Source of the DNA: Nemertoderma westbladi
Lineage: Eukaryota; Animalia; Xenacoelomorpha
Reading direction: 5' to 3'
Assembly (NCBI GenBank): GCA_032718475.1
Contig: JAUCBJ010008427.1
Location: 1 to 64,000, forward strand
Length of the DNA stretch: 64,000 nucleotides
Part shown: positions 1 to 64,000 of the stretch, piece by piece
Position numbering within the stretch: the first letter of the stretch is position 1
Layout: each line of letters opens with the position of its first letter
Notes under the pieces: generated by a model
What the model saw: only the letters and a program-made list of their open reading frames with translations
Told to the model about the DNA's origin: nothing
Databases searched by the model: none
Made by a program: the position numbers and the translations under genes

Positions 1-17
1 ACAGTGCGAAATTTCTA

Positions 18-101
18 CAGCCTTTAGTCGGATTCGAACCTGCGCCACCAAACACTATTGTGTAAGCAGTTCAGGCGCCGTATCCACTCGGACACTGCGA
101 C
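18..101 (-). mobile_element. tRNA-derived SINE head or tRNA(Ser)-like pseudogene
   Basis: Minus strand has an A-box TGTCCGAGTGG, a B-box GGTTCGAATCC, a CT-GCT-TA loop and a long variable region. The acceptor and T stems do not close, so it is not a functional tRNA. Confidence 0.55.
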
Positions 102-766
102 ATCTGTATTATGAACAATGGAGAATTTAATTTTATTCATTTGTGAGGAATTATTTGTAGTTATGCTCTTAAACTTTCTGGTACAACCAAATAATGACGT
201 GGTGACATACTGGAAATACTGTTCATTGTAAATGTATGGCGTGGAGATATGGTAGTGCGAAATTATTATTATTATTTTTTTTTATAAATATAGGCCCTAA
301 TAGATAAAAAAAAGGATAAATTAATTGTAGATAGAATAGTTGGTGATAAAAAAAACGTGTCAGAATTAACTTCTTGACACAAATTTAATTTAACCGAAAT
401 TCAGATGTTCTGCCCTCGTGTATTGAATTTTGCATTCGATGGCCTTTTAGGTGCAATTCCTGCAAAACCTAAAAGCATAATTGGGAAGCATAATTGAATT
501 TGGTAAATTAAAATTAGTGACAAAAAGTACTTTTTTCCAAGACTGTATTCTATCGGAGAACATTACTTTCTCAGCAAGTCCAAATCTAGATCAGAAATAT
601 TATATCTTTGCACAAAGCCCACACTTTTGGTCTGTTATATTTCTCAGCAAGTCCTGTAAAGATAAGTAGGCCTACCGTGCAAAACCTACCCTACAGAATA
701 TAAATAACACATTCCCACGATCCGATCAAAATTGCTAAATGCCTACAGGAGCCTAGTCAGCCTTAA

Positions 767-1823
767 GGGGGCCAACTCTAACCACCACAGAAATGAAATT
801 TTCAAAATTTGCACAATTTTTTTCTATTTTAATAGAAGGGCTTTCATAAGGTGATATCGGTATTCAACATTTAATTATTTTTTGACCTCAAAACTGCTCT
901 TTTCAACAACATAATATATTGCTGATATTTATGACTCTCTGTATAAAACAACCTTTTTATCAGTTTGTCGATTTTGACTTTTTTCATCACTAAATTCCCT
1001 ACTACTATTTTATTTTTTACTCAATTGCCATCAAACATATACCAAAATGTTCAGCAGCTTTAGGACTACTATCGTTGGTTTTGTAAAACATGGCCATTTG
1101 GATCTTCTAGAGCCGATTTTGTAACAATTTTTTTTGCACCTAATTTTGAAAAAACCGACCTGCTCAAAAAGTGCCATATTTTTCGAACAAACGGTTTATG
1201 AAGCTATCTATACTCAGTTTTCATAGTATATAAAAGATCACAGATCATTGTGTTAAAGTTTCAGAATAGTAGCTTTACAAATTAAACAAATAGATTTTGG
1301 GTAATGCAGTAATGGTCCCATTAATTTATTAAAAAATTAAAGCTTGAGAAATTCTACCAAAACCATTACACTTTTTATAGCAAAGGTTTTATATGCCGTT
1401 TAGTAATGTTACAATTCTTGATGAAAACTATTTTTGCAAAGTAGGCCTACTTATTATTAAAGTACTTAGTAGTTATTTGCAGTCAGTCATCCAACGAAAA
1501 TACTTTATATTTCCTTCGCAACAATTTCACAATTTCAGTTGTTTTTAGCAGCTTTTTATTTTTAAAGGGTTTGCGGAAAAATATCAATTTTCGGGCCATT
1601 TTTGGAAATTACTAAAATGTGCCTTAGGGCCACCAGAGGCTTAATCCGGCACTGGGGGGGGGGGGGGGGGGGGGGGCAGGTCCGCAGCTTGTACAATGAT
1701 GTAGTAATAGTCCACAACAAGAGAGGGTATGGGATCACTGGGGTTATATTGATGCCTTGTCTTACAACGACCTGTGAGCAAAAGTGTGGTTTGTCTTGTC
1801 GGCCGGATGGTTAAAACCCTCCA
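767..1823. mobile_element. possible non-autonomous TTAA-flanked DNA transposon (Kolobok-like)
   Basis: TTAA at 763-766 and 1824-1827. The ends are only weakly inverted (a G-rich start then TAACCA). No coding capacity. Confidence 0.35.
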
Positions 1824-2658
1824 TTAATTAAAAATGAATGAGCATAATTGAATAAGTATTACTAACCCAATTTGATTTTTAATATTTAAAAAATTATAAT
1901 TACAATACGTTAAACTGAATTAAAAAATACGTAACTAATGATGTACATAACATAGTTTACTTTAAAACAAATTAGGTTTTCAATAAAATTACCTTATCAG
2001 AGTATTAAAATTAAATTACGTAAATTTTTAGAAGGTATTTTAGGGGGTGCGCTGGCGCTGGCGCTTGGATTTATTTATTTCTTTATTTACATTTATTAGT
2101 ATAATTAGAGACAGGGGCAGGAAGGAAGCTTGTCGAATTTACACAATTACTGTATAAGCAAATGCAATGCAACGGCAGCCATCGCGCTGCTACGTCAATG
2201 GAGGTCTTTGGCCTTGATTCTGATTTAAGGAACATTGAAACTAATTTCTAATATAACAATAATTTAAAAATATTCCAAAGGCTGTTTTTCTGAACTAGTT
2301 GTTGGTGTAATAATAGGCCCTGCCCTACAAGAACAAAACTCAGTCTGGGACACTACCACAACACCGCCTTGTAAATCCAATCGCTGTCCATCCACAAAGT
2401 CAAGCAAGCTCCATCCACCGCCCTGTCAATCACATCGCGGCTTGGCCATTAACAAAAGCCAGTTCTCGGCGGGAATCTGAGTTCAAAGGCATGCCGCAGA
2501 AGAGCGATGTAAACTGTTACCTTGAAATCATTTCAATGTCATTTCAATATGAGACAGAAAGTCTGGAATTTCGGTCCATCGATTTCAAGGTCATTTCAAT
2601 ATGCCATCAATGTCATTTCAATGTCAATGCTACTTTCAATGATATTCTATGGACACAT

Positions 2659-2777
2659 TTTGATCAAACTTTGATCAATGTTTGATCAAAGTTTGATCAA
2701 TGTTTGATCAAAGTTTGATCAATGTTTGATCAAAGTTTGATCAATGTTTGATCAAAGGAATGCTTTTTGAGAGCGGG
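2659..2777. repeat. 11-bp palindromic tandem repeat (TTTGATCAAAG/TTTGATCAATG, about 9 copies) ending in a GAGCGGG terminus; possible CACTA/EnSpm-type MITE end
   Basis: The repeat is visible directly, with core palindrome TTGATCAA. Only one putative terminus is present. Confidence 0.6.
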
Positions 2778-2781
2778 ACTG

Positions 2782-3782
2782 TAGGTGCTAAATCGTTACA
2801 CTTTTTAGATCTAAACATAACAATTGAAAATAATCAGTTAACAACATCAGTGTATAGTAAACCTACAGATTCACATATATATTTAAATAGTAAATCTGCC
2901 CACCCTAAATGCCAAATCAACGGAATTCCTAAAGGAGTTGCCTTAAGGTTGAAAAGAATTAACACAAAAGATAAAGACTACGTGACTCAAGGTAACGTGT
3001 ACAAGAACCACCTAATTAAGTGTGGACATAATGCAGATCATGTAAATACAGTCTTTGAAGAAGTTAGGAACATGCAAAGATCGGAAGCAAGAAATTATAA
3101 AGGAAAAAACAAAAGTATTAAAAATCCAACAGTTTTAGTAACAACGTATAACCCAATGGCTCCAAACTTTAAAAGACTTATCAATAAACATTATGGTATA
3201 TTAGAGTCAAACGAAATGGCAAGGAAAATACTACCACGAAACGAAATAATTGTTGCATATAAAAGAAACCCAAACCTAAAAGAACTTCTAGCACCATCCA
3301 ATCCATACAAACAATTATCATGCATTGATAATCCTGGTTGTTACAATTGTAGCGCTAAAAAGTGTGACTGTTGTGAAAATTACTTAATTGAAACCAACCA
3401 TTTCAAATGTGTAGCTACAGGCAAGACTTTTAAAATAAACAAACGATTAAACTGTTACTCGGAAAATGTAGTATATTTAGCTATCTGCATAGAATGCAAT
3501 TTACAGGGTGTTGGCTCAACAATCAATTTCAAGAAGAGGCTTGGATATTATAAATCTCATATAAAAAAAGGTGTGAAAAGTTGCAATATCGGCGTGCATT
3601 TCATTGAAAAACACAACAAATCCTCCAAAAACTTGAAATTTATTTTGATTGATCAATTACCAAGAAGGGACAACTGCGTAGAAACAATAAAGAAACTAAG
3701 AAAATCAGAACGATTTTGGATTGGTATGCTGCTCACTAATCTAAAGGGCTTGAACTCCTTCCATGACTACATTCAACAATAA
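2782..3782 (+). pseudogene. 5'-truncated upstream copy of the PLE ORF (RT thumb, Cys linker, GIY-YIG endonuclease)
   Basis: Translation is nearly identical to the C-terminal part of 6585..7799 (FLDL, VYSKPTD, CSAKKCDCC, NVVYLAIC...VGST, ERFWI). Confidence 0.9.
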
Positions 3783-3873
3783 AAACTTTATTATATTAAG
3801 TCTAGGTTACCTTAACAACAAACTAAGAATTACGATATTCTATGTAAACAAATTCAAATAAGAATAATAAAAA

Positions 3874-3918
3874 ATAGATTTGATAAAGGCTATGCAATAT
3901 AGCCGAAATATCATCTGT
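3874..3918 (+). ncRNA. minimal type I hammerhead ribozyme (U3-A8 variant) in the PLE pseudo-LTR
   Basis: Stem I ATAGAT/ATCTGT, core TTGATAA, stem II GGCTAT-gcaat-ATAGCC, then GAAA-TATC with a palindromic stem III and an AUC cleavage triplet. Confidence 0.75.
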
Positions 3919-4076
3919 AGAATAAAAACATCACTTTTCTTAAATACAAACAGTGGCATTTATTTCATTTGTCTTCATAATTACTAAATTTACAAATGCT
4001 GGGCAGTGCATATTATTCATATGTTATAAATATTATCTTCATTTATACACTGTTCCCTTTGAAGCTGTTTTGTATT

Positions 4077-7000
4077 ATGGACCAAAGTTTATGTTCCGTT
4101 CAGAAAGAATTATTACATTGTAGTGAGAAGTACGCACGATATAAACACCATGTTGAGTACCTAAGACATCACCAACGATGTGGAAGTATACCACTTGGTT
4201 TAAAAGTAAAATTTCATTGCGGCGCAACTGATAACATTTTATGTACAAAAGTCAATTCATCTTTAAAGAAATGTTCAAAAAAATTAATTAGTATTTTTTT
4301 TGAACCACAATAAGAGAAACATGGATGAGCTAAAGGCAAAACAAAACCAGATATTAAACAAGGTTACGAACAATGAAGACCGTATGGAACTAGAAAATAA
4401 ATTAATTGAGCGTATTACAAACCTTTCAAGTATTATTCCAAAAGAGAAATAAATAAATACAAACGCGATGGTCTATGTCTGCATTCAGAAGCAAAACTTC
4501 AACAACAAGATATTAGTGAGCAACTAAACGGGAAAAATATTAGTGTGCCTGTACATGTACAAGATAACAATATAAATATTAACGATGACAACATACTTGA
4601 ACTATCGGGAATATTGGACTCAGGCAATAACATAATAAATCAATATGAAGAGAGTGACAGCATAATAGAATTATCCGGAATATCAGACTCAGGCGAAAAC
4701 AAAATAAATCAACATGAAGACAGCAACAGCATAATTGAATTGTCATACAACATAGAAAATCAAAATAAAGACAGCATGATTATATTATCTGAAAGTGTAT
4801 TGTTTAAAGGTGATGCAGATAGTAATTTTAAAAGCACTATTGCGGAAATACCTATTTACGAAACGGATATTGACAGTTTAAAAGAGGAGGGATGGTTAAC
4901 TGACAATATTGTGGAAAGTTTGCTTAGATATTGGTGCGATTGCAACACGAATACTTTGAACAGAACATTCAACACACATTTTTTTGAAATATTAAACTCT
5001 GAACGTGGGGGATACAATGCCATAAAACAATGGACTTCAAAAATAAACATATTCAATTACGATGGTTTATACTTCCCAGTCCTTATGAATGGTAACCATT
5101 GGGTTTTAGTAATATTTAAACCGAAATCACGAAAAATATTTTACTTAGATTCTATGGGTGGACAAAATATAAAGATTATAAACAGTTTAAAATATTGGAT
5201 TAAAAAAGAGGCATTGAAAAACAACATTTTGGACATCGAAATCATAATAGAACCACCAATAAAAAGAGTACAATTTAATAGTTATCAATGTGGCGTGTAC
5301 GTATGCAAGTTCGGTAAAATGTGTATAGACAGTAGTGATGGTATTTACAACCTTTCATATGTAAATGACAACAATATTAATGTGTTTAGAAATAAAATGA
5401 GATCATTAGTAAATGATATTATGTCAAAAAATAATAAAGAAAGTCTAGGAAATTTGGAGAAATCCTTAAATGTTCTAGAACAGGAAAATGAAAGCATTGG
5501 AAATGTTAATGTAACAACAAATAGTAACGTAAAAGTATTTAATTTAACAGAACAAAAAATTGATCCCGGACTTATTAAATTATGTAGTTTGGGGCCTTTA
5601 TTTGTACCACAGCCAATGAGTGTCAATTGGGATGATATACAAAGAAATTAGCAAAATTTTAAAAGAAAAGTGCTATGGAAAGCGTTTTTTTATAAAGACA
5701 ATATGGAAGTAATTAATATAGAATCAGCAGACAAAGTTGACAATTCATTATTTCCACCACACATAGCATCAACACGAAATCCACCAAAATGCAATATTCC
5801 AGCAATCGAAGTATTTCTTGACAGTATTGAGAAAGATATTTTTAAAGATACTAAGTTAAAGAAAGTAAGAGACAACATAGATCCTCAAGAAAGAGAAGCG
5901 TTAAATAAATTTAGAAAAACAAACATAAATGATAAGGAATATATTATGAGATTACAAGACAAAGGAAATTCTTTTGTATTCATTGATAAGGAAACAGACA
6001 ACAAAAAACTAAAAGAGCAAATGGATTGTGGATCATTTAAAAAAGTTGAAAAAGACCCGAGTTTTACAATTTTAAACCAAATTACAAACTGGACTGAAAA
6101 ATGGAAAGACCTTGGACTAAGAAATAAATGGGTAAATTATATTTTATTAAACTCTGAACCTACACCGGGCACAAATTATCCAAGAATAAAACTACACAAA
6201 GAACAAGCACCTGCGCGTGTAATAACATCAGGTTGTGGTAGCGCAACAGAAAATCTTTCTCAATTTGTAGAAACATACTGCAAAAAGATAGCTAACACAT
6301 TACCACATCGGGTAAAAGATACCTCACACATGCTGGAAATAATAGACGAATTAAATTTACATGAAATTGCAAATAATGATATATTGATTAGTTTTGATAT
6401 TATTAATATGTTTCCTTCTATTGACAACAAAAACGGGATCAATATAGTTTCTAATAAATTAAAAGAAAATATACACTTGTTTGATATACCTTCTGACTGC
6501 ATTATTGAAGCATTGGAAATTTGCCTAAAAAACAACGTATCACAGTATCAAAATGAGTTTTGAATACAAACAGACGGCACTGCAATGGGACCCAAAAATT
6601 CTTGTTCTTACACTGACATAGTGGCAGGAGATATTGATATAAAAGTAATTAACAAGAAAAAAAGATACCCTGAATTAAGATGTTGGTTTAGATACAGAGA
6701 CGATATATTCTCCATATGGCGTGGTTCAAAAAGGCGTCTATTCGAATTCTTTAAGCTATTAAATACATTGGATCCAAAACTTAAGTTTACACTGGATATA
6801 GGTGCTAAATCGTTACACTTTTTAGATCTAAACATAACAATTGAAAATAATCAGTTAACAACATCAGTGTATAGTAAACCTACAGATTCACATATATATT
6901 TAAATAGTAAATCTGCCCACCCTAAATGCCAAATCAACGGAATTCCTAAAGGAGTTGCCTTAAGGTTGAAAAGAATTAACACAAAAGATAAAGACTACGT

Positions 7001-7799
7001 GACTCAAGGTAACGTGTACAAGAACCACCTAATTAAGTGTGGACATAATGCAGATCATGTAAATACAGTCTTTGAAGAAGTTAGGAACATGCAAAGATCG
7101 GAAGCAAGAAATTATAAAGGAAAAAACAAAAGTATTAAAAATCCAACAGTTTTAGTAACAACGTATAACCCAATGGCTCCAAACTTTAAAAGACTTATCA
7201 ATAAACATTATGGTATATTAGAGTCAAACGAAATGGCAAGGAAAATACTACCACGAAACAAAATAATTGTTGCATATAAAAGAAACCCAAACCTAAAAGA
7301 ACTTCTAGCACCATCCAATCCATACAAACAATTATCATGCATTGATAATCCTGGTTGTTACAATTGTAGCGCTAAAAAGTGTGACTGTTGTGAAAATTAC
7401 TTAATTGAAACCAACCATTTCAAATGTGTAGCTACAGGCAAGACTTTTAAAATAAACAAACGATTAAACTGTTACTCAGAAAATGTAGTATATTTAGCTA
7501 TCTGCATAGAATGCAATTTACAGGGTGTTGGCTCAACAATCAATTTCAAGAAGAGGCTTGGAAATTATAAATCTCATATAAAAAAAGGTGTGAAAAGTTG
7601 CAATATCGGCGTGCATTTCATCAAAAAACACAACAAATCCTCCAAAAACTTGAAATTTATTTTGATTGATCAATTACCAAGAAGGGACAACTGTGTAGAA
7701 ACAATAAAGAAACTAAGAAAATCAGAACGATTTTGTATTGGTATGCTGCTCACTAATCTAAAGGGCTTGAACTCCTTCCATGACTACATTCAACAATAA
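4077..7799 (+). pseudogene. PLE polyprotein: N-terminal domain, SIM-like repeats, Ulp1/C48 protease, RT, GIY-YIG
   Basis: ORFs 3996, 4545, 5670 and 6585 share one frame. In-frame stops at 5649-5651 (TAG) and 6561-6563 (TGA), and compensating frameshifts near 4295 and 4440. Protease motifs WLTDNIV, NHWVL, YLDS, QFNSYQCG. RT motifs DKG, FDIINMFPSI, GTAMG, YRDD. Confidence 0.88.
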
Positions 7800-7890
7800 A
7801 AACTTTATTATATTAAGTCTAGGTTACCTTAACAACAAACTAAGAATTACGATATTCTATGTAAACAAATTCAAATAAGAATAATAAAAA

Positions 7891-7935
7891 ATAGATTTGA
7901 TAAAGGCTATGCAATATAGCCGAAATATCATCTGT
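7891..7935 (+). ncRNA. second copy of the minimal hammerhead ribozyme
   Basis: Identical to 3874-3918. Confidence 0.75.
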
Positions 7936-8238
7936 AGAATAAAAACATCACTTTTCTTAAATACAAACAGTAGCATTTATTTCATTTGTCTTCATAATTA
8001 CTAAATTTACAAATGCTGGGCAGTGCATATTATTCATATGTTATATATAAGTTAAAATATATATATGATAAATTTATGACTTTTAATTTTGAAATCACAA
8101 TTCTTCCAATTACACTATAAGAGTGTTTCTAGAAACATACTTGTTTGTTACATGTTTCGAAGCGTTACAAAAACAATGTTTTAATAAAATTTTGCTGCAC
8201 ATAGTTCGTGCATCAATTGTCCAAAATTGTTTCTGGGG

Positions 8239-10188
8239 TTAGAGAAGTGAATTCTCATTTTCCAACGTTTGTAATGTTTCTCCTGTTACACCATCTATTC
8301 CAACAGTTCTGAATGTGTATGGTATCAGCATCAGTGGATGATTAGTCTTGAATGTTCCCGTGACCAAATAGGAGCTTATATGTTGACAATTGAGTTTTGC
8401 AAGGTTGTACATGATAGGCTGTCCTGCGATTCTGCAAGCAAATAAGAAAATGATTGTGAACCTACGGATTAATGGAGCGGTCTGGGTTTGTCTAATGTGG
8501 GATTAGAACCTAATCGATTCACCGAGTCACCAGCCAATGAGTGTGCCCAAAAATTTAAAAAACAGAGTATTGGATCGATTTGATGTTGGAGACAGAAATG
8601 TTGAAAACCGAAAAGCGAAAAGCTTTCAGTGGTGATTCAGAAATGAAATGAAATCATTTTGGAAAGTAGAAATATTCTTTCTGAATTTTCAGAAAGAAGT
8701 TTTCTCTCAGATGAGAGCAATATTTGGGTTTCCCAGTTTATAAATAATACACATTGAACTCGCTCTTATCGTGTGCACAAGTTTCAGAGTACCCGTGGTA
8801 AGATGCTGCTACAACATTCAGTCTACAGAACCAACCAGAACAGAGAAGCTAGGAATTTACTTTTTTTGCAAATTAAAATTGTTACAAAGCATGGTACTAC
8901 TACACCTTGTGCACACCCCTAGCTAATTTTTTTGAACTTGACAATACATCTTGCTTGGTTATTTAATAATGTTCTAGAACATAAATGGAATTATTTTTTG
9001 AAACAAAACATGTTCTAGAACATAATTTTCATGTTCTAGAACGTAACTGAGAATAGCTATTATTTTTCAACATTTTTAACAAATTGTTATATAATCAATT
9101 TACCAGACTGACATATGAATATTATTACGTCCAGTTTTATTTTAAATCACTTTCTGTTGTTTTAAATGCTCGAGAACATTATACTAGAGTAATTGGTTGA
9201 TAATGAGTTGTAATTAACAAGTTCAGAAATACTAGCTAGGAACATAAGTAACGTTCTAGAACATAAAATTATGTTGTAGAATATAATTTATATAAACAAA
9301 ATAATTCAAATGATGGTCTAGAACAATAATTGATCGCAAAATGTGGTGAAACAGCAAGTGTAAAAAATTTAGCTTGGGGTGTACACAAGGTGTAGTAGTA
9401 CCCAAAGCATTAGGTTCAAATCCCACATTAGGCAAACTCGGACTGCTCCTTTATTTCTAAAGGTGGCTCAATAAAAACACTATATATAACAAACTATAAA
9501 TCTTTTGCTACTCAATTCTTACCTCGAAAATCTGTACAGAACTTTTCCAATTGGGACCCCTTTGGAATTCAGATATGCATTGTCCACCCAAAACTTCGGG
9601 GTACGTGTCTGAGTGAAGCTTGATGACACGAATGGGCCGTGAGAATTGGGGGTGGGCCAATTATTTCTTCTAATATAATGTGTCTTCATGGTTTGCGGAT
9701 TGGCCACGCAGAAGAATTCTGGTGTGCTGGTATGGAATGATGGAGTGAGCAATCCGAGAAAATTAAATTTTGGAGCCCGTTAGATCGTTTTTGACATCCG
9801 ATATGTCGTATTTTGCCATAGATTTTCCTGGTACCACAGATTCTGATTGTGAAAGTTTGTACTTTAGTTTAATGTTAAAGAGGACCTTTTTGTGGTCTGG
9901 TGTGGGATTCACATCCGCACCGTGGATCTCATATCCACGTCTCACATTCTTGAAAGTTTCACTGATGACCTCTGATAGTATTCGTTTCACATTTCTAATT
10001 GTAATGTTCAATCCGACAAAGTACCGAAATGGTAGGTTTTCGTCCATGAAACTGTCCAAAGAAAGCGCCTCATTTTGGAGGCAATCAAGATACGGCGTGT
10101 ATAAAAGTTTCACTAAAATTTGTATGCTTTCTTTAACAGAGTTACAGAAATGTTGAACGGTCTTCTGTTTTTTTCTTGGAGGTTCCAT
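8239..10188 (-). pseudogene. unknown two-exon gene X of element Y (about 285 aa, N-terminal NLS-like PPRKKQK), copy A
   Basis: Exon 1 is 10188-9523 with donor GAG|GTAAG. Intron is 9522-8432 with acceptor TTGCAG|. Exon 2 is 8431-8239 and continues in frame (FSR-IAGQPIMY...ENSLL*). This copy has a premature stop at 9763 and a frameshift near 9680. Confidence 0.7.
8893..9402. mobile_element. MITE with 8-bp TSD (Merlin-like) in the intron of gene X
   Basis: TIR GGTACTACTACACCTTGTG(C/T)ACACCCC at both ends. TSD CAAAGCAT at 8885-8892 and 9403-9410. Confidence 0.8.
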
Positions 10189-10831
10189 TTCCACAGAAAT
10201 CACAAGTGAGTTTTCATAACGGAACTGTCGAGAAAGACATACATATGAAGTATGAGTGGTAATAAACGTTGAATCAAACAATTTTGACAGGAACTAAAGT
10301 TCTCGAATTGAGTAATTCTTTTGAAATGTAATACTGTTGTCTTGACAACAATTTTGCCTAGTGCACAGCCTTGCAATACAATACAGCCAAGTAGCTCTAT
10401 ATACTGTAGTGGAAACTGAACGGATTGTCAATTTTTTTCAATACCAATTAGAGTCAAGCTTTTTTAGCTGCACAAATGTATCAATTTTCATATTTAAGTA
10501 TAAACTCTCTTGTTACAACATGGTAAAATTAATCTAATTAAACCATTTGAATTCCGTTTGAACATTGCTAGATATCAATCATGTTGGAATTTGGTAATGT
10601 TAGAGGTATGGGAAATCCCAAAATAATTATAAAGAATGACGAAAAACAGCGTAAATATTGCAATTCATATCGTGGTAGTCAAGACACCCGCAAAAATAAT
10701 ATAAAGCTACTCTAAATATATAGAGCTACTGTACTTGATACAGCAATACTATACAATCCAAAACTCCAAAACAAAACAGAAGACAGTTTAAAATTTCTGT
10801 AACTCTGTTGAAGAAAGCGTACATCATTTAG

Positions 10832-11099
10832 ATTAGTTAGCTCAGTCAGCAAGGCGTCAACTATTGATATTTGGAGTGATTGTTTCGCGATGGCCGGTTC
10901 GCCCCCCCCCCCCCCCCCCCCTCTAATCCAAGCTGTGCTCCCTCCTCACCAGGCCATATCCGATTTATCAGGTGCTAGTGGATATCGGTGGTGAAGTGGT
11001 GGTATATTCCCCACGTGGTCGCTTATATACATAGGTCGCTTGCAGTAGTGGAGTGGAGTGTATACCATCAAGTCATCATTGGGTAGCGCTATAAAGCTC
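10832..11099 (+). mobile_element. tRNA-derived SINE (also at about 35075-35330 + and 39694-39952 -)
   Basis: A-box TAGCTCAGTCAG, B-box GGTTCG(A/C)CCC, and a 3' end GCGCTATAAA resembling L2-type tails. Present in all three Y copies. Confidence 0.6.
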
Positions 11100-12150
11100 T
11101 AAAGGGTGTGACAAAAAAAACAATCATTTTAAAATGGTCCATAAAAAATTTCTGTTGTGAGGTAGAACATCAAATTTTGGCACACATATTCCAAATTGGT
11201 TCTATTTTCACAAAATATGCATAATTTTATCCAAAATTTAGTGTAAATGCCAATGTCCCACATAGATTGGCGCCCAACGGTGTCCATGTGAGGTGTATAG
11301 AACAATAATACACGTCCGAGTTAATTCCATAATAAACATTATAATTGTAACAGACAATTTTACCGTACACAATAGGGTACATGCCTATGTCTAAACATTT
11401 GCAATAAATCATACGATTATACATAAACATTTGCAATAAATCATACGATTATACATAACAGGGTATCCTAAGACTTGTAGCCGAGTCATTTTGTAAAAAT
11501 TCATCCTGTAAATGGTATAAATCGGCCCTTAAATCTCGCCATTTAGCAAATCGCTCTGTGAGTATGAATGTATTTTAACGTCACAAGGTTGTTTCTGATT
11601 GTGCTGGTATATTTATTTCCCTCCTACACAATGCTGCTGGGGCTGCCTTCCCTTCCCAGTTATAACAGATGTTGAGATCGGTTATATAAAAGTTTTGTAA
11701 ACATTTTCTAGGAACTAGCATCCCACTGTTGCTATGGAAACCTCATCTGAAGTAATTCTTCATACCACCTGTAACTTGAGATTACTTTACTATATCGACT
11801 GGTTCTGGTGTGTGTGGGTTGGGGTTGCCCACTGCTCTTTTATATACGAGTAGGATTGCCGTATGATGTCTCGTTGCTATGGTAACATACATATTCGAAA
11901 AGTTAGATTTTGTTCTCCAGCCAGAGTGCACTGGACAATTTTTGCTCTCAACTCTGTCACGTTGGCGTTGGGTATTGCGAATGGCGATATTTTACCAAAG
12001 TTTCACCGATGTACCTAGATGGTTGCTATGGTATCACTAAGCAAACCTGAATGAGGGCTCCAATTGGATTCCAAATTGGGCTCCAATTATAATTTGTTTT
12101 CATTAATTATTTTAAATAATTGACAAATAGCTTATTCATCTCACTCACTC

Positions 12151-13805
12151 ATGGATCTAACAACCAACGAAAATGAGATCTCAGTATCCGACAATTCATT
12201 TGGGTTTTATTTCGACTCCTCCAACCAAAAGTTCCCACTCACTGTCAACACCTTTCGTAATCATCCTACTCGCATCCCTTCTCATTATGCTCATTTTATA
12301 ATGAGGGCCTGCTATCAGTTGGAAGACGGGGTTGGAAGACGAAACATTATACTGCCCAACAAATGATTGCCTCAAAGTGCAAAAGTCACAAGATATTGTA
12401 TCTTTCAATATTCCCACCATCAGAAACTTTTACAATTCCATCTTCTGTTTTTACCTTCATTCGTGACAACCTTAATCATGAAAGTTTTGAAAAAATATTG
12501 GGACCATCATCGTTGAAAGCTACATTTTCTGCTGATAACTCACTCTTCGATTTTCATGCAACTACAAAATCAATGTTTCTTCTAATTTGGAATTATAAAC
12601 CAACAATTAATCCAGAGAACAATCAAGAATGTAGGATATTCAAATTATTCGATATGGATATTATTACTTTGTGGGAGAAAATGAGTGAGCTAATTTGTAT
12701 ATATGACAAAAAAACCGAGTTACATTTTGGTTTTAATTTTAAAGTTGCTCAGTCATCAAACACTCAACCATCTACCTATACTGAAATTGTCAACCTTACA
12801 GATACCATCAATGGAGGGTGGCTACCTATCTCAGCTACAGCTATCGCTCTTCTTCAACACTATCTCGAAGTCTGTTGTCCATTCATCAACACACAAATAC
12901 ACTTTATTCTTCATCCTGGCAATTATGTTTCCTTCGATAGTTCAACATTTGGCTATATTACAAATCTTCAAAAAGAAAGGAATATTGCCATTGCCTCAGG
13001 AGTAGAAGTCGATGCTGGTAAAGCCATAATCTCACTACATGATTCGATATTACTAATCCCAGAAGAAGTAAACAAATTAACATTTGATGCAGATGAAGCA
13101 GATGAATTTGATGAATTAAGTGAGAAACGATTAATCTCTGAAAGAATTCAACTTCACTTTATGATGCTTTCGAATACTGTTGAAATCAGTGATAGGCTCT
13201 TGCATACTGCCTTCACTTTTGACAATGATGATCGAGCAACGGAAGCTTTGATACAACTACAAAATATGCTTCATGATGTTGCTACTTCAAAGGAAATAAC
13301 TCTTCCCAATCATCAATGCGTGGAATTGAGCAAATCACTAACGAGTTTCATTTACACCTTCAAGGGGACAAACTACGTTGGAATCTGGCCATACAAACAA
13401 AAAGATAATAAATTTAAAACAATATTGTTTACAAGTGGGATGAATATCAAATCAGATTTTTTCAAAAAGTTTCATGTAATGCGACAATCACCACCTCATC
13501 CTCAATGTTGCATTGCACCACATATTCATGTTCGTTATGCAAATGGCGAAACAATATTAACCAATTTGAAGTCCCACAACCAAGTTTTGCTTTCAGCAAA
13601 TTTTGGAGTTGAGCATTGCATCAATTTCCTCAAACAAAAATTAGACAACGCGGTTTATCTTCCCAACCAACATCATTTGAATCTGTTTCATCCTACTTCC
13701 CTCTCAACACCACCAAAAATGTCCAACATTTCTAAAGAAATGTATAAAAGAAAATTACCTACCATATGTCATAAAGACGAAAAGAAAATGAAACTAGATG
13801 ATTAA
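12151..13805 (+). CDS. Polinton accessory protein with a PC4/p15-like ssDNA-binding segment (probably one gene with a frameshift near 12363)
   Basis: The segment IYTFKGTNYVGIWPY...SGMNIKSDFFKKF resembles the PC4 pattern FkG..yvdIR.y...GIsL. The rest is unrecognised. The C-terminus is basic. Confidence 0.5.
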
Positions 13806-14227
13806 CTCTTTCATATTATTCATAATTATTTAACTCTTGCGTGTAAGGAAATAATTATCTGCTTTGTGTGACTTATATATCTTCAATGTTTATTTTGTTA
13901 TATGTCTCTTGTATATAAGGAATATTATATATCTGCTTTGTGTGACTTATTATATCTTCAATGTGTATTTTGTTATATAACTAACACATTTAATAATTAT
14001 TTTGTATAATATATTGATGATGTCGGCTATAAAAATTCAAAGTTTCCCTCATAATTTAAAAAAAAAAGGAAATTTTTTCCACTCAACTTTTTATAATATA
14101 TTTTTATATACTATATGACTAAATGATATTGACACACAACTATATATAAATACATCTACATGATTAAATATAATTAACATACACACACACACACATATAT
14201 ACATATTACATAATATATAAAATAACA

Positions 14228-14656
14228 TCATCTCTTTTTAGTCTTTCTTCTCAACCAGCATGCTAGTACTTTTTCATTATGCAACAACTCACTACTAAAT
14301 ATTTTCAATGGATTGACATTTTTTGGACGCTCACATAAATAATATAAGCAATATCCACCACAACTTGTATGAAAAGGATGCTGAATTATCTGACGTGTTC
14401 TTTCCCATACAATTGTATTACGAACCAACCAATCTTCAATTCTTGGAGTTGGATATTGAGCAAATGAATCAAAATATTCACCTTTACCATCACATACATA
14501 TATAGCTACCCAATGAGTTCCAGGCAAATGACTTGGTTGAATATTACTAATGAAGCTCATCTCTCTAGAATCTATCTGAGGAAGCTTATCCACTGGAAAA
14601 GATCCTCTATAATGATTACCAACAGGATAATCATTTAAATCATATGAGTTTAACAT
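14228..14656 (-). CDS. adenain-like (C5) maturation cysteine protease
   Basis: PGTHWVAIY, EYFDSF and QHPFHTSCGGYC give the His-Asp-Cys triad plus the oxyanion Gln. Confidence 0.92.
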   Translation of the reverse strand: MLNSYDLNDYPVGNHYRGSFPVDKLPQIDSREMSFISNIQPSHLPGTHWVAIYVCDGKGEYFDSFAQYPTPRIEDWLVRNTIVWERTRQIIQHPFHTSCGGYCLYYLCERPKNVNPLKIFSSELLHNEKVLACWLRRKTKKR

Positions 14657-14666
14657 TTCTTTTATT

Positions 14667-15931
14667 TTAAAAGATAGTTACATTACTGTCTTTACTTATA
14701 TTGAGACTCTTATCATATCCCATCCAGAGAATAATGTTTATTGTTGCTGGTAGTGCATTAGCAAATTGCAACTCTAATCTTGCATTGCCAACATGTCTAG
14801 GTAAGAAATCATCACTATCTAAGTAACCATCTGGAGCAAGGTTCCAAATAAAGAAAGGGTACATATCACGGAAGCTAGTAGGAGTAATTGTGTTACTAGT
14901 GCCTCGTATGATAGAAGTAAGGTTATTCTGACTAGTGAAGTATTCATTTATATATTGATTGGCACCAAAATTTGGTTTATAAGTGACACCACTAAGAACT
15001 TTTCCATCCAATGTTATTTGTAAAAAATTTACATCAAAATGCTGAAATGCCATTGAATTACGTCCATATATACCATTATATGCATCATTACGAATCATTC
15101 CCAAAATAATAAATCTCGGAGTATTGTTGCCAGCAAATATGTTTTCACGTACATGTGATCTCTGACCATTACCAACTGTAAAAGTTGTAACTTCATTTTG
15201 TATGAATGGATATATAAAATCTTCCCTCTGTAGAAGATCAACATGTTCTTTCATGAGACTATCTTCTATTTTTATTCGTTTTGTTTTTAAGACAGCTTTT
15301 GTAATATTTACTCTACCTCCTTCAATATCATCTCCACAAGTTAAACTAAAGTTATCAGGTGCTCTTGTTAAAGTAATTCTAACACTTGTTCTTGGTGGCA
15401 GTACTTTTATTTGATCAAAGATATCAATAAATAATAATCCTTGTACTTGATATTGTGATCTTTTCAACGCTTCAGGTTATTTTAAATAGCATTTTCAAAA
15501 ACAATAGGAACTCCATTTGCAGTTTGCTCTGCATATCCAGCTGCCGTAAGTATTGTTTCTTTAGTATTTCTATCATTAACTAAAACAGCCTTTAAAAATG
15601 CTTTGTAAGCATAGTTTGAGGTACTGGGTTCAACCTGACGTTCATTAATCAATACATTAATATTAGAGAATAATGTTGATAAGGTTAATGGTGTTATTGA
15701 AACCACACCATTATTTGGTCGAGCTGTAGTTGATACTTCATAGACTAATTGTAGAGTTGTATCACCTCCTACAGTATAATATTAATCTGATTTTTCAATT
15801 ACAAAATCGATTACACTAGTTCCAATTCCAAGTGTTGTTATTGGATATACTTCATGTTCAAAACTTTCATTAATAATACTCTGTGTAGTAAAGTTGCTAA
15901 ATAAATTTAATTCATCTATTGTTTCACTCAT
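14667..15931 (-). pseudogene. Polinton major capsid protein (double jelly-roll), disrupted
   Basis: Starts MSETIDELNLFSNFTTQSI. Also LFSNINVLIN, NYAYKAFL, DIFDQIKVLP, FQHFDVN, GNARLELQFANAL. Stops and frameshifts in the 5' half. Confidence 0.88.
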
Positions 15932-16102
15932 TGTTATAGATTTTAACAAAATTAACTAAAAATATCATCACAATCGTGTCTTTGACCTTTGGTAACCTTT
16001 CTCCTTTGATATTTATTAACCTTTATCCTTTTCCTTTTTTGTGGTTCGTTTATTGATACATTTGCATTAAGAACCTCACAAATTATTTTATTTGCTACAC
16101 GT

Positions 16103-16528
16103 CTAGTTGTTAGTTTGGTTTTTTTTAGCAATTTGTTGCATAGTTTGTTTAACTATTTTTCTACTTGATTTTTTGAGTAATGGTACTCCTTTACGAAGAG
16201 CCGCTCGTGCAACAGGTTTAGCAATTTTTGGAATGATTTTTGCTGCCATTTTTACAATATTTCCAAATAATCCACGACCACGCTGCCCATACCTAGCATA
16301 GATAGTTCGTGTATTCAAACGTCGACTTCTTAAACCACCTCGAAAATAAGGGAGACTTCCACTACTATTTCCCCGTCCTCTTCCATCTTGTTTATAGTGC
16401 ATTAGAAGGCGATATGGTGTGGTTTGACCAATTCTTCTTTTTCCTAAAGGATCAGTAGGATCAGGATATGAACCACCCTTAACTAAGTAATTATCAACGC
16501 TTGACATTCTTTTGATTAAAAATATCAA
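16103..16528 (-). CDS. small basic virion core/membrane-lytic protein (adenovirus pX/pVI-like)
   Basis: Adenain-type Gly motifs (FRGGL, QRGRG) followed by an amphipathic helix LFGNIVKMAAKIIPKIAK. Lies next to the MCP. Confidence 0.65.
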   Translation of the reverse strand: MIFLIKRMSSVDNYLVKGGSYPDPTDPLGKRRIGQTTPYRLLMHYKQDGRGRGNSSGSLPYFRGGLRSRRLNTRTIYARYGQRGRGLFGNIVKMAAKIIPKIAKPVARAALRKGVPLLKKSSRKIVKQTMQQIAKKNQTNN

Positions 16529-16573
16529 TTAGTAATATAAAATGAAGAAACAATGATTTGTTTTAGTCAACGT

Positions 16574-17369
16574 TTATTGATGCTTTAATAATAATAAAGT
16601 AACAACTACAGTCCCAGAATTAAGGTCTATCAAATTTCCATCATCATCTTTTAACTGAATGTTTATTATTTCAATGTTTTGCATATCAACAGGCTTATAA
16701 TTTATGTTGTTGAATTCACGATGAACCAAAGACCCATAGTCACCTTCATATGGAATTGTTCTCAATAATGGCTTCAATTGATGTCCTACTATAACATTTG
16801 CACTTATATTGGAATAAATATTAATATTACCACTAAAGAAATCACAAGCTTTTTGAATGAAAAAAGTATCTTCATCGAGCATCATAGAACGGTTTATTTG
16901 CAAATATCCATTTTGTTTAATAACTTGGAAGCGTTTTTTTACTAAAGTAATTTTCTTCTTCCAACCCCAACAAACCTGGCATTCGAATCAATTTATCACT
17001 ATGAAAACATCTACGTTTGATTTTTTTCAAAAAGTGAAGCGAAATAGTATTATATATTGTATTAAATTGAATTTTTACTCTCATATCTAAACCACTCGCA
17101 TTCAATTGTTCAATCAAGGTTTCTATATTGTCATAGCAACTGGCAGGTAATATATATCTCTTTATTTTTCCACGAACTCCTTGTGTAGTAATTAGAGTAT
17201 CATTAATATTATACATTGAAGCCAAGTAAGTAATTTCTGATAATCCCACCATCCACATCCCACTCAAACGTAATGGTTGTGATAATTCTACATTAAAATT
17301 TGATGGTTTATTCTGTGGAAATCTTTCAGGTGATGAATTAGAAGGTAAATATAAAACAGTTTGCTGCAT
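16574..17369 (-). pseudogene. minor capsid protein (penton) 2, frameshifted
   Basis: LPSNSS..FPQNKPSNFNVEL..PLRL.G.WMVGLSEI at the N-end. VGHQLKPLLRTI, YKPV and INIQLKDDDG at the C-end. Confidence 0.85.
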
Positions 17370-18463
17370 TATTATTTCTTTTTTTGACGTAAGTGTAAGG
17401 TGATTAGAGTGAATCCTGCATTAAATAGCAAAAGTTCTCCTTTTTCGTTTCGTATCTCAACTGCTATTTGATTAATAATATTGTTTGCTATAGGTCTATA
17501 ATAAACTTTCCTAAAATCACTTGAGATAATCTTATTTTGCTGAAGTGTGATAGGTAATGTACGTAATAATGGCGCTGTTGTATTACCAACAATTGTATGA
17601 GATGTTATATCACTATAAATGAATAAATTTTTGTCTTCCTCTTACCAAATCACATGAAAATGGACTAATTTTAGAAAAATCTTTACGTTGATTAGGTTTC
17701 TGCTTAAGTGATAAGTTATCTGTCTTTCCTATAGCAATGTTCCAATATTGATGCCACTCAACCTCTATATTATCATTCATAAATCCATCAAAGCCTAATA
17801 TAGTTTTCAAATCTCCAGTTATCTCAAATGAAAAATTCTTTGAACAAGTTAGTTTAATTTTATTTGAAAATTTTATATATTTTGTATTTATTGTTGTTTG
17901 AGAGTAACCTAAAGCTTCAAATGTTTCATTAATTTTTTGAACGATTGCTTCCATTCTTGAGTATAATCCTGGAGTAAAAAGAACAACATTTCGAGAACCA
18001 TTTTGATAGTAGAATATAAGATAAGATAAGATAAGATAAGATAATTCTTTTATTCACAAATACTTCTAAGCCTTATTAGGGCTACGAAGGCAGTATACGC
18101 AATACATAGTACACGATACTGATAATTTAGGTGAATAAGCGTCTATAATCAAACAGCTGTCTTAGACAGACTGACTTACCTACGGTAGACCGCCTCGCCC
18201 TACATAAAGTATTAAAGGATTTTAATATACAGTAGATATTGCACAGAAAACATATTAATTTACCCATGCCTACTGTATGCTATACACAACACATACAGCG
18301 CATATACATACAGACAGCACATACACACACACATACATACAGTATTCTAATATACACACATATACAATAAAGGTACTACACAGAGCCGGGCTGCTATATA
18401 TATTATTGAAATCACAAAAAAGGTATAACAAATAAAATTCAATTAACAAAAAGAATTAAAGAT

Positions 18464-20990
18464 CTATGTAATTTCCCCCCTGTTATACCTAGTTAATAAG
18501 TGTTTGTGTAGTTTAAATTTGTATGTTTGGAATTTTTTTATTTTGCGTATTGATATAGGCAGGGCATTCCATTGTTTTATTAGGTATGTACTAATATTGT
18601 AGTGGCCCTGTGTACTTGTTGTGCGTGGAAGTTTCAGATTGTATGTTCTAGAATTTAATTGCGTATTGTTACGTTTTAAATACGGTAGCTCTAGGAGTTT
18701 GAATGGTTTGCTTAAGTTATATATGTATCTAAATAAGAAAATTAGGCCGAAGAAGCTCCTATATTGAGAAAGTGTAGGTATTTTTGCCCTTTCTCGAAGT
18801 TCTGTCCCAGTAGAATCCCTTATTTTTTTACCAAAAATTGTTCTCAAAGCCATATTTTGTATTTTTTCGTATTTGTATAATAACTTTTTGTAACCATGTC
18901 GATTGTGGAGTGAGGTTAATAACATACAGCAGTAGTGGTGATGTGGCAAGACAAGCGATTTATATATATTGATTTTAGTTGAATTGGGTAGTTGGCCTTT
19001 TATTTTTCGAATACAAGACAGTGCAATTGCCATTTTTTGAAGAGATTTTTCGATTTGTTCTTTCCAATTAAGGTATTTATTTATTAAGGGGGGGGTACCC
19101 CCCCTTAATACCCTATATTTTCATGGCCATTACTACTACTTTGAATGTAACTATGTATCTTTTGTGGGGTTCGAGCAACCACAGGGAGGTCAAATAATGA
19201 TCATAACCAAAATATTTGTAATTTTACGTCGCCCTCTAGCGGGCAGGTGCGCAAATGCAAAATTCACTTAAAACGCTACTCTACCGTCAGTTTTCGTCCA
19301 AATTTGGTGAAATTAACACTATTTTCCTCAGGACGGTTCTGCACATGAAACATACTTGGCAGAAAATAAAATTTCGATTTAATTTTCATTTTATAATTAG
19401 AAATATTATTTTTCACTTAAAAATATGGGTTTTATCATGAAAAATGCCACATTGGAGCAGTTAGGAATAAAAATTAAAAAATGTGGCAAGTATGTTTTAT
19501 TACTGACAGCACCAATGTATAAAAAAATTATGAAAATTGGTTCAAAAATGGCGGAGGAGTAGTATTTTGAAAAATGGAAATATCGTGAAATGTAATTCCG
19601 AGATAATTTGCTTTAAAATTTGAACCTTCCCGCTCAAACCTGACTGTCTGTAGTCTGTTAACGGTCAGTAATGTTTGACACTATGTCGTCATACCAACTC
19701 ACTAAAATTATCAATATGGGGGTTTTCGGGGTCGGTGATTTCATTTCTGATGTCTGTTTTAATGTTTGGTGGTATCTAATATGTCTGTCTGACAGCATGT
19801 CTGTCTGTCTGTCTCCTAAATTTTGACGGACAAACTGAAAGACGGAAAGACAGCGATAACTCGAGAACTAAAAAAGATCCCGCCAAACTGTTTCAAGATT
19901 TGAACTCCCCATTAAATTCTGCATCAGATGAAATAGAAAACCCAAAATGTGAAAATTTGACCCAAGGAGGGGGTACCCCCCCCCCCCCCTTAATACACCC
20001 AGATATTTTACTGTAGTGCTTTGTTCTATGGGAGGTGCATTGTCAATATTTAGTTTAATGTTATTAGTCTGTTCGTTGGGTTTTCGAGGTGATAGTAGTA
20101 AGTATTCTGTTTTTTCTGGGTTTAATTTCATCCTATTAGTGTTATAAATTGTCGACATTTTATTGATATTTACACTTAATAAATGGGTTGCTACATGTGG
20201 ATCCTTAGCCGTCGTATATATTACAGTATCGTCAGCATATAAAATAATATTAGCAGAGTGTGATAGGTAGTTGGGGAAGTCGTTGGTGTATAAGGAGAAG
20301 AGTAAGGGGCCACATAGAGTCCCTTGGGGGATTCCTCGTTGTTCTCTCGCCCATGGGGAAGTTATGTTGTCTATTTTAACTTGTTGAACCCTATTGTATA
20401 GATAACTTTCTATAAGTTTAAGAGCAGTTGGATGAAAACCTAGTTGTGATAATTTGCCAAGTAATGTCTGGTATGGTAGTCTACCGAATTAAATGCTTTA
20501 CTTAAGTCAAGAAAAGCAACAGCTACATAGTTGTTTGAGTCTAGCTCAGCTCGCCAACATTCGCTTAAATATAAAATTGCATCCTGTGTAGAATACCCAG
20601 CCCTAAACCCAAATTGGTGTGGGAATAGCAATTTGTTTTTTCTAATGTAGCTTTGCATTTGTAACGAGAGTATTTTTTCAAACACCTTTGCTAAAGGATT
20701 AATAACAGAAATTGGTCTGTAGTTTGTGGGATCGAGTTTATCATCTTTTTTGTAAATTGGAGTTACCACGGCTTTTTTAAATCTTTCTGGGAAATATGAT
20801 TTGGTTAGACAGCTATTAAAAATGTGGGTCAGTTGTATATAAATTTTTGGATTGGTTAATTTCAGTATTTTGATCGGAATAGGGGAGGGCCCGCTTGGTT
20901 TATTTTGATTTAAATTTTTGATGATGTCCATTGTTAAAAATGGTGAAATGTTGGCGAAGGCAAAGTTTGCTTCTAGATTTAGATTGTTAG
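18464..20990 (-). pseudogene. LINE ORF2 reverse transcriptase and C-terminal domain, frameshifted and interrupted
   Basis: NYRPISVI, QFGFR, FLDLSKAF, GIPQGTLCGP, YADD, KTEYL, KYLGV and QWNALP motifs. Confidence 0.9.
19088..19989. mobile_element. non-autonomous TTAA-TSD DNA transposon (Kolobok-like)
   Basis: TTAA at 19084-19087 and 19990-19993, TIR G8-TACCCCC. Removing it restores the RT sequence KYLGVLINKYLNWKEQI. Confidence 0.85.
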
Positions 20991-21833
20991 TGTTCCTATT
21001 TGTCTCTGTTGTGTTATTGGATATGTTAAAAAATACTTAACAAGAGTTAGCAACCAAATATGTTTGAATGGATATATTGTTTTGTAGTAAAATATTGTAA
21101 TGTGTATATAAAGCGTTTGGAATGCTATTTGAAAAATAACACCATTAGTAAATTTTATGTCATACTGCATTATCAGGTACTGCGGTATAATTACCATAAA
21201 TAGCAGCCCGACTAACCAAAGCAATCCAAATTCATATCCCATATATGTTGGAATATTTCCTCGGTATTTGAGTCTAAATTTTTGGAATATCGTTATTAGC
21301 ACAATTTTTTTATTGGTAAATTGTTTTTGTAATAATATTCCTGCAAATACAACTACTAAAGTCGAGAGTTGAGTGAAAATTGTAAGTACTGGCACAGATA
21401 AAATATTCCAACAACATATAAAGGTTTTTATCATTATATTGCACAATATTTCTCTAGAAATTGTACTAATGTTAGAATAGTGGTCATAACCTAGGTCGTT
21501 TAATTTATTGAGATTGTTTATTAATTGCACGAAAAGTATATTTGTAGTTTTATTTTCATATGTATGTACGGGTAGACATGGGTTCATTGGCGGTGTACCA
21601 GGTAGGATAGGTAGAAAATATATACAATAATTTATAACAATGTATATCAATAAGATAGTGACGCTTGAATTAAATTTATGTAATATATTAAAAACCATTT
21701 TTAATAAGATAAAATATTTGTTGGGTGTGGTTAAAAAACTTACACCTGTAATGCAGACCACTAAAGTTAGACATACGCCCAGTAGTAATTCTATTTTATT
21801 GTACAATTGTACATCGACTGACAAAACTGACAA
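20979..21833 (-). CDS. hydrophobic, putatively multi-pass membrane ORF at the position of the missing APE endonuclease
   Basis: 284 stop-free codons in very AT-rich DNA, with several long hydrophobic stretches and no APE motifs. It ends one frameshift away from the RT frame. Confidence 0.5.
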   Translation of the reverse strand: MSVLSVDVQLYNKIELLLGVCLTLVVCITGVSFLTTPNKYFILLKMVFNILHKFNSSVTILLIYIVINYCIYFLPILPGTPPMNPCLPVHTYENKTTNILFVQLINNLNKLNDLGYDHYSNISTISREILCNIMIKTFICCWNILSVPVLTIFTQLSTLVVVFAGILLQKQFTNKKIVLITIFQKFRLKYRGNIPTYMGYEFGLLWLVGLLFMVIIPQYLIMQYDIKFTNGVIFQIAFQTLYIHITIFYYKTIYPFKHIWLLTLVKYFLTYPITQQRQIGTLTI

Positions 21834-21930
21834 AAATACAATTATATCTTTTATAAAAATGAATGTAATTAATTAAGTCATTTAGAGGTGGTTATTATAT
21901 TGTATGACTCTACTGTCATCCCCTAATATA

Positions 21931-23697
21931 TTAATACTGGGCTTTGGATTCGCCTATCGCTCTCATTAGATCTATAACAGCGTTGAACACCCTTCCTCCT
22001 TCACCGTGATTCGCCCACCCATCGAAACCCTTACCGGTAGTGGTGTGCGGTATGTTAGTACCGCCACGTCCTGATACTTCTCTATAACTAGAGCGGTGTG
22101 CGTCCAGATTATCTACTGACTGGGGTATCCAGCTCGATTTCGGCTGTAGGGTTGGAGTAGGGTTAGTAGGTTGGTGTTCTCTATAGGACCCCGGTTGCGG
22201 CCAGTAATAGGCCCTGTGGGTCCGGATCAATGGCCGTTCAGATGGTTGACTTGGATGTTGAATATTGTTGTTATTAAAGCGCGCTCCCATTGGGTCCCGG
22301 GGTTGTGACTTTCCAAATAACGCACGTTTAATATTGCTAACATATAGACCCATAGCGTTATGAGAAAGGTGTTTATCATCGTATAGATGTATCGTGGTAA
22401 TGTTAGCATGATGAACGAAGGTTATATCTAAATCTCTACAAACTTTGCTAATTTCGTTGTTAATTGGGGTAAAGCTTTTGTCCGCTCGCGCAATAAGTGC
22501 AGATAAACAGATGTTCGCATCCGGCCATTTCTGATTAATGGCTTTGACGCTCTCCTTCAGATTTCTCGTGAGTTCTACTGGGTTGCGATATTGACTAGCG
22601 CTATCAACATCATTAGTTCCTGTCTGTATATATACGTGCTCTATATTATTATATATACTCGAAGCTGCTTGTATATTTTCTAACAATATTTGTGACGTTT
22701 GTGTTGGTACCATTTTAGCGAATCGGTTTATTTTGCGTGGGTAGACAAACTTCCTATTGCTATCCATAAATAGCAGTGTCGAGATTTCTTCAGTAGAACG
22801 CCTTCCATTGTCGACCTTGGTGAATTTGTTTGGTGCCGCTATGGGCGCACCTCTTTCAGGAGTAATTTCGTTCAGGCTATTACATTGTAAGCCCACCGAA
22901 GTTGTTGTTTCAGTGTTACGTGGCAATACCGTATTATCAGCCGTATTTCCACTGTCACCAGTCAACAATGATGAGTTGTCCGGAAGAAGGACTGGTGATT
23001 CGTTTAGGCCCCTACCGATTACTGATAGTGAGGATGTCTCATTCTGAGTTGAGCTGAGTACCGGTAATGGAAACGATTGAGAATCCTCAGTCAGACCCTG
23101 GCCCTGCCTGATAGATATCCGCGGGGTTGGGGGGTTGGCGTTTGTATTAGTTCCCTCGTTAGATAGTTGTCCCATTAACTCGGTCCCCTTTCCAGAAGAG
23201 TAGTGTGTGAGGAGTATTATCTGTTCTTCAAGTACCTTTATTCGCTTAAGATCCTGTTCGCGTATAGTAAAAAGTGTTTTTAACGAATCCTCGAGGTATA
23301 GCAATCGGTTGATTATCGTTTCCCTGGCAACATCCGGAGTGTCTGCAGATTCGGTAATTATAGTTGGATCCGGATTAGAATTAGTAACGCCTACATGAAA
23401 GTTTTTGGGTCCATCACCGTTATCTTCATTAGTTGAGATCTCTGAGCAGGAAGACCATGAGCTGTCATCATCTGTGAGCGTGTTGTCATTGGTGTTGGTG
23501 TATCCATTTTCTTCAAATTGTTTATTGAGTCGTATAATTAATGAGGATCGAGATCCTGTAATCGATAGATTAAGGAACTGCAGTTTCTTTCTCAGTTTTT
23601 TATTGCTCCAAGCTCCTAAGTCGGGTAGATCTAGTAGTCGGCTAGACTCCATCAGAAGAAATTGTATTTGTAAGTACCGGTTTGGGCAGTTGGGCAC
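21931..23697 (-). CDS. LINE ORF1: SAP domain, coiled coil, SGNH esterase
   Basis: SAP-like WSNKKLRKKLQFLNLSITGSRSSLIIRL. Esterase blocks FMDSN, QTGTNDV and DDKHLS. Confidence 0.82.
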   Translation of the reverse strand: MPNCPNRYLQIQFLLMESSRLLDLPDLGAWSNKKLRKKLQFLNLSITGSRSSLIIRLNKQFEENGYTNTNDNTLTDDDSSWSSCSEISTNEDNGDGPKNFHVGVTNSNPDPTIITESADTPDVARETIINRLLYLEDSLKTLFTIREQDLKRIKVLEEQIILLTHYSSGKGTELMGQLSNEGTNTNANPPTPRISIRQGQGLTEDSQSFPLPVLSSTQNETSSLSVIGRGLNESPVLLPDNSSLLTGDSGNTADNTVLPRNTETTTSVGLQCNSLNEITPERGAPIAAPNKFTKVDNGRRSTEEISTLLFMDSNRKFVYPRKINRFAKMVPTQTSQILLENIQAASSIYNNIEHVYIQTGTNDVDSASQYRNPVELTRNLKESVKAINQKWPDANICLSALIARADKSFTPINNEISKVCRDLDITFVHHANITTIHLYDDKHLSHNAMGLYVSNIKRALFGKSQPRDPMGARFNNNNIQHPSQPSERPLIRTHRAYYWPQPGSYREHQPTNPTPTLQPKSSWIPQSVDNLDAHRSSYREVSGRGGTNIPHTTTGKGFDGWANHGEGGRVFNAVIDLMRAIGESKAQY

Positions 23698-24116
23698 AGC
23701 CTGGCCCTTACTCTACTGTGAAAACAGTCAAACGTCGGGGACAACACTCAAAATGTCCGGACAACACTCAAAATCATGAATTCAGTATTCTGCTAAATAT
23801 TTAGCTACCGGTATTGTACCGCTACTGGTATACTGGATTTCAAAAACTAAACTGTGATATTTGCTCAATGTTATAATATGAAGAAGAATATTGAATTTCA
23901 GATAAACCAACTTCTACATCTGATGACAAATATAATATATATGGAAGCTCAACTATAAATGAACTAATGAATTATTGGGGAACCTCGAAGTTGGACCATT
24001 AGAAAATAATGTAATATAACTATTCATTTTTGGTAATTATATTCATAAAGATTATTATTATAACTCGTTTATAACCGATACAATTGTATGCAAATTAAGT
24101 TAAATTTAATCATAAC

Positions 24117-25184
24117 TTATTTACGTAGTTGGTTTCCATCAATCCACATATTTCGCTTATTACCCTTAAATCGTACTAAATATTGCTTGCTTTTGTTTTT
24201 TATACGTTCTTTGACTATTTTTTCAATTGGAAAAATATCTGTAGCTTGCTTCACTAGTTGAAGTTCTTCTTCATAGAAGGTGCCCTCAATATCTCTACCA
24301 ACAGAATCAGTTATATGATACATTGGATATGGAAGACGATCTCTTCTAATACATTTTATCTTAAAAATTTCATTTGTCCAGTTCCCAATATATGATTTTT
24401 CAAATACATGTTTAGCAATATTAAGTCGTACACTATCACCTATTTTCAACTTTGGTTTAGAGAGCTTCTTAACTGTACCAAAAAGTTTTAGTCTCACTAT
24501 AGCTTGATTTTGCTTATTTACTTGTAAAGGCTTCATTCCTATTGATTTATGAAATGTATTATTATATGTATTAATAATTTTAGGAAGGATATCTACCCAT
24601 TTAGTATTTCTTCTACGAGTAAATATTTTGAACATCCGTGACTTTAAAGTACAATTAAAACGTTCACAAATTGCGGCTTTGAATTGGGATCGAGTTGTAT
24701 AATAATTCAACTTATTTTTCTTTAGATAAGTCAGTACTATGCGATTATTGAATTCAAGTCCTTGATCACTCACTAAATGACGTGGTTTTCCATCCAAAAA
24801 AATTATTTCTAAAGCTACCTTAATTTCTTTCCCTGTTTTTCGTTTTAGTGGTAATGCCCAACCTTGTTTTGAAAAACAATCAATTGCTGTTATAATATAA
24901 TTGAAACCAGAATTAACATTGCTATATTTCTGCATATCAACCAAATCTGTTTGTATAGTATCTCTTATACCCGAAAAAAACATTCTAGAAGTGGGATAAT
25001 GCCTTCTAGCTGATCTATGAAGAGTGTAGGTCGGTTGACTCGTTAGCCAATTTTTTACAATACTTTGCTTCAACCCGCTCGCTTTGCTTAGTGCTTTTAC
25101 GCCACCAAACCCTGCAGTGTTTGAAATATTGTAGTAAACAGCAGCTAGCCAATGATCTCGTTGGTTCGCCATCACTTTGGTCAT
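24117..25184 (-). CDS. Polinton retroviral-like integrase (rve) with C-terminal chromodomain-like region
   Basis: YTLHR, QTDLVDM, IDCFSK, SDQGLEF, CERFN (D,D,E), WTNEIF, GTFYEEELQ, IEKIV...YLVRFKG. The ORF is open. Confidence 0.95.
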   Translation of the reverse strand: MTKVMANQRDHWLAAVYYNISNTAGFGGVKALSKASGLKQSIVKNWLTSQPTYTLHRSARRHYPTSRMFFSGIRDTIQTDLVDMQKYSNVNSGFNYIITAIDCFSKQGWALPLKRKTGKEIKVALEIIFLDGKPRHLVSDQGLEFNNRIVLTYLKKNKLNYYTTRSQFKAAICERFNCTLKSRMFKIFTRRRNTKWVDILPKIINTYNNTFHKSIGMKPLQVNKQNQAIVRLKLFGTVKKLSKPKLKIGDSVRLNIAKHVFEKSYIGNWTNEIFKIKCIRRDRLPYPMYHITDSVGRDIEGTFYEEELQLVKQATDIFPIEKIVKERIKNKSKQYLVRFKGNKRNMWIDGNQLRK

Positions 25185-25278
25185 AACTACGTTTTTGACT
25201 TATACAATTACACACACAATCACAATTAATTTTCAATCTCATAAACCAAGACATTATTATTAATATTATTACTACTAT

Positions 25279-25506
25279 TTATATATAGTTCAAAAAAGCA
25301 ATGTCGTTTATTGTTTTGATATGTTTTTTAATAGTTATTTGCTTTGAATTCTTGAGTGTCTTCTTCTTCTTCTTTTTCTTCATCTTCTTCTTCTTCTTGA
25401 TATTTTTTAAGAGTTTTGTTTGTAATGCAATAGGTTTAGTATATTTTTGTTGTTCTAATAAATTATGTTGTTCTGGTATTATGAGATACATTTTATGAAA
25501 TGACAT
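25279..25506 (-). CDS. small Lys-rich Polinton protein
   Basis: KMYLI start and poly-Lys tract, tightly packed between core genes. Confidence 0.4.
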   Translation of the reverse strand: MSFHKMYLIIPEQHNLLEQQKYTKPIALQTKLLKNIKKKKKMKKKKKKKTLKNSKQITIKKHIKTINDIAFLNYI

Positions 25507-25508
25507 GG

Positions 25509-25850
25509 TTATGATGCAGCAGATGCGATAGTTGTAGTTACCTCTACAGCTCCAACTATTAAAGGAATAAGGAATGGAAGGAATCCCCCTTTCTGTGATA
25601 ATTTCTTACGATAATCCTTAATATTTGAATGCTTCTTAAAATTTCGCATTTGACTTTTATATGGAGCTAGTTTATTAGCATCGGAAGCTTTGAATCTGAG
25701 ATTTCCATATAAAACATTTAATGTGATATTTATGAGAAAACGAATTAATTCATTACTAGCTTGTGTTCTAATAAATAATCCTCGAGCACGAGGTGTGCTA
25801 TTTTTCAAAAACTCCAACTCAGAACGATGCTTATGAATAATAGACTTCAT
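25509..25850 (-). CDS. small Polinton virion protein with an adenain site and hydrophobic tail
   Basis: NVLYGN and QKGG|FLPFLIPLIVG motifs, typical of the conserved small Polinton ORF near the ATPase. Confidence 0.7.
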   Translation of the reverse strand: MKSIIHKHRSELEFLKNSTPRARGLFIRTQASNELIRFLINITLNVLYGNLRFKASDANKLAPYKSQMRNFKKHSNIKDYRKKLSQKGGFLPFLIPLIVGAVEVTTTIASAAS

Positions 25851-26035
25851 ATTATTAACTTATTTAAAAAAAAAAAGAACATAAAACTTCAAAACAAATA
25901 TTTATTAACTAATACGCTTATAAGTGACAAATTTGCATAAAATATATACACAAACTAATTAATGATAGAAAGTAGCATATTATTGATATTAAAAAATAAT
26001 ATTTCCAAATGATATATTGATCAATATTATTATCA

Positions 26036-26671
26036 TTATTGTAAATAAACACAATGTTTATGTGTAAACAGATGCCCCCGAACACGATAATTATCATTTG
26101 TTAACTGATGAAAATCAATGATTAACGGATGAAATGGTTCTGCAGTTGCATCACGAAAGGTATCAATTAAGAATTTAGGGTTTGTTGGATTCATCTGATA
26201 TGAAAGTACACGAATTTGTGTTTGGTCTCTAGGAATTTTAAAAATAATAAAGTATGTACTATTAATTGAACGAGTTCTTGCTTCTGCTCCTCTTTGATAT
26301 AAGTTTTGTGTTAATAAAATAACTACAGAATGTGTATGTCAAGCAATTTTGGTGAATAATTGTGTAGTTTGCTTTGAACTTTCTAGCTCACTCATAAGAT
26401 CATCAAAAACTAATATTGTATTTCTCTGAATATTTTCATTTAAATTTTCAGGAATTGTATTTAATGTAGTTATATTTATCCCTCTAATGTTAGGTTTTGT
26501 TTGACCATAGAACCATATGATATTATTAGAAGGAGTATCAAATATAGTTTTCCTATTTTGAAGCAGTTTTTCAACAAATGTTGTTTTACCACTTCCAGAT
26601 GGTCCTGCTATTAATATTGTGCTTCCAAATCTAAATCGTACATCAATAGGGTTATGAGATTTGCTAGCCAT
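26036..26671 (-). pseudogene. A32/FtsK-type genome packaging ATPase with one in-frame stop
   Basis: Walker A GPSGSGKT and Walker B LVFDDL. After the TGA at 26339 the frame continues HTHSVVFLLTQNLYQRG...FKIPRDQTQI. Confidence 0.9.
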
Positions 26672-27142
26672 TATTTTATAAAATGTTTATCATTATTATT
26701 AAAAGTTTGATATTTTCTTGCGCTTATTACAATTTTCAAATATAAAATCTATATGAATTTTTTAAAAATAGAATTAGGCTATATATAGGATAACAATTAG
26801 TAACTAAGCCAATATCAAATTAATATAATTACAACAAATTACTATAATGAATGCTACTCCTTATGCATAAGATTACATAAAAATATGACTTTAATTGAGA
26901 TAATAATTCTCATTCAAAACTAATCAAGCATATGATAAAATTGGCTATATATAATATAGTATATTTAAAGCTATTTCTACTTAAGAGTCAGCAAAAACCT
27001 AATTTACTATAAAGAAATGGAGACATTAAGTTTATAAGATAATCATATTTACATATTATTATTTCCTAAAGTTCATTTAATAAATAAAGTATATATAGAA
27101 TACAATAAGATTTAGCGTTTGAATAACAAAATATAAATTATG

Positions 27143-27715
27143 CTAATTGCATATTATATATTTACAAAATAATTTATACACATTATCAAACATAGTTGGA
27201 TGAGTCATAGATACTATCTTACCAGTATGAAAAATACTAAAATATGATGTATTTATGAAGCATCGTATACCACAAAATAGTTCAGGGTTATAATCTAAGT
27301 GAAAGCTATCATTATTTATTTTAAAATATCCACATTTTTCAAGACATTTTCTAAAGTTGATTTCAAGAAAGATAATGCGAGTTTCACTATTTCGTTTTAA
27401 ATTTGCTATTTTCAAACTGGTAAGGTTTGCTATGTAATCAATTTGTAAAAGTAAGTATATTACTACATAGGCCAACGATTGTTATAGCACCACTCTCAAA
27501 AAACATAAAAGTTGCCTCATGATTGCGAAAAATTAACATTTTCGGTTTTGTTACCAAATGACCATCTATTTGTTTAGATAACTGTATTAAATCTAGTTTT
27601 GAAGAGCAGTATGCAGAATATTGTCGATTAACAATTTGATTTAGTTTAGAAGAAATGATTTGTTTGTCTTTCTTTAATGTTGCATTATCATTAGTTTTTA
27701 GTGTTATTCTAAAAA
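27143..27715 (-). pseudogene. TATA-binding protein (TBP)-like gene with two repeats and one frameshift
   Basis: Repeat 1: IVNRQYSAYCSSKLDLIQL...PKMLIFRNHEATFMFFESGAITIVG. Repeat 2: INF...YNPELFCGI...FSIFHTGKIV. The start codon was not identified. Confidence 0.72.
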
Positions 27716-27754
27716 TAGAAGAATAGAATGATTATGAGTTTTCTATTATTAGTT

Positions 27755-30700
27755 TTATGTGTTGATATTATTACTATCATTGTCATAGTTGCTGGCATGT
27801 CCATGTTGCTGCCCTAAAACCACTTGTGGAGCAATGGTTTTAGGTATAATGGGACGAGTTAACTTTGTGATATAGTGTCCATAGGGATAGCTGATATTTT
27901 TATCCTTCCACCAACGTTTAGTCTCCCATAAAGTTAATGATTTCTTATGAATTCGGGCAGTTTTTACTTGATGTTTGTCCGATCTAAAGGCATTGGTATA
28001 CCGAAACAGCTCAGTTTCATTGAAATAGCAATCCAAATAATCTTGATGAGAAATTTGCTTTGCTACAACACTTTTTGATACACTTTTTGAAGTTTTTTTC
28101 TTAGGAGCATCATATGCTTCAAATGAGTATACTTTTGGTTTTAAAAATACCCATGATTTGTAGAGACAGCCTTTTGATTCATCCTTCAAAAAACCTAACG
28201 ATGCTTTATATTTATTTGTATATAGATGATATGAGGTATCATAGTTTGAAGTATCTAAAAACCCACCATTATACATTGCAGTTAAAAATTTATCGTGTGA
28301 AGTATTAGTGATGCTAAGCATGAGGCTATCAGTATCTCCACCACAAGCTCGAATTTGGCATCCTAATTGCTGTTCTATAGGCTTAATTTTAGAGTAGAAA
28401 TAATCATACATTTCCAATTTTGAGAGATCAAGGATAGCTATACCAATCAATACAGCTTGATTTAAAGTTACAGCTTCCTTGCAAAATGTATGTCCAGATA
28501 AATTTGGTGAAAATACAACAAAAGACTCATGATTGGGTTTAGCGACCAATTTTTCACATTCCTCGCTTGATGTTGCTAGCCTAAAATTTATTCTATTACA
28601 CACTTTTTGCAAACATTTCCCATATAGAGCATTATTTAAAAGCTTATAGAACAGAACTTCGAATGGATTTTTGGCAGATTGTCGCTTATTTGTATTAAAA
28701 GCTATATAGTCTCTAAATATGTATTTTTGTGAAAATGAATAAATATTATGAATTTTTGTAATTTTGTAATTTTGAGTCCCATTTTTAGATAAAATTGTAA
28801 TAGTTTAATATGAACTCCATATTCATATTTAGGAAATTGATGAAGTAAAAGTTTGGTGGATACATCATTGTATTTTTTGATGGAAGCATCGTCTCTAATA
28901 TTATAATGCTCCCACTGGTTTTTCATATGTGGGCTGAGAAGAGAAGATGGTACGCTCATCTTCTCAGGACCCAATGGCATATCAATAGTGAGATCTTGAA
29001 CTTTTTTTGGATAATCGAGGCTTACTACACAAAAATATCCAGTATCACCATCAGCATCGATTGTGGCCAAGTCAATTGGTATTGTGACTTTTTTGATGTT
29101 GGCATATGGAAGCTTTTGAGATAGAGCATGACCATAAAGATTGTTTGCATCCACTGGTATCAAATATTTTTCTGGTTTGGAAGAGTCATATTCAGGTTTT
29201 CCAGGGATATTGGCCAACTCCAAATGCGAATTTATAAAAACCATTCCTCCACGGATAGAACATTCAAATTGAGAATAAATGGAAGAATCACTCAATAGCT
29301 CAATTGAAATATCTATGAATTTTAGAGCAGCATCATGTGTTAATCCTGGTGCTGTATAATAATGGAGTGGTTCTAGACTATAGTTAGTTAGGCAGAGTTG
29401 ACGAAACTCTTCGAAAACATCAGCTAGGAGAGTAATATAAAGACAGAGATAGCCCATTAGATAGTCATAGATAGTCTGACATTGAAGTTCATCCCAAGCA
29501 GTGAGTGCACGTTGATAATCTTGAATAGAACAGTCTTCGAGTTTAAGATCATTATAAAAGTCTGCAATAGGAGGTAGTTTGGTTTCATGAAGGTTGGAAA
29601 TATTTTGGATATAGCTATAGGGAAAGACACCTTTATTCTTAATAGTAGAGTCTGTAATGTTTGGATATAGTGCTTTCATTTGAGTTAGCGTATGTGGAAT
29701 AGCTGTGGATAGATTGGAATTGTTGGAGGTAAGATAGCTACTAAGGTTGTCTAAACTAGCAGTCATAAATTGAAATGAGTCCAAAAAATTAAGGCAGATG
29801 GTATCTTTCAATGTGGCAGATTTTGCATTTTCATCTATTGAAATGTTGCTTGTAAATTTATATAATTTTCAGTCGTTTGCGGTATTATATTAAAATGCCA
29901 ATGTTTGCGTGCACTTGTGGTCATGCCTTCCTTTAACAGTATATGTAGGTCATATTTTCGGAGATTATGAAAAATGATGGCAAATTTATTTCTTTTTATT
30001 GATAATTTACGATTACAACTGCTGACGCAAGCAGCACCACGATACTTTCCAGTATAATGGTCATGGTCGCGAACCTTTGTAGTTAAATTTTTAGAAAGGT
30101 CTAGTCCATAAGAGTCAGGAGTAAGGATACAATTACAAGAGTAGCAGTTTGTTGCAAGATTAAAGTTTTGTTGTTCAGTCTGTGTTAAGTGCATGTGTAT
30201 GTTAGTATTTGTGCCAGAGATTGACCATTCATAGAGTTTCCTACAGTGAGATTCTAAAGCAGTTAATAAATCATTTATTACATGATTGGAGCCATCATCT
30301 TTGAAAGTTTGAATTGGAGTAGGTGGTCGGTTTATTAAATTGCGGTTAGGTATAGTATAAAATGCAGCCGCGCTTGCGATGTGTTTTTGAGGAAATTTGG
30401 GGTCTGATATAGGTTCTAGAATAGTTTCTATATCAGAGTAGATGCAGAAAGGAGGAGAAAGTGTTTTATCGAGTCTGTTAAATTTAAGTGTTAGTTTGTC
30501 AGGAGTAGGCATTCGCTCCACTTGTCATTTAGCGGAATAGCAAAGGTCACGGTGTGTTTCTAATGCATTTGACAAATAAAATGGTTGTGTGCAACGCTCA
30601 CAGAAAAACAAACGGTTATGTGAGCCTGTTCTTGTGTTGAATAGGCGGCCCAAGTCTGATACCGCTGAATAATGTCTAAGAAGACTGTTTGTATTGTCAA

Positions 30701-31990
30701 TGAAAAGTAGAGTTAATACAGTTTTATTTAAGCAATGATATTTGTCAGGTTGGCGTAATATTGTAACCGATTTTCGTGCCAGAGGAGTAAGTTTATACAA
30801 TACTTGTTATTATCCTTTTCAAATTTATCAATGCCTGTTTTTATATCTATAGGAAAGGTAAGAGATGAAAAATCGAATTCATTAAGGTAAGGTGTAAATG
30901 TTGAAACTCTGCTAATATTTTGTTTTTTCCTATCAATTTTATGCTGGAAGGCTGTAGCTAAAACTGCATACTGAAAACATTGACCTAATGGACAGTCGAC
31001 GTTAATAGTACACATTTTGCCAGCCAAATTTTTTGGTATCTTTCCGACATTACCTTTAAAATATGCATTGCGATTATAGACAGAAATTTGAATATTAATC
31101 CTATCTATTTGTACTAACCACCAACCAGAACCCATATGTACAAAACTAGCAACTAGCTCATCTATCCTACCAACAGCATTTTGGTACCAACGTTCAAAAT
31201 CATTTTCGGATGTAATTTCGTAATTTTCCCCACTAGATTTGAAACGAAATGTTTCCATTTGCACCCCATCCCCTTGCTCCCGTTCCAAAATTAAAAATAT
31301 TGAAAGCCAAATTTTTATAAAAACACCTAAATTATTCGAAAAATGTTGATTCACCCTCCCCCAAACATAAGGCCTATTGGCCTATTTTCGTTGAGTGTTT
31401 CTTCTATATCTAGATGAGTGGTTGTTAGTTTATTACTATACTCAAATAACCTGTTGTGGGCAGATGTAGTGTTGGGAAAAATTTCTTCAAAATTATTTGG
31501 AGAAGAAGAAGTAGATGGTCCAGCCCCAACTTGTCCCACTGGTGATGACACTGGTGATGTAGATGCAAACACATATTGATGTTTTCTTTTACGTGAGATC
31601 AACTGAGTGTAACAAGAGTGTTCTTTAAAAGAAGAGAGAGTGAATGTTTCACCGCATTTGCAACTCGAAGGTGTCAACGAACCTTCGAGTTGCAAATGCG
31701 GTGAAACATTCACTCTCTCTTCTTTTAAAGAACACTCTTGTTACACTCAGTTGATCTCACGTAAAAGAAAACATCAATATGTGTTTGCATCTACATGAAA
31801 CAGTGAAACCAGTTCCCCCTTCTTCGCAAAGAGATTGGTGTGCGATTGCAGTTTTCTTTTCGGATGTGAAGACATTGCAATTGTCACATTTATATTGTTT
31901 GAAGTGTGTTTGAAGATGATGGCTAAGATTATCGGATCTCATCTCAATTTCGCAGACAGGGCAAACGATTATTCGGGAAGACATAGGCAT
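27755..31990 (-). pseudogene. protein-primed family B DNA polymerase with N-terminal C2H2 fingers, EndoVII-like insert and 3'-5' exonuclease; fragmented
   Basis: CPVC..HLQTH, IYSDIET, VRDHDHYTGKYRGAAC, FHNLRKYD, FLDSFQF, KGVFPY, IRGG, DANNLYG, KLLNNALYGK, GGDTDS, LKPKVYS. Several stops and frameshifts. Confidence 0.93.
31557..31796. repeat. perfect 116-bp fold-back inverted repeat with 8-nt loop
   Basis: 31557-31672 is the exact reverse complement of 31681-31796. The loop is GTCAACGA. Confidence 0.95.
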
Positions 31991-32532
31991 TGTGAATGAA
32001 AAAGTGAACTTGAATTTTCAAATGAAATATAATTTTGCAGTGTAGTAAAGACTTGGTTGATAAAATAATAACTTTGCTGATATAACTTGATGAGAGATAA
32101 ATAGTTGAATTGTTGTAAAGTTTTTTTTTTGTAGAATAACTTTGTTGATACAACTTGATGAGAGATAAATACTTGAATTATTGTAAAGTTTTTGTAGAAT
32201 AACTTGTTGAATTGTTGTATTAGTATGATAATAATAAATTATATTAAATAATAAATGAAAACAATTTATAACAAAAATGTAAAGTTTACTTGAATATGAG
32301 TGATTATTCAAAAGAATGAAAAAACTTTTGCTAAAGACGCTTTATATATGGATTTGTATAAGGATTTGTCCAATCGGAACCAATAGCCAATCAAAAAGTA
32401 GCCAAGAAGTATAGGTTAGCCAATTAGGAAAGGTTTCTTTACATATGGTTTAAAAATAGACTATTGATGCCGTTATGACTGGAAAAATAATCCTTTTATA
32501 ATCCTTTAAAAAATTGTCATTTTATGAAAAGA

Positions 32533-33163
32533 AAATTTTGAATAGTTTCAGAGATTATCTTTAGGTTGATAGCATTGCAATTAAAAATATCAAAGAAAAA
32601 GCGGCATTTGTATTATTGTGTGTTGGAATTAGTGAATCCTATTGATTATGATTGGGTTGCATAAAGGTGTGGTGTAGGCAGACCTAGCAACAAAGTGCCC
32701 TGGTCAGTTTTACAAAAAATTTTGAATAGTTTCAGAGATTATCTTTAGGTTGATAGCATTGCAATTAAAAATATCAAAGAAAAAGCGGCATTTGCATTAT
32801 TGTGTGTTGGAATTAGTGAATCCTATTGATTATGATTGGGTTGCATAAAGGTGTAGTGTAGGCAGACCTAGCAACAAAGTGCCCTGGTAAGTTTTACACT
32901 TTCCAAGTTCTTTCATATTATTCTCGAATCTTGTGTCCTTGACCATGTTGTTATAGCATGAGGTTGATGGAAACAATGTCTAACAAGCTTCAGGTAGAGA
33001 TTCTGTAGGGTGATGCTGGGTCTCAGCAATGGAATGTTGTTTATTCTCGAGTTTTGTGTGCTTGGGCATGTTGTCATAGCATGAGGTTGATGGAAACAAT
33101 GACTAGCAAGCTTTAGGTAGAGATTCTATAGGGTGATGCTGGGTCTCAGCAATGGAATGTTGT
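32533..33163. repeat. two adjacent tandem duplications (about 184 bp x2, then about 123 bp x2)
   Basis: Visible direct repeats in the Polinton non-coding arm. Confidence 0.85.
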
Positions 33164-33761
33164 TGAAGCTGTATAATATTATAGTTGTTTATGTCTGCAT
33201 CCCAAAAAACTTGATGTCTTTCAGAGTTAGGGCTCGATATGGGCTGTCATAGGCTCAACCTTCTGTGTAGAGTAGACCTACTATATCGTTCGATTGATCG
33301 TTACTATATAATCTCTGACAAATATATTTACTTTTGGGGAAATATTAATAGTTACTTTCAGTATAATAATAGTTTAGTTGTATATTTTAGTTGCTAAGAG
33401 ATATGTAAATGGATGAGATGCCAAATTGCTTGAGTTAATGTTTAATATTAAAGTTGAGAATGAATTGCCAAGAATTTGTATACCCGGTAGTGATCATAGC
33501 TGCTATGGTGAAGAATAAGAATATATTTGTCAAACCAAAAATTAGAGTCAATAATTAATAATTAATCATACCTCGTAAACAATGTACTAATGACACTCTT
33601 CATTGTGTGTCTCTAAAGTGTGAAATGAATTAAGCATAAATAAAAGATTAGTCGCGATTTGTGTATGAGATAAAGGATTAATGAGCAATATAATTGCAAT
33701 TAACACTTTGAACACTAGGCTTAATTACGTAGGTGTTGTTTGGTATAAGAATGGGTGTGAT

Positions 33762-33900
33762 TGATTAAGGATTAACATCTACAACAATAGGATTAACACA
33801 TACAACAATAAGATTAACACTCTAGGTGTGAGTGATTAAGAGATTAACACCTACAACAATAGAATTAACACCTGCAACAATAGGATTAACACTCTAGGTG
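33762..33900. repeat. subterminal ~21-bp repeats (GGATTAACACNTACAACAATA-like, about 6 copies) of the Polinton end
   Basis: Visible array about 65 bp inside the ACTACT terminus. Confidence 0.8.
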
Positions 33901-33966
33901 TTTTTGGCACGAAAAAGGTGCGAGTGAGGTCTAAACTGTCGCCATATCCTGGTCCTCTATACTACT

Positions 33967-36200
33967 TATGGGCTGTGAGAATTGGGGGTGGGCCAATTAT
34001 TTGTTCTAATATAATGTCTTCATGGTTTGCGGATTGGCCACGCAGAAGAATTCCCGTGTGCTGGTATGGAATGATGGAGTGAGCGATCCGGGAAAATGAA
34101 ATTTTGGAGCCCGTTATAAAGTTTTTGACATCCGATATGTCGTATTTTGCCATAGATTTTCCTGGTACCACAGATTCTGATTGTGAAAGTTTGTACTTTA
34201 GTTTGATGTTAAAGAGGACCTTTTTGTGGTCCGGTGTGGGATTCACATCCGCACCGTGGATCTCAAATCCACGTCTCACATTCTTGAAAGTTTCACTGAT
34301 GACCTCTGATAGTATTCGTTTCACATTTCTAATTGTAATGTTCAATCCGACAAAGTACCGAAACGGTAGGTTTTCGTCCATGAAACTGTCCAAAGAAAGC
34401 GCCTCAACTTGGAGGCAATCGAGATACGGCGTGTATGAAAGTTTCACTAAAATTTGTATGCTTTCTTTAACAGAGTTACAGAAATGTTGAACGGTCTTCT
34501 GTTTTTTTCTTGGAGGTTCCATTTCCACACAAATCACGTGTGAGTTTTCATAACGGAACTGTCGAGAAAGACAAACATATGAAGTATGAGTGGTAATAAA
34601 CGTTGAATCAAACAATTTTGACAGGAACTAAAGTTCTCGAATTGAGTAATTCTTTTGAAATATAATACATAATAGTAATATATAATAGAGTCAAGCTTTT
34701 TTAGCTGCACAAATATATCAATTTTCATATATAAGTATAAACTCTCTTGTTACAACATGATAAAATTAATCTAATTAAACCATTTGAATTCCGTTTGAAC
34801 ATTGCTAGATATCATGTTGGAGTTTGGTAATGTTAGAGGTATGGCAAATCCCAAAATAATTATAAAGAATGACGAAAAACAGCGTAAATATTGCAATTCA
34901 TATCGTAGTAGTCGAGACACCCGCAAAAAGCTTGACTCTAATCAGTTTCCACTACAGTATATATAGAGCTACTGTACTTGATACAGCAATACTATACAAT
35001 CCAAAACTCCAAAACAAAACAGAAGACAGTTTAAAATTTCTGTAACTCTGTTGAAGAAAGCGTACATCATTTAGATTAGTTAGCTCAGTCAGCAAGGCGT
35101 CAACTATTGATATTTGGAGTGATTGTTTCGCGATGGCCGGTTCGACCCCCCCTCTATTCCAAGCTGTGCTCCCTCCTCACCAGGCCGTATCCGATATATC
35201 GGGTGCTAGTGGGTATCGGTGGTGAAGTGGTGGTATATTCCCCACGTGGTCGCTTATATACATAGGTCGCTTGCAGTAGTTGAGTGGAGTGTATACCATC
35301 AAGTCATCATTGGGTAGCACTATAAAGCTCTAAAGGGTGTGACAAAAAAAACAATCATTTTAAAATGGTCCATAAAAAAATTATGTTGTGAGGTAGAACC
35401 TCAAATTTTGGCACACATATTCCAAATTGGTTCTATTTTCACAAAATATGCGTAATTTTATCCAAAATTTAGAGTAAACGCCAATGTCCCACATAGATTG
35501 GCGCCCAACGGTGTCCATGTGAGGTGTATAGAACAATAATACACGTCCGAGTTAATTCCATAATAAACATTATAATTGTAACAGACAATTTTACCGTACA
35601 CAATAGGGTACATGCCTATGTCTAAACATTTGCAATAAATCATATGATTATACATAACAGGGTATCCAGCCAAGTCATTTTGTAAAAATTCGTAAATGGT
35701 ATAAATCGGCCCTTAAATCTCGCCATTTAGCAAATCTCTCTGTGAGTGGCTGATTGTATTTTAATGTCACAAGGTTGTTTCTGATTGTGCCGGTATATTT
35801 ATTTCCCTCCTACACAATGCTGCTGGGGCTGCCTTCCCTTCCCGGTTATAACAGATGTTGAGATCGGTTATATAAAAGTTTTGTAAACATTTTCTAGGAA
35901 CTAGCATCCCACTGTTGCTATGGAAACCTCATCTGAAGTAATTCTTCATACCACCTGTAACTTGAGATTACTTTACTATGGGTTGGGGTTGCCCACTGTT
36001 CTTTTATAGGATTGCCGTATGACGTCTCGTTGCTATGGTAACAGACATATTCGAAAAGTTAGATTTTGTTCTCCAGCCAGAGTGCACTGGACAATTTTTG
36101 CTCTCAACTCTGTCACTAGTTGTGTATTGCTACTGGCGATATTTTACCAAAGTTTCACCGATGTACCTAGATGGTTGCTATGTTATCACTAAGCAAACCT
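33967..36200 (-). repeat. partial copy B of element Y; gene X exon 1 (ATG at 34522) is cut by the Polinton insertion
   Basis: Direct match to about 9631-12048 and inverted match to 38794-41057. Confidence 0.9.
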
Positions 36201-36498
36201 TATATTTGTTTGTATATTTGTATGTTTTCTATAAGTTTCCGTTTTCCAATAAATGAGCGCACCAACTACCCCCAGGTTAAAATTTACTCCTTACCAGACT
36301 GACATATTTCTGAAAACTACCCCAAAATTTCAACTACTTTTTCAGAATAAGAAGGGCGATAATCGGTAGGTTGTATGAGATTATCAGCAATAATTACGCT
36401 TTGAATATGACCAAATTAATTCTGGAGAAGACAAAGGTGTCACAACTTCAAGGGTGTTTTGCCAGCCACCCCTTCGTCCCTTTCCAGGCTGGCAAATA

Positions 36499-39400
36499 AA
36501 GGGTGTGACAAAAAAACCAATCATTCTAAAGAAAAGCCAGCTAAATGTGACCATAAATAGAAACCTTCGAATTTTTTGTTCTGCATAGGAAGATTTGCTC
36601 AATTACTCCTAATCTAGCATGTTTTCGTAACTGCTATTACCGATTTTTGAAAATTATTGACAACGTGCGCTAAGGTATATACAGGGGGTCAGCTTTGGAA
36701 CATATGATATACTGGTGTAGCTACATTGTGGCGGAATTTCCAAACATGAGTTACATGGCCGAAATATTCATGAAAGTTGTATATATTTTATGTCCGAATA
36801 GGCTCCATAGGGTTACTTTCGGATTGGATCATGTATGGACCAACCATGACCAATAAATCCGTATTCATTTTTTGGTGAAATTTTCGACAAAATTGGCAAA
36901 AATTCTAAAAATCTGATTTTGAAGGAATCACTTTGTATCTCTGTTCAAACTAAATGAACGCGATGATCCCCCCGGCCGCGTGTGGGGTCGTGACGGGTCG
37001 CTCTGCGGCTGTAGCAAGGGGCACCGGAGGACCTCCGAATTGGCGAGCAATCACTCACGGTGGGCTTAGAGCTGGTAGCTAGCACGTCGGGTTTGCACTC
37101 GGCTGAAGTCCGACAGGGTCGGATGGATATCTGGAACAGTACGACCTAATAATTCCCTACAGGGTACACCAATATCCAACTATCATACACCCACACACCC
37201 ACACACCCTCAATCATACAGTAGGTATTCGCACGGTTGCCACCGTGGAAACAAACGCTCGGTAGGATAGCCTATCAGCTACTGTGTCGGGCACAGACCTA
37301 CAGTAGGCATCTGCCTACGCCCGGTATAGGCGGAGGACAGTCCAGGTCGCAAACCAATGAGTAGTGGCGGGCGCAACAGTAAGACTGGGACTTACAAACT
37401 CCACCGAACTGGGTTCGGAAAATGACTAACGATAGACTTTTAGCATCCAATCACAAAACGTCTCGATTGATTGGACTTCGCCGCAGACACCTCCATGGCG
37501 ACGCTGGGCTGGTTTTGTCCCCATTATCTGAAGAGTTGCACCGATAATGTGTAAAGTAGACTATTATTCTGGCTGCCAAACTGCTTGTAACACCAATATA
37601 TCACTGGTAATAAGTGAGACTGGTAGATATACGATACCGTGAAATACTAGAGAATGATATTAAATGCTGTAAAATGCTGGAACTGTTGGTAGATAAGATA
37701 TAAGTTACTGACAGAATGGAAATGTTGGAAATGGTATCTAATTATTGGTTTCACTCAGCCAATTACTAACTACTGCCCGCTCACTCTGTGCACTCAATTG
37801 ATATACCAAATCAGCTAGCCATGTTGGTCTGGATCATCCCTGGATATACTTAAACCGGCCAATGAGAATTGGTTATCATATATCGAGCTGTGTCATGGCT
37901 AAGCTGAGGGTATCACTGAGTGCCCATCACAAGTCAAGCGAGGTAGCAGTTAGATGAATCATGAATGGGCAGAGGTGAATCTCTCTGTAGCACAAGCGAG
38001 ACAAGGGTATCACAGGCTACTTACTATTAGTACCCAACCGAATTGTAAACAACCTACAACTAAGCAGTCGGACAGCAGCCCCACATGGTAAATGACTAGA
38101 ATTATAGTAGATAAGGAACTAATAATGATAGCAATAGGGTATATGCCTATGTCTGAACATTTCGAATAAATCATCTGATTATACATAACAGGGCATCCTA
38201 AGACCGTGACGTGGTCATTTTGTAAAAATTCCCTGAGGAAATAGGGTAAATCAGGGTCCAAACATGGACATTTTCCAGCTGCTCTGTTAGTGGATGATTG
38301 TATTGTGACGTCACAGGGTTATTACCGATTGTAACAGGTAGTATTATTTCCTACCTACACAATGGTTCCTGGGCTGCTAGTGCTGAGAGTTTATTTTGTA
38401 TGTTACATAATAGTAATAAAAACATTTTTGGAAATATTTAGAGAAACTGGCACCTGCCATTGCTATGGAAACAGCGTCAGAAGTTATTTATTCAACCACC
38501 TATAACTCGGGAATACAGTATTGTATCAACTTGTCATTGCAAGTATGAGTTTGTGTTACCAACTACAGTAACATATCTCAGTATATCTATCTTCTGTGTC
38601 CCCGTTGCTATGGTGACAGATGTAACGCGAAATTAAACATTTCGCTTATAGACAGGTAACGTTAGCGAATTTTCAAACGATGACGATTGGAATAGTTGCA
38701 TACCATAGTTGTGAGAAATTTCTTACAGTACCATAAACTGAGCCGAGAATCCTGATCCACAGTGAACAGAGTATCCAATTGGAGCCTTCATTCAGGTTTG
38801 CTTAGTGATACCATAGCAACCATCTAGGTACATCGGTGAAACTTTGGTAAAATATCGCCAGTAGCAATACCCAACTAGTGACAGAGTTGAGAGCAAAAAT
38901 TGTCCGGTGCACTCTGGCTGGAGAACAAAATCTAACTTTTCGAATATGTCTGTTACCATAGCAACGAGACGTCATATGGCAATCCTACTCGTATATAAAA
39001 GAGCAGTGGGCAACCCCAACCCACACACACCAGAACCAGTCGATATAGTAAAGTAATCTCAAGTTACAGGTGGTATGAAGAATTACCATAGCAACAGTGG
39101 GATGCTAGTTCCTAGAAAATGTTTACAAAACTTTTATATAACCGATCTCAACATCTGTTATAACCGGGAAGGGAAGGCAGCCCCAGCAGCATTGTGTAGG
39201 AGGGAAATAAATATACCGGCACAATCAGAAACAACCTTGTGACATTAAAATACAATCAGCCACTCACAGAGCGATTTGCTAAATGGCGAGATTTAAGGGC
39301 CGATTTATACCATTTACAGGATGAATTTTTACAAAATGACTCGGCCACAAGTCTTAGGATACCCTGTTATGTATAATCATATGATTTATTGCAAATGTTT

Positions 39401-39691
39401 AGACATAGGCATGTACCCTATTGTGTACGGTAAAATTGTCTGTTACAATTATAATGTTTATTATGGAATTAACTCGGACGTGTATTATTGTTCTATACAC
39501 CTCACATGGACACCGTTGGGCGCCAATCTATGTGGGACATTGGCGTTTACACTAAATTTTGGATAAAATTACGCATATTTTGTGAAAATAGAACCAATTT
39601 GGAATATGTGTGCCAAAATTTGAGGTTCTACCTCACAACAGAATTTTTTTATGGACCATTTTAAAATGATTGTTTTTTTTGTCACACCCTT
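36499..39691. mobile_element. non-autonomous TA-flanked (Tc1/mariner-like) element with internal imperfect inverted arms
   Basis: TIR AAGGGTGTGACAAAAAAA(A/C)CAATCATT, TA at 36497-36498 and 39692-39693. About 38130-38640 is a diverged inverted copy of about 38920-39425. Confidence 0.65.
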
Positions 39692-40501
39692 TAGAGCTTT
39701 ATAGTGCTACCCAATGATGACTTGATGGTATACACTCCACTCAACTACTGCAAGCGACCTATGTATATAAGCGACCACGTGGGGAATATACCACCACTTC
39801 ACCACCGATACCCACTAGCACCCGATATATCGGATACGGCCTGGTGAGGAGGGAGCACAGCTTGGAATAGAGGGGGGGTCGAACCGGCCATCGCGAAACA
39901 ATCACTCCAAATATCAATAGTTGACGCCTTGCTGACTGAGCTAACTAATCTAAATGATGTACGCTTTCTTCAACAGAGTTACAGAAATTTTAAACTGTCT
40001 TCTGTTTTGTTTTGGAGTTTTGGATTGTATAGTATTGCTGTATCAAGTACAGTAGCTCTATATATACTGTAGTGGAAACTGATTAGAGTCAAGCTTTTTG
40101 CGGGTGTCTTGACTACTACGATATGAATTGCAATATTTACGCTGTTTTTCGTCATTCTTTATAATTATTTTGGGATTTCCCATACCTCTAACATTACCGA
40201 ACTCCAACATGATATCTAGCAATGTTCAAACGGAATTCAAATGGTTTAATTAGATTAATTTTATCATGTTGTAACAAGAGAGTTTATACTTAAATATGAA
40301 AATTGATATATTTGTGCAGCTAAAAAAGCTTGACTCTATTATATATTACTATTATGTATTATATTTCAAAAGAATTACTCAATTCGAGAACTTTAGTTCC
40401 TGTCAAAATTGTTTGATTCAACGTTTATTACCACTCATACTTCATATGTTTGTCTTTCTCGACAGTTCCGTTATGAAAACTCACACGTGATTTGTGTGGA
40501 A

Positions 40502-43500
40502 ATGGAACCTCCAAGAAAAAAACAGAAGACCGTTCAACATTTCTGTAACTCTGTTAAAGAAAGCATACAAATTTTAGTGAAACTTTCATACACGCAGTAT
40601 CTCGATTGCCTCCAAGTTGAGGCGCTTTCTTTGGACAGTTTCATGGACGAAAACCTACCGTTTCGGTACTTTGTCGGATTGAACATTACAATTAGAAATG
40701 TGAAATGAATACTATCAGAGGTCATCAGTGAAACTTTCAAGAATGTGAGACGTGGATATGAGATCCACGGTGCGGATGTGAATCCCACACCGGACCACAA
40801 AAAGGTCCTCTTTAACATCAAACTAAAGTACAAACTTTCACAATCAGAATCTGTGGTACCAGGAAAATCTATGGCAAAATACGACATATCGGATGTCAAA
40901 AACTATCTAACGGGCTCCAAAATGTCATTTTCCCGGATCGCTCACTCCATCATTCCATACCAGCACACGGGAATTCTTCTGCGTGGCCAATCCGCAAACC
41001 ATGAAGACATTATATTAGAACAAATAATTGGCCCACCCCCAATTCTCACAGCCCATACGTGTCATCAAGCTTCACTGAGACACGTACCCCTGAAGTTTTG
41101 GGTGGACAATGCATATCTGAATTCCAAAGGGGTCCCAATTGGAAAAGTGCTGTACAGATTTATATAAATTATATTCTACAACATAATTTTATGTTCTAGA
41201 ACGTTACTTATGTTCCTAGCTAGTATTTCTGAACTTGTTAATTACAACTCATTATCAACCAATTACTCTAATATAATGTTCTCGAGCATTTAACCCTATT
41301 AAACCCGGGGGGGGAAGGTCAATATGACCCCCCCCCGTGGTTTTTTTATTATAATTCTGAAACAAACGCAGTTGGGAATCTGAAATTTTATGACTTTTCC
41401 TAAAAATCTATTGTCTTCCTAGTAGTGAAAACCGTTTTCTAAAATATTGGGTAGTTTTCGAGTTATAGCACCATTTTTTAACCCTACTTTTGGCACTTTT
41501 TTTTGAGACGTTTTTTGAAAATTACATTTCATTAAATATTAATTGTAACATCTCTATTTTTGATTTACACCGGTTTTTTGGTGTTAGCAATTGGATGGAA
41601 TTCATATAAATTGATTTCGAAATTTCAAACTTGTTTTTTCGGTGGGTGCCAAATTTTGGTGCCAGCACCAAATTTTGAAATATGTCAATTTTGTAAATTG
41701 ATTGTTTGAAACTTGTTTTTTACGCAATTGGGGTTTTTTGGGGTTCTGGATTCGATGAAATATATATGAGTTGCACCAAGCGTATCAAACTCGTATTTTT
41801 CGGTGCTGTGTGCAAATTTTGGTGCTAGCACGAAATTTTGAAAATCCATTCAATAGATAAAATTGCTTGTGACAATTTATTTCTTGCGTTTTAGAGGTTT
41901 ATGGCTGTTCTGAATTCAATGGAATATATAATTTTCGAACTAGACATCTCAAACTTGTATTTTTCGGATGTGGGTGCAAAATGTGGTGCTAGCACCAAAT
42001 TTTGAAAACCATCAAATATGTCAATTGATTGTGTCACCTTGTTTCTTGCGTTATACGGGTTTGTGATGGTTCTGAATTCAATGGAATCAGTAAAAATTTC
42101 ATAAGAGTTCTCAAACTTGTATTTTTCGCCGGTGGGTGAACATTGTTGTGCCAGCACCAAATTTTGGAAAATATGCAAATTGATCAGTAGATAGTATCAC
42201 CTTGTTTCTTGCGTTATACGGGTTTATGAGGGTCCTGAATCCGATGGAATCAATAAAAACAGCACTGGACATCGCAAACTTGTACTTTTTGGTGATGGGT
42301 ACGAAATTTGGTGCTAGCACCAAAATTTGCCAAATTACGCCGAAAAATACAAGTAGCAATGATCTGACATATTAGAAATGTATTCCATTAGAATCAGCGC
42401 CCTCGAAAACCTGAAAATGTGAATTTATAGCATCGTATTGGTGAATTAAAAATTTTGTGTTCTAACTGAAAAGTGCTGGTTACTTGTTTTTTTCATTTTT
42501 TTCCTACGCAGAGAGGACTAAACAGCCATTTATAGTAATCATATCATTTTTAAATATTTTCCAATGTATTTTGCACCCCAGAAAACCTGTATTGAAAAAT
42601 AATTAGCCGAAAATGTAACTTTCAAATTTTGTGAAAATTGTGCACTACTTGTAATTTTGGTGCTACAATATAACCACCCCAGTACATTTTTTCGAAAATG
42701 TTTTTTTCGGTCAGATCCAGACAAGTGATACCTACGTACAAACAAAAAATCAGACGTTTTCGTAAATATTTGTAGATTTTAGAGGGGGGGGGGGGGGTCA
42801 ATATGACCCCCCCCCCCCCCCGGTATTTGTACAACATTTTATAGCCGGGTACTAATAGGGTTAAAACAACAGAAAGTGATTTAAAATAAAACTGGATGTA
42901 ATAATATTCATATGTCAGTCTGGTAAATTGATTATATAACAATTTGTTAAAAATGTTGAAAAATAATAGCTATTCTCAGTGACGTTCTAGAACATGAAAA
43001 TTATGTTCTAGAACATATTTTGATTCAAAAAATAATTCCATTTATGTTCTAGAACATTATTAAATAACCAAGCAAGATGTATTGTCAAGTTCAAAAAAAT
43101 TTGCTAGGGGTGTGCACAAGGTGTAGTAGTACCATGCTTTGTAACAATTTTAATTTGCAAAAAAAGCAAATTCCTAGCTTCTCTGTTCTGGTTGGTTCTG
43201 TAGACTGAATGTTGTAGCAGCATCTTACCACGGGTACTCTGAAACTTGTGCACACGATAAGAGCGAGTTCAATGTGTATTATTTATAAACTGGGAAACCC
43301 AAATATTGCTCTCATCTGAGAGAAAACTTCTTTCTGAAAATTCAGAAAGAATATTTCTACCTTCCAAAATGATTTCATTTCATTTCTGAATCACCACTGA
43401 AAGCTTTTCGCTTTTCGGTTTTCAACATTTCTGTCTCCAACATCAAATCGATCCAATACTCTGTTTTTTAAATTTTTGGGCACACTCATTGGCTGGTGAC

Positions 43501-43787
43501 TCGGTGAATCGATTAGGTTCTAATCCCACATTAGACAAACCCAGACCGCTCCATTAATCCGTAGGTTCACAATCATTTTCTTATTTGCTTGCAGAATCGC
43601 AGGACAGCCTATCATGTACGACCTTGCAAAACTCAATTGTCAACATATAAGCTCCTATTTGGTCACGGGAACATTCAAGACTAATCATCCACTGACGCTG
43701 ATACCATACACATTCAGAACTGTTGGAATAGATGGTGTAACAGGAGAAACATTACAAACGTTGGAAAATGAGAATTCACTTCTCTAA
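40502..43787 (+). pseudogene. gene X of element Y, copy C
   Basis: ATG at 40502, CGA>TGA at 40706, splice donor deleted near 41160. Exon 2 (43595-43787) is intact. Confidence 0.7.
41294..42860. mobile_element. non-autonomous piggyBac-like element with internal ~175-bp degenerate repeats
   Basis: TTAA TSD at 41290-41293 and 42861-42864. CCCTATTA termini. The empty site is seen in copy A near 9162. Confidence 0.88.
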
Positions 43788-44117
43788 CCCCAGAAACAAT
43801 TTTGGTGCACAATCGATGCACGAACTATGTGCAGCAAAATTTTATTAAAACGTTGTTTTTGTAACGCTTCGAAACATGTAACAAACAAGTATGTTTCTAG
43901 AAACACTCTTATAGTGTAATTGGAAGAATTGTGATTTCAAAATTAAAAGTCATAAATTTATCATATATATATTTCAACTTATATATTATATTTTTGAAAG
44001 ACCATCAGGGTGTTCAGATAGGGTTTTATGAGAAGGTATGGGAATCTTTGTTCCGATTGATCTCAAAAGCTGTGAATGATGGTATAGTTCTGAGTATGGT
44101 TTGAGAGCGCACGTTAT

Positions 44118-44643
44118 AGGGGTAGCCAAAAATGCTGCCCCCGAAAATAGGGGGTAGCCAAAAATGGCGCCCCCGAAAATAGGGGGTAGCCTAAAATGCT
44201 GCCCCCAAAAATAGGGGGCCATCAAAAATGGTGCCCCCGAAAATAGGGGGTAGCCAAAAATGGTGCCCCCAAAAATACGGGGTAGCCAAAAATGGTCCCC
44301 CGAAAATAGGGGGTAGCCAAAAATGGCGCCCCCGAAAATAGGGGGTAGCCAAAAATGGTGCCCCCAAAAATAGGGGGTAGCCAAAAATGGTGCCCCCAAA
44401 AATAGGGGGTAGCCAAAAATGGTGCCCCCGAAAATAGGGGGTAGCCAAAAATGGTGCCCCCGAAAATAGGGGGTAGCCAAAAATGCTGCCCCCAAAAATA
44501 GGGGGTAGCCAAAAATGGTCCCCCGAAAATAGGGGGTAGCCAAAAATGGTCCCCCGAAAATAGGGGGTAGCCAAAAATGGTGCCCCCGAAAATAGGGGGT
44601 AGCCAAAAATGGTGCCCCCAAAAATAGGGGGTAGCCAAAAATG
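44118..44643. repeat. 30-32-bp GC-hairpin tandem array (GGGGGTAGCCAAAAATGGTGCCCCCGAAAATA, about 17 copies)
   Basis: Visible directly. Each unit can fold G5...CCA/TGG...C5. Followed by 12-bp (GCYTGAAAGTGT) and TTGATTG-rich repeats up to about 44980. Confidence 0.95.
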
Positions 44644-44995
44644 AAATAAAAAAAAAATCTTATCTCATATGCTTGAAAGTGTGCTTGAAAGTGTGCCTGA
44701 AAGTGTGCCTGAAAGTGTGCCTGTGATTGATTTTGATTGCAGTTTGTTGATTGTTTTTGATTGCTGTTTGAATATTTTGATTTCAGTTTGATCGGTTTTG
44801 ATTGCAGTTTGATTGTTTTTGATTGCAGTTTGATGTAAGGCATGGGTGAGAGGGACACAGACTGAAAGTCTGAATGTATTCCTGGCAGTGCTTCTGTGAT
44901 TGTTTCTGATTGCAGTCTGTTGATTGTTTGTTTTATTTCTGTTTGATTATCTTGATTTCAGTTTGATTGTTTTTGATTTGTGATGCTCCAAAGTG

Positions 44996-47475
44996 TTAGT
45001 TGGTCTCATTGTGTGCTATAGTGACAATTCTATCTTTGTTCTTTTGTGGTGTTGTTTTTGTTCTTCCTACTTTCACTAGCAGTGGAGACAGTACTGTGGA
45101 CAAATCACACTGCATCAGCTCAACTTCTCTCTGCAAGAAATAACCATACACTGGTCTTGCAGATTCACCATCCTTGTTGTGCAAATATAATATATGACGA
45201 CGCACTTTTCCTCTATAGCTCTGGTTCCAGTATGCTATACATTGATATTCACCTTCTTCCAATTCAAGCACTTTTCTCACACTGCTCTTCTCTTTTGCAG
45301 GATATTCAACCAAGCACATGGACTTGGCCTTCTCATATTCACTTTCAACTTTCTTCAATCTTTCTTGAATTTTTTGCTGTTCGCCTTCCATTGGACATGA
45401 CAATAATGTCACTGGATACCAAGTGATTATCTGTTGCTTATCATTTGTGAACTGTTTGGCTGCTTCAATTTCAACTTTTAACTCTGAAGCAACCAAAAAC
45501 CAAATTTCTCGTGTTATTGGTTCTTGTGCTCTGTGAAAAGCATCTCTCAATTCATCCAAAACACACTCCAATCCTCGGTTGGAATATACCTTGAAATTTT
45601 CACCATTAATGGAAAGTAATACCTCATAGCTTTTGTAGGGTCCAACTGCATGTCGGAATCCAAGCACTGCTGCTTACAATGGTTTCACGCCATCCAGCTC
45701 AGAAATTTTGTGTATGGGAGTATGCTTCAGCAGATTCAAAACATATTCTTTGTATTCAGTTTCAAGTTGTTTTCTTTCCTTGAACTCCAGCAACCTTTTG
45801 TGTATCAAGGCTACTTCTTCTTGGTTTCTAGCATTTCTTTGCAGTGCATCTTGTCTCCATTTTTCACATTCTAAATCATCCAGAATATCAATGTTTCTCT
45901 GTGCTCTCTTCCAGGTTGACAACCAAGATACCTGATGTGTTTGCAAGTATTCAGGCACCTCTTGTATTTTCCATTGCTGTTCCCAATGATTTGCATGGCT
46001 CTTGTCTCCATGTCCATTCTATGAAATCTGTTGGTGGCAGCATTTCTTCCAATGGAATTCTTGCTTGAACTGACCTTCACTGTGTTGGTAGTTTCGATGA
46101 GCAAAGTATTGTTTTTGCAGTGGGGTCCTTGAAATAGCATTTCAGAGGTGCTATTTCTGTGCCCTTTTCAATTTCATTTTGATTTCTAATTTGGAAGCAA
46201 AATATAGGACAACCTCGAAATCCAACTTCTGAACAACTCCACAATATAGCTTTCTCCCATCTTTGTCTATTTTCTTGTATATCAAACTTACACTGCACTT
46301 TCACTCCAGAAACTTTCCCAGTTTTTGTGTGAGCATACCAAGCTACATATATTGTTCCTGTGGTCTTAGAGGCGATGACACAACACCTTGTCACCACTTT
46401 TGCTAGAGCTCGCCAGTGATTCCTCCCATTTTGCTGTACAAATAATCCCTCATATGGCTGTATGTTTTCTAATACACTTCTCATCACTTCCACGCCAAGA
46501 TCTCTAGATATGTAATTCATCGAGTACAAGGATATCTCAACTCTTGTACATCCATATTGCTGGATCAATGGATGTTCTAAGGATTTCCGAAGAACAGGGT
46601 TCCTGCAATCAGCATAGTCTGCCAAATGCCCTCCAAAATTCTCCAATACTTCTCCTGCTTCAAACTGGCAAACAATTTTGTTGTACAGCTTCTAACTCAT
46701 TGTATTTCCGCCCCAAGATGTGATGTATGTCAACAGATGATTTCCCACAGACGAAGTGTTTTCCAAAATTGTGGGCTGATCACCCTCCAATGCTGCTTGA
46801 AATGTCCCTTCCAACCTCCAACCTTTTGTTTCCACTAGATGTTTGACTATTGCCTTCCTATCAAGTGTTCCAGCAAAGTCCTTTGTGTAGTCCACAGAGT
46901 ATATTCCCCATCCACATGTCTGCAGTATTCTGCCAAATTCAGCCAAGTGCTCCTGCAGATCATCTAGGTTGATTACAGATACATCCAACTTTGCAACAAA
47001 GACAGCAATAGGTTCTTTTTGTTCCAGGTTTTTCCAGTTTTTGATATTTTTCTCCTTCATCTCTCTTTCAATTTTATGCACTGTTTGCATTATCACTCCA
47101 TGAGATTGTAATGGTACAGAGGCTAATATTTTTGTGTGTATAAAGTCATCACAGTTCTTCCCGATTGTTTGTGTTACCTCCCTCCTCAACTTCTCCACAA
47201 TATACGAGGCAGACCCAAACCTTCCAGTTGTTAACATGACAGAACTTTTGGTTCTCACAACTTGATCTTCTCGAAGATACCCATACACATAAAGATCGTC
47301 AACAAACATTTCCAATTCAGGCACATCTTGAAGCAGCATATTACCTCCATTGCCTGCTAGGTAATCTACTTTTGATATATCAGTCAGAAGATTAGACTAA
47401 CAGTAGATGCATGCAAGCTGACTTTGGAACTCTGAATCCCATCTGTTCAAATGTTACAAACTGTGTAGTATCCAT
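44996..47475 (-). pseudogene. decayed ~820-aa protein with Rep_trans (pT181 RepC-type) rolling-circle initiator-like motifs
   Basis: ORFs 46692 and 46077 are in frame, as are 45674 and 44996, across single stops. Frameshifts near 45965 and 47400-47440. Ordered motifs SVDYTKDF, KLYNK, TRVEISL. Confidence 0.6.
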
Positions 47476-47873
47476 ACTAGTTGGTTTATTTATGTTTTCA
47501 CATATAGTAGTAGCCATAGATATTTTCTATTAGTTTTAATTTCTTAAATAGATAATTTCTTTTACGTAATCTTACTTACAGCAAGACAATAAATATATTG
47601 GACAGAACATTTTGATTGGTGCAACTCTCCTCTGTATGAACTTCTAATCATATTGTGCTCATATAGAGTCAGAACATGTGAACTATTTTCAGAAAATTGG
47701 AATCCATCAATTTGTTAAGCGAAAAATTAGGCGAATATGATAATTTGTGATAAATTGGTGTAAAAAAGTAGTTGAAATTTCGGGGTAGTTTTCAGAAATA
47801 TGTCAGTCTGGTAAGGAGTAAATTTTAACCTGGGGGTAGTTGGTGCGCTCATTTATTGGTTTTCTATACTACT

Positions 47874-48516
47874 TATATGCCCTACTGAGGGCATGGAGTG
47901 TGGGAAGTGCCGTGGCCACATCTTTACCAATAGCTGAGTATGTTGGCCCTATGGATGTTAATCTTAGGTTTGTGTAAGTACCATTAATTAAATTTGTGTT
48001 GCAGCAAGACATGGATATCTTTGCATAGCTAAGATGAATACATCAGTATCCGGTAAACTTATAGTTAGTACAGATGCCCCACAAATTGTTGTATCAACAC
48101 CATGAAGGATTATCTACGTGTCTGCTTATTCTTGTTCGCACTTCAAGTAACTCATATCGCAAAAATTTGACTCAGAGTTTGAACTCCAAGCTACAACAAT
48201 TTTTTTCAGAAGGTGGAATGGTTGTTATAATATTGTAAGATATGAAATTTGTAAGTTCGTTTTATTTCTAGTATCCAATAATAAGGTTTTCATAGATATA
48301 TTCTTTATATTGGTGGTGTTGGTAATGTGACAGTAGACTGGAATAAGTCAACCTCGCCTTATAATCAGCGAGTCAGCTGTCTTATAATCAGCTGTCTTCA
48401 GCGAGTTGTGTACATCATATCATTCGAAGATATGTACTGATGATATGATATATACTGCCTCCATTCACTCATATTTATTTAATATTTGACTTTTAAATAT
48501 GTTTGCCAGTTTGGAG
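47874..48516 (-). pseudogene. Academ-type XPG-like nuclease remnant (inverted homologue of about 61663-62365)
   Basis: Reverse-complement similarity to 61663-62365, with degenerate E.ADT..ILH, DTDVFIL and LPTLHALS motifs. Confidence 0.6.
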
Positions 48517-49580
48517 TACAGTATATTGTGTATTTACATTTTTTTCCATAGATTAGATTTTATTAATAATATCTATGATATATCTGTGATAAATAATTAC
48601 ATTTTACTATCTGTACAGTCAATTTGCCCCGCCTGGGGGCGTACATTATTATATACAATAATAACATCATGGTTGCAATTGCGAGAACAACGTGGCAGAT
48701 GCGATCAAAGTTATGAGAGTTGCAGTCTGGTAGATATTCTTGTGAAATCATTTCATTCGGAGTGACCAACGGATTCTTCCCAGTACTAGTAGTAGTTTGT
48801 TCCGGTTGATCGAGCCGTGATACATAACAGTCAACTAGGTAATTTATCTTTGAACCAGAGACACCCGCCAGGTCCCACTCGTTGAAGGCACACTATTGAG
48901 TGAGTAACAATCACCACGACATGTTGCCCCACAATGGGCGAGCAGGTATCAATGAACATTCTGCAATGTAAATACATTCTTCGGGGTTAACTTGGTAATT
49001 TAGAGGGGCATACCGCAAGGCTTATGCCAGACCACCCATTCCCAAACTGTAACACTCATAGATAGAACTTGACTGTACTTGATGGTACTTGACTTAATTG
49101 TTATCTGTCTTTTGTGATTTCTAGAATGTTTACAGTTGTATATAAAAAAAAGTACATAAAAACAAGCAATTGGCAATTCATATGCAATGCTTGTATAGAA
49201 TCATGCTTTGAATAATGAGGTTAAATATTCTAGAGATCAAGCGTAGTTAGAGTATCGCATCATTCATTCAGATCTGGAAATATCCAATTATTGTAATTTT
49301 ATATAGAGCTGGGTCTTGATTATAATTTTAAATTAGGTATTACAGCATTCTAAATAGCAAGAAGGCCGTGATAAAAACTCAACAAATAACTTATGATCTA
49401 TTCATACACAAAGTCGCATCTGATCGTGCTAAAAATATTAATTTCCTCCGCTCCCATGACAAATTTAGCCTCTTACTTTGATATTTTGTGATTTTATATA
49501 TAATTTAATTATTTACCTAAACACGAAATAGGCTTAGCTGTCTTATATATAGATTATATATATACTATTTACTGAAATGT

Positions 49581-50470
49581 TCATTCAGAATTATCATCCA
49601 TTAATACACAAGAGCCGTCATACAACTGGCTGCGCATGCCCACACAGTTGAATGCGCATGTTTGTCTACTTTCCTGGTAAAATTCAATTAGAAGCCATTT
49701 CCACTGGGTTTTGGCTGGACCATACACCCCGACATCAAGTGCTTGGCGTTGGAGTGCATGTGATGTATGAGGAGGTAGGTAGATTATATGTATTTTGTTA
49801 GCTTTATCTTTCAAAGCTGTATTATAACTTAGGTGAAACCCATGGCCATCATAGAACAGTACCACAACCACACTGCCAGATTATTGGGGGTGTCAGTCAC
49901 AGCTGGTATAAACAATTAAACATAACAATAAAGTACCTCTCCAATTGGAACTCCCCCATCCACCCAGATTCAGTACAGTTATAGCAGCACTCCATGAAGG
50001 ACCATTGACGTCCTAGGTATTCCAGAAGTTACAGCCCTTGAAAATAACATTGTAGATTATATATCTACCATTTGCACTACAACAAAACAACACTGTATAC
50101 ATGTCCCTTGCCTTCTGTTGGTTGCAAGTAGTTGCTACTTTTCACTTTTCTTCTATGGAACATATCAGTTCCAAAACAAAAGTTCTGGCATTATTTCTTT
50201 GATCAATGCCATAACTCCTTATATGCTTCTGCAAAAGGGACTTTGCATGAGCCACAGTAACACTCTCCTCTTCTCTAATGCCAAACCCCCGAGGTGATCT
50301 TTCCAATGATCATGGAAAACCCAAAGCCAGTCATCCCCTGCGTTGTCATTAGGAAACACACCTGTCCTTCCAGTAGTTTGAAGATATGAATTTACAGCTA
50401 CTTTGATCATCCATTGGTGATTGGCCAGCCAAAGTCACCACAACATTGAATAGCAACAACGACAGAACTA
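49581..50470 (-). pseudogene. pogo/Tigger-like DDE_1 transposase remnant
   Basis: LFYDGHGFH, LPPHTSHALQ..LDVGVYGP.K..W and an upstream CENP-B-type HTH-like segment GDDWLWVF. Confidence 0.8.
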
Positions 50471-50619
50471 GGTAACCTTTATTAATTCGGGATACCTTCC
50501 ACTTCCAAACTGCTCTAGCTTTTTAACCCACTTTGTTCCTAATCCTATCCACCACTGCAATGTAGTTCTACTGAAGAGAGTCTTAGAGAGATAAAATGTA
50601 AGAGATAAAATATTTATAG

Positions 50620-50810
50620 TCATTAATTCAGATTGACCCAGACCAAAACGAAACTCAATGAATTTAATGTAAAGTACAGCCTAAAGAACGAGAAACAATC
50701 TCAATTAGATTCTCTCTTGGTCGAGTGGATAGTTGATGGGATACTGCCATACCATACTGTTTCCAACGAACATTTTAAATTGTTAATGAACTGCTTAAAT
50801 CCTCGATACA
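50620..50810 (+). pseudogene. hAT transposase fragment (pre-catalytic dimerisation region)
   Basis: WIVDGILPYHTVSNEHFKLLMNCLNPRY. It probably continues at 58450-59000. Confidence 0.7.
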
Positions 50811-51247
50811 TATACGAACGCTAACATAAGAACGCGGATCCTATTAAAATCACCACAACCGATGACTTAGATTCCATCAACCTATCCCAAGGACACCCTA
50901 TCGGTTCCAACGAATGGCAGAAGAGTAATAACAAGTCTAAAACCCGTAGCAGCGCTAGGACGCGACTCGGTACCGGTACCCATACACACTTACACAGGCA
51001 GTTTCGGAAACTAATTCACAAACCGCTACCGAAGATAATGGGTCGATCAGTAACTAATCGGGTAATTATCTGAATATATTATAGGTTTACTAGGATGAAC
51101 ATTACCTTATCCTTGTTTATAAGTGCACTGTATGTTCTACATGTTTATATTTTCAGTACAGGGCTAGTCATTCAGTCAGTGGTGTCGGGTTCACAATTAA
51201 AAGAAACGGTTTTAGTAAAGTAGACTTCTCTTTCTTTTAATCATCTC

Positions 51248-54200
51248 ATGTCTGTCTCATTTCTAAATCCTCACACCTCCATCTCGAACCATTCTCGCCC
51301 CATCTTACCATCCCTTCCTACTCCTGCTTGCAGATCATGTCATTTTTGTTTCTCAAAGCTCGAACTTACCGATCCAAAATTTTTGTGTAGTCAGTGTAAT
51401 AATATTTTCCATATACCATGCGGCACATGTCTCTCTGCTCAAGAAGTTACTACCACACAATGGCCTTTAATATGCTACAATTGTCATTGTGACACTTTTC
51501 CATTCTCTTTTATCGACGTAAATGATTCTGATGTGTTTGAACCAACCCATGGGGATGGGTCTACTCCAACCCCGGAGGATGACCTATCCACATCGGGTAT
51601 CTTAAACCAAACATTTAGTAGCTTAGACCCCGATAGTAATTTAATTAATTTAAATATTGACAAAGGTTATTATTCAGAAGGTAAATTTAATAGTGAATTC
51701 TCTAACCTAAAAAAATCACCATCGCTATCCATTTTTAACTTGAACTGTAGGAGTCTATCATCCAATTTATCCGCTATAACTGATTTTTTATTGACTATTA
51801 AATCTCAATTTGACATTCTGACATTCACTGAAACCTTTGCAAGTGACGACGACTGTATTAACCCTATAAAACTGGACAAATATGGCTATGCTGACCCCTT
51901 TCTAGACAACAGGACCACTGGTAAACTCCACAGAGGTGGCGCTGCGATTTATGTAAATAAATCACTTGACACGACCGAGCGGGTTGACCTAAAAATGCCG
52001 GGCCTTGAAAATTCATGGATCCAAGTCTCCCGCCTAAACTCAAAACCACTTATAATAGGCTCTATATACCGCCCCGATCCAGTCCATCTTGATACTTTTC
52101 TCCCTAGTCTAGAAACTACATTAAAGAATCTAACTGACCACAAATACGATGTAATAATTACAGGTGATTTTAACATAGATCTACTAAAAGCGATGGAACT
52201 CAAGCCCAAACAATATATAGATTTAATTAATTCATATGGTTTCGTTCAGCTTATTAATCAACCCACACGTGTAACTCCTTATTCTGAAAGTCTTATCGAT
52301 CATATTATTACTAACATTACTACTTCATTTTCCTCGTCAGGTGTTTTTCAATTAAAAATAGGCACTACAGATCACTTTCCGACCTTTTGTATTTTTCAAA
52401 AATATTCAGTTCACTTTAATCCCCAAAAAAACCGCACTGTCTTTGACTTTTCAAAATTTAACTCTCCCAAATTTTTGAGAGATATGAAATCACCAGCTTC
52501 GTGGTCGTACTCATCACCAAATATACCACCGAAAGAAAAATTTGAGTGTTTCTATAGCAACCTATCGGATATATGTACTAAACATATTACAAAAAAAACA
52601 ATCCCCACCCAGAAAGTGCCGCGTAAACCTTGGATGACCAATAATTTAATAAATTGCACAATTAAAAAAAATAAATTGTATAAGGCTTATATTAAGTCAC
52701 CATCGGAGTCCAACCATAGAAAGTACAAAATTTATAGGAATCAATTGACCTCAACTTTACGTTCAGCTGAGAAAACTTATTATTCAACGCAATTCAAACA
52801 AAACAGTAATAACCCGCGTAAAACTTGGATAATTATAAATAGCGCACTCAATAAATCTACTAAATTAGCTACACCTAAAAAAATTAATATTCGTTCAGGC
52901 AGTGCTACAGAAACAGTTACAGATCCAACGCGTATTGCAACCATCTTGAATAAGCACTTTTCTTCTATTGGTCCTACGCTGGCCAATGAAATCCCGCGCT
53001 CTATACGCTCACCACTTAGGCACATTAAAAATAGCAGATCTAATTCATTTTCCCTCTCCGAAACTTCCCCGGTAGAAGTCCAGTATTACCTGTTACACTT
53101 AAACCCTAACTCTGCTTCTAATGACAACTTTCCGACTAAACTTTTACGGCTAGCGGCTGAACCTCTATCTACTCATCTAAGTTATTTAATAAACCTATCA
53201 ATCTCCCATGGCTTCTATCCAACAACTCTCAAGTCCGCTAAAGTTATTGCTTCCTTCAAAGGGGGCGATCCTACCGACCCCAATAACTTTAGGCCAATAT
53301 CAATACTACCTGTATTAACTAAGATATACGAACAAATAATTGCCTCTCAACTCCAGTCTTATATTACTAAATTTTCTATCCTTACGACATGTCAATATGG
53401 TTTTAGACCTAAAACTTCAACTTCCCACGCTTTACTTTCTGTGCTAGAACACATCCGCAAAGCACTAGATGATAAACATTCTACATGTGCAATATTTATA
53501 GACCTTAGGAAGGCCTTTGATACTCTCAACCACAAAATCCTATTAGACAAACTCGATGCATACGGTATCAGAGGCCTTCCTAATCAACTAATAGAAAGTT
53601 TTTTGTCTAACCGAACACAATCAGTTGTTATTGACGACTGCTCATCCCCCCTGAACCTATAACTTGTGGTGTTCCTCAAGGATCTACCCTGTCACCACTT
53701 CTATTCCTACTCTACATTAATGACCTTCCTAACGCCACTAACCTAATATCTACTCTATTTGCGGATGACACTACTCTATATAAATCCAGTAAGGACTTAC
53801 ACCATCTCATCTCAAGCACTAACTCTGAACTAGACAAAATATCTGATTGGCTAATCGACAACCGACTATCTCTCAACTTGAAAAAGACTGAATACACCTT
53901 TTTTTCTAACACAATCGATAAAGCGTCTACACAGTTACCCATACTGCATATAAAATCTAGCACCATTACATATACAAATTTTACAAAATTTCTGGGTATC
54001 TGGGTGGACAAAAACTTATCTTGGAAAGCTCATGTCAATTACGTGACTAAAAAGATATCAAGGAATTGCGGTATCTTCTACAAACTACGACATATATTTC
54101 CCCTACATATACTACGTCAACTCTATTTTAGCTTAATACACCCCTACCTAAACTATGGACTTCTACTCTGGGGAAGCGCCCATGCTTCCACTCTAAAACC

Positions 54201-54603
54201 CTTGAGAATAAAAATAAACAAACTACTCAGATGCATAACATTTAGTCACTGGCAAGAATCTTCAGTACCTTTATACAAATCATTAAATATTCTTCCTTTA
54301 CATCTTCTTTTCAAACATCAGGTTGCCGTTTTCATGTATGATATCCACAATCACAATATTAGCCCGGCATCTGATCTCGGTCAATTGTTTAAGAAAACCG
54401 CAACCATTCACTCTCATAATACCCGGTCAGTTACACAAAATAAATTTTATCTGCCTCTATGTAGACTCACAGTAGCACAACGATCCATGAGTTTTCTAGG
54501 CCCCACAATCTGGAACGATATCCCCTACCATATACGACAATATCTAACAAAGCAATGCTTCTCGAAGCATTACAAAAGATTTTTAATAGCCAACATGATT
54601 TGA
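51248..54603 (+). pseudogene. CR1/L2-group LINE ORF2: PHD finger, APE endonuclease, RT; one frameshift near 53650 (element about 50810-54725, 5'-truncated)
   Basis: C4HC3-type finger. NLNCRSL, TET, GGAAIYV, IYRP, GDFNID, IDH, DH. NFRPIS, QYGFR, DLRKAFD, GVPQGS, FADD, KFLG. Confidence 0.93.
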
Positions 54604-55023
54604 TAAATTAATCACGACAGACTAGACATTGACTAGACTACAAATATTAATAAATAAATTAATACTTTCATCTCCCCATAGGATTGCGCCACAGATTAGA
54701 GCAACTCGAGTCAAACATAAACTAAAATTCGTAAGTTGGAACTTACGAACATTTAAACATGTGCAAGTACCACGCCCACGACACCCCCCCACGCCCGCCC
54801 CACCCCTCCCATCCCCTTTCCACCGCCCAAGCCCCCATCTAATTTCACGTAATTTCTATATTACAGGGGTTTTCGAATATGCTTAATGCAATGGAAATCT
54901 TTAAAATTTGTGAAAGTGACTAGAAATGGTGCTTTTCAGGGGTGCAGCTAACACCAAAAATATAAAATCCTCAAAAATTTTGAAAGTCAAATGACCACAA
55001 CTCGGACTCGGAATATAGAGCTA

Positions 55024-55738
55024 CTGAATACAACTAATGATATTGCCAACTATTGTTTTTAGGAAAAATTGTGTTTTTCGGGGGTCAACGAAAAATGAAA
55101 AGGGCAAGTAACCTGAAATTTTCAAAATATGAAAGTATCTGCAAACCACACAAATTCTAGTGAAACCAGGTTTTTTGTGCTCCTGAATATGACTAATGAT
55201 ATTGCAAACTATATTGTTTTTTAGGAAAAATAGTAATTTTCGGGGGTCACACGCAAATGAAAAGTGCAAGTAACCTGAAATTTTCAAAATATGAAAATAT
55301 CTGCAAACCCCACAAATTCTAGTGAAACCAGGTTTTTTGTGCTCCTGAATATGACTACTGATATTGCAAACTATTGTTTTTAGGAAAAATAGTAATTTTC
55401 GGGGGTCACACGCAAATTAAAAGTGCAAGTAACCTGAAATTTTCAAAATATGAAAATATCTGCAAACCCCACAAATTTTAGTGAAACCAGGTTTTTTGTG
55501 CTCCTGAATATGACTATTGATATTGCAAACTATTGTTTTTAGGAAAAATAGTAATTTCCGGGGGTCACACGCAAATGAAAAGTGCAAGTAACCTGACATT
55601 TTCAAAATATGGAAGTATCTGCAAACCCCACAAATTCTAGTGAAACCAGGTTTTTTGTGCTCCTGAATATGACTATTGATATTGCAAACTATTGTTTTTA
55701 GGAAAAATAGTAATTTTGGGGGGCACACGCAAATGAAA
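55024..55738. repeat. ~160-bp tandem array (about 4.5 copies) downstream of the Transib transposase
   Basis: Visible periodicity of about 159-162 bp. Confidence 0.9.
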
Positions 55739-55870
55739 TATTATTTATGTTATTATATTAGTTTGCAAAAAATATATATATAATATACAGGAAAAAGCAA
55801 ATCAATCATCTCATCATCTTCTCCTTGTATCACTCATGGACCACTCATTAATTAAATCAAAATTGTCATC

Positions 55871-57842
55871 TTAGAATATACTGGAATGATCAAATGGTCC
55901 AAGCAAATCAACATCAGCCGGCAAAGATTTGGGTTTAACTTTGAAGTGTTGTTTACGGAGAGCAGTGATTATGGGATCAGAAGTACATAGTGGCCGATTT
56001 ACAATATCCTCATTCGTCATTGACCGCGATGATTTTCGCGTAAAGTTCTCCCTATATCGCTTAATATGTTTGTTCCTCGCCTCTTGTGCCTCTTCACTAT
56101 ACATTCCGATTGGGAGGGACAATGAATCAATAGCCAAGTGCCCATGAAGCAGAGTGCGATGTAATGACATAGGCATGTAATACCACGGAAAAAGACACAT
56201 ATTCCTCAGCAGTTCCAAGCGCATAATGTTTGAACAATGTTGAGTTGACTTTAAAACCACAAGATTAGAACTGTATGGAGGCGCTCAATAAAACTTTCAT
56301 TTACTCCTAATATTGCGGCTGTTGTTTTAGAATTTTGAAAGGCCTTTCAGGCTGTGTTACCATCGTTGGAATTCCCAGAACCTCCTTGTTTTGGATGGTC
56401 AACTATGAGACCCAGTTCTCTACGAAATTCTTCTTGAATCCTTTGTTTTTCTTGTTTGACAATTATCTTATCGGATGGAGTCCTAGCAGCCCATTTCTTC
56501 GTTTTAAGTTTATATACTATATGCAAAATGCATTCAAAAAACCGGATCCATTGATGTAGGATAGACAGTCCATTGTGGTACATTGAAGTTTTTTTTGAAA
56601 CTGCTCTTGACTGTACTTCATCCAATTTGTTCATCTGCTTTGGTGTCGCACCACATACAGTACAGCATTAGCTACCATCAGTCATATCAGACAGCGCAGT
56701 GTGAATTTTTCCATCTATCATAGTAACATCTATAATATTAGTTACTGGTACATTTCTGCCATTTATTACAATATTTGTATCTCTCCGAGCAGAAATCTCT
56801 CCAGCCAAGTGAGCATCTTCAGCTATAATCCTTTCCTTAGTTTCTTTTGAAAATTCAAAACGTATAGGCCGACAATACATGGTAGATGAAGGATGTTTAT
56901 TTTTCCAAATGATTAGTCTGTCACTGCCTTCACCAAATGCACATAATTCGAGTGGGACAAGGCAAGTAACCAACAAACTAGAGTCATCAATGTCGTTTCT
57001 GTCAGCTGTGAGTTGCTTATAGTTACTCTGCCCAGAGCCATCCATCAAACCCAGCTTTTGATCGCAGTGACATTCGCAAAATACCACCACTTGAGTTTCT
57101 TGATTGTAAAACCTCCTCATTGGCCAAACAAATTCTCTGAGTCATATGGTCCAAAAGACTGGTCCAAGAAGTGGTATTGAAGCTCCAAGATCATTGCACT
57201 CTATTCCATCTGGGTAACAACATTTCTTCTTAGCAGAAAGAATATAATTGTATGGAGGGTAAAGGCTGACTGATTTAGTCTTAGCATGGTTTCTCAATAA
57301 TTGATAAGTAGATTTGGTCATGTTACCATCCAACAGCAGAGCAAGTCCTTCATCTGGAGATGTAAGTGATGATATTCCATCAGATTGAAGTGATGCTGAA
57401 ATCGCAGCTATTAGGGCTGGAGTTGAGAATTCCTCTGTCATTTCATGGATTTGTCTATGCTTTGTTCTTGATGACGAACCATCAAAGTCTAATACCTGTC
57501 GCCCCATAGCAGATGACTCTTCGACAACAACTATACAGGAAGACTGAAGACCACTTGAAGACTGTACTGGAGTAACTGGAACAGCTGTTAATGATTCACC
57601 ATCAAGAAACACACCACCTAACCAACTTTCATTATTATTTTCAAATCTTGGACAATATCGGTTGGCAGCTTTCCACCTGCTTCTGTAATTTGACAGAAAC
57701 TTAATCAGTTGCTGTTTAACGGCGTCCTTTTTGGAGCTGCTGGATGTTTCTCTATTACGAGGAGAAATAATGATACCAAATCATTATCAGGTTTACCCAG
57801 AAGTGATTGTTTAATATGGTCGCGGAGAAATCTTCTAAACAT
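55871..57842 (-). pseudogene. Transib (RAG1 core-like) transposase, frameshifted
   Basis: YPPYN, MDGSGQSNYKQ, PSSTMYCRPI, TMIDGK, GLSILHQWIR, GNSNDGNTA, WYYMP..LH..LLHG, SEEAQEARNK, SDP. Confidence 0.92.
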
Positions 57843-58409
57843 GGCTGACTTTAATAACTATGGTTAATAAATGTGATAAAACAATTCTGGAATTCTAATA
57901 AATAAATCTGTTTGAATTAATTAATCTACAGAAATTACCTACATTAGTAAAATATGTATTAGGCCCTTCCCTACCTACTTACATTATTTAGTAAATAACA
58001 GACTGACAGATGCAGTCAGCATCATTGTATAAACTCAAATCTTTGTAAATGTGTTAGCACTACCGACCGCCTACCATTTTTGAATTAAATCTTCAAATAA
58101 TTATACAGTAAGTACAGTATTAAGTAAAATGGTAGGATAATCCCAGCAGTAAGAAAAGGCACCGGTAGGCACACTGCAGCTTGAAAACATTTGGAGATAG
58201 GCCTAATGCCAACAACCGGTCAGTCTCTACAGAAAACTGAAAGTATTACCGGTAGGCCTACCCCAACAAAGGCGTACTATATACTAGGCCATGCCATCGA
58301 GTTAACTGGGGGTTATTTTCAAAAATATGAAAAAAAAAAATTTTGTCTGGTTGCTCGGATCTTGGGAACATTTTGTGATGGTTAAAATTAAATTTTAACA
58401 AAACATTTT

Positions 58410-58447
58410 TTTGGGACTTTTGGCCGCATCTGGACCACTGTGCACTG
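58410..58447 (-). repeat. Transib 5' TIR (CACAGTG...) with adjacent CACTG target-like 5-mer
   Basis: Minus strand from 58442 reads CACAGTG GTCCAGATGCGG CCAAAAGTC. The flank CACTG is at 58443-58447. The opposite TIR was not found. Confidence 0.7.
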
Positions 58448-58449
58448 TG

Positions 58450-59000
58450 CCACGCGATAATCATTTTCAAACAATTATGATGCCAAATTTGTATAATAAA
58501 GTTGCTGGGAAAACACTAGAACAAGTTATAACAGGATGACGATAATTTAGTTTTCTGTGTAACTATGGATATGTGGTCTTCCGAAAAAGTTGAAAGCTAT
58601 ATAAGTTTCACTATCCACTATATTAATAAATATTGGGAGAGAAAGGCAGTTGTTATAAGCTGCATGCCCTTTCCTGGTAAACATGACTCCTACGCAATTG
58701 CTGATATTGTATCGCAATCGTTTCAATTGTGGGGAATTTCCCTTGATCAGTTACATTTGATGTATCATGACAATGTTATGAATGTTGTAAAAGCTGGTAA
58801 AAAACTGATGGTTGCCAATGTAGGTTGTTTCACTCATATCCATGTTGGTGGCCTTGCTATCGAAGATGTTAAAGAGGTCAAAGACGTTATTAGCAAATTT
58901 CAGAAGATTGTAGCTTTCTTCAAAAAGAGCCCCAAGGCCTTGGATGCGCTGAGATATTCTCAGTTAATCGAAGGGAAGGATCAGCAAGTTCTTAAATTGC
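58450..59000 (+). pseudogene. hAT transposase catalytic-core fragment
   Basis: DMWSS..SYISFTIHYI..W, FPGKH, HDNVMNV, GCFTH, FFKKSP. Confidence 0.85.
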
Positions 59001-59254
59001 AAACTGCAAACAACCAACAGGGAAATACAAAAGATACAGAAAAGAAAGGGAATATTAGTGGGAAATTTGAAACTTATAATATTATCATTCAGCATTATAC
59101 TGTATGTACCTGAGGAAGAACTGTACTACAGTTTGAAAGCTCGTACCTACCATAACTATTATTTTCCCTTATTTGTGGGTGAAGACCTTTTTATATATAA
59201 ACTATAGTATTATATTTACCCCATGTTTCATATAATGTATTTCTTTCAAATGAT

Positions 59255-59680
59255 ATGACACACTTCTTACAACCATTGGATGTTACATTTTTTCGACCTG
59301 TGAAAAACAGTTGGAGAAAGATTGTAGATACTTGGCAGCAAGAGAGTCGAGTGCATGGAAACATTCACCATAACCAATTCCCTGCACTGTTGAAAACAGC
59401 AGCAAACTTCAGGGCTGGTGTTGCTGCTCTGCTGGAGCAATACGCCACTCCAGCATCCAAACCATCACGGAAGTGGGGACACAAACTACCAGCTGGGAAA
59501 GCAGCAACTCAGAAAGATGTTGAAGCTCTTTGTGAGGATGCAGAAGCTGCTAAGAAAAGAAAAGCAAGCAAACCAATGAATGCAAGCAAGGACACAGTTG
59601 ACCACCAAGCTCAAGAACCTCAACCTGTGACCAGTGCTATTATCCAAGCTGCTGATAATGATTTGTGTGGAATGTCATAA
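59255..59680 (+). pseudogene. pogo-like transposase C-terminal remnant
   Basis: THFLQPLDVTFFRPVKNSW. Subterminal GGYGACWTGGATA-like repeats at about 59870-60135. Confidence 0.7.
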
Positions 59681-60310
59681 AGTTAATCCTCCAAATAGTC
59701 GCAAGGGCTATTCTGTCACCAGGGGAGACTGTGAGAACAGCAATGTGAGTACAATTGACCATTGATCTTATGTGAAGATTAAAGGAGGGGAAACTGCCCT
59801 ACTGAATTGTGTGATTGTATTGTAGGCTACCTATTGTAGGCTATATTGTAGGTACCATCAACAGGGGTGGGGTGACTTGGATAGTTTTGAGCACTTTTAG
59901 TCATTTTTTATATGTATCCATTTAGTGTTACAGACTGGAATTTTGACATTATACCAAATGGCATATTGGCTATCCAAATACCTTAGCTTATCATACATCA
60001 ATCAGTATAAACCTTTGTAGGATTTTTCAGCCCCGAAAATTATCCAATTCGCCCCAGAGATTGAGGCGACATGGATAATTCAATTCATGTTTACAAAATA
60101 TCCATTTAAACCAGTACTGGGTTGACTTGGATAAAAAAATTACATTTTTAAAAAATGCAGAAAAAAATTAAATCCAATGTGCAGCAACAAATAACCTTTT
60201 AGTACATGTATACTGAAAATCTACTACAATTTATAAACAAGTAAATTGAAACAAATAAAACTGTTACATATCCTAGTTTTACTCTACTAGTTTCTAGTCT
60301 CTAGTTATTT

Positions 60311-60436
60311 GTTCACTGAGGCTGAGTTTAGTCTCCTGTTAGTTCACAGAGGAAGAGTTTTGTCTCCCCCTGTTAAATCACTGAGGCAGAGGTTCGTCTC
60401 CCCCTGTTAAATCACTGAGGCAGAGTTTCGTCTCCA
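60311..60436. repeat. short ~30-35-bp tandem repeat (TCACTGAGGCAGAGTTTCGTCTCC..., 4 copies)
   Basis: Visible directly. Confidence 0.8.
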
Positions 60437-61662
60437 AAGGAAGATATTACAAAACGAAATGTACTCTTCACTCTGGCTGTACCACCAAGATTAGTAGGTT
60501 GATTAAGTTTCCTCATTATGGTTTCAAAGCCCTGAATCCCAAATTATTGGGGCTCGGGTATTATGACAGATATCGTATCATTTATTGTAATGCTGGTCTT
60601 CACCCTCTCAGCATTATAAAACATATACTTCCATAGCTTCTAAAGACACACGTATCACCTTGGAAACCAATAGCCAATCACCCTCATTGAGCTCTCTTCC
60701 CTCATCTTCACTCATTGAGCTATCTAAGTCAGTATCGATATGTTAATCGTCTCCATAAGGCTCCTCCAATTCTACATTTGTATCCACTGTCAGTAATTCT
60801 AGGTGAAACAAGAGAAAACTAAACCAAAATGCTAAACCAAGTCACTCAATAATTCTACAGAGGAATGATCGACTATAAACACACAAACATAGGAATCTGG
60901 ATAAAGGGTAACTAAAACTACACTATGCATATGCACTGAGGTACAGATACTATACAAAGTGATAGATAGTCAGTCTACTACTGTAATTATATTCAAACAC
61001 ATCATAATGAAAGTGTATATCTTGACCTGTGTGTTTCTTATCCTTGGCCAAAGAACTCTGAAGCAACTTTGTGGAGTTACTGCAGATGGCCCATACCAAG
61101 CTAGACAATTTCGAGAAACTGTATATGAACTACAGGTATTTGATATCTGTGATACTGGTATTAATGAACATAAGACAATTGACCTTAATCAAAGCTCATC
61201 ACGATTTAACATCAATGTATCAATAATTTCATGATCGAGACTTATTTAATATATATACAAAGGCTGTTGCTTCTAAGAATATCCAATCTGAACTTTGTAA
61301 ACTTAGAGCTATAGGGTTGAAGGTATATAAAAGAGTTTGTACAGTACAACAATGAATAAAAACAACCACCATTAATATATGAGGAACAATAAAAAAATTG
61401 AGACTGCAAATTTGAAAAGTAGCAGGTAAGAATATTAAAGTAACAGTAGGTAACAGAGGTGTTGTAGTATTTAAAGAAGAAAAGGACACATTTCTTTCTG
61501 CAAATGGTGACATGTTGAAATGCTCTTGCAAAATTACTATAGATACTAGAAGACAGCTACTCAACCACAAAACGATCAACTGATCTGCTAGACAATTCCA
61601 GAAGCAATAATATCTGTACTGATAATGACTGAACTGTAATCTATGGAGAAAAATAAACAATA

Positions 61663-62750
61663 TGCTCCAAACTGGCAAACATATTTAACAGTCAAATATT
61701 AAATAAATATGAGTGAATGGAGGCAGTATATATCATATCATCAGTACATATCTTTGAATGATATGATGTATACAACTCGCTGAAGACAGCCGTGTGCATT
61801 ATAAGGCAAGGTTGACTTATTCCAGTCTACTATCACATTACCAACACCACCAATATAAAGAATATAACTATGAAAACCTTATTATTGGATACTAGAAATA
61901 AGAAGAACTTACAAATTTCAAATTACAAATATCTTACTATATTATATCAACCATTCCACCTTCTGAAAAAATTTGTTGTAGCTTGGAGTTCAAACTCTGA
62001 TTCAATTTTTACGATATGAGTTACTTGAAGAGCGAACAAGAAGAAGCAGACACATAGATAATCCTTCATGGTGTTGATGCAACACTTCATGGGGCATCTG
62101 TACTAACTATAAGTTCACTGGATACCGATGTATTCATTGATGCAACACTTCATGGGGCATCTGTACTAACTATAAGTTCACTGGATACCGATGTATTCAT
62201 CTTAGCTATGCAAAGATATCCATGTTTTGCTGCAACACAAATTTAATTAATGGTACTTACACAAACCTAAGATTAACATCCATAGGGCAGACATATTCAC
62301 TCAGCTATCGGTAAAGATGTGGCCAAGGCACTTCCCACTCTCCATGCCCTCAGTAGTGCATATATTACAGGATGTTTTGCTGGGAAAGGCAAGACAATGT
62401 TTTGGAATGCATTGAAGCAAGCAAAGGGGTATGTACATTATGAGTAACCAGACAACCCATAGAAGATAAAACTTTTGCAATTTTGGAAGAATATATTTGC
62501 CAAGTATATCTCCAAGGAACAAAAATTGAAACTAGCAGAGTTAAGGTGATGGCTATTTAAAAAGAAACAAATTCAACTTCCTCCAACTAAAGACACACTT
62601 CAACAATCAACAATATCTCTTAAGATGAATTTACCATTCTATCACGTGGAACAAACACCACATTATGCCTCATCCTAAATCAGCAATTCCATCAAACTTT
62701 GGATGGGAGCAAGACAAAAGTAACAATATGTGGGCTTCCAAAATGATGAA
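61663..62750 (+). pseudogene. Academ-type XPG-like nuclease domain remnant
   Basis: EEADT..ILHG, DTDVFIL, LPTLHALS, FAGKGKT, LAELR.WLF, LPPT and FGW motifs. Internal ~70-bp duplication at 62067-62200. Confidence 0.65.
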
Positions 62751-62899
62751 TGAGAATGTCATGTATATTAGATTTTAGGCCTACATCATACAACAGTATC
62801 GCAACAGTACAGAATAATTGTCATGCCTCCTAATGGCTGATCAGTGATCATGTAATTAAATCTATCTATATATGATATTGGGCGAGCTTATAATTATGT

Positions 62900-64000
62900 T
62901 ATGTATGTATAGTATATATATCATTGTTGTTATGGGCGCTTCTGTCGATGACATCATGGTGGAGTCAACTAATACGTGTTGGTGATTCTGGATGAGTGTG
63001 CGTCCAGATGGCATCCAGACATGGTATTTCAGGGTTTCCACTACATGGCCTGCATGGTCCCATCGTTTGGTGATAGGGTATTGTACCTTGATTGGATGAT
63101 GTGGGGGGACACACAATGGTGTGTGTTGGCACTCAAGTGCGAGTGGGGTGTCCAAATATAATTTCAGCTGGTGACATTCCATTGGCACATGGGGCCTTTC
63201 TCAACTCCAGAAGTCCTTTCTGGAATTCTGGAGACTGAATGGAAGCCCCTGTCTTGGAAAGAAGTCATTTCAGGGCTTTAATGGTGGCCTCAGTGTGGCC
63301 ATTGCTCTGGGGGTATTCTGGTGGTGACATCGTGTTTAAGGAACATGGTTAACACAGCTGCAGTAAACTGTGTTCCTACCTCGGAATGTAATCAGTTTGG
63401 TACACTGAACTGGATAAATATTTTGCGGATGTCACGTATTGTATGGTCTGCAGTGGGGTATGATGTAAATGGTTGGACTTCCAGTCACACAGCGTAATGA
63501 CCAACCATTACCATAAAGTGCTTTCTGTTTAGAGCAAAAAGGTCAGCTAACATATCATCGAATGGTCAAGTGGCTGGTGGGTCACAAACAAAAGTTTATT
63601 TTCCAAGACTTTAACGTTGCATGCATTCGTTACAGACCCCGTACCATGGTAGCATGTCATTATTTAGTTCTGACCAATAGACGCATTGATGGGCTCGACA
63701 CAGCATATGCTCGATACCCTGGTGGGAGACGTGGAGTGTCTCCTTGTGGGTGGCGGTGTGCACTCCTGAATAAGACAAGGTCGCCATCCGTGGTGAATTC
63801 ATCCCAGATCACCTAATACATTGCGACAGCTGGGTCCGAGCAGGAAGCAGTGGAGAATCCGGTCTCAACAACATGGTTTAACTGATGTAGTTGAGGTCAT
63901 CTTTTGCTGTGTTTATAGGCAGGGAATCCAAGAGAGGGTCTGCAATGTGGCCCTTTGTATGATCATAGATTTCAGATATTGCACTGTGTGTTGCCACGCG
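62900..64000 (-). pseudogene. Ty3/gypsy pol remnant (integrase zinc finger and core)
   Basis: LHVSHQGIE...RA..VYW...C..C, PFDD..ADLF, GTQFT, SPPEYPQSNGHTEATIK. Confidence 0.85.

What the first reader, a model, noticed from the sequence alone, without database searches (positions are those of the whole stretch)
27143..27715. TBP-like gene inside a Polinton
Seen: two TBP-type repeats immediately downstream of polB. The ORF track shows only the second (YNPELFCG...IFHTGKIV). The first lies in another frame (IVN...LDL..L...PKMLIFR...FFESGAITIVG). Established: TBP repeats read Y.PE.FPG..R...IF.SGK.V.TG, and TBP homologues are known in large DNA viruses but are not a core Polinton gene. No ATG is evident, and a pyrimidine-rich AG at about 27716 suggests splicing. 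Inference: a divergent viral TBP that redirects host Pol II to element promoters.
Basis: partly seen in the sequence, partly recalled or inferred. Interest (0 to 1): 0.72.

Follow-up and report, generated by a model that had tools for sequence, protein, structure and literature searches.

The report
Polinton mini-TBP with late-gene box
A decayed virus-like Polinton element carries a broken copy of its own shortened TATA-binding protein, a gene that is intact in related elements, and most of its particle-building genes sit behind a shared non-standard TATA-like box that this protein likely reads to switch them on with the host's RNA polymerase II.

Summary
Real, but broken in this copy. Both halves hit only TBP in Pfam (E 0.0014, 0.0083; read through with X at the break 1.9e-7). 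The gene belongs to a family of ~165-aa Polinton mini-TBPs (197 database proteins; six intact loci, two with the same TBP-ATPase-pX order), so it is not a host retrocopy. The frame switch is a lesion or assembly error of this copy, since near-identical contigs from two studies cross it unbroken. No coding 5' exon is needed. The family keeps three of four intercalating phenylalanines and both TFIIB-binding glutamates (this copy keeps one). It has lost Phe99 and the basic regulator-binding helix and has a polar DNA face. A box, ATAA[AG]CG, lies before 7 of 10 virion-module gene starts here, and ATAA[AG]C is enriched before genes in several relatives, but not before the TBP gene. The likely mechanism is a one-protein late-gene switch using host TFIIB and Pol II; this is untested. 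The box also occurs in relatives where no TBP was seen and is missing in one TBP-bearing relative. A TBP label in one MELD virus is in print (PMC8502044). This scan noted the system before on other DNA.

The parts
27438..27731 (-). Open frame holding TBP repeat 1 (N lobe): Asn69-equivalent at 27629, Lys-Pro in place of the Phe99 stirrup at 27548-27543, Phe116-equivalent at 27500
   Evidence: PF00352 E 0.0014; 38.8 bits to the family profile
27143..27481 (-). Open frame holding the linker helix and TBP repeat 2 (C lobe): Y-N-P-E-L-F stirrup with the Phe190-equivalent at 27277, Phe207-equivalent at 27232, stop 27145-27143
   Evidence: E 0.0083; 20.0 bits; best four of 48,161 chains are TBP
27441..27481 (-). 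Overlap of the two frames in which the reading frame switches; a lesion or assembly error of this copy
   Evidence: the only contig covering the junction in each of 3 of 4 runs laid (2 samples) crosses it without the switch; the fourth run has no cover there
27683..27691 (-). Two ATGs (27691, 27685), likely remnant start of the gene; out of frame with repeat 1 in this copy
   Evidence: relatives mostly start 5-16 residues before Asn69; sister-copy contigs stop aligning at 27689
27709..27724 (-). Acceptor-like pyrimidine tract and AG; possible non-coding leader acceptor, unproven
   Evidence: 11 of 13 pyrimidines; background 6% of windows; 1 of 6 relatives
27755..31990 (-). Protein-primed PolB with zinc-finger and endonuclease-VII-like N-terminal parts, in several pieces
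   Evidence: (PF03175 E 1.7e-8; PF02945 E 0.0033)
32341..32424 (-). Host-type promoter-like module (four CCAAT/ATTGG boxes and TATATAAA at 32348) ahead of the polB-TBP block
   Evidence: role inferred
26036..26671 (-). Packaging ATPase with one internal stop
26721..26727 (-). ATAAGCG box, 56 nt before the ATPase ATG
25915..25921 (-). ATAAGCG box, 71 nt before the pX-like gene (25850-25509)
   Evidence: (PF05829 E 1.5e-5)
25305..25311 (-). ATAAACG box, 57 nt before a small ORF (25254) and 127 nt before the integrase (25184-24117); also reads AATAAA
   Evidence: (rve E 4e-8)
24066..24160 (-). Two boxes (24160 ATAAGCG, 24072 ATAAACG), 133 and 45 nt before the first penton-like gene (ATG 24027, split by a LINE)
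   Evidence: 'penton-like' rests on position and on tblastn likeness to relatives, no Pfam hit
16571..16577 (-). ATAAACG box, 70 nt before ORF 16507-16103; also reads AATAAA at the upstream stop
16047..16053 (-). ATAAACG box, 122 nt before the putative major capsid gene (15931-14667, broken); also reads AATAAA
   Evidence: 'capsid' inferred from position and relatives, no Pfam hit
14228..14656 (-). Maturation protease, abutting the capsid gene; no ATAA[AG]CG box (an ATAAAC at 85 nt)
   Evidence: (PF02902 E 0.0039)

Best explanation
The stretch is a broken copy of a Polinton-encoded mini-TBP that is intact in related elements, and the intact protein likely reads the non-standard ATAA[AG]C box in front of the virion and integrase genes and likely recruits host TFIIB and RNA polymerase II to switch them on late. 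Shown: TBP homology and fold, family membership, position between polB and the ATPase, the residue pattern, the box and its placement, and that the break belongs to this copy. Inferred: (1) the polB-TBP block is transcribed first from a host-type CCAAT/TATA promoter; (2) the rebuilt, polar DNA face of the mini-TBP prefers the box, whose C departs from TATAWAWR; (3) the acidic stirrup brings in host TFIIB, as no TFIIB-like gene was seen; (4) loss of the basic helix frees it from Mot1/BTAF1, TAF1, NC2 and TFIIA. This particular copy is probably dead.
For: Homology. Fold: the intact relative L017 has TM 0.86-0.87 to TBP models; the window's C lobe, modelled on a family alignment (pLDDT 76.6), has TBP chains as its best four of 48,161 (Z 10.0, rmsd 1.6 A, 76 aligned). 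Family: 197 of 977 candidates at E<=1e-5, 120 listed, 88 of them 150-200 aa. Context: TBP in 5 of 84 polB-anchored loci plus L086; L017 and L086 have the TBP-ATPase-pX order. Residues in 88 relatives, yeast numbers: F116 88, F190 88, F207 87, N69 84, E186 82, E188 87, L189 79; V122 is Arg in 86, T124 Met in 85, N159 Ser in 82, V161 Thr in 82, L205 Asn in 80; a Phe near position 99 in only 5; 1.3 Lys/Arg on average on the N-lobe helix against 6 in yeast. Box: ATAARCG is the top de novo 7-mer; 8 sense, 0 antisense in the 16-kb core; 6 of 7 sites in the virion module lie 6-130 nt before a start (p 1.2e-4, pattern chosen on these data). In other elements ATAA[AG]C precedes 7 of 8 ORFs in TBP-bearing L017 (p 4e-4), 3 of 6 in L012 (p 0.016) and 4 of 6 in L086, mostly 32-47 nt before the ATG, and precedes the TBP gene itself in none of the window, L017, L015, L019 or L086. 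It is not enriched in L037 and L072, which fall outside the polB clade that holds all TBP-bearing elements. Precedent: herpesvirus ORF24 and TATTWAA late promoters (PMC12529657).
Against: No binding or expression data. In the window alone the box is only modestly significant once a doubly counted site is removed: 11 of 1000 random-window sets but 141 of 1000 dinucleotide shuffles do as well (with the double count 1 of 400 and 6 of 400). Three of the 8 sites also read AATAAA near an upstream stop, and one lies inside polB. The box is strong in L021, L032 and L061 (p 0.001, 0.0004, 0.009) and present in L041 (p 0.08), where no TBP was seen in the DNA held, and absent in TBP-bearing L071 (0 of 3 ORFs); L015 and L019 show 1 of 3 each. 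Cellular TBP can bind TATA elements with G-C pairs through Hoogsteen pairing (PMC4402545, passage). This copy departs from its family at E186 (Asn), K120 (Ala), V122, T124 and the C-terminal Cys-Gly, so its TFIIB contact is less sure. Spacing here (45-133 nt) is looser than in relatives. The structure model of the window's lobe leans on the family alignment; repeat 1 folded alone gave pLDDT 50.5.
Confidence: 0.55

Rival explanations
1. The mini-TBP is a decoy or modulator. It binds host TFIIB or host promoters to blunt host transcription, while host TBP reads the element's box as a weak TATA variant.
For: The TFIIB stirrup is the best-kept surface (E186 82 and E188 87 of 88) while Phe99 is lost and the DNA face rebuilt. 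The box occurs in L021, L032, L041 and L061 with no TBP seen, and TBP-bearing L071 lacks it. Cellular TBP binds G-C-containing TATA elements (PMC4402545, PMC8643651, passages).
Against: The replaced DNA-face residues are nearly fixed in a family of 48% median identity (Arg122 86, Ser159 82, Asn205 80 of 88), which suggests a selected DNA target. The four box-positive, TBP-unseen loci are incomplete and lie in the same polB clade as the TBP-bearing ones.
Confidence: 0.2
2. The box is a polyadenylation or termination signal or a compositional by-product, and the TBP-fold protein has another nucleic-acid role, for example at the terminal repeats or on single-stranded replication intermediates.
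For: 3 of 8 window sites read AATAAA at or near an upstream stop; dinucleotide shuffles reach the score 141 of 1000 times; 13 of 21 ATAA[AG]C sites in the module are not near a start. A TBP lacking key phenylalanines prefers single-stranded DNA in Giardia (PMC12209930, start of abstract only).
Against: In relatives the base before ATAAAC is rarely A (0 of 10 in L017, 1 of 12 in L032, 0 of 6 in L041), so the signal is not AATAAA. Spacing to the next ATG clusters at 32-47 nt. In the window ATAAR is followed by CG 8 of 101 times on the coding strand and 0 of 91 on the other, against a CG frequency of 1.4%.
Confidence: 0.15
3. The two frames are joined in life by splicing or by a programmed frameshift, so this copy can make the protein.
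For: An acceptor-like site lies at 27710, and the two frames overlap by about 40 nt.
Against: Near-identical contigs cross the junction in one frame. Five complete relatives are single ORFs, and a sixth is open to the end of its locus. The linker is about 28 residues, within the family's 28-33. Neighbouring genes are broken too.
Confidence: 0.06
4. It is a recent host TBP retrocopy or a neutral passenger.
For: The family profile scores eukaryotic TBP slightly above archaeal (73-86 against 70-75 bits), so the ultimate source is probably eukaryotic.
Against: No eukaryotic TBP is found by phmmer at E up to 10. Repeat 1 scores 38.8 bits on the Polinton family against 18.8 on Pfam TBP. The same gene order occurs in distant elements. 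14 of the 40 shown (of 49) differences to other copies are synonymous against 20% expected (p 0.02, not corrected for transition bias).
Confidence: 0.03

Closest known systems
[quoted passage not shown] 2021, PMC8502044, Fig. 5 legend; bioRxiv 10.1101/697771)
   Same: A TBP-like gene in an element with an adintovirus-like PolB.
   Different: A legend label only. Fig. 5 shows non-canonical MELD elements and I could not see which one carries it. I found no family, residue or promoter analysis in the passages and sections 3.1 and 3.4 that I read; the held supplement (cut when stored) gave no hit.
Beta/gamma-herpesvirus viral TBP mimic (KSHV ORF24) with TATTWAA late promoters (PMC12529657, abstract and introduction read)
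   Same: A viral TBP-fold protein, a minimal non-canonical TATA-like box before late genes, host Pol II, and host-type promoters for early genes.
   Different: ORF24 is a large protein in a six-protein complex, binds Pol II directly, and is modelled as incompatible with TFIIB (section title). The Polinton protein is a bare ~165-aa saddle that keeps the TFIIB stirrup; its function is untested.
TBP-like proteins of large dsDNA viruses (Ravarani et al. 2020, PMC7221094, passages and sections 7, 11, 12)
   Same: Two lobes, kept Phe in the second hairpin of each lobe, lost basic N-lobe patch. Fold search lists giant-virus TBPs among the best matches (best E 0.0023).
   Different: Those viruses nearly always carry their own TFIIB, and the first stirrup glutamate is only about 40% conserved. 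Here 82 of 88 keep it and no TFIIB-like gene was seen in a ~20-kb element.
Cellular TBP/TRF family (PF00352)
   Same: Fold, two repeats, F116/F190/F207, N69, and a eukaryote-type E-L-F stirrup.
   Different: No N-terminal tail, Phe99 replaced by Lys-Pro, polar DNA face, basic helix lost; the first 39 profile positions do not align to the N lobe of the best-matching solved TBPs.
Alpha adintovirus / Polinton (pfam03175 PolB; PMC8502044 section 3.1)
   Same: PF03175 PolB, rve integrase with chromodomain, packaging ATPase, protease, putative capsid genes.
   Different: TBP is not among the core genes listed there. This copy is decayed and interrupted by a LINE.

Membership tests
TBP family (PF00352) | Two TBP repeats above the curated profile cut-off | tested here: met
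   31.3 bits against 22.9, two stretches, read through with X; intact relatives 49-66 bits
TBP family (PF00352) | Saddle fold | tested here: met
   C lobe Z 10.0, rmsd 1.6 A over 76 residues to 1mp9_B (model built on the family alignment); intact L017 TM 0.86. The window's N lobe alone was not modelled usefully
Canonical cellular TBP | Four intercalating phenylalanines (yeast F99, F116, F190, F207; numbering read, their role from PMC12529657 and recall) | tested here: not met
   Three kept; F99 absent in the window and in 83 of 88 relatives
Canonical cellular TBP | Two TFIIB-binding glutamates of the C lobe (PMC7221094 section 11) | tested here: inconclusive
   The family keeps both (82 and 87 of 88); this copy has Asn and Glu
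Canonical cellular TBP | Basic patch on the N-lobe helix for TFIIA, TAF1, Mot1, Brf1 (PMC7221094 section 12) | tested here: not met
   Mean 1.3 Lys/Arg in 22 residues in relatives, 1 in the window, 6 in yeast
Canonical cellular TBP | Binds TATA DNA and nucleates a pre-initiation complex | not testable with these tools
   Needs binding and transcription assays
Polinton mini-TBP family (defined here) | Scores higher on the family profile than on PF00352 and carries Lys-Pro at F99, Ser159, Thr161 | tested here: met
   38.8 against 18.8 bits and 20.0 against 16.4 bits; signature residues present
Polinton mini-TBP family (defined here) | Single intact ORF of about 165-190 aa | tested here: not met
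   This copy is split into two frames and lacks an in-frame start
Herpesvirus-type viral pre-initiation complex | Large TBP mimic with a Pol II-binding domain and five partner proteins | tested here: not met
   Relatives are 150-200 aa with about 5 residues before the core; no such partners among 36 ORFs scanned against Pfam (32 from the window)
Herpesvirus-type viral pre-initiation complex | Non-canonical TATA-like box before late genes only | tested here: inconclusive
   Box before 7 of 10 virion-module starts and not before TBP or polB; timing untested
Giant-virus orthogonal TBP-TFIIB pair | Own TFIIB-like gene | tested here: inconclusive
   No TFIIB or cyclin-fold Pfam hit among the ORFs scanned; several ORFs, among them the 514-aa plus-strand one, remain unassigned
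Polinton / Alpha adintovirus | pfam03175 PolB, rve integrase, packaging ATPase, protease | tested here: met
Polinton / Alpha adintovirus | Terminal inverted repeats with target-site duplication | tested here: inconclusive
   A 2.3-2.6-kb repeat flanks the element in inverted and direct copies; no clean terminus or duplication was found
Polinton / Alpha adintovirus | Double jelly-roll capsid and penton | not tested
   Assigned by position and by likeness to relatives' genes only; no Pfam hit, no fold run

The most novel reading that the evidence does not exclude
One clade of Polintons runs the smallest viral late-transcription switch yet described: a single ~165-aa TBP with a re-wired DNA face reads a private ATAA[AG]C box, escapes host TBP regulators, and borrows host TFIIB and Pol II. 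Protein and box co-vary between lineages (ATAARCG here, ATAAACA in relatives), which gives natural orthogonal TBP-promoter pairs and argues that these elements have a timed virion-producing cycle.
Probability: 0.45. Interest if true: 0.82.

Novelty: new variant of a known kind. Interest (0 to 1): 0.6.

Why it matters
How Polintons time their capsid genes, and whether animal Polintons make particles at all, is open (own knowledge; PMC8502044 argues for a viral life). A dedicated TBP with a matching box would give a direct handle: TBP expression should precede box-driven transcripts, and the box marks late genes in any copy. Known viral TBPs come with their own TFIIB (giant viruses) or a multi-protein complex (herpesviruses). 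A bare TBP that keeps the host TFIIB contact but changes its DNA target would be a third design and a natural experiment in TBP specificity. This copy itself is a fossil; the value lies in the family.

Tried and rejected
No whole genome is held for the window, so sister copies could not be surveyed in the assembly. Single-sequence searches found no relatives: 0 of 44 candidates for the X read-through, 0 in 1.84 billion representatives for repeat 2, none in viral contigs with repeat 2, polB or the family alignment; one search gave one more distant, cellular-like TBP (L085). Relatives came only through polB-anchored loci. No Atlas result exists for the window's own TBP-like protein. No RNA holder was listed; this says nothing about expression. 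Repeat 1 folded without an alignment gave pLDDT 50.5 and was not searched. The Foldseek PDB search was not run; VIA-align was used instead. No complex prediction was run, as no host TFIIB was at hand. The polB tree is the quick version, with the window on a long branch. An intron at the frame junction was considered and rejected (linker length, unbroken contigs). A TBP fused to PolB was not seen in the C-terminal 70 residues of 64 PolB homologues (not a profile scan). The Atlas gave no usable hit for the plus-strand 514-aa ORF. Patikoglou 1999 is not held, so which residues read the C of the box was not checked. Literature searches listed no study of a Polinton TBP or late-promoter box beyond the Starrett label; I judged most from titles and abstract starts. 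Subscription journals, Repbase entries, figures and bioRxiv supplements were not visible and may hold such an annotation.

Full report
Setting. The window holds a decayed Polinton on the minus strand from about 32 kb to 14.2 kb: polB (in pieces), the TBP-like gene, packaging ATPase, pX-like gene, integrase, two penton-like genes (the first split by a 5.8-kb LINE), a further ORF, a putative capsid gene and the protease. PolB is of the pfam03175 class, Alpha in the terms of PMC8502044. The host is not given; AT-rich DNA with LINEs and an adintovirus-like element point to an animal (inference). No genome is held.

Observation. Two TBP repeats lie in two overlapping frames, 27731-27438 and 27481-27143. 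Each hits only PF00352 (E 0.0014 and 0.0083). Read through with X at the break, the protein passes the curated cut-off (31.3 bits, E 1.9e-7). The only PDB sequence hits at E up to 10 are three archaeal TBP entries at E 1.4-1.6, so the protein is far from any host TBP.

The break. Contigs of four public runs were laid on the region. In three of them (two samples, two studies; one may be the window's own source) the only contig over the junction is nearly identical to the window, has about 60 letters on either side, and crosses in one frame; the fourth has no cover there. The split is therefore a lesion or assembly error of this copy. More diverged contigs also cover parts of the gene, so several related copies carry it. 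Of the 40 differences shown (of 49), 14 are synonymous against 20% expected (p 0.02, uncorrected for transition bias; third positions 18 of 40, p 0.08), a weak sign of past selection. Two ATGs at 27691 and 27685 sit where relatives start but are out of frame here. An acceptor-like AG lies at 27710, but such sites occur in 6% of windows and before only 1 of 6 relatives' TBP genes. No RNA run was listed.

Relatives. Direct searches failed. Anchoring on polB gave 84 loci; 5 carry a TBP-like ORF downstream of polB (L012, cut by the locus end; L015, L017, L019, L071), and a later scan added L086. L017 and L086 share the window's TBP-ATPase-pX order. Counting by hand, 26 of the 84 loci hold at least 2 kb behind polB. 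TBP is seen in 5 of the 10 that lie in one strongly supported polB clade, which also holds the window, and in 0 of the 16 outside it. Kin share labels and the tree is the quick version, so this is a pattern, not a test. A profile search (its alignment included the window's halves as separate rows) returned 197 of 977 candidates; 120 were listed and 88 of 150-200 aa were aligned. Their genomic context is known only for the loci above. On this profile, built without the window, the halves score 38.8 and 20.0 bits against 18.8 and 16.4 on Pfam, and 600 shuffles reach 7.7 at most.

Structure. The Atlas model of L017 matches TBP models at TM 0.86-0.87. The window's second frame, modelled on a 92-row family alignment, reaches pLDDT 76.6 and its best four matches of 48,161 chains are TBPs (Z 10.0 to 8.7; the next fold 7.7). 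The alignment biases this result. Giant-virus TBPs are prominent among viral matches, none at E under 0.001.

Residues (yeast numbers; counts of 88). Kept: N69 84, F116 88, F190 88, F207 87, E186 82, E188 87, L189 79. Changed and nearly fixed: Lys-Pro where F99 stands, V71 Asn 81, V122 Arg 86, T124 Met 85, N159 Ser 82, V161 Thr 82, L205 Asn 80, T215 Cys 82. The N-lobe helix has 1.3 basic residues against 6. By PMC7221094 (sections 11, 12) the glutamates bind TFIIB and the basic patch binds TFIIA, TAF1, Mot1 and Brf1. The window's copy shares the three Phe, N69, E188, L189, Lys-Pro, Ser159 and Thr161, and differs from the family at E186, K120, V122, T124 and the C-terminal Cys-Gly; whether by decay or lineage I cannot tell.

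The box. Earlier notes of this scan suggested looking for a shared TATA-like box, so I tested it. ATAARCG is the top 7-mer upstream of the element's genes. It occurs 8 times on the coding strand and never on the other in the 16-kb core. It precedes 7 of 10 virion-module starts (two share one site). The three without it abut an upstream stop, and TBP and polB lack it. Corrected for the search over patterns and without the double count, 11 of 1000 random-window sets and 141 of 1000 shuffles do as well, so the window alone is suggestive. In other elements ATAA[AG]C is enriched before ORFs in L017 (7 of 8), L012 (3 of 6), L086 (4 of 6), L021 (6 of 6), L032 (6 of 6), L061 (3 of 4) and L041 (2 of 2, p 0.08); it is weak in L015 and L019 (1 of 3 each) and not enriched in L071, L037 or L072. 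It is not AATAAA in most relatives, although 3 of the 8 window sites are. Against a strict TBP-box pairing: four box-positive loci show no TBP in the DNA held, and L071 has a TBP of another subgroup but no box in 2.7 kb. Ahead of the polB-TBP block lies a host-type module of four CCAAT boxes and TATATAAA.

Mechanism. Most likely an early-to-late switch: a host-type promoter makes PolB and the mini-TBP, which binds the box and recruits host TFIIB and Pol II without the usual TBP regulators (0.55). Rivals: decoy with host TBP reading the box (0.2), box unrelated to initiation (0.15), spliced or frameshifted live gene (0.06), host retrocopy (0.03). Every step after the sequence patterns is inferred.

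Prior knowledge. Viral TBPs are known from giant viruses, usually with their own TFIIB (PMC7221094), and from herpesviruses, with a TATT box (PMC12529657). A TBP label appears in a MELD-virus figure legend (PMC8502044). My searches listed nothing more on Polintons. What I saw of each paper: PMC8502044 passages, sections 3.1 and 3.4, supplement search; 10.1101/697771 passages; PMC7221094 passages and three sections; PMC12529657 abstract, section titles, introduction; PMC8643651 and PMC4402545 passages; PMC12209930 start of abstract. The TATAWAWR consensus is from the listing of PMC4457894; the names pX, penton and capsid rest on weak hits or position.

Verdict. A real, family-wide Polinton gene, dead in this copy, with a plausible cognate promoter box; a new variant of the viral-TBP late-transcription theme. 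Interest 0.6.

Noticed in passing
window 9528-12069, 33967-36200, 38773-41161: A 2.3-2.6-kb repeat in three copies (two direct, one inverted) around the element, holding an ORF of about 186 codons with no Pfam hit and a TATAAGCG word; perhaps very long terminal repeats with an extra copy.
   Followed up: partly
window 31557-31796: Perfect 116-nt inverted repeat with an 8-nt spacer inside the 5' part of polB.
   Followed up: no
window 18090-23860: LINE (reverse transcriptase pieces and a SAP/SGNH-like first ORF) inserted in the first penton-like gene.
   Followed up: partly
window 12151-13805 (+): Long ORF facing the virion module, behind CCAAT-like repeats; no Pfam or Atlas assignment and no tblastn match in 84 related loci.
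   Followed up: partly
L071 2793-3720: A second TBP subgroup (longer N lobe, Arg-Pro in place of Lys-Pro) next to a gene that looks PC4-like to me (recalled resemblance; no Pfam hit); this element lacks the ATAA[AG]C box in the part held.
   Followed up: partly
L086 (whole contig): A Polinton TBP-ATPase-pX contig filed in a bacterial metagenome-assembled genome; probably misbinned eukaryotic or viral DNA.
   Followed up: partly
L017 4457 and L019 7763: Acceptor-like sites 11 nt before the 90-aa ORF that precedes and overlaps the TBP gene; may point to spliced leaders for early genes.
   Followed up: partly
window 2730-8049: ORFs with Ulp1-type protease and GIY-YIG domains and a 1.25-kb direct duplication (2782-4032, 6799-8049); a separate mobile element.
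   Followed up: no
   Followed up: no

Follow-up and report, generated by a model that had tools for sequence, protein, structure and literature searches.

A Polinton-type terminus on an element with a broken predicted nickase gene and without Polinton core genes in Nemertoderma westbladi

We analysed a window of 64,000 nt from Nemertoderma westbladi (assembly GCA_032718475.1, contig JAUCBJ010008427.1, positions 1 to 64,000), in which an inverted repeat encloses an element, here designated Y, of 11.6 kb (11,628 nt; 36246-47873). Its arms (36246-36342 and 47763-47859) pair over the 97 nt stated in an earlier note made from the letters of this DNA, with one mismatch. The right inverted repeat (47763-47873, minus strand) is 111 nt long, forms a clean junction with the flanking repeat and retains an intact AGTAGT terminus, reading AGTAGTATAGAAAACCAATAAATG, whereas the left one (36246-36342, plus strand) lacks the terminal 14 nt; the AGTAGT expected at both ends was therefore found at the right end and is missing from the truncated left end. 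Vertebrate Mavericks are defined, in the consulted part of PMC8097293, by (AGT)2 ends, 6-bp duplications and terminal inverted repeats (TIRs) of 46-1447 bp, a range that includes both the paired length and the 111 nt of the intact end of Y. The left junction is secondary, and public contigs leave the flanks unpaired. Between Y and an inverted sister fragment lies a filler of 45 nt (36201-36245) in which TIR nt 6-15 recur in inverted orientation (36224-36233); among 1415 control pieces of this length, none contained such a 10-mer.

The right end of Y was claimed to resemble that of a neighbouring Polinton (terminus at 33966) and then to diverge, and the comparison agrees: 19 of 24 nt are identical, including all of the first 11, and only 5 of 16 match at nt 25-40. 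Outside the shared hexamer 13 of 18 nt match (P approximately 9e-5 at window composition). The likeness extends over about 28 nt, and farther in the two TIRs have nothing in common.

The element contains two convergent genes parted by a hairpin array, as previously described, and both genes are broken. Gene X (40502-41164, plus strand) has 221 codons, with one internal stop at codon 69. The array (44119-44643) consists of 16.5 units of 32 nt with one hairpin per unit, and its first 192 nt fold with a z of -5.3 (0 of 200 shuffles). The Rep-like gene (44999-47457, minus strand) would encode a protein of about 850 aa, the N-terminal 320 aa of which are predicted to form a TBP-like nickase of the Rep_trans/Phage_CRI type; it is interrupted by frameshifts near 47397 and between 46076 and 45980, and by stops at 46692-46694, 46077-46079 and 45674-45676. 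No ORF for pPolB, integrase or capsid occurs within 36246-47873, in agreement with the earlier note, nor are there ATPase or protease genes in that interval. Non-autonomous Polintons have reportedly been described by Kapitonov and Jurka in 2006, and also in Repbase.

Gene X had no homologue among 86 candidates of near length and no Pfam family, its Atlas features reached 0.77 at best, and its single-sequence structure model was unusable (pLDDT 34). A weak IMG/VR match (L039; 49 codons, 32%, E 2e-4) was found among 14 candidates. The array unit resembled DNA upstream of the Rep-like gene in one of 14 relatives at p 0.01, and an unbiased test of the TIR as a cis motif likewise yielded one of 14 upstream regions at p 0.01. 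A pattern seen by eye in four of these 14 regions in sense, and in four in antisense, was rejected as circular. Near 47645, a CTAA motif that we take to be cut between CT and AA was considered as an internal nick site and likewise rejected; contigs show no break there.

Public contigs of the same organism were taken from runs X1 and X2 (one sample) and X3; run X4, matching only in small pieces, was left out where depth and loose ends at the right terminus were examined. The left arm of Y (36343-38772) has no long ORF, and since X1, X2 and X3 each hold it on no more than two contigs of low depth, it has no close copies (at least 88%) in these runs. One X3 contig spans the last 30 nt of the left inverted repeat through the left arm to 38817. 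Positions 38132-38778 are the inverted mate, at about 70%, of 38779-39423, with a palindrome (38774-38783) at the centre. Four nested inserts had been proposed, of mariner-like, SINE, piggyBac-like and Merlin-like type. The first two came without coordinates and were sought in the left arm, where no terminal repeat pair, tRNA or Rfam match at gathering score was found. A non-coding insert of very high copy at 41294-42860, presumably of the piggyBac family, has a piggyBac-like target and contains 163-nt internal repeats; TTAA is duplicated around it, a sister fragment shows the empty site, and the joint 41289-42861 is present in three of four runs. The other three inserts lack such support. Removal of the confirmed insert leaves 10,057 of 11,628 nt, and the core of about 6 kb given previously does not hold.

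The middle of Y recurs inverted in two sister fragments that the earlier note passed over, at 8043-12069 and 33967-36200, both flanking a resident Polinton with pPolB and integrase (PF03175, PF00665), and the region around Y is strongly rearranged. The fragment at 33967-36200 (minus strand) comprises the 5' part of gene X together with the DNA upstream of it and ends with CCCATA at the Polinton terminus, 33966. The other (8043-12069, minus strand) matches 38773-43986 without the TTAA-flanked insert, has an extra 231 nt and abuts the Polinton on its other side. Common to both is the region upstream of gene X (38773-40501), and over 38794-41057 they differ from Y by 0.9% and 2.6% substitutions. 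In a sister copy, the Polinton inserted cleanly into gene X, at the hexamer that corresponds to 41052-41057 of Y and with a 6-bp duplication (window and one X2 contig), indicating that helper and element meet.

Contig depth drops at 47873, exactly where at least three contigs of X1 and at least two of X2 have loose ends whose flanks differ from one another; X3 shows the same drop, with no loose end at this position among 18 of 51 listed. TIR variants with other interiors extend to the same terminus. Because contigs stop exactly there with other flanks, the right end of Y is a real, repeated mobile end, and the claim of a Polinton-type end on an element without Polinton core genes stands, with similarity to the neighbour beyond the hexamer. 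Summed contig depth, which is not copy number, was 7.2, 3.4 and 11.0 times higher for the nickase gene than behind gene X in the three runs, and 18-47 times higher than for the left arm. Constant gene content, also anticipated, was contradicted by this excess in all three runs and by relatives of the nickase gene, which carry other cargo.

The nickase family comprises 1074 clusters at 50% identity, unannotated and eukaryotic, with named members from Elysia, Nematostella and Tetrahymena. Aligned homologues conserve D33 (194/198), D34 (184/198), D169 (198/202), Y238 (208/210), K240 (207/210), R285 (207/210) and E287 (206/210; P0001 numbering), so that D33/D34, D169, Y238-x-K240 and R285-x-E287, all of catalytic type and on predicted strands, are kept in 93-99%. 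The D, D and E ligands and the Tyr of YxK follow the order N', I, III, IV of Rep_trans motifs (given in the consulted part of PMC5714925), an assignment made by order and conservation, with atoms not superposed. Exact RxD and YxKxxE are unmatched, motif I being S/C/Q-x-D (position 167 is C in 82, S in 66, Q in 24 and D in 13 of 202) and the E of motif III lying at +8.

The structure model of the nickase was confident (pLDDT 91). Its best match among 48,161 chains was RepSTK1 (4cij; Z 6.2, rmsd 5.8-6.0, 183-187 residues aligned), tied with TBP, and this Z is below the typical background of 7-8 of the fold-search tool. Foldseek against PDB gave an E of 0.015, and the best viral match was an inovirus protein (E 1.9e-4). 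The Atlas clusters reached were Rep_trans/Phage_CRI, with a TM of 0.33-0.39 on a poor Atlas model. Of 47 families matched by 80 members, the 25 listed include neither PF02486 nor PF05144 (the lowest E in that list was 0.003), and hhalign comparisons with Phage_CRI and Rep_trans sets returned probabilities of 1.2-1.8%. There was no sequence match in PDB, no PHROG family of note and none among 24 IMG/VR candidates. The single GTDB match is on a 1.5-kb contig of a symbiont bin, likely host DNA. The family has no conserved HUH motif, only one nearly invariant His, and no helicase family was found in 28 long or distant homologues; HUH folds do not figure among the matches that the fold searches listed, an absence that falls short of excluding them. 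From the fold search, the Atlas clusters and the conserved residues, the Rep_trans-like call of the earlier note holds as a prediction, with weak structural support at Z 6.2, and the N-terminal domain is predicted to be TBP-like and of the Rep_trans/Phage_CRI type. We found no description of this protein family or of such an element in the literature consulted, although Repbase, subscription journals or supplements may have one.

In other hosts, none of 33 relative loci, most of them 2-6 kb and possibly too short to reach both ends, had an AGTAGT-started TIR pair around the gene; one (L002) has 138-nt TIRs without AGTAGT, and two (L003, L004) start with a hairpin. Since relatives from other hosts are mostly without Polinton-type ends, being cargo of a satellite is not an inherent property of the nickase gene. 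The terminal patterns of Y had no match in IMG/VR, a result that is uninformative because the neighbour's pPolB likewise found no relative there.

We consider the chances about even that Y, decayed and rearranged, represents a repeated mobile element with a Polinton-type AGTAGT inverted repeat, a broken predicted nickase gene and no Polinton core genes, likely borrowing a Polinton integrase. The contigs show an exact terminus with several different flanks, and a family whose stable part is the TIR and the nickase gene, with gene X and the left arm as variable cargo. A Polinton integrase, and perhaps pPolB, may act in trans on the terminal 24-28 nt that resemble the resident Polinton. The neighbouring Polinton itself is no more than a candidate helper, because the likeness ends after those nucleotides and the inner TIRs differ altogether. 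The nickase would derive from mobile elements of another family, widespread among eukaryotes; if intact, it is predicted to cut a single strand and thereby initiate copying by rolling circle or strand displacement, beginning at the TIR side. Such copying would explain the excess of nickase-side copies, the internal deletions and the many inverted duplications. The hairpin array might serve as a binding or stop signal for the nickase.

It is rather doubtful that Y is instead of autonomous type, moved by its own tyrosine nickase (by rolling circle with one fixed end, or by TIR cutting), with an AGTAGT end acquired from a Polinton that hosted an ancestor and no need of a helper. In one other host lineage, nine contigs have the same sharp edge, some 300 nt upstream of the gene, and five different sequences are joined to it; three of these joins lie in one piece resembling the N-terminus of pPolB and one in the family's own downstream cargo, as a process with a fixed and a variable end would yield. 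Moreover, many assemblies contain multiple, dispersed copies of the gene, often broken, and L002 has TIRs of its own. However, these relatives are short-read metagenome contigs, in which collapsed repeats can produce false joins, and in N. westbladi the edge is the Polinton-type terminus itself, with a TIR pair and similarity to the end of the resident Polinton. A terminal-protein fusion, with the pPolB-like piece in frame with the nickase (L009/L015), was rejected because the in-frame join is one of five and that of L011 is out of frame.

Also to be weighed is that the TIR is that of another Polinton family, full-length and with the nickase in an accessory arm, Y being an internal deletion derivative or one arm, which we regard as unlikely. 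TIR copies enter other interiors at 47759 and 47815, deep TIR variants have only the outer 59-62 nt in common, with 3-6 differences, the fragment at 8043-12069 directly abuts the genes of a Polinton whose second end is missing from the window, and anemones are reported to contain polinton-type elements in tandem and mosaic form (bioRxiv 10.64898/2026.10.13.758929, consulted in part). Against this, the Polinton of the window has its own TIR at both ends and lies inside gene X with a duplication, the pPolB-like piece was the sole Polinton core gene revealed by tblastn of the window ORFs in 38 relative loci, and none was fused to the nickase among 376 proteins. It is very improbable that Y was assembled by chance from repeat fragments with no relation to one another, bounded by two copies of a short repeat: the left arm without close copies, the up to 47-fold variation in depth along Y and the heavy rearrangement of the region would fit, but contigs join the TIR to the left arm (X1, X3), the left arm to the gene X side (X3) and the 3' end of gene X to the array (X2), and variants extend from the nickase upstream region into the TIR.

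Returning to a nickase-bearing element that borrows Polinton functions, we propose more tentatively, at somewhat short of even chances, that the family is a class of mobile elements not described before, found in eukaryotes as different as ciliates, molluscs and cnidarians and driven by a rolling-circle enzyme of TBP fold (non-HUH), and that some of its lineages parasitise Polintons; Y would then be a hybrid, combining nickase copying with integration through Polinton-type ends. If true, the family, with its conserved catalytic-type residues and no Pfam entry, would extend the TBP-like nickase fold to eukaryotes and add a transposon class missed by repeat annotation. The eukaryotic rolling-circle transposons described in the consulted sources use HUH enzymes. 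Because the family is tied to Polinton DNA in two host lineages, whether animal Polintons have parasites of their own becomes testable by genome comparison. More modestly read, Y is a Polinton-type end moving without Polinton genes.

Among known systems, Rep_trans (PF02486; pT181 RepC, RepSTK1), Phage_CRI (PF05144) and the archaeal Rep-Arvir have the TBP-like fold that is predicted for the nickase, and like theirs, its D-D-E triad and Y-x-K lie on beta strands and follow one another in this order; the Phage_CRI set shares a G-x-x-R-x-E motif. Unlike these initiators, the nickase has no Pfam match, S/C/Q-x-D in place of RxD, a long C-terminal part within its approximately 850 aa, and eukaryotic hosts; Rep_trans is apparently restricted to bacteria, with an archaeal family added, according to the consulted part of PMC13107129, published in 2026. 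Helitrons and Replitrons are eukaryotic elements with a tyrosine nickase, as predicted here, and the fixed edge, variable joins and variable cargo of one nickase lineage recall them, but they use HUH enzymes (PMC10288648, part consulted), whereas the present family has neither a conserved HUH motif nor a helicase, and Y has TIRs. Like transpovirons, Y is of linear type, capsid-less and bounded by TIRs, and would depend on a larger virus-like element; it differs in being integrated and decayed, and in lacking a helicase, polymerase or transposase gene. The modules described for transpovirons in the consulted parts of PMC5499653 and bioRxiv 10.64898/2026.10.13.758929, helicase/polymerase or pPolB plus transposase, were not found in Y. 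From Polintons/Mavericks Y is set apart by the absence of pPolB, integrase, ATPase, protease and capsid, by an inner TIR unrelated to that of its neighbour and by its predicted nickase, which is absent from the Polinton gene sets in the parts of the descriptions consulted; it nevertheless shares with them the AGTAGT terminus, a TIR of about 110 nt, a size near 10 kb and terminal similarity to the resident Polinton.

The inverted repeat reported to bound the candidate Polinton-ended element Y (36246-47873) is real, with 97-nt copies differing by one mismatch (36246-36342/47763-47859). Its right copy extends to an AGTAGT terminus at 47873, but the left one is truncated by 14 nt, so that AGTAGT is present at one end of this copy. 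A 45-nt filler adjoining the left repeat contains TIR nt 6-15 in inverted orientation, found in 0 of 1415 control pieces; together with the absent 14 terminal nt, this filler marks the left junction of Y as a repair scar with no legible target duplication. We also confirmed that the right end of Y and the Polinton end at 33966 are identical at 19 of 24 nt; past the class hexamer 13 of 18 nt match (P about 9e-5), and the likeness ceases beyond those 24 nt.

Contigs of public sequencing runs were compared with the window, four of seven listed runs over 33300-48600 and three over 47590-47920; runs X1 and X2 share one sample label, and X3 comes from another study. In each of these three, depth dropped at 47873. 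Among the 18 loose ends listed (of 51) and the 24 listed pieces (of 120), at least three contigs of X1 and at least two of X2 had loose ends that started exactly there and ran into differing flanks. Among those listed, some TIR copies enter other interiors, and the deep TIR variants have only their outer 59-62 nt in common. One of the runs may be where the window came from, although their left-arm contigs (36343-38772) differed from it by 18-36 letters. Relative to the left arm (1), summed contig depth, which does not measure copy number, was 2.4-11 behind gene X and 18-47 for the nickase gene, with this ranking identical in 3/3 runs. Constant gene content was thus not upheld, the depths indicating a steady unit of TIR and nickase gene only, with a varying remainder. 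At the window's stop 46692-46694, contigs from other copies read differently. A nickase-gene form with a 916-nt internal deletion (window 45191-46108) occurs in X1 and X3.

Y contains gene X (40502-41164, plus strand; 221 codons, one stop), a hairpin array and the Rep-like nickase gene (44999-47457, minus strand; about 850 codons); both genes are broken in this copy, and Polinton core genes are absent. Among the inserts claimed by the earlier note, the TTAA-flanked one is supported by an empty site in the sister copy, but the mariner-like, SINE and Merlin-like ones were unconfirmed, and insert removal leaves a core of 10.1 kb rather than about 6 kb. Old inverted duplications, 68-94% alike, occur in the Y family (36497-36530/39660-39693, 38132-39423, 39950-40020/40506-40577 and 8893-9402), as repeated fold-back in single-strand copying would leave.

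The middle of Y, unnoticed in the earlier note, recurs inverted on either side of the Polinton, at 33967-36200 and 8043-12069 (0.9% and 2.6% substitutions, respectively). The first fragment terminates in CCCATA at the Polinton terminus, and an X2 contig (a single one, short side 30 nt, placed at 88% likeness) joins the opposite Polinton end to CCCATA and the remainder of gene X (joint 33966-41052). From fragment end and contig joint we infer that the Polinton inserted into gene X of a sister element of Y and duplicated 6 bp (CCCATA; sites 33966-33972 and 41052-41057, one end in the window and the other in the X2 contig). This decayed Polinton (12070-33966), whose second end is absent from the window, comprises pPolB, ATPase, integrase, protease and capsid-like pieces; it also holds a 514-codon ORF (12261-13802) and an inserted reverse-transcriptase element (about 18.4-23.7 kb). 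Depth of the Polinton/gene X composite was 482 in X2, versus 42 for the left arm, and not deep in X1 (58 versus 25). Another reverse-transcriptase element (2782-8049), which we take to be Penelope-like, has 1.25-kb direct repeats and, upstream, a Ulp1-type protease domain (PF02902, E 9.5e-19).

The nickase translation, P0001 (439 aa, with X placed at one stop), matched 96 of 4737 candidates of similar length and 113 of 3934 longer ones, mostly of 800-980 aa, none with a precomputed Pfam domain. Where a source was named, it was Elysia crispata, Nematostella vectensis or a symbiont bin. With a profile, 1074 clusters were retrieved, one from Tetrahymena utriculariae, in which the distant homologue P0201 is annotated on an 838-kb contig. 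These homologues make an animal the likely host of the window. The structure model was confident (pLDDT 91), and its best solved-structure match was RepSTK1 (Rep_trans), at a Z of 6.2 against a tool background of 7-8 and tied by TBP. Foldseek gave no PDB match with E <0.001 and matched an inovirus protein (E 1.9e-4); Atlas leads were Rep_trans/Phage_CRI clusters. D33/D34, D169, Y238, K240, R285 and E287 are conserved in 93-99% of covering rows (214 homologues, 500-1100 aa), in the same order as motifs N', I, III and IV of Rep_trans (PMC5714925), although the RxD and YxKxxE motifs of Rep_trans/Phage_CRI are inexact. Neither PF02486 nor PF05144 was among the 25 of 47 Pfam families listed for 80 members (best E of those listed 0.003), and profile comparison with nine Rep_trans and 12 Phage_CRI proteins gave probabilities of 1.2-1.8%. 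Alignment with Phage_CRI placed motifs I and III in register (score 22.6 versus at most 18.5 in 20 shuffles); that with Rep_trans did not clearly beat its shuffles. The earlier Rep_trans-like call survives as a prediction: we read the protein as a predicted, distant TBP-fold tyrosine nickase and not as a PF02486 member.

Nickase relatives were encoded on 37 of 93 metagenome stretches. An AGTAGT TIR pair surrounded the gene at none of 33 loci examined, mostly on short contigs; L002 has 138-nt TIRs of a different kind, and L003 and L004 start at a 166-nt hairpin. Upstream of the gene, L031-L033 carry a hairpin with AGTAGT ends and, downstream, L032 and L033 an inward AGTAGTATAG end; at L032:3995-10679 a 126-nt hairpin (AGTAGTATA ends) and the inward-facing AGTAGTATAG end flank it 6.7 kb apart, with neither TIR match nor duplication between them. 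In one lineage, a sharp edge common to nine contigs is joined to five sequences. Three different joins (L009 type, L011 and L024) fall in one piece (L015:1-737) resembling the N terminus of the pPolB encoded in the window (E 6e-9), one falls in the family's own downstream cargo, which varies among relatives, and one is unplaced. These joins, which short-read contigs can fake, fit a process in which one end is fixed and the other varies, as well as a link with Polinton DNA. A convergent ORF of about 95 codons is conserved 3' of the gene in several lineages (L002:3267-3641, L003:4225-4620, L023:3307-3720, L026:3281-3766 and L032:6821-7420), with neither a Pfam family nor a gene X match, and is inverted together with the 3' part of the nickase gene in L008 and L018. 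No gene X homologue was found at these loci.

Y is thus a real element, with an exact mobile terminus, Polinton likeness, variable cargo and no core genes, for which the description in the earlier note was only partly borne out. Non-autonomous Polintons exist. We put at about even the chance that Y is a Polinton-ended element using Polinton integrase in trans and carrying a captured, predicted nickase; the integrase would integrate Y, and the nickase would initiate copying of a single strand, beginning on the TIR side. Self-mobility of Y seems unlikely; membership of a second full-length Polinton family, slightly more so. A patchwork is highly improbable.

The nickase family, a larger prize than Y itself, may represent a class of eukaryotic mobile elements not yet described, which we rate somewhat below even odds. 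No published description of the family was found in the literature outside Repbase and supplements, and the available parts of PMC4028283 and PMC11296320 held nothing on it. Rep_trans is called apparently bacterial, with an archaeal family added (PMC13107129), HUH enzymes are listed for Helitrons and Replitrons (PMC10288648), and tandem and mosaic polinton-type elements are reported (bioRxiv 10.64898/2026.10.13.758929). Y lacks the genes that define Mavericks, but matches them in its ends and TIR size (PMC8097293).

Follow-up and report, generated by a model that had tools for sequence, protein, structure and literature searches.

A decayed gene of Nemertoderma westbladi from a eukaryotic family predicted to encode Rep_trans/gpII-like tyrosine nickases

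Does a broken gene in the genome of the xenacoelomorph Nemertoderma westbladi descend from a tyrosine nickase of the Rep_trans type, and did such a nickase move DNA in a eukaryote? The gene lies in a stretch of 64,000 nucleotides (hereafter the window; assembly GCA_032718475.1, contig JAUCBJ010008427.1, positions 1 to 64,000), which consists of repeat-rich DNA with LINE, Penelope-like and Maverick sequences. The original prediction, made from motifs, had read the gene as a non-HUH tyrosine nickase or initiator in an animal mobile element. The eukaryotic rolling-circle transposons found in our literature searches use HUH nucleases, and Rep_trans enzymes appear restricted to bacteria, with an archaeal branch added, in the available text of PMC13107129 (2026). 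The freely accessible journal literature, as searched here, contained no report of a Rep_trans-like enzyme in eukaryotes.

The broken gene and its family

Minus-strand positions 47475-44996 hold one long broken gene of ~826 codons, which two frameshifts (near 47400 and near 45965) and three in-frame stops (46694-46692 and 46079-46077 in the main piece, 45676-45674 in the C-terminal piece) divide into six pieces (Table 1). A single decayed gene of about this length (~820 codons) had been proposed by joining five ORFs; the gene and its length stand, the number of pieces does not. Intact homologues exist and align by tblastn across the whole gene span in three frames (47457-47398, 47396-45960 and 45973-45014). 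The three motifs on which the original prediction was built follow one another on the minus strand in the order it gave, with KLYNK directly behind the in-frame TAG (46694-46692). At this codon, host contigs differ from the window in all three runs, so the stop is either private to this copy or an assembly error.

Table 1. Features of the gene and its immediate neighbourhood (positions in the window)
Feature	Position	Strand	Basis or remark
Tandem array, 16.5 copies x 32 bp	44119..44643		Each unit holds the motif repeated near related 5' ends
Low-complexity spacer, 12- and 21-bp repeats	44650..44995		Between stop codon and array
C-terminal piece, with a long helix ahead of two predicted OB-fold barrels	44996..45973	-	tblastn, L002 model, fold searches
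Main piece: predicted TBP-like (Rep_trans-like) nickase core and the alpha/beta region after it	45960..47396	-	Homology, P0003 model, fold searches
Motif IV GCTRVEISL	46527..46553	-	Glu at 46538-46536 = P0003 E320
Motif III KLYNK	46677..46691	-	Predicted catalytic Tyr at 46685-46683 = P0003 Y271
Motif I region YSVDYTKDF	46875..46901	-	Asp at 46892-46890 = P0003 D202; without Arg two residues earlier
Motif N' Asp, putative metal ligand (P0003 D66)	47298..47300	-	Conservation; model strand 64-74
N-terminal piece	47398..47475	-	Separated by the frameshift near 47400; tblastn with intact homologue P0173 aligns 47457-47398 in another frame; translation
Repeat ending in AGTAGTATAGA	47763..47873	-	Same 11 letters as at 33966 beside the Maverick

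Judged by its sequence, the window gene is a member of a large, unnamed, multi-copy family whose intact proteins measure about 800-1080 aa. Its N-terminal half, read through with X at the stops, retrieves 109 proteins at E<=0.001 (best E=7e-176), far beyond chance, and a profile search finds 137 family proteins. Among representatives at 50% identity, 1227 match at E<=0.001, a set whose weak tail may hold coiled-coil noise, and 352 match at E<=1e-30. Named members come from Nematostella vectensis, Elysia crispata and Tetrahymena utriculariae, most others being unnamed; with its ciliate member in Tetrahymena the family is thus wider than the animals to which the element had been ascribed. Single contigs carry several whole and truncated members (protein clusters), and homologues also lie on contigs of several Mb.

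Known domain collections gave no name to these proteins. Pfam returned no match for the window pieces or for 57 close or 18 diverse homologues, PHROG nothing consistent for window pieces or homologues, and sequence searches against solved structures only coiled-coil noise.

Active-site residues, predicted fold and profile comparisons

The Rep_trans site, as described in the accessible part of PMC5714925, comprises motif N' (D), RxD, T/SxY/ExG, YxKxxE with the Tyr on a beta strand, and W/LxRxE. We counted conservation in the non-gap rows of 152 homologues of at least 500 aa, using the numbering of homologue P0003. D66, D202, D206, Y271, K273, R318 and E320 are retained in 97-99% of these rows, and the window gene retains all of them. 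Conservation of the Tyr and the acidic residues, on which the original prediction had staked its case, is thereby borne out: motif III has Y271 in 149/150 and K273 in 148/150 rows, motif IV R318 in 147/149 and E320 in 148/149, the motif I Asp (D202) occurs in 135/138, and D66 in 121/124. The last is a fourth conserved acidic residue, which that prediction had overlooked. It is assigned to motif N' by its position, outside the reach of the local profile alignments, and is singled out by its neighbour, as D67 changes to Asn in distant members while D66 stays. In six members at 22-24% identity all seven residues, with them the Asp, Asp, Tyr-x-Lys and Arg-x-Glu, are unchanged. An alignment of 18 diverse sequences, some of them 17-30% identical to the first, keeps only 16 invariant columns, nine of which are the motif residues D, D, D, K, Y, N, K, R and E.

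Other parts of the Rep_trans site differ. The Arg of motif I, noted as missing before the first Asp, is absent family-wide: among 137 non-gap rows its position holds S in 79, C in 44, Q in 7, E in 3 and A in 3, while distant members have D or Q there. We therefore file the family as Rep_trans-like and not as a member of PF02486. In the region of motif II, a family strand SVG-x-x-V-x-T-W/Y aligns to RepSTK1 without the final Gly. Motif III has no xxE at the expected spacing; the family has a Glu at +8, which distant members lose. No conserved HxH column, as expected of HUH enzymes, appears in 121 rows. A Walker A pattern occurs in just 2 of 82 proteins of at least 750 aa and is not conserved. 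Longer fused forms of the protein were not found, which is weak evidence, and neither a helicase nor a capsid gene was seen beside the family gene.

The core was examined in a model of P0003 (mean pLDDT 80.6, 460 residues above 90), which is 56% identical to the N-terminal half of the window gene. In this model D66 (strand 64-74), D202, Y271 (strand 264-272) and E320 lie on strands, and the catalytic core is predicted to be a TBP-like sheet bearing the Tyr and three acids. Foldseek found no PDB match at E<=0.001; TBP ranked first (0.028) and RepDE second and ninth (0.037 and 0.064). Against viral models an Inoviridae protein was best (E=7.7e-4), with G2P at 9.7e-3 and VETF-like large subunits also among the matches. 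VIA-align placed P0003 residues 57-353 on TBP, RepSTK1 and RepDE with modest scores: TBP outranks Rep in the PDB searches (Z 8.7 over 157 aligned residues at 8% identity, 7-9% across TBP, vs Z 5.9, rmsd 6.2, 183 aligned and 16% identity for RepSTK1), and RepDE gave Z 5.3. According to the available text of PMC13107129, the TBP fold is common to Rep_trans enzymes, and fold scores comparable to these underlay the assignment of the archaeal Rep-Arvir family.

For the profile comparisons we made Rep_trans alignments, in which RepC and RepSTK1 were combined with 10 Rep_trans loci, and a Phage_CRI alignment of 16 Phage_CRI loci plus M13 gpII. The loci were collected through family searches in 301 and 401 bacterial genomes, since viral contigs scanned with RepSTK1 and with gpII had yielded 0 loci and 1 locus, not enough for a reference alignment. 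In each of the three main comparisons (RepSTK1, RepC and gpII references) unguided hhalign matched D202 to the Asp of RxD and YNK to YxK, and against Phage_CRI the RxE also fell in register (gpII RFE), over 134-136 columns. The three P values were 0.0035, 0.038 and 0.04, each comparison scoring above 25/25 controls. With a broader family profile, P=0.0015 was reached both against the RepSTK1-referenced alignment and against the Phage_CRI alignment, in each case equalled by none of 15 block-shuffled controls. The RepC-referenced alignment stayed at chance level (P=0.11, reached by 1/15 controls). When the Phage_CRI alignment took four other rows as its reference, the P values were 0.017-0.15, with one comparison off-register, and neither global-mode hhalign nor single-sequence gpII gave a signal. 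In the ESM Atlas, the nearest named neighbours are Rep_trans and Phage_CRI clusters at 0.82-0.83, a lead only.

Motif spacing points the same way. The spacings of 65 and 49 in the original prediction are exact, the Tyr lying 65 residues past the second Asp (69 past the first) and 49 before the Glu. Counted as N'-Asp/Asp/Tyr/Glu, the window reads 136/69/49, gpII 140/54/48 and RepSTK1 107/63/17, with 96/49/23 for RepDE from published residue numbering; the spacing fits M13 gpII better than RepC. The outcomes that would have refuted the original prediction did not occur: the structural and the profile checks both lead to Rep_trans and inovirus gpII, with individually weak scores and no Pfam match. 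Fold, profile and motif lines, each weak alone, jointly converge on a Rep_trans/gpII-like enzyme, a conclusion that is largely supported. The conserved Tyr and acids, together with these matches, support the reading as a non-HUH tyrosine nickase.

The C-terminus is predicted to form two OB folds. Modelling of the C-terminal 255 residues of the L002 protein (pLDDT 93) gives two beta barrels with a helix between them, for which Foldseek returned the POT1 tandem-OB domain as best match (E=2.6e-3), followed by HIN, RPA, TEBP and Cdc13; VIA-align matches were mostly OB folds, with Z at most 4.8. Such predicted tandem OB folds suggest single-strand binding. The MOBT (Rep_trans) relaxase RelSt3 needs two OB-fold partner proteins, separate from it in the account accessible in PMC12614216.

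Ends, flanks and the mode of movement

Related copies behave as mobile DNA: they have one end, different flanks and multiple copies. Among the 41 metagenome loci examined (metagenome contigs of repeats can be chimeric), nine, the L006 family, have one common 5' end. In six aligned loci this identical, sharp end joins five unrelated flanks at TTA, and two of the flanks are different points of the Maverick polymerase gene. L006-family sequences diverge soon past the stop codon, and their 3' parts are variable. A TT precedes the 5' end in 9/9 cases; as the search itself required TTA, this count is partly circular, the exceptions being the five L006-family flanks and L030. Both element ends are visible in L030 only, which has 141-bp inverted ends of 95.7% identity and no duplication of the flanks; no true empty allele was recovered. 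Long-range inverted matches occur in only 3/42 loci, one of them an internal duplication.

The motif RGTWGYCVAAA recurs upstream of the gene in 26/34 stretches, with 63 occurrences seen vs 0.36 expected, figures to be read with the motif having been chosen by eye and post hoc, the loci being related and an array counting as one event. By chance about one match per 64 kb is expected, and in the window the motif is found only within the 32-bp array, 350 bp behind the stop codon. This array likely belongs to the window copy. Its outer edge was considered as a proven element end and rejected, there being no multi-flank junction, and neither host contigs nor the array edge yielded the ends of the window's own copy. 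Folding of 5' ends gave a hairpin signal in L011 (z -2.3) and in a three-unit array (z -3.35) and none in L030, L017, L002, single array units or 47763-47873. Within the host, 140-246 contigs per run cover 44650-48300 at 80-100% identity (three runs, two samples), among them an internally deleted copy; these counts imply many copies, though they are not a copy number.

Taking sequence and models together, we consider it probable that the window gene is a decayed copy of a family encoding a non-HUH, Rep_trans/gpII-like tyrosine nickase with two OB folds, which likely serves as transposase, with copy-out of rolling-circle type as the likely mode. The protein would bind the short repeated motif RGTWGYCVAAA near the element end and, in a metal-dependent reaction, nick one strand through a phosphotyrosine. 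A host or Maverick polymerase and a helicase would then displace the nicked strand, which the OB folds may hold, and the enzyme would join it to a target next to TT/TTA without target duplication. Loose termination would account for the variable 3' parts and for the arrays of end motifs. Having no helicase of its own, the element may favour Mavericks, borrowing their strand-displacing polymerase and travelling with them. The family is likely a new transposon superfamily; that it is eukaryote-wide, from animals to ciliates, and moved by a Rep_trans/gpII-type nickase with built-in OB folds, we put at somewhat better than even.

The inverted ends of L030 could also mean that the same enzyme acts on terminal inverted repeats, cutting at both ends for excision and reinsertion or driving a linear intermediate through rolling-hairpin replication. 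Inverted subterminal repeats of 138 bp occur in L002, the 3' side of L023 bears an inverted copy of the L020/L030 5' region, and true terminal inverted repeats fit cut-and-paste or rolling-hairpin movement as well as rolling circle. Yet the nine contigs of the L006 family have the end motif at their 5' side only, with variable 3' parts, and Helentrons, as characterised in the accessible text of PMC4067079, combine subterminal inverted repeats, internal tandem repeats and a TT target without duplication and are rolling-circle elements nevertheless. We regard both-end or rolling-hairpin movement as rather unlikely.

The Maverick flanks raise a different doubt, namely that the gene is a replication gene or passenger of Mavericks or Polinton-like viruses, or belongs to a dependent episome or satellite, and is not an independent transposon. 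The L011 and L012 flanks match the N-terminal region of the Maverick polymerase (tblastn, E=6e-9), further flanks of family loci are what we take to be Maverick-like, and many intact homologues sit on contigs barely longer than the gene. Mavericks begin with AGTAGT; in the window, the gene copy is found 390 bp within a repeat that has an AGTAGT end, and 11 kb away from a Maverick. The family gene nevertheless breaks into the Maverick polymerase gene at two separate points, the behaviour expected of an invader, further copies are situated close to host-type exons, IMG/VR scans returned no relative, and no capsid or helicase gene was seen alongside; this alternative is unlikely. The repeat itself (47763..47873) may bound a Maverick-derived unit holding the gene. 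Of this repeat 97 bp recur inverted at 36246-36342, and at 47873 three contigs have disagreeing loose ends (run X2).

That TBP tops the PDB matches, and that VETF-like large subunits are among the viral ones, would also fit a non-catalytic TBP-like DNA-binding factor, for instance a relative of viral early transcription factors, in which the likeness of motifs is coincidental. The invariant D, D, Y, K, R and E stand in Rep order and on strands, however, identity to RepSTK1 is twice that to TBP, and Rep_trans enzymes themselves have the TBP fold (available text of PMC13107129), which makes such a factor very unlikely. A prokaryotic family with contaminated eukaryotic records, to which two records labelled as symbiont MAGs might point, is extremely improbable and largely refuted by context, as 185,579 prokaryote genomes gave one match only (on a 1.5-kb contig), phage and plasmid collections searched by tblastn nothing better than E=0.6, and the window gene is embedded in LINE, Penelope and Maverick DNA with homologues on multi-Mb contigs. 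The two symbiont records (L042 and protein P0015, on 1.5-2-kb contigs) are themselves likely host DNA contamination.

Some of the loci carry further open reading frames. A conserved ORF of 110-125 aa and no known family, usually convergent with the Rep-like gene, is present in 13/42 loci (for example L002:3267-3641 and L022:2543-2875) and is not matched anywhere in the window. Downstream of the stop codon, L006-L015 and L021 carry short coiled-coil ORFs in shuffled sets. L007 and L013 have these ORFs in common although their 5' flanks differ, an arrangement suggestive of cargo or of chimeric assembly. Pfam gave no useful match for the small ORFs flanking the family gene. In L003, L004, L018 and L019 the element is directly bordered by long degenerate minisatellites, as it is by the 32-bp array in the window.

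Known systems and the surroundings of the gene

Two groups of enzymes come closest to the family. With inovirus gpII/Phage_CRI (PF05144) it shares the TBP-like fold, D, YxK and RxE in register, and near-identical N'-Asp-to-Asp and Tyr-to-Glu spacing. Unlike gpII, it has no PF05144 match and no RxD Arg, is twice as long, has a long helix and two fused OB folds, and resides in eukaryotic chromosomes with no virion genes seen. With Rep_trans (PF02486; RepC, RepDE, RepSTK1, MOBT) it shares the fold, the Tyr on a beta strand, three acids and the motif order (as far as PMC5714925 is accessible), whereas the Arg of motif I and the xxE that ends motif III are missing, motif II is not clearly preserved, and the described Rep_trans members start plasmid or phage replication or conjugation in bacteria. 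The OB folds of the RelSt3 MOBT system sit in two separate proteins, according to the accessible text of PMC12614216, and the two predicted in the family are in the same chain. Rep-Arvir of archaeal viruses and plasmids (DUF7845, PF25227) resembles the family as a remote Rep_trans relative seen by structure only, with weak Foldseek scores and TBP among its matches (PMC13107129, available text); it differs in that the family has no DUF7845 match, has OB folds and not a winged helix, and is eukaryotic.

Among eukaryotic elements, Helitrons and Helentrons are likewise tyrosine-based, but have an HUH nuclease fused to a helicase, neither of which was found in the family. Replitrons resemble it as eukaryotic Rep transposons that do without a helicase and combine a fixed left end with a fuzzy one on the right; in the accessible part of their description (PMC10288648) their nuclease has the HUH fold, their terminal repeats are short and direct, and their target is RG, and the enzyme is unrelated to the TBP-like one of the family. 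The family gene is often beside Maverick/Polinton DNA, but interrupting it.

If the reading is true, the family would provide the first Rep_trans-fold enzyme in eukaryotes, completing the third domain, as well as a second, independent invention of rolling-circle transposition and a new transposase chemistry for the classification of eukaryotic DNA transposons. It would also account for a large set of unannotated "hypothetical proteins" of 800-1000 aa. As intact natural homologues exist, the claim is directly testable, and a site-specific nick-and-join enzyme working in eukaryotic nuclei could serve as a tool.

The remainder of the window is rich in other elements. A decayed Maverick/Polinton occupies 12261-33966, with AGTAGTATAGA at 33966 on the minus strand, and retains pieces of a B-family polymerase (27758-31381), an integrase with chromodomain (24120-25199) and a protease (14231-14677); it is interrupted by a LINE at 18464-23712. 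At 31557-31796, just beyond the start of its polymerase, two perfect inverted arms of 116 bp enclose a loop of 8 bases. A unit of 2.2-2.5 kb is present in three copies of 90-97% identity (9528-12069, 33964-36200 and 38773-41161), with an ORF of 150-220 aa and no Pfam family; the Maverick lies between two copies in direct orientation, the remaining copy is inverted, and together with 8043-9296 and 41159-43986 the units form a 4-kb inverted pair. The interval 2730-8049 contains a Penelope-like element with a GIY-YIG domain and a 1251-bp direct repeat and, ahead of it, an ORF (4410-5648) for a protease domain of the Ulp1/C48 type (E=1e-18). In all three runs, contigs connect 45242 with 47814 on opposite strands, a rearranged copy. 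Farther along, decayed ORFs at 55871-57780 match RAG1 weakly (E=0.012) and are likely a Transib-type transposase, and a near-intact LINE at 51224-54603 encodes endonuclease and reverse transcriptase with a single frameshift.
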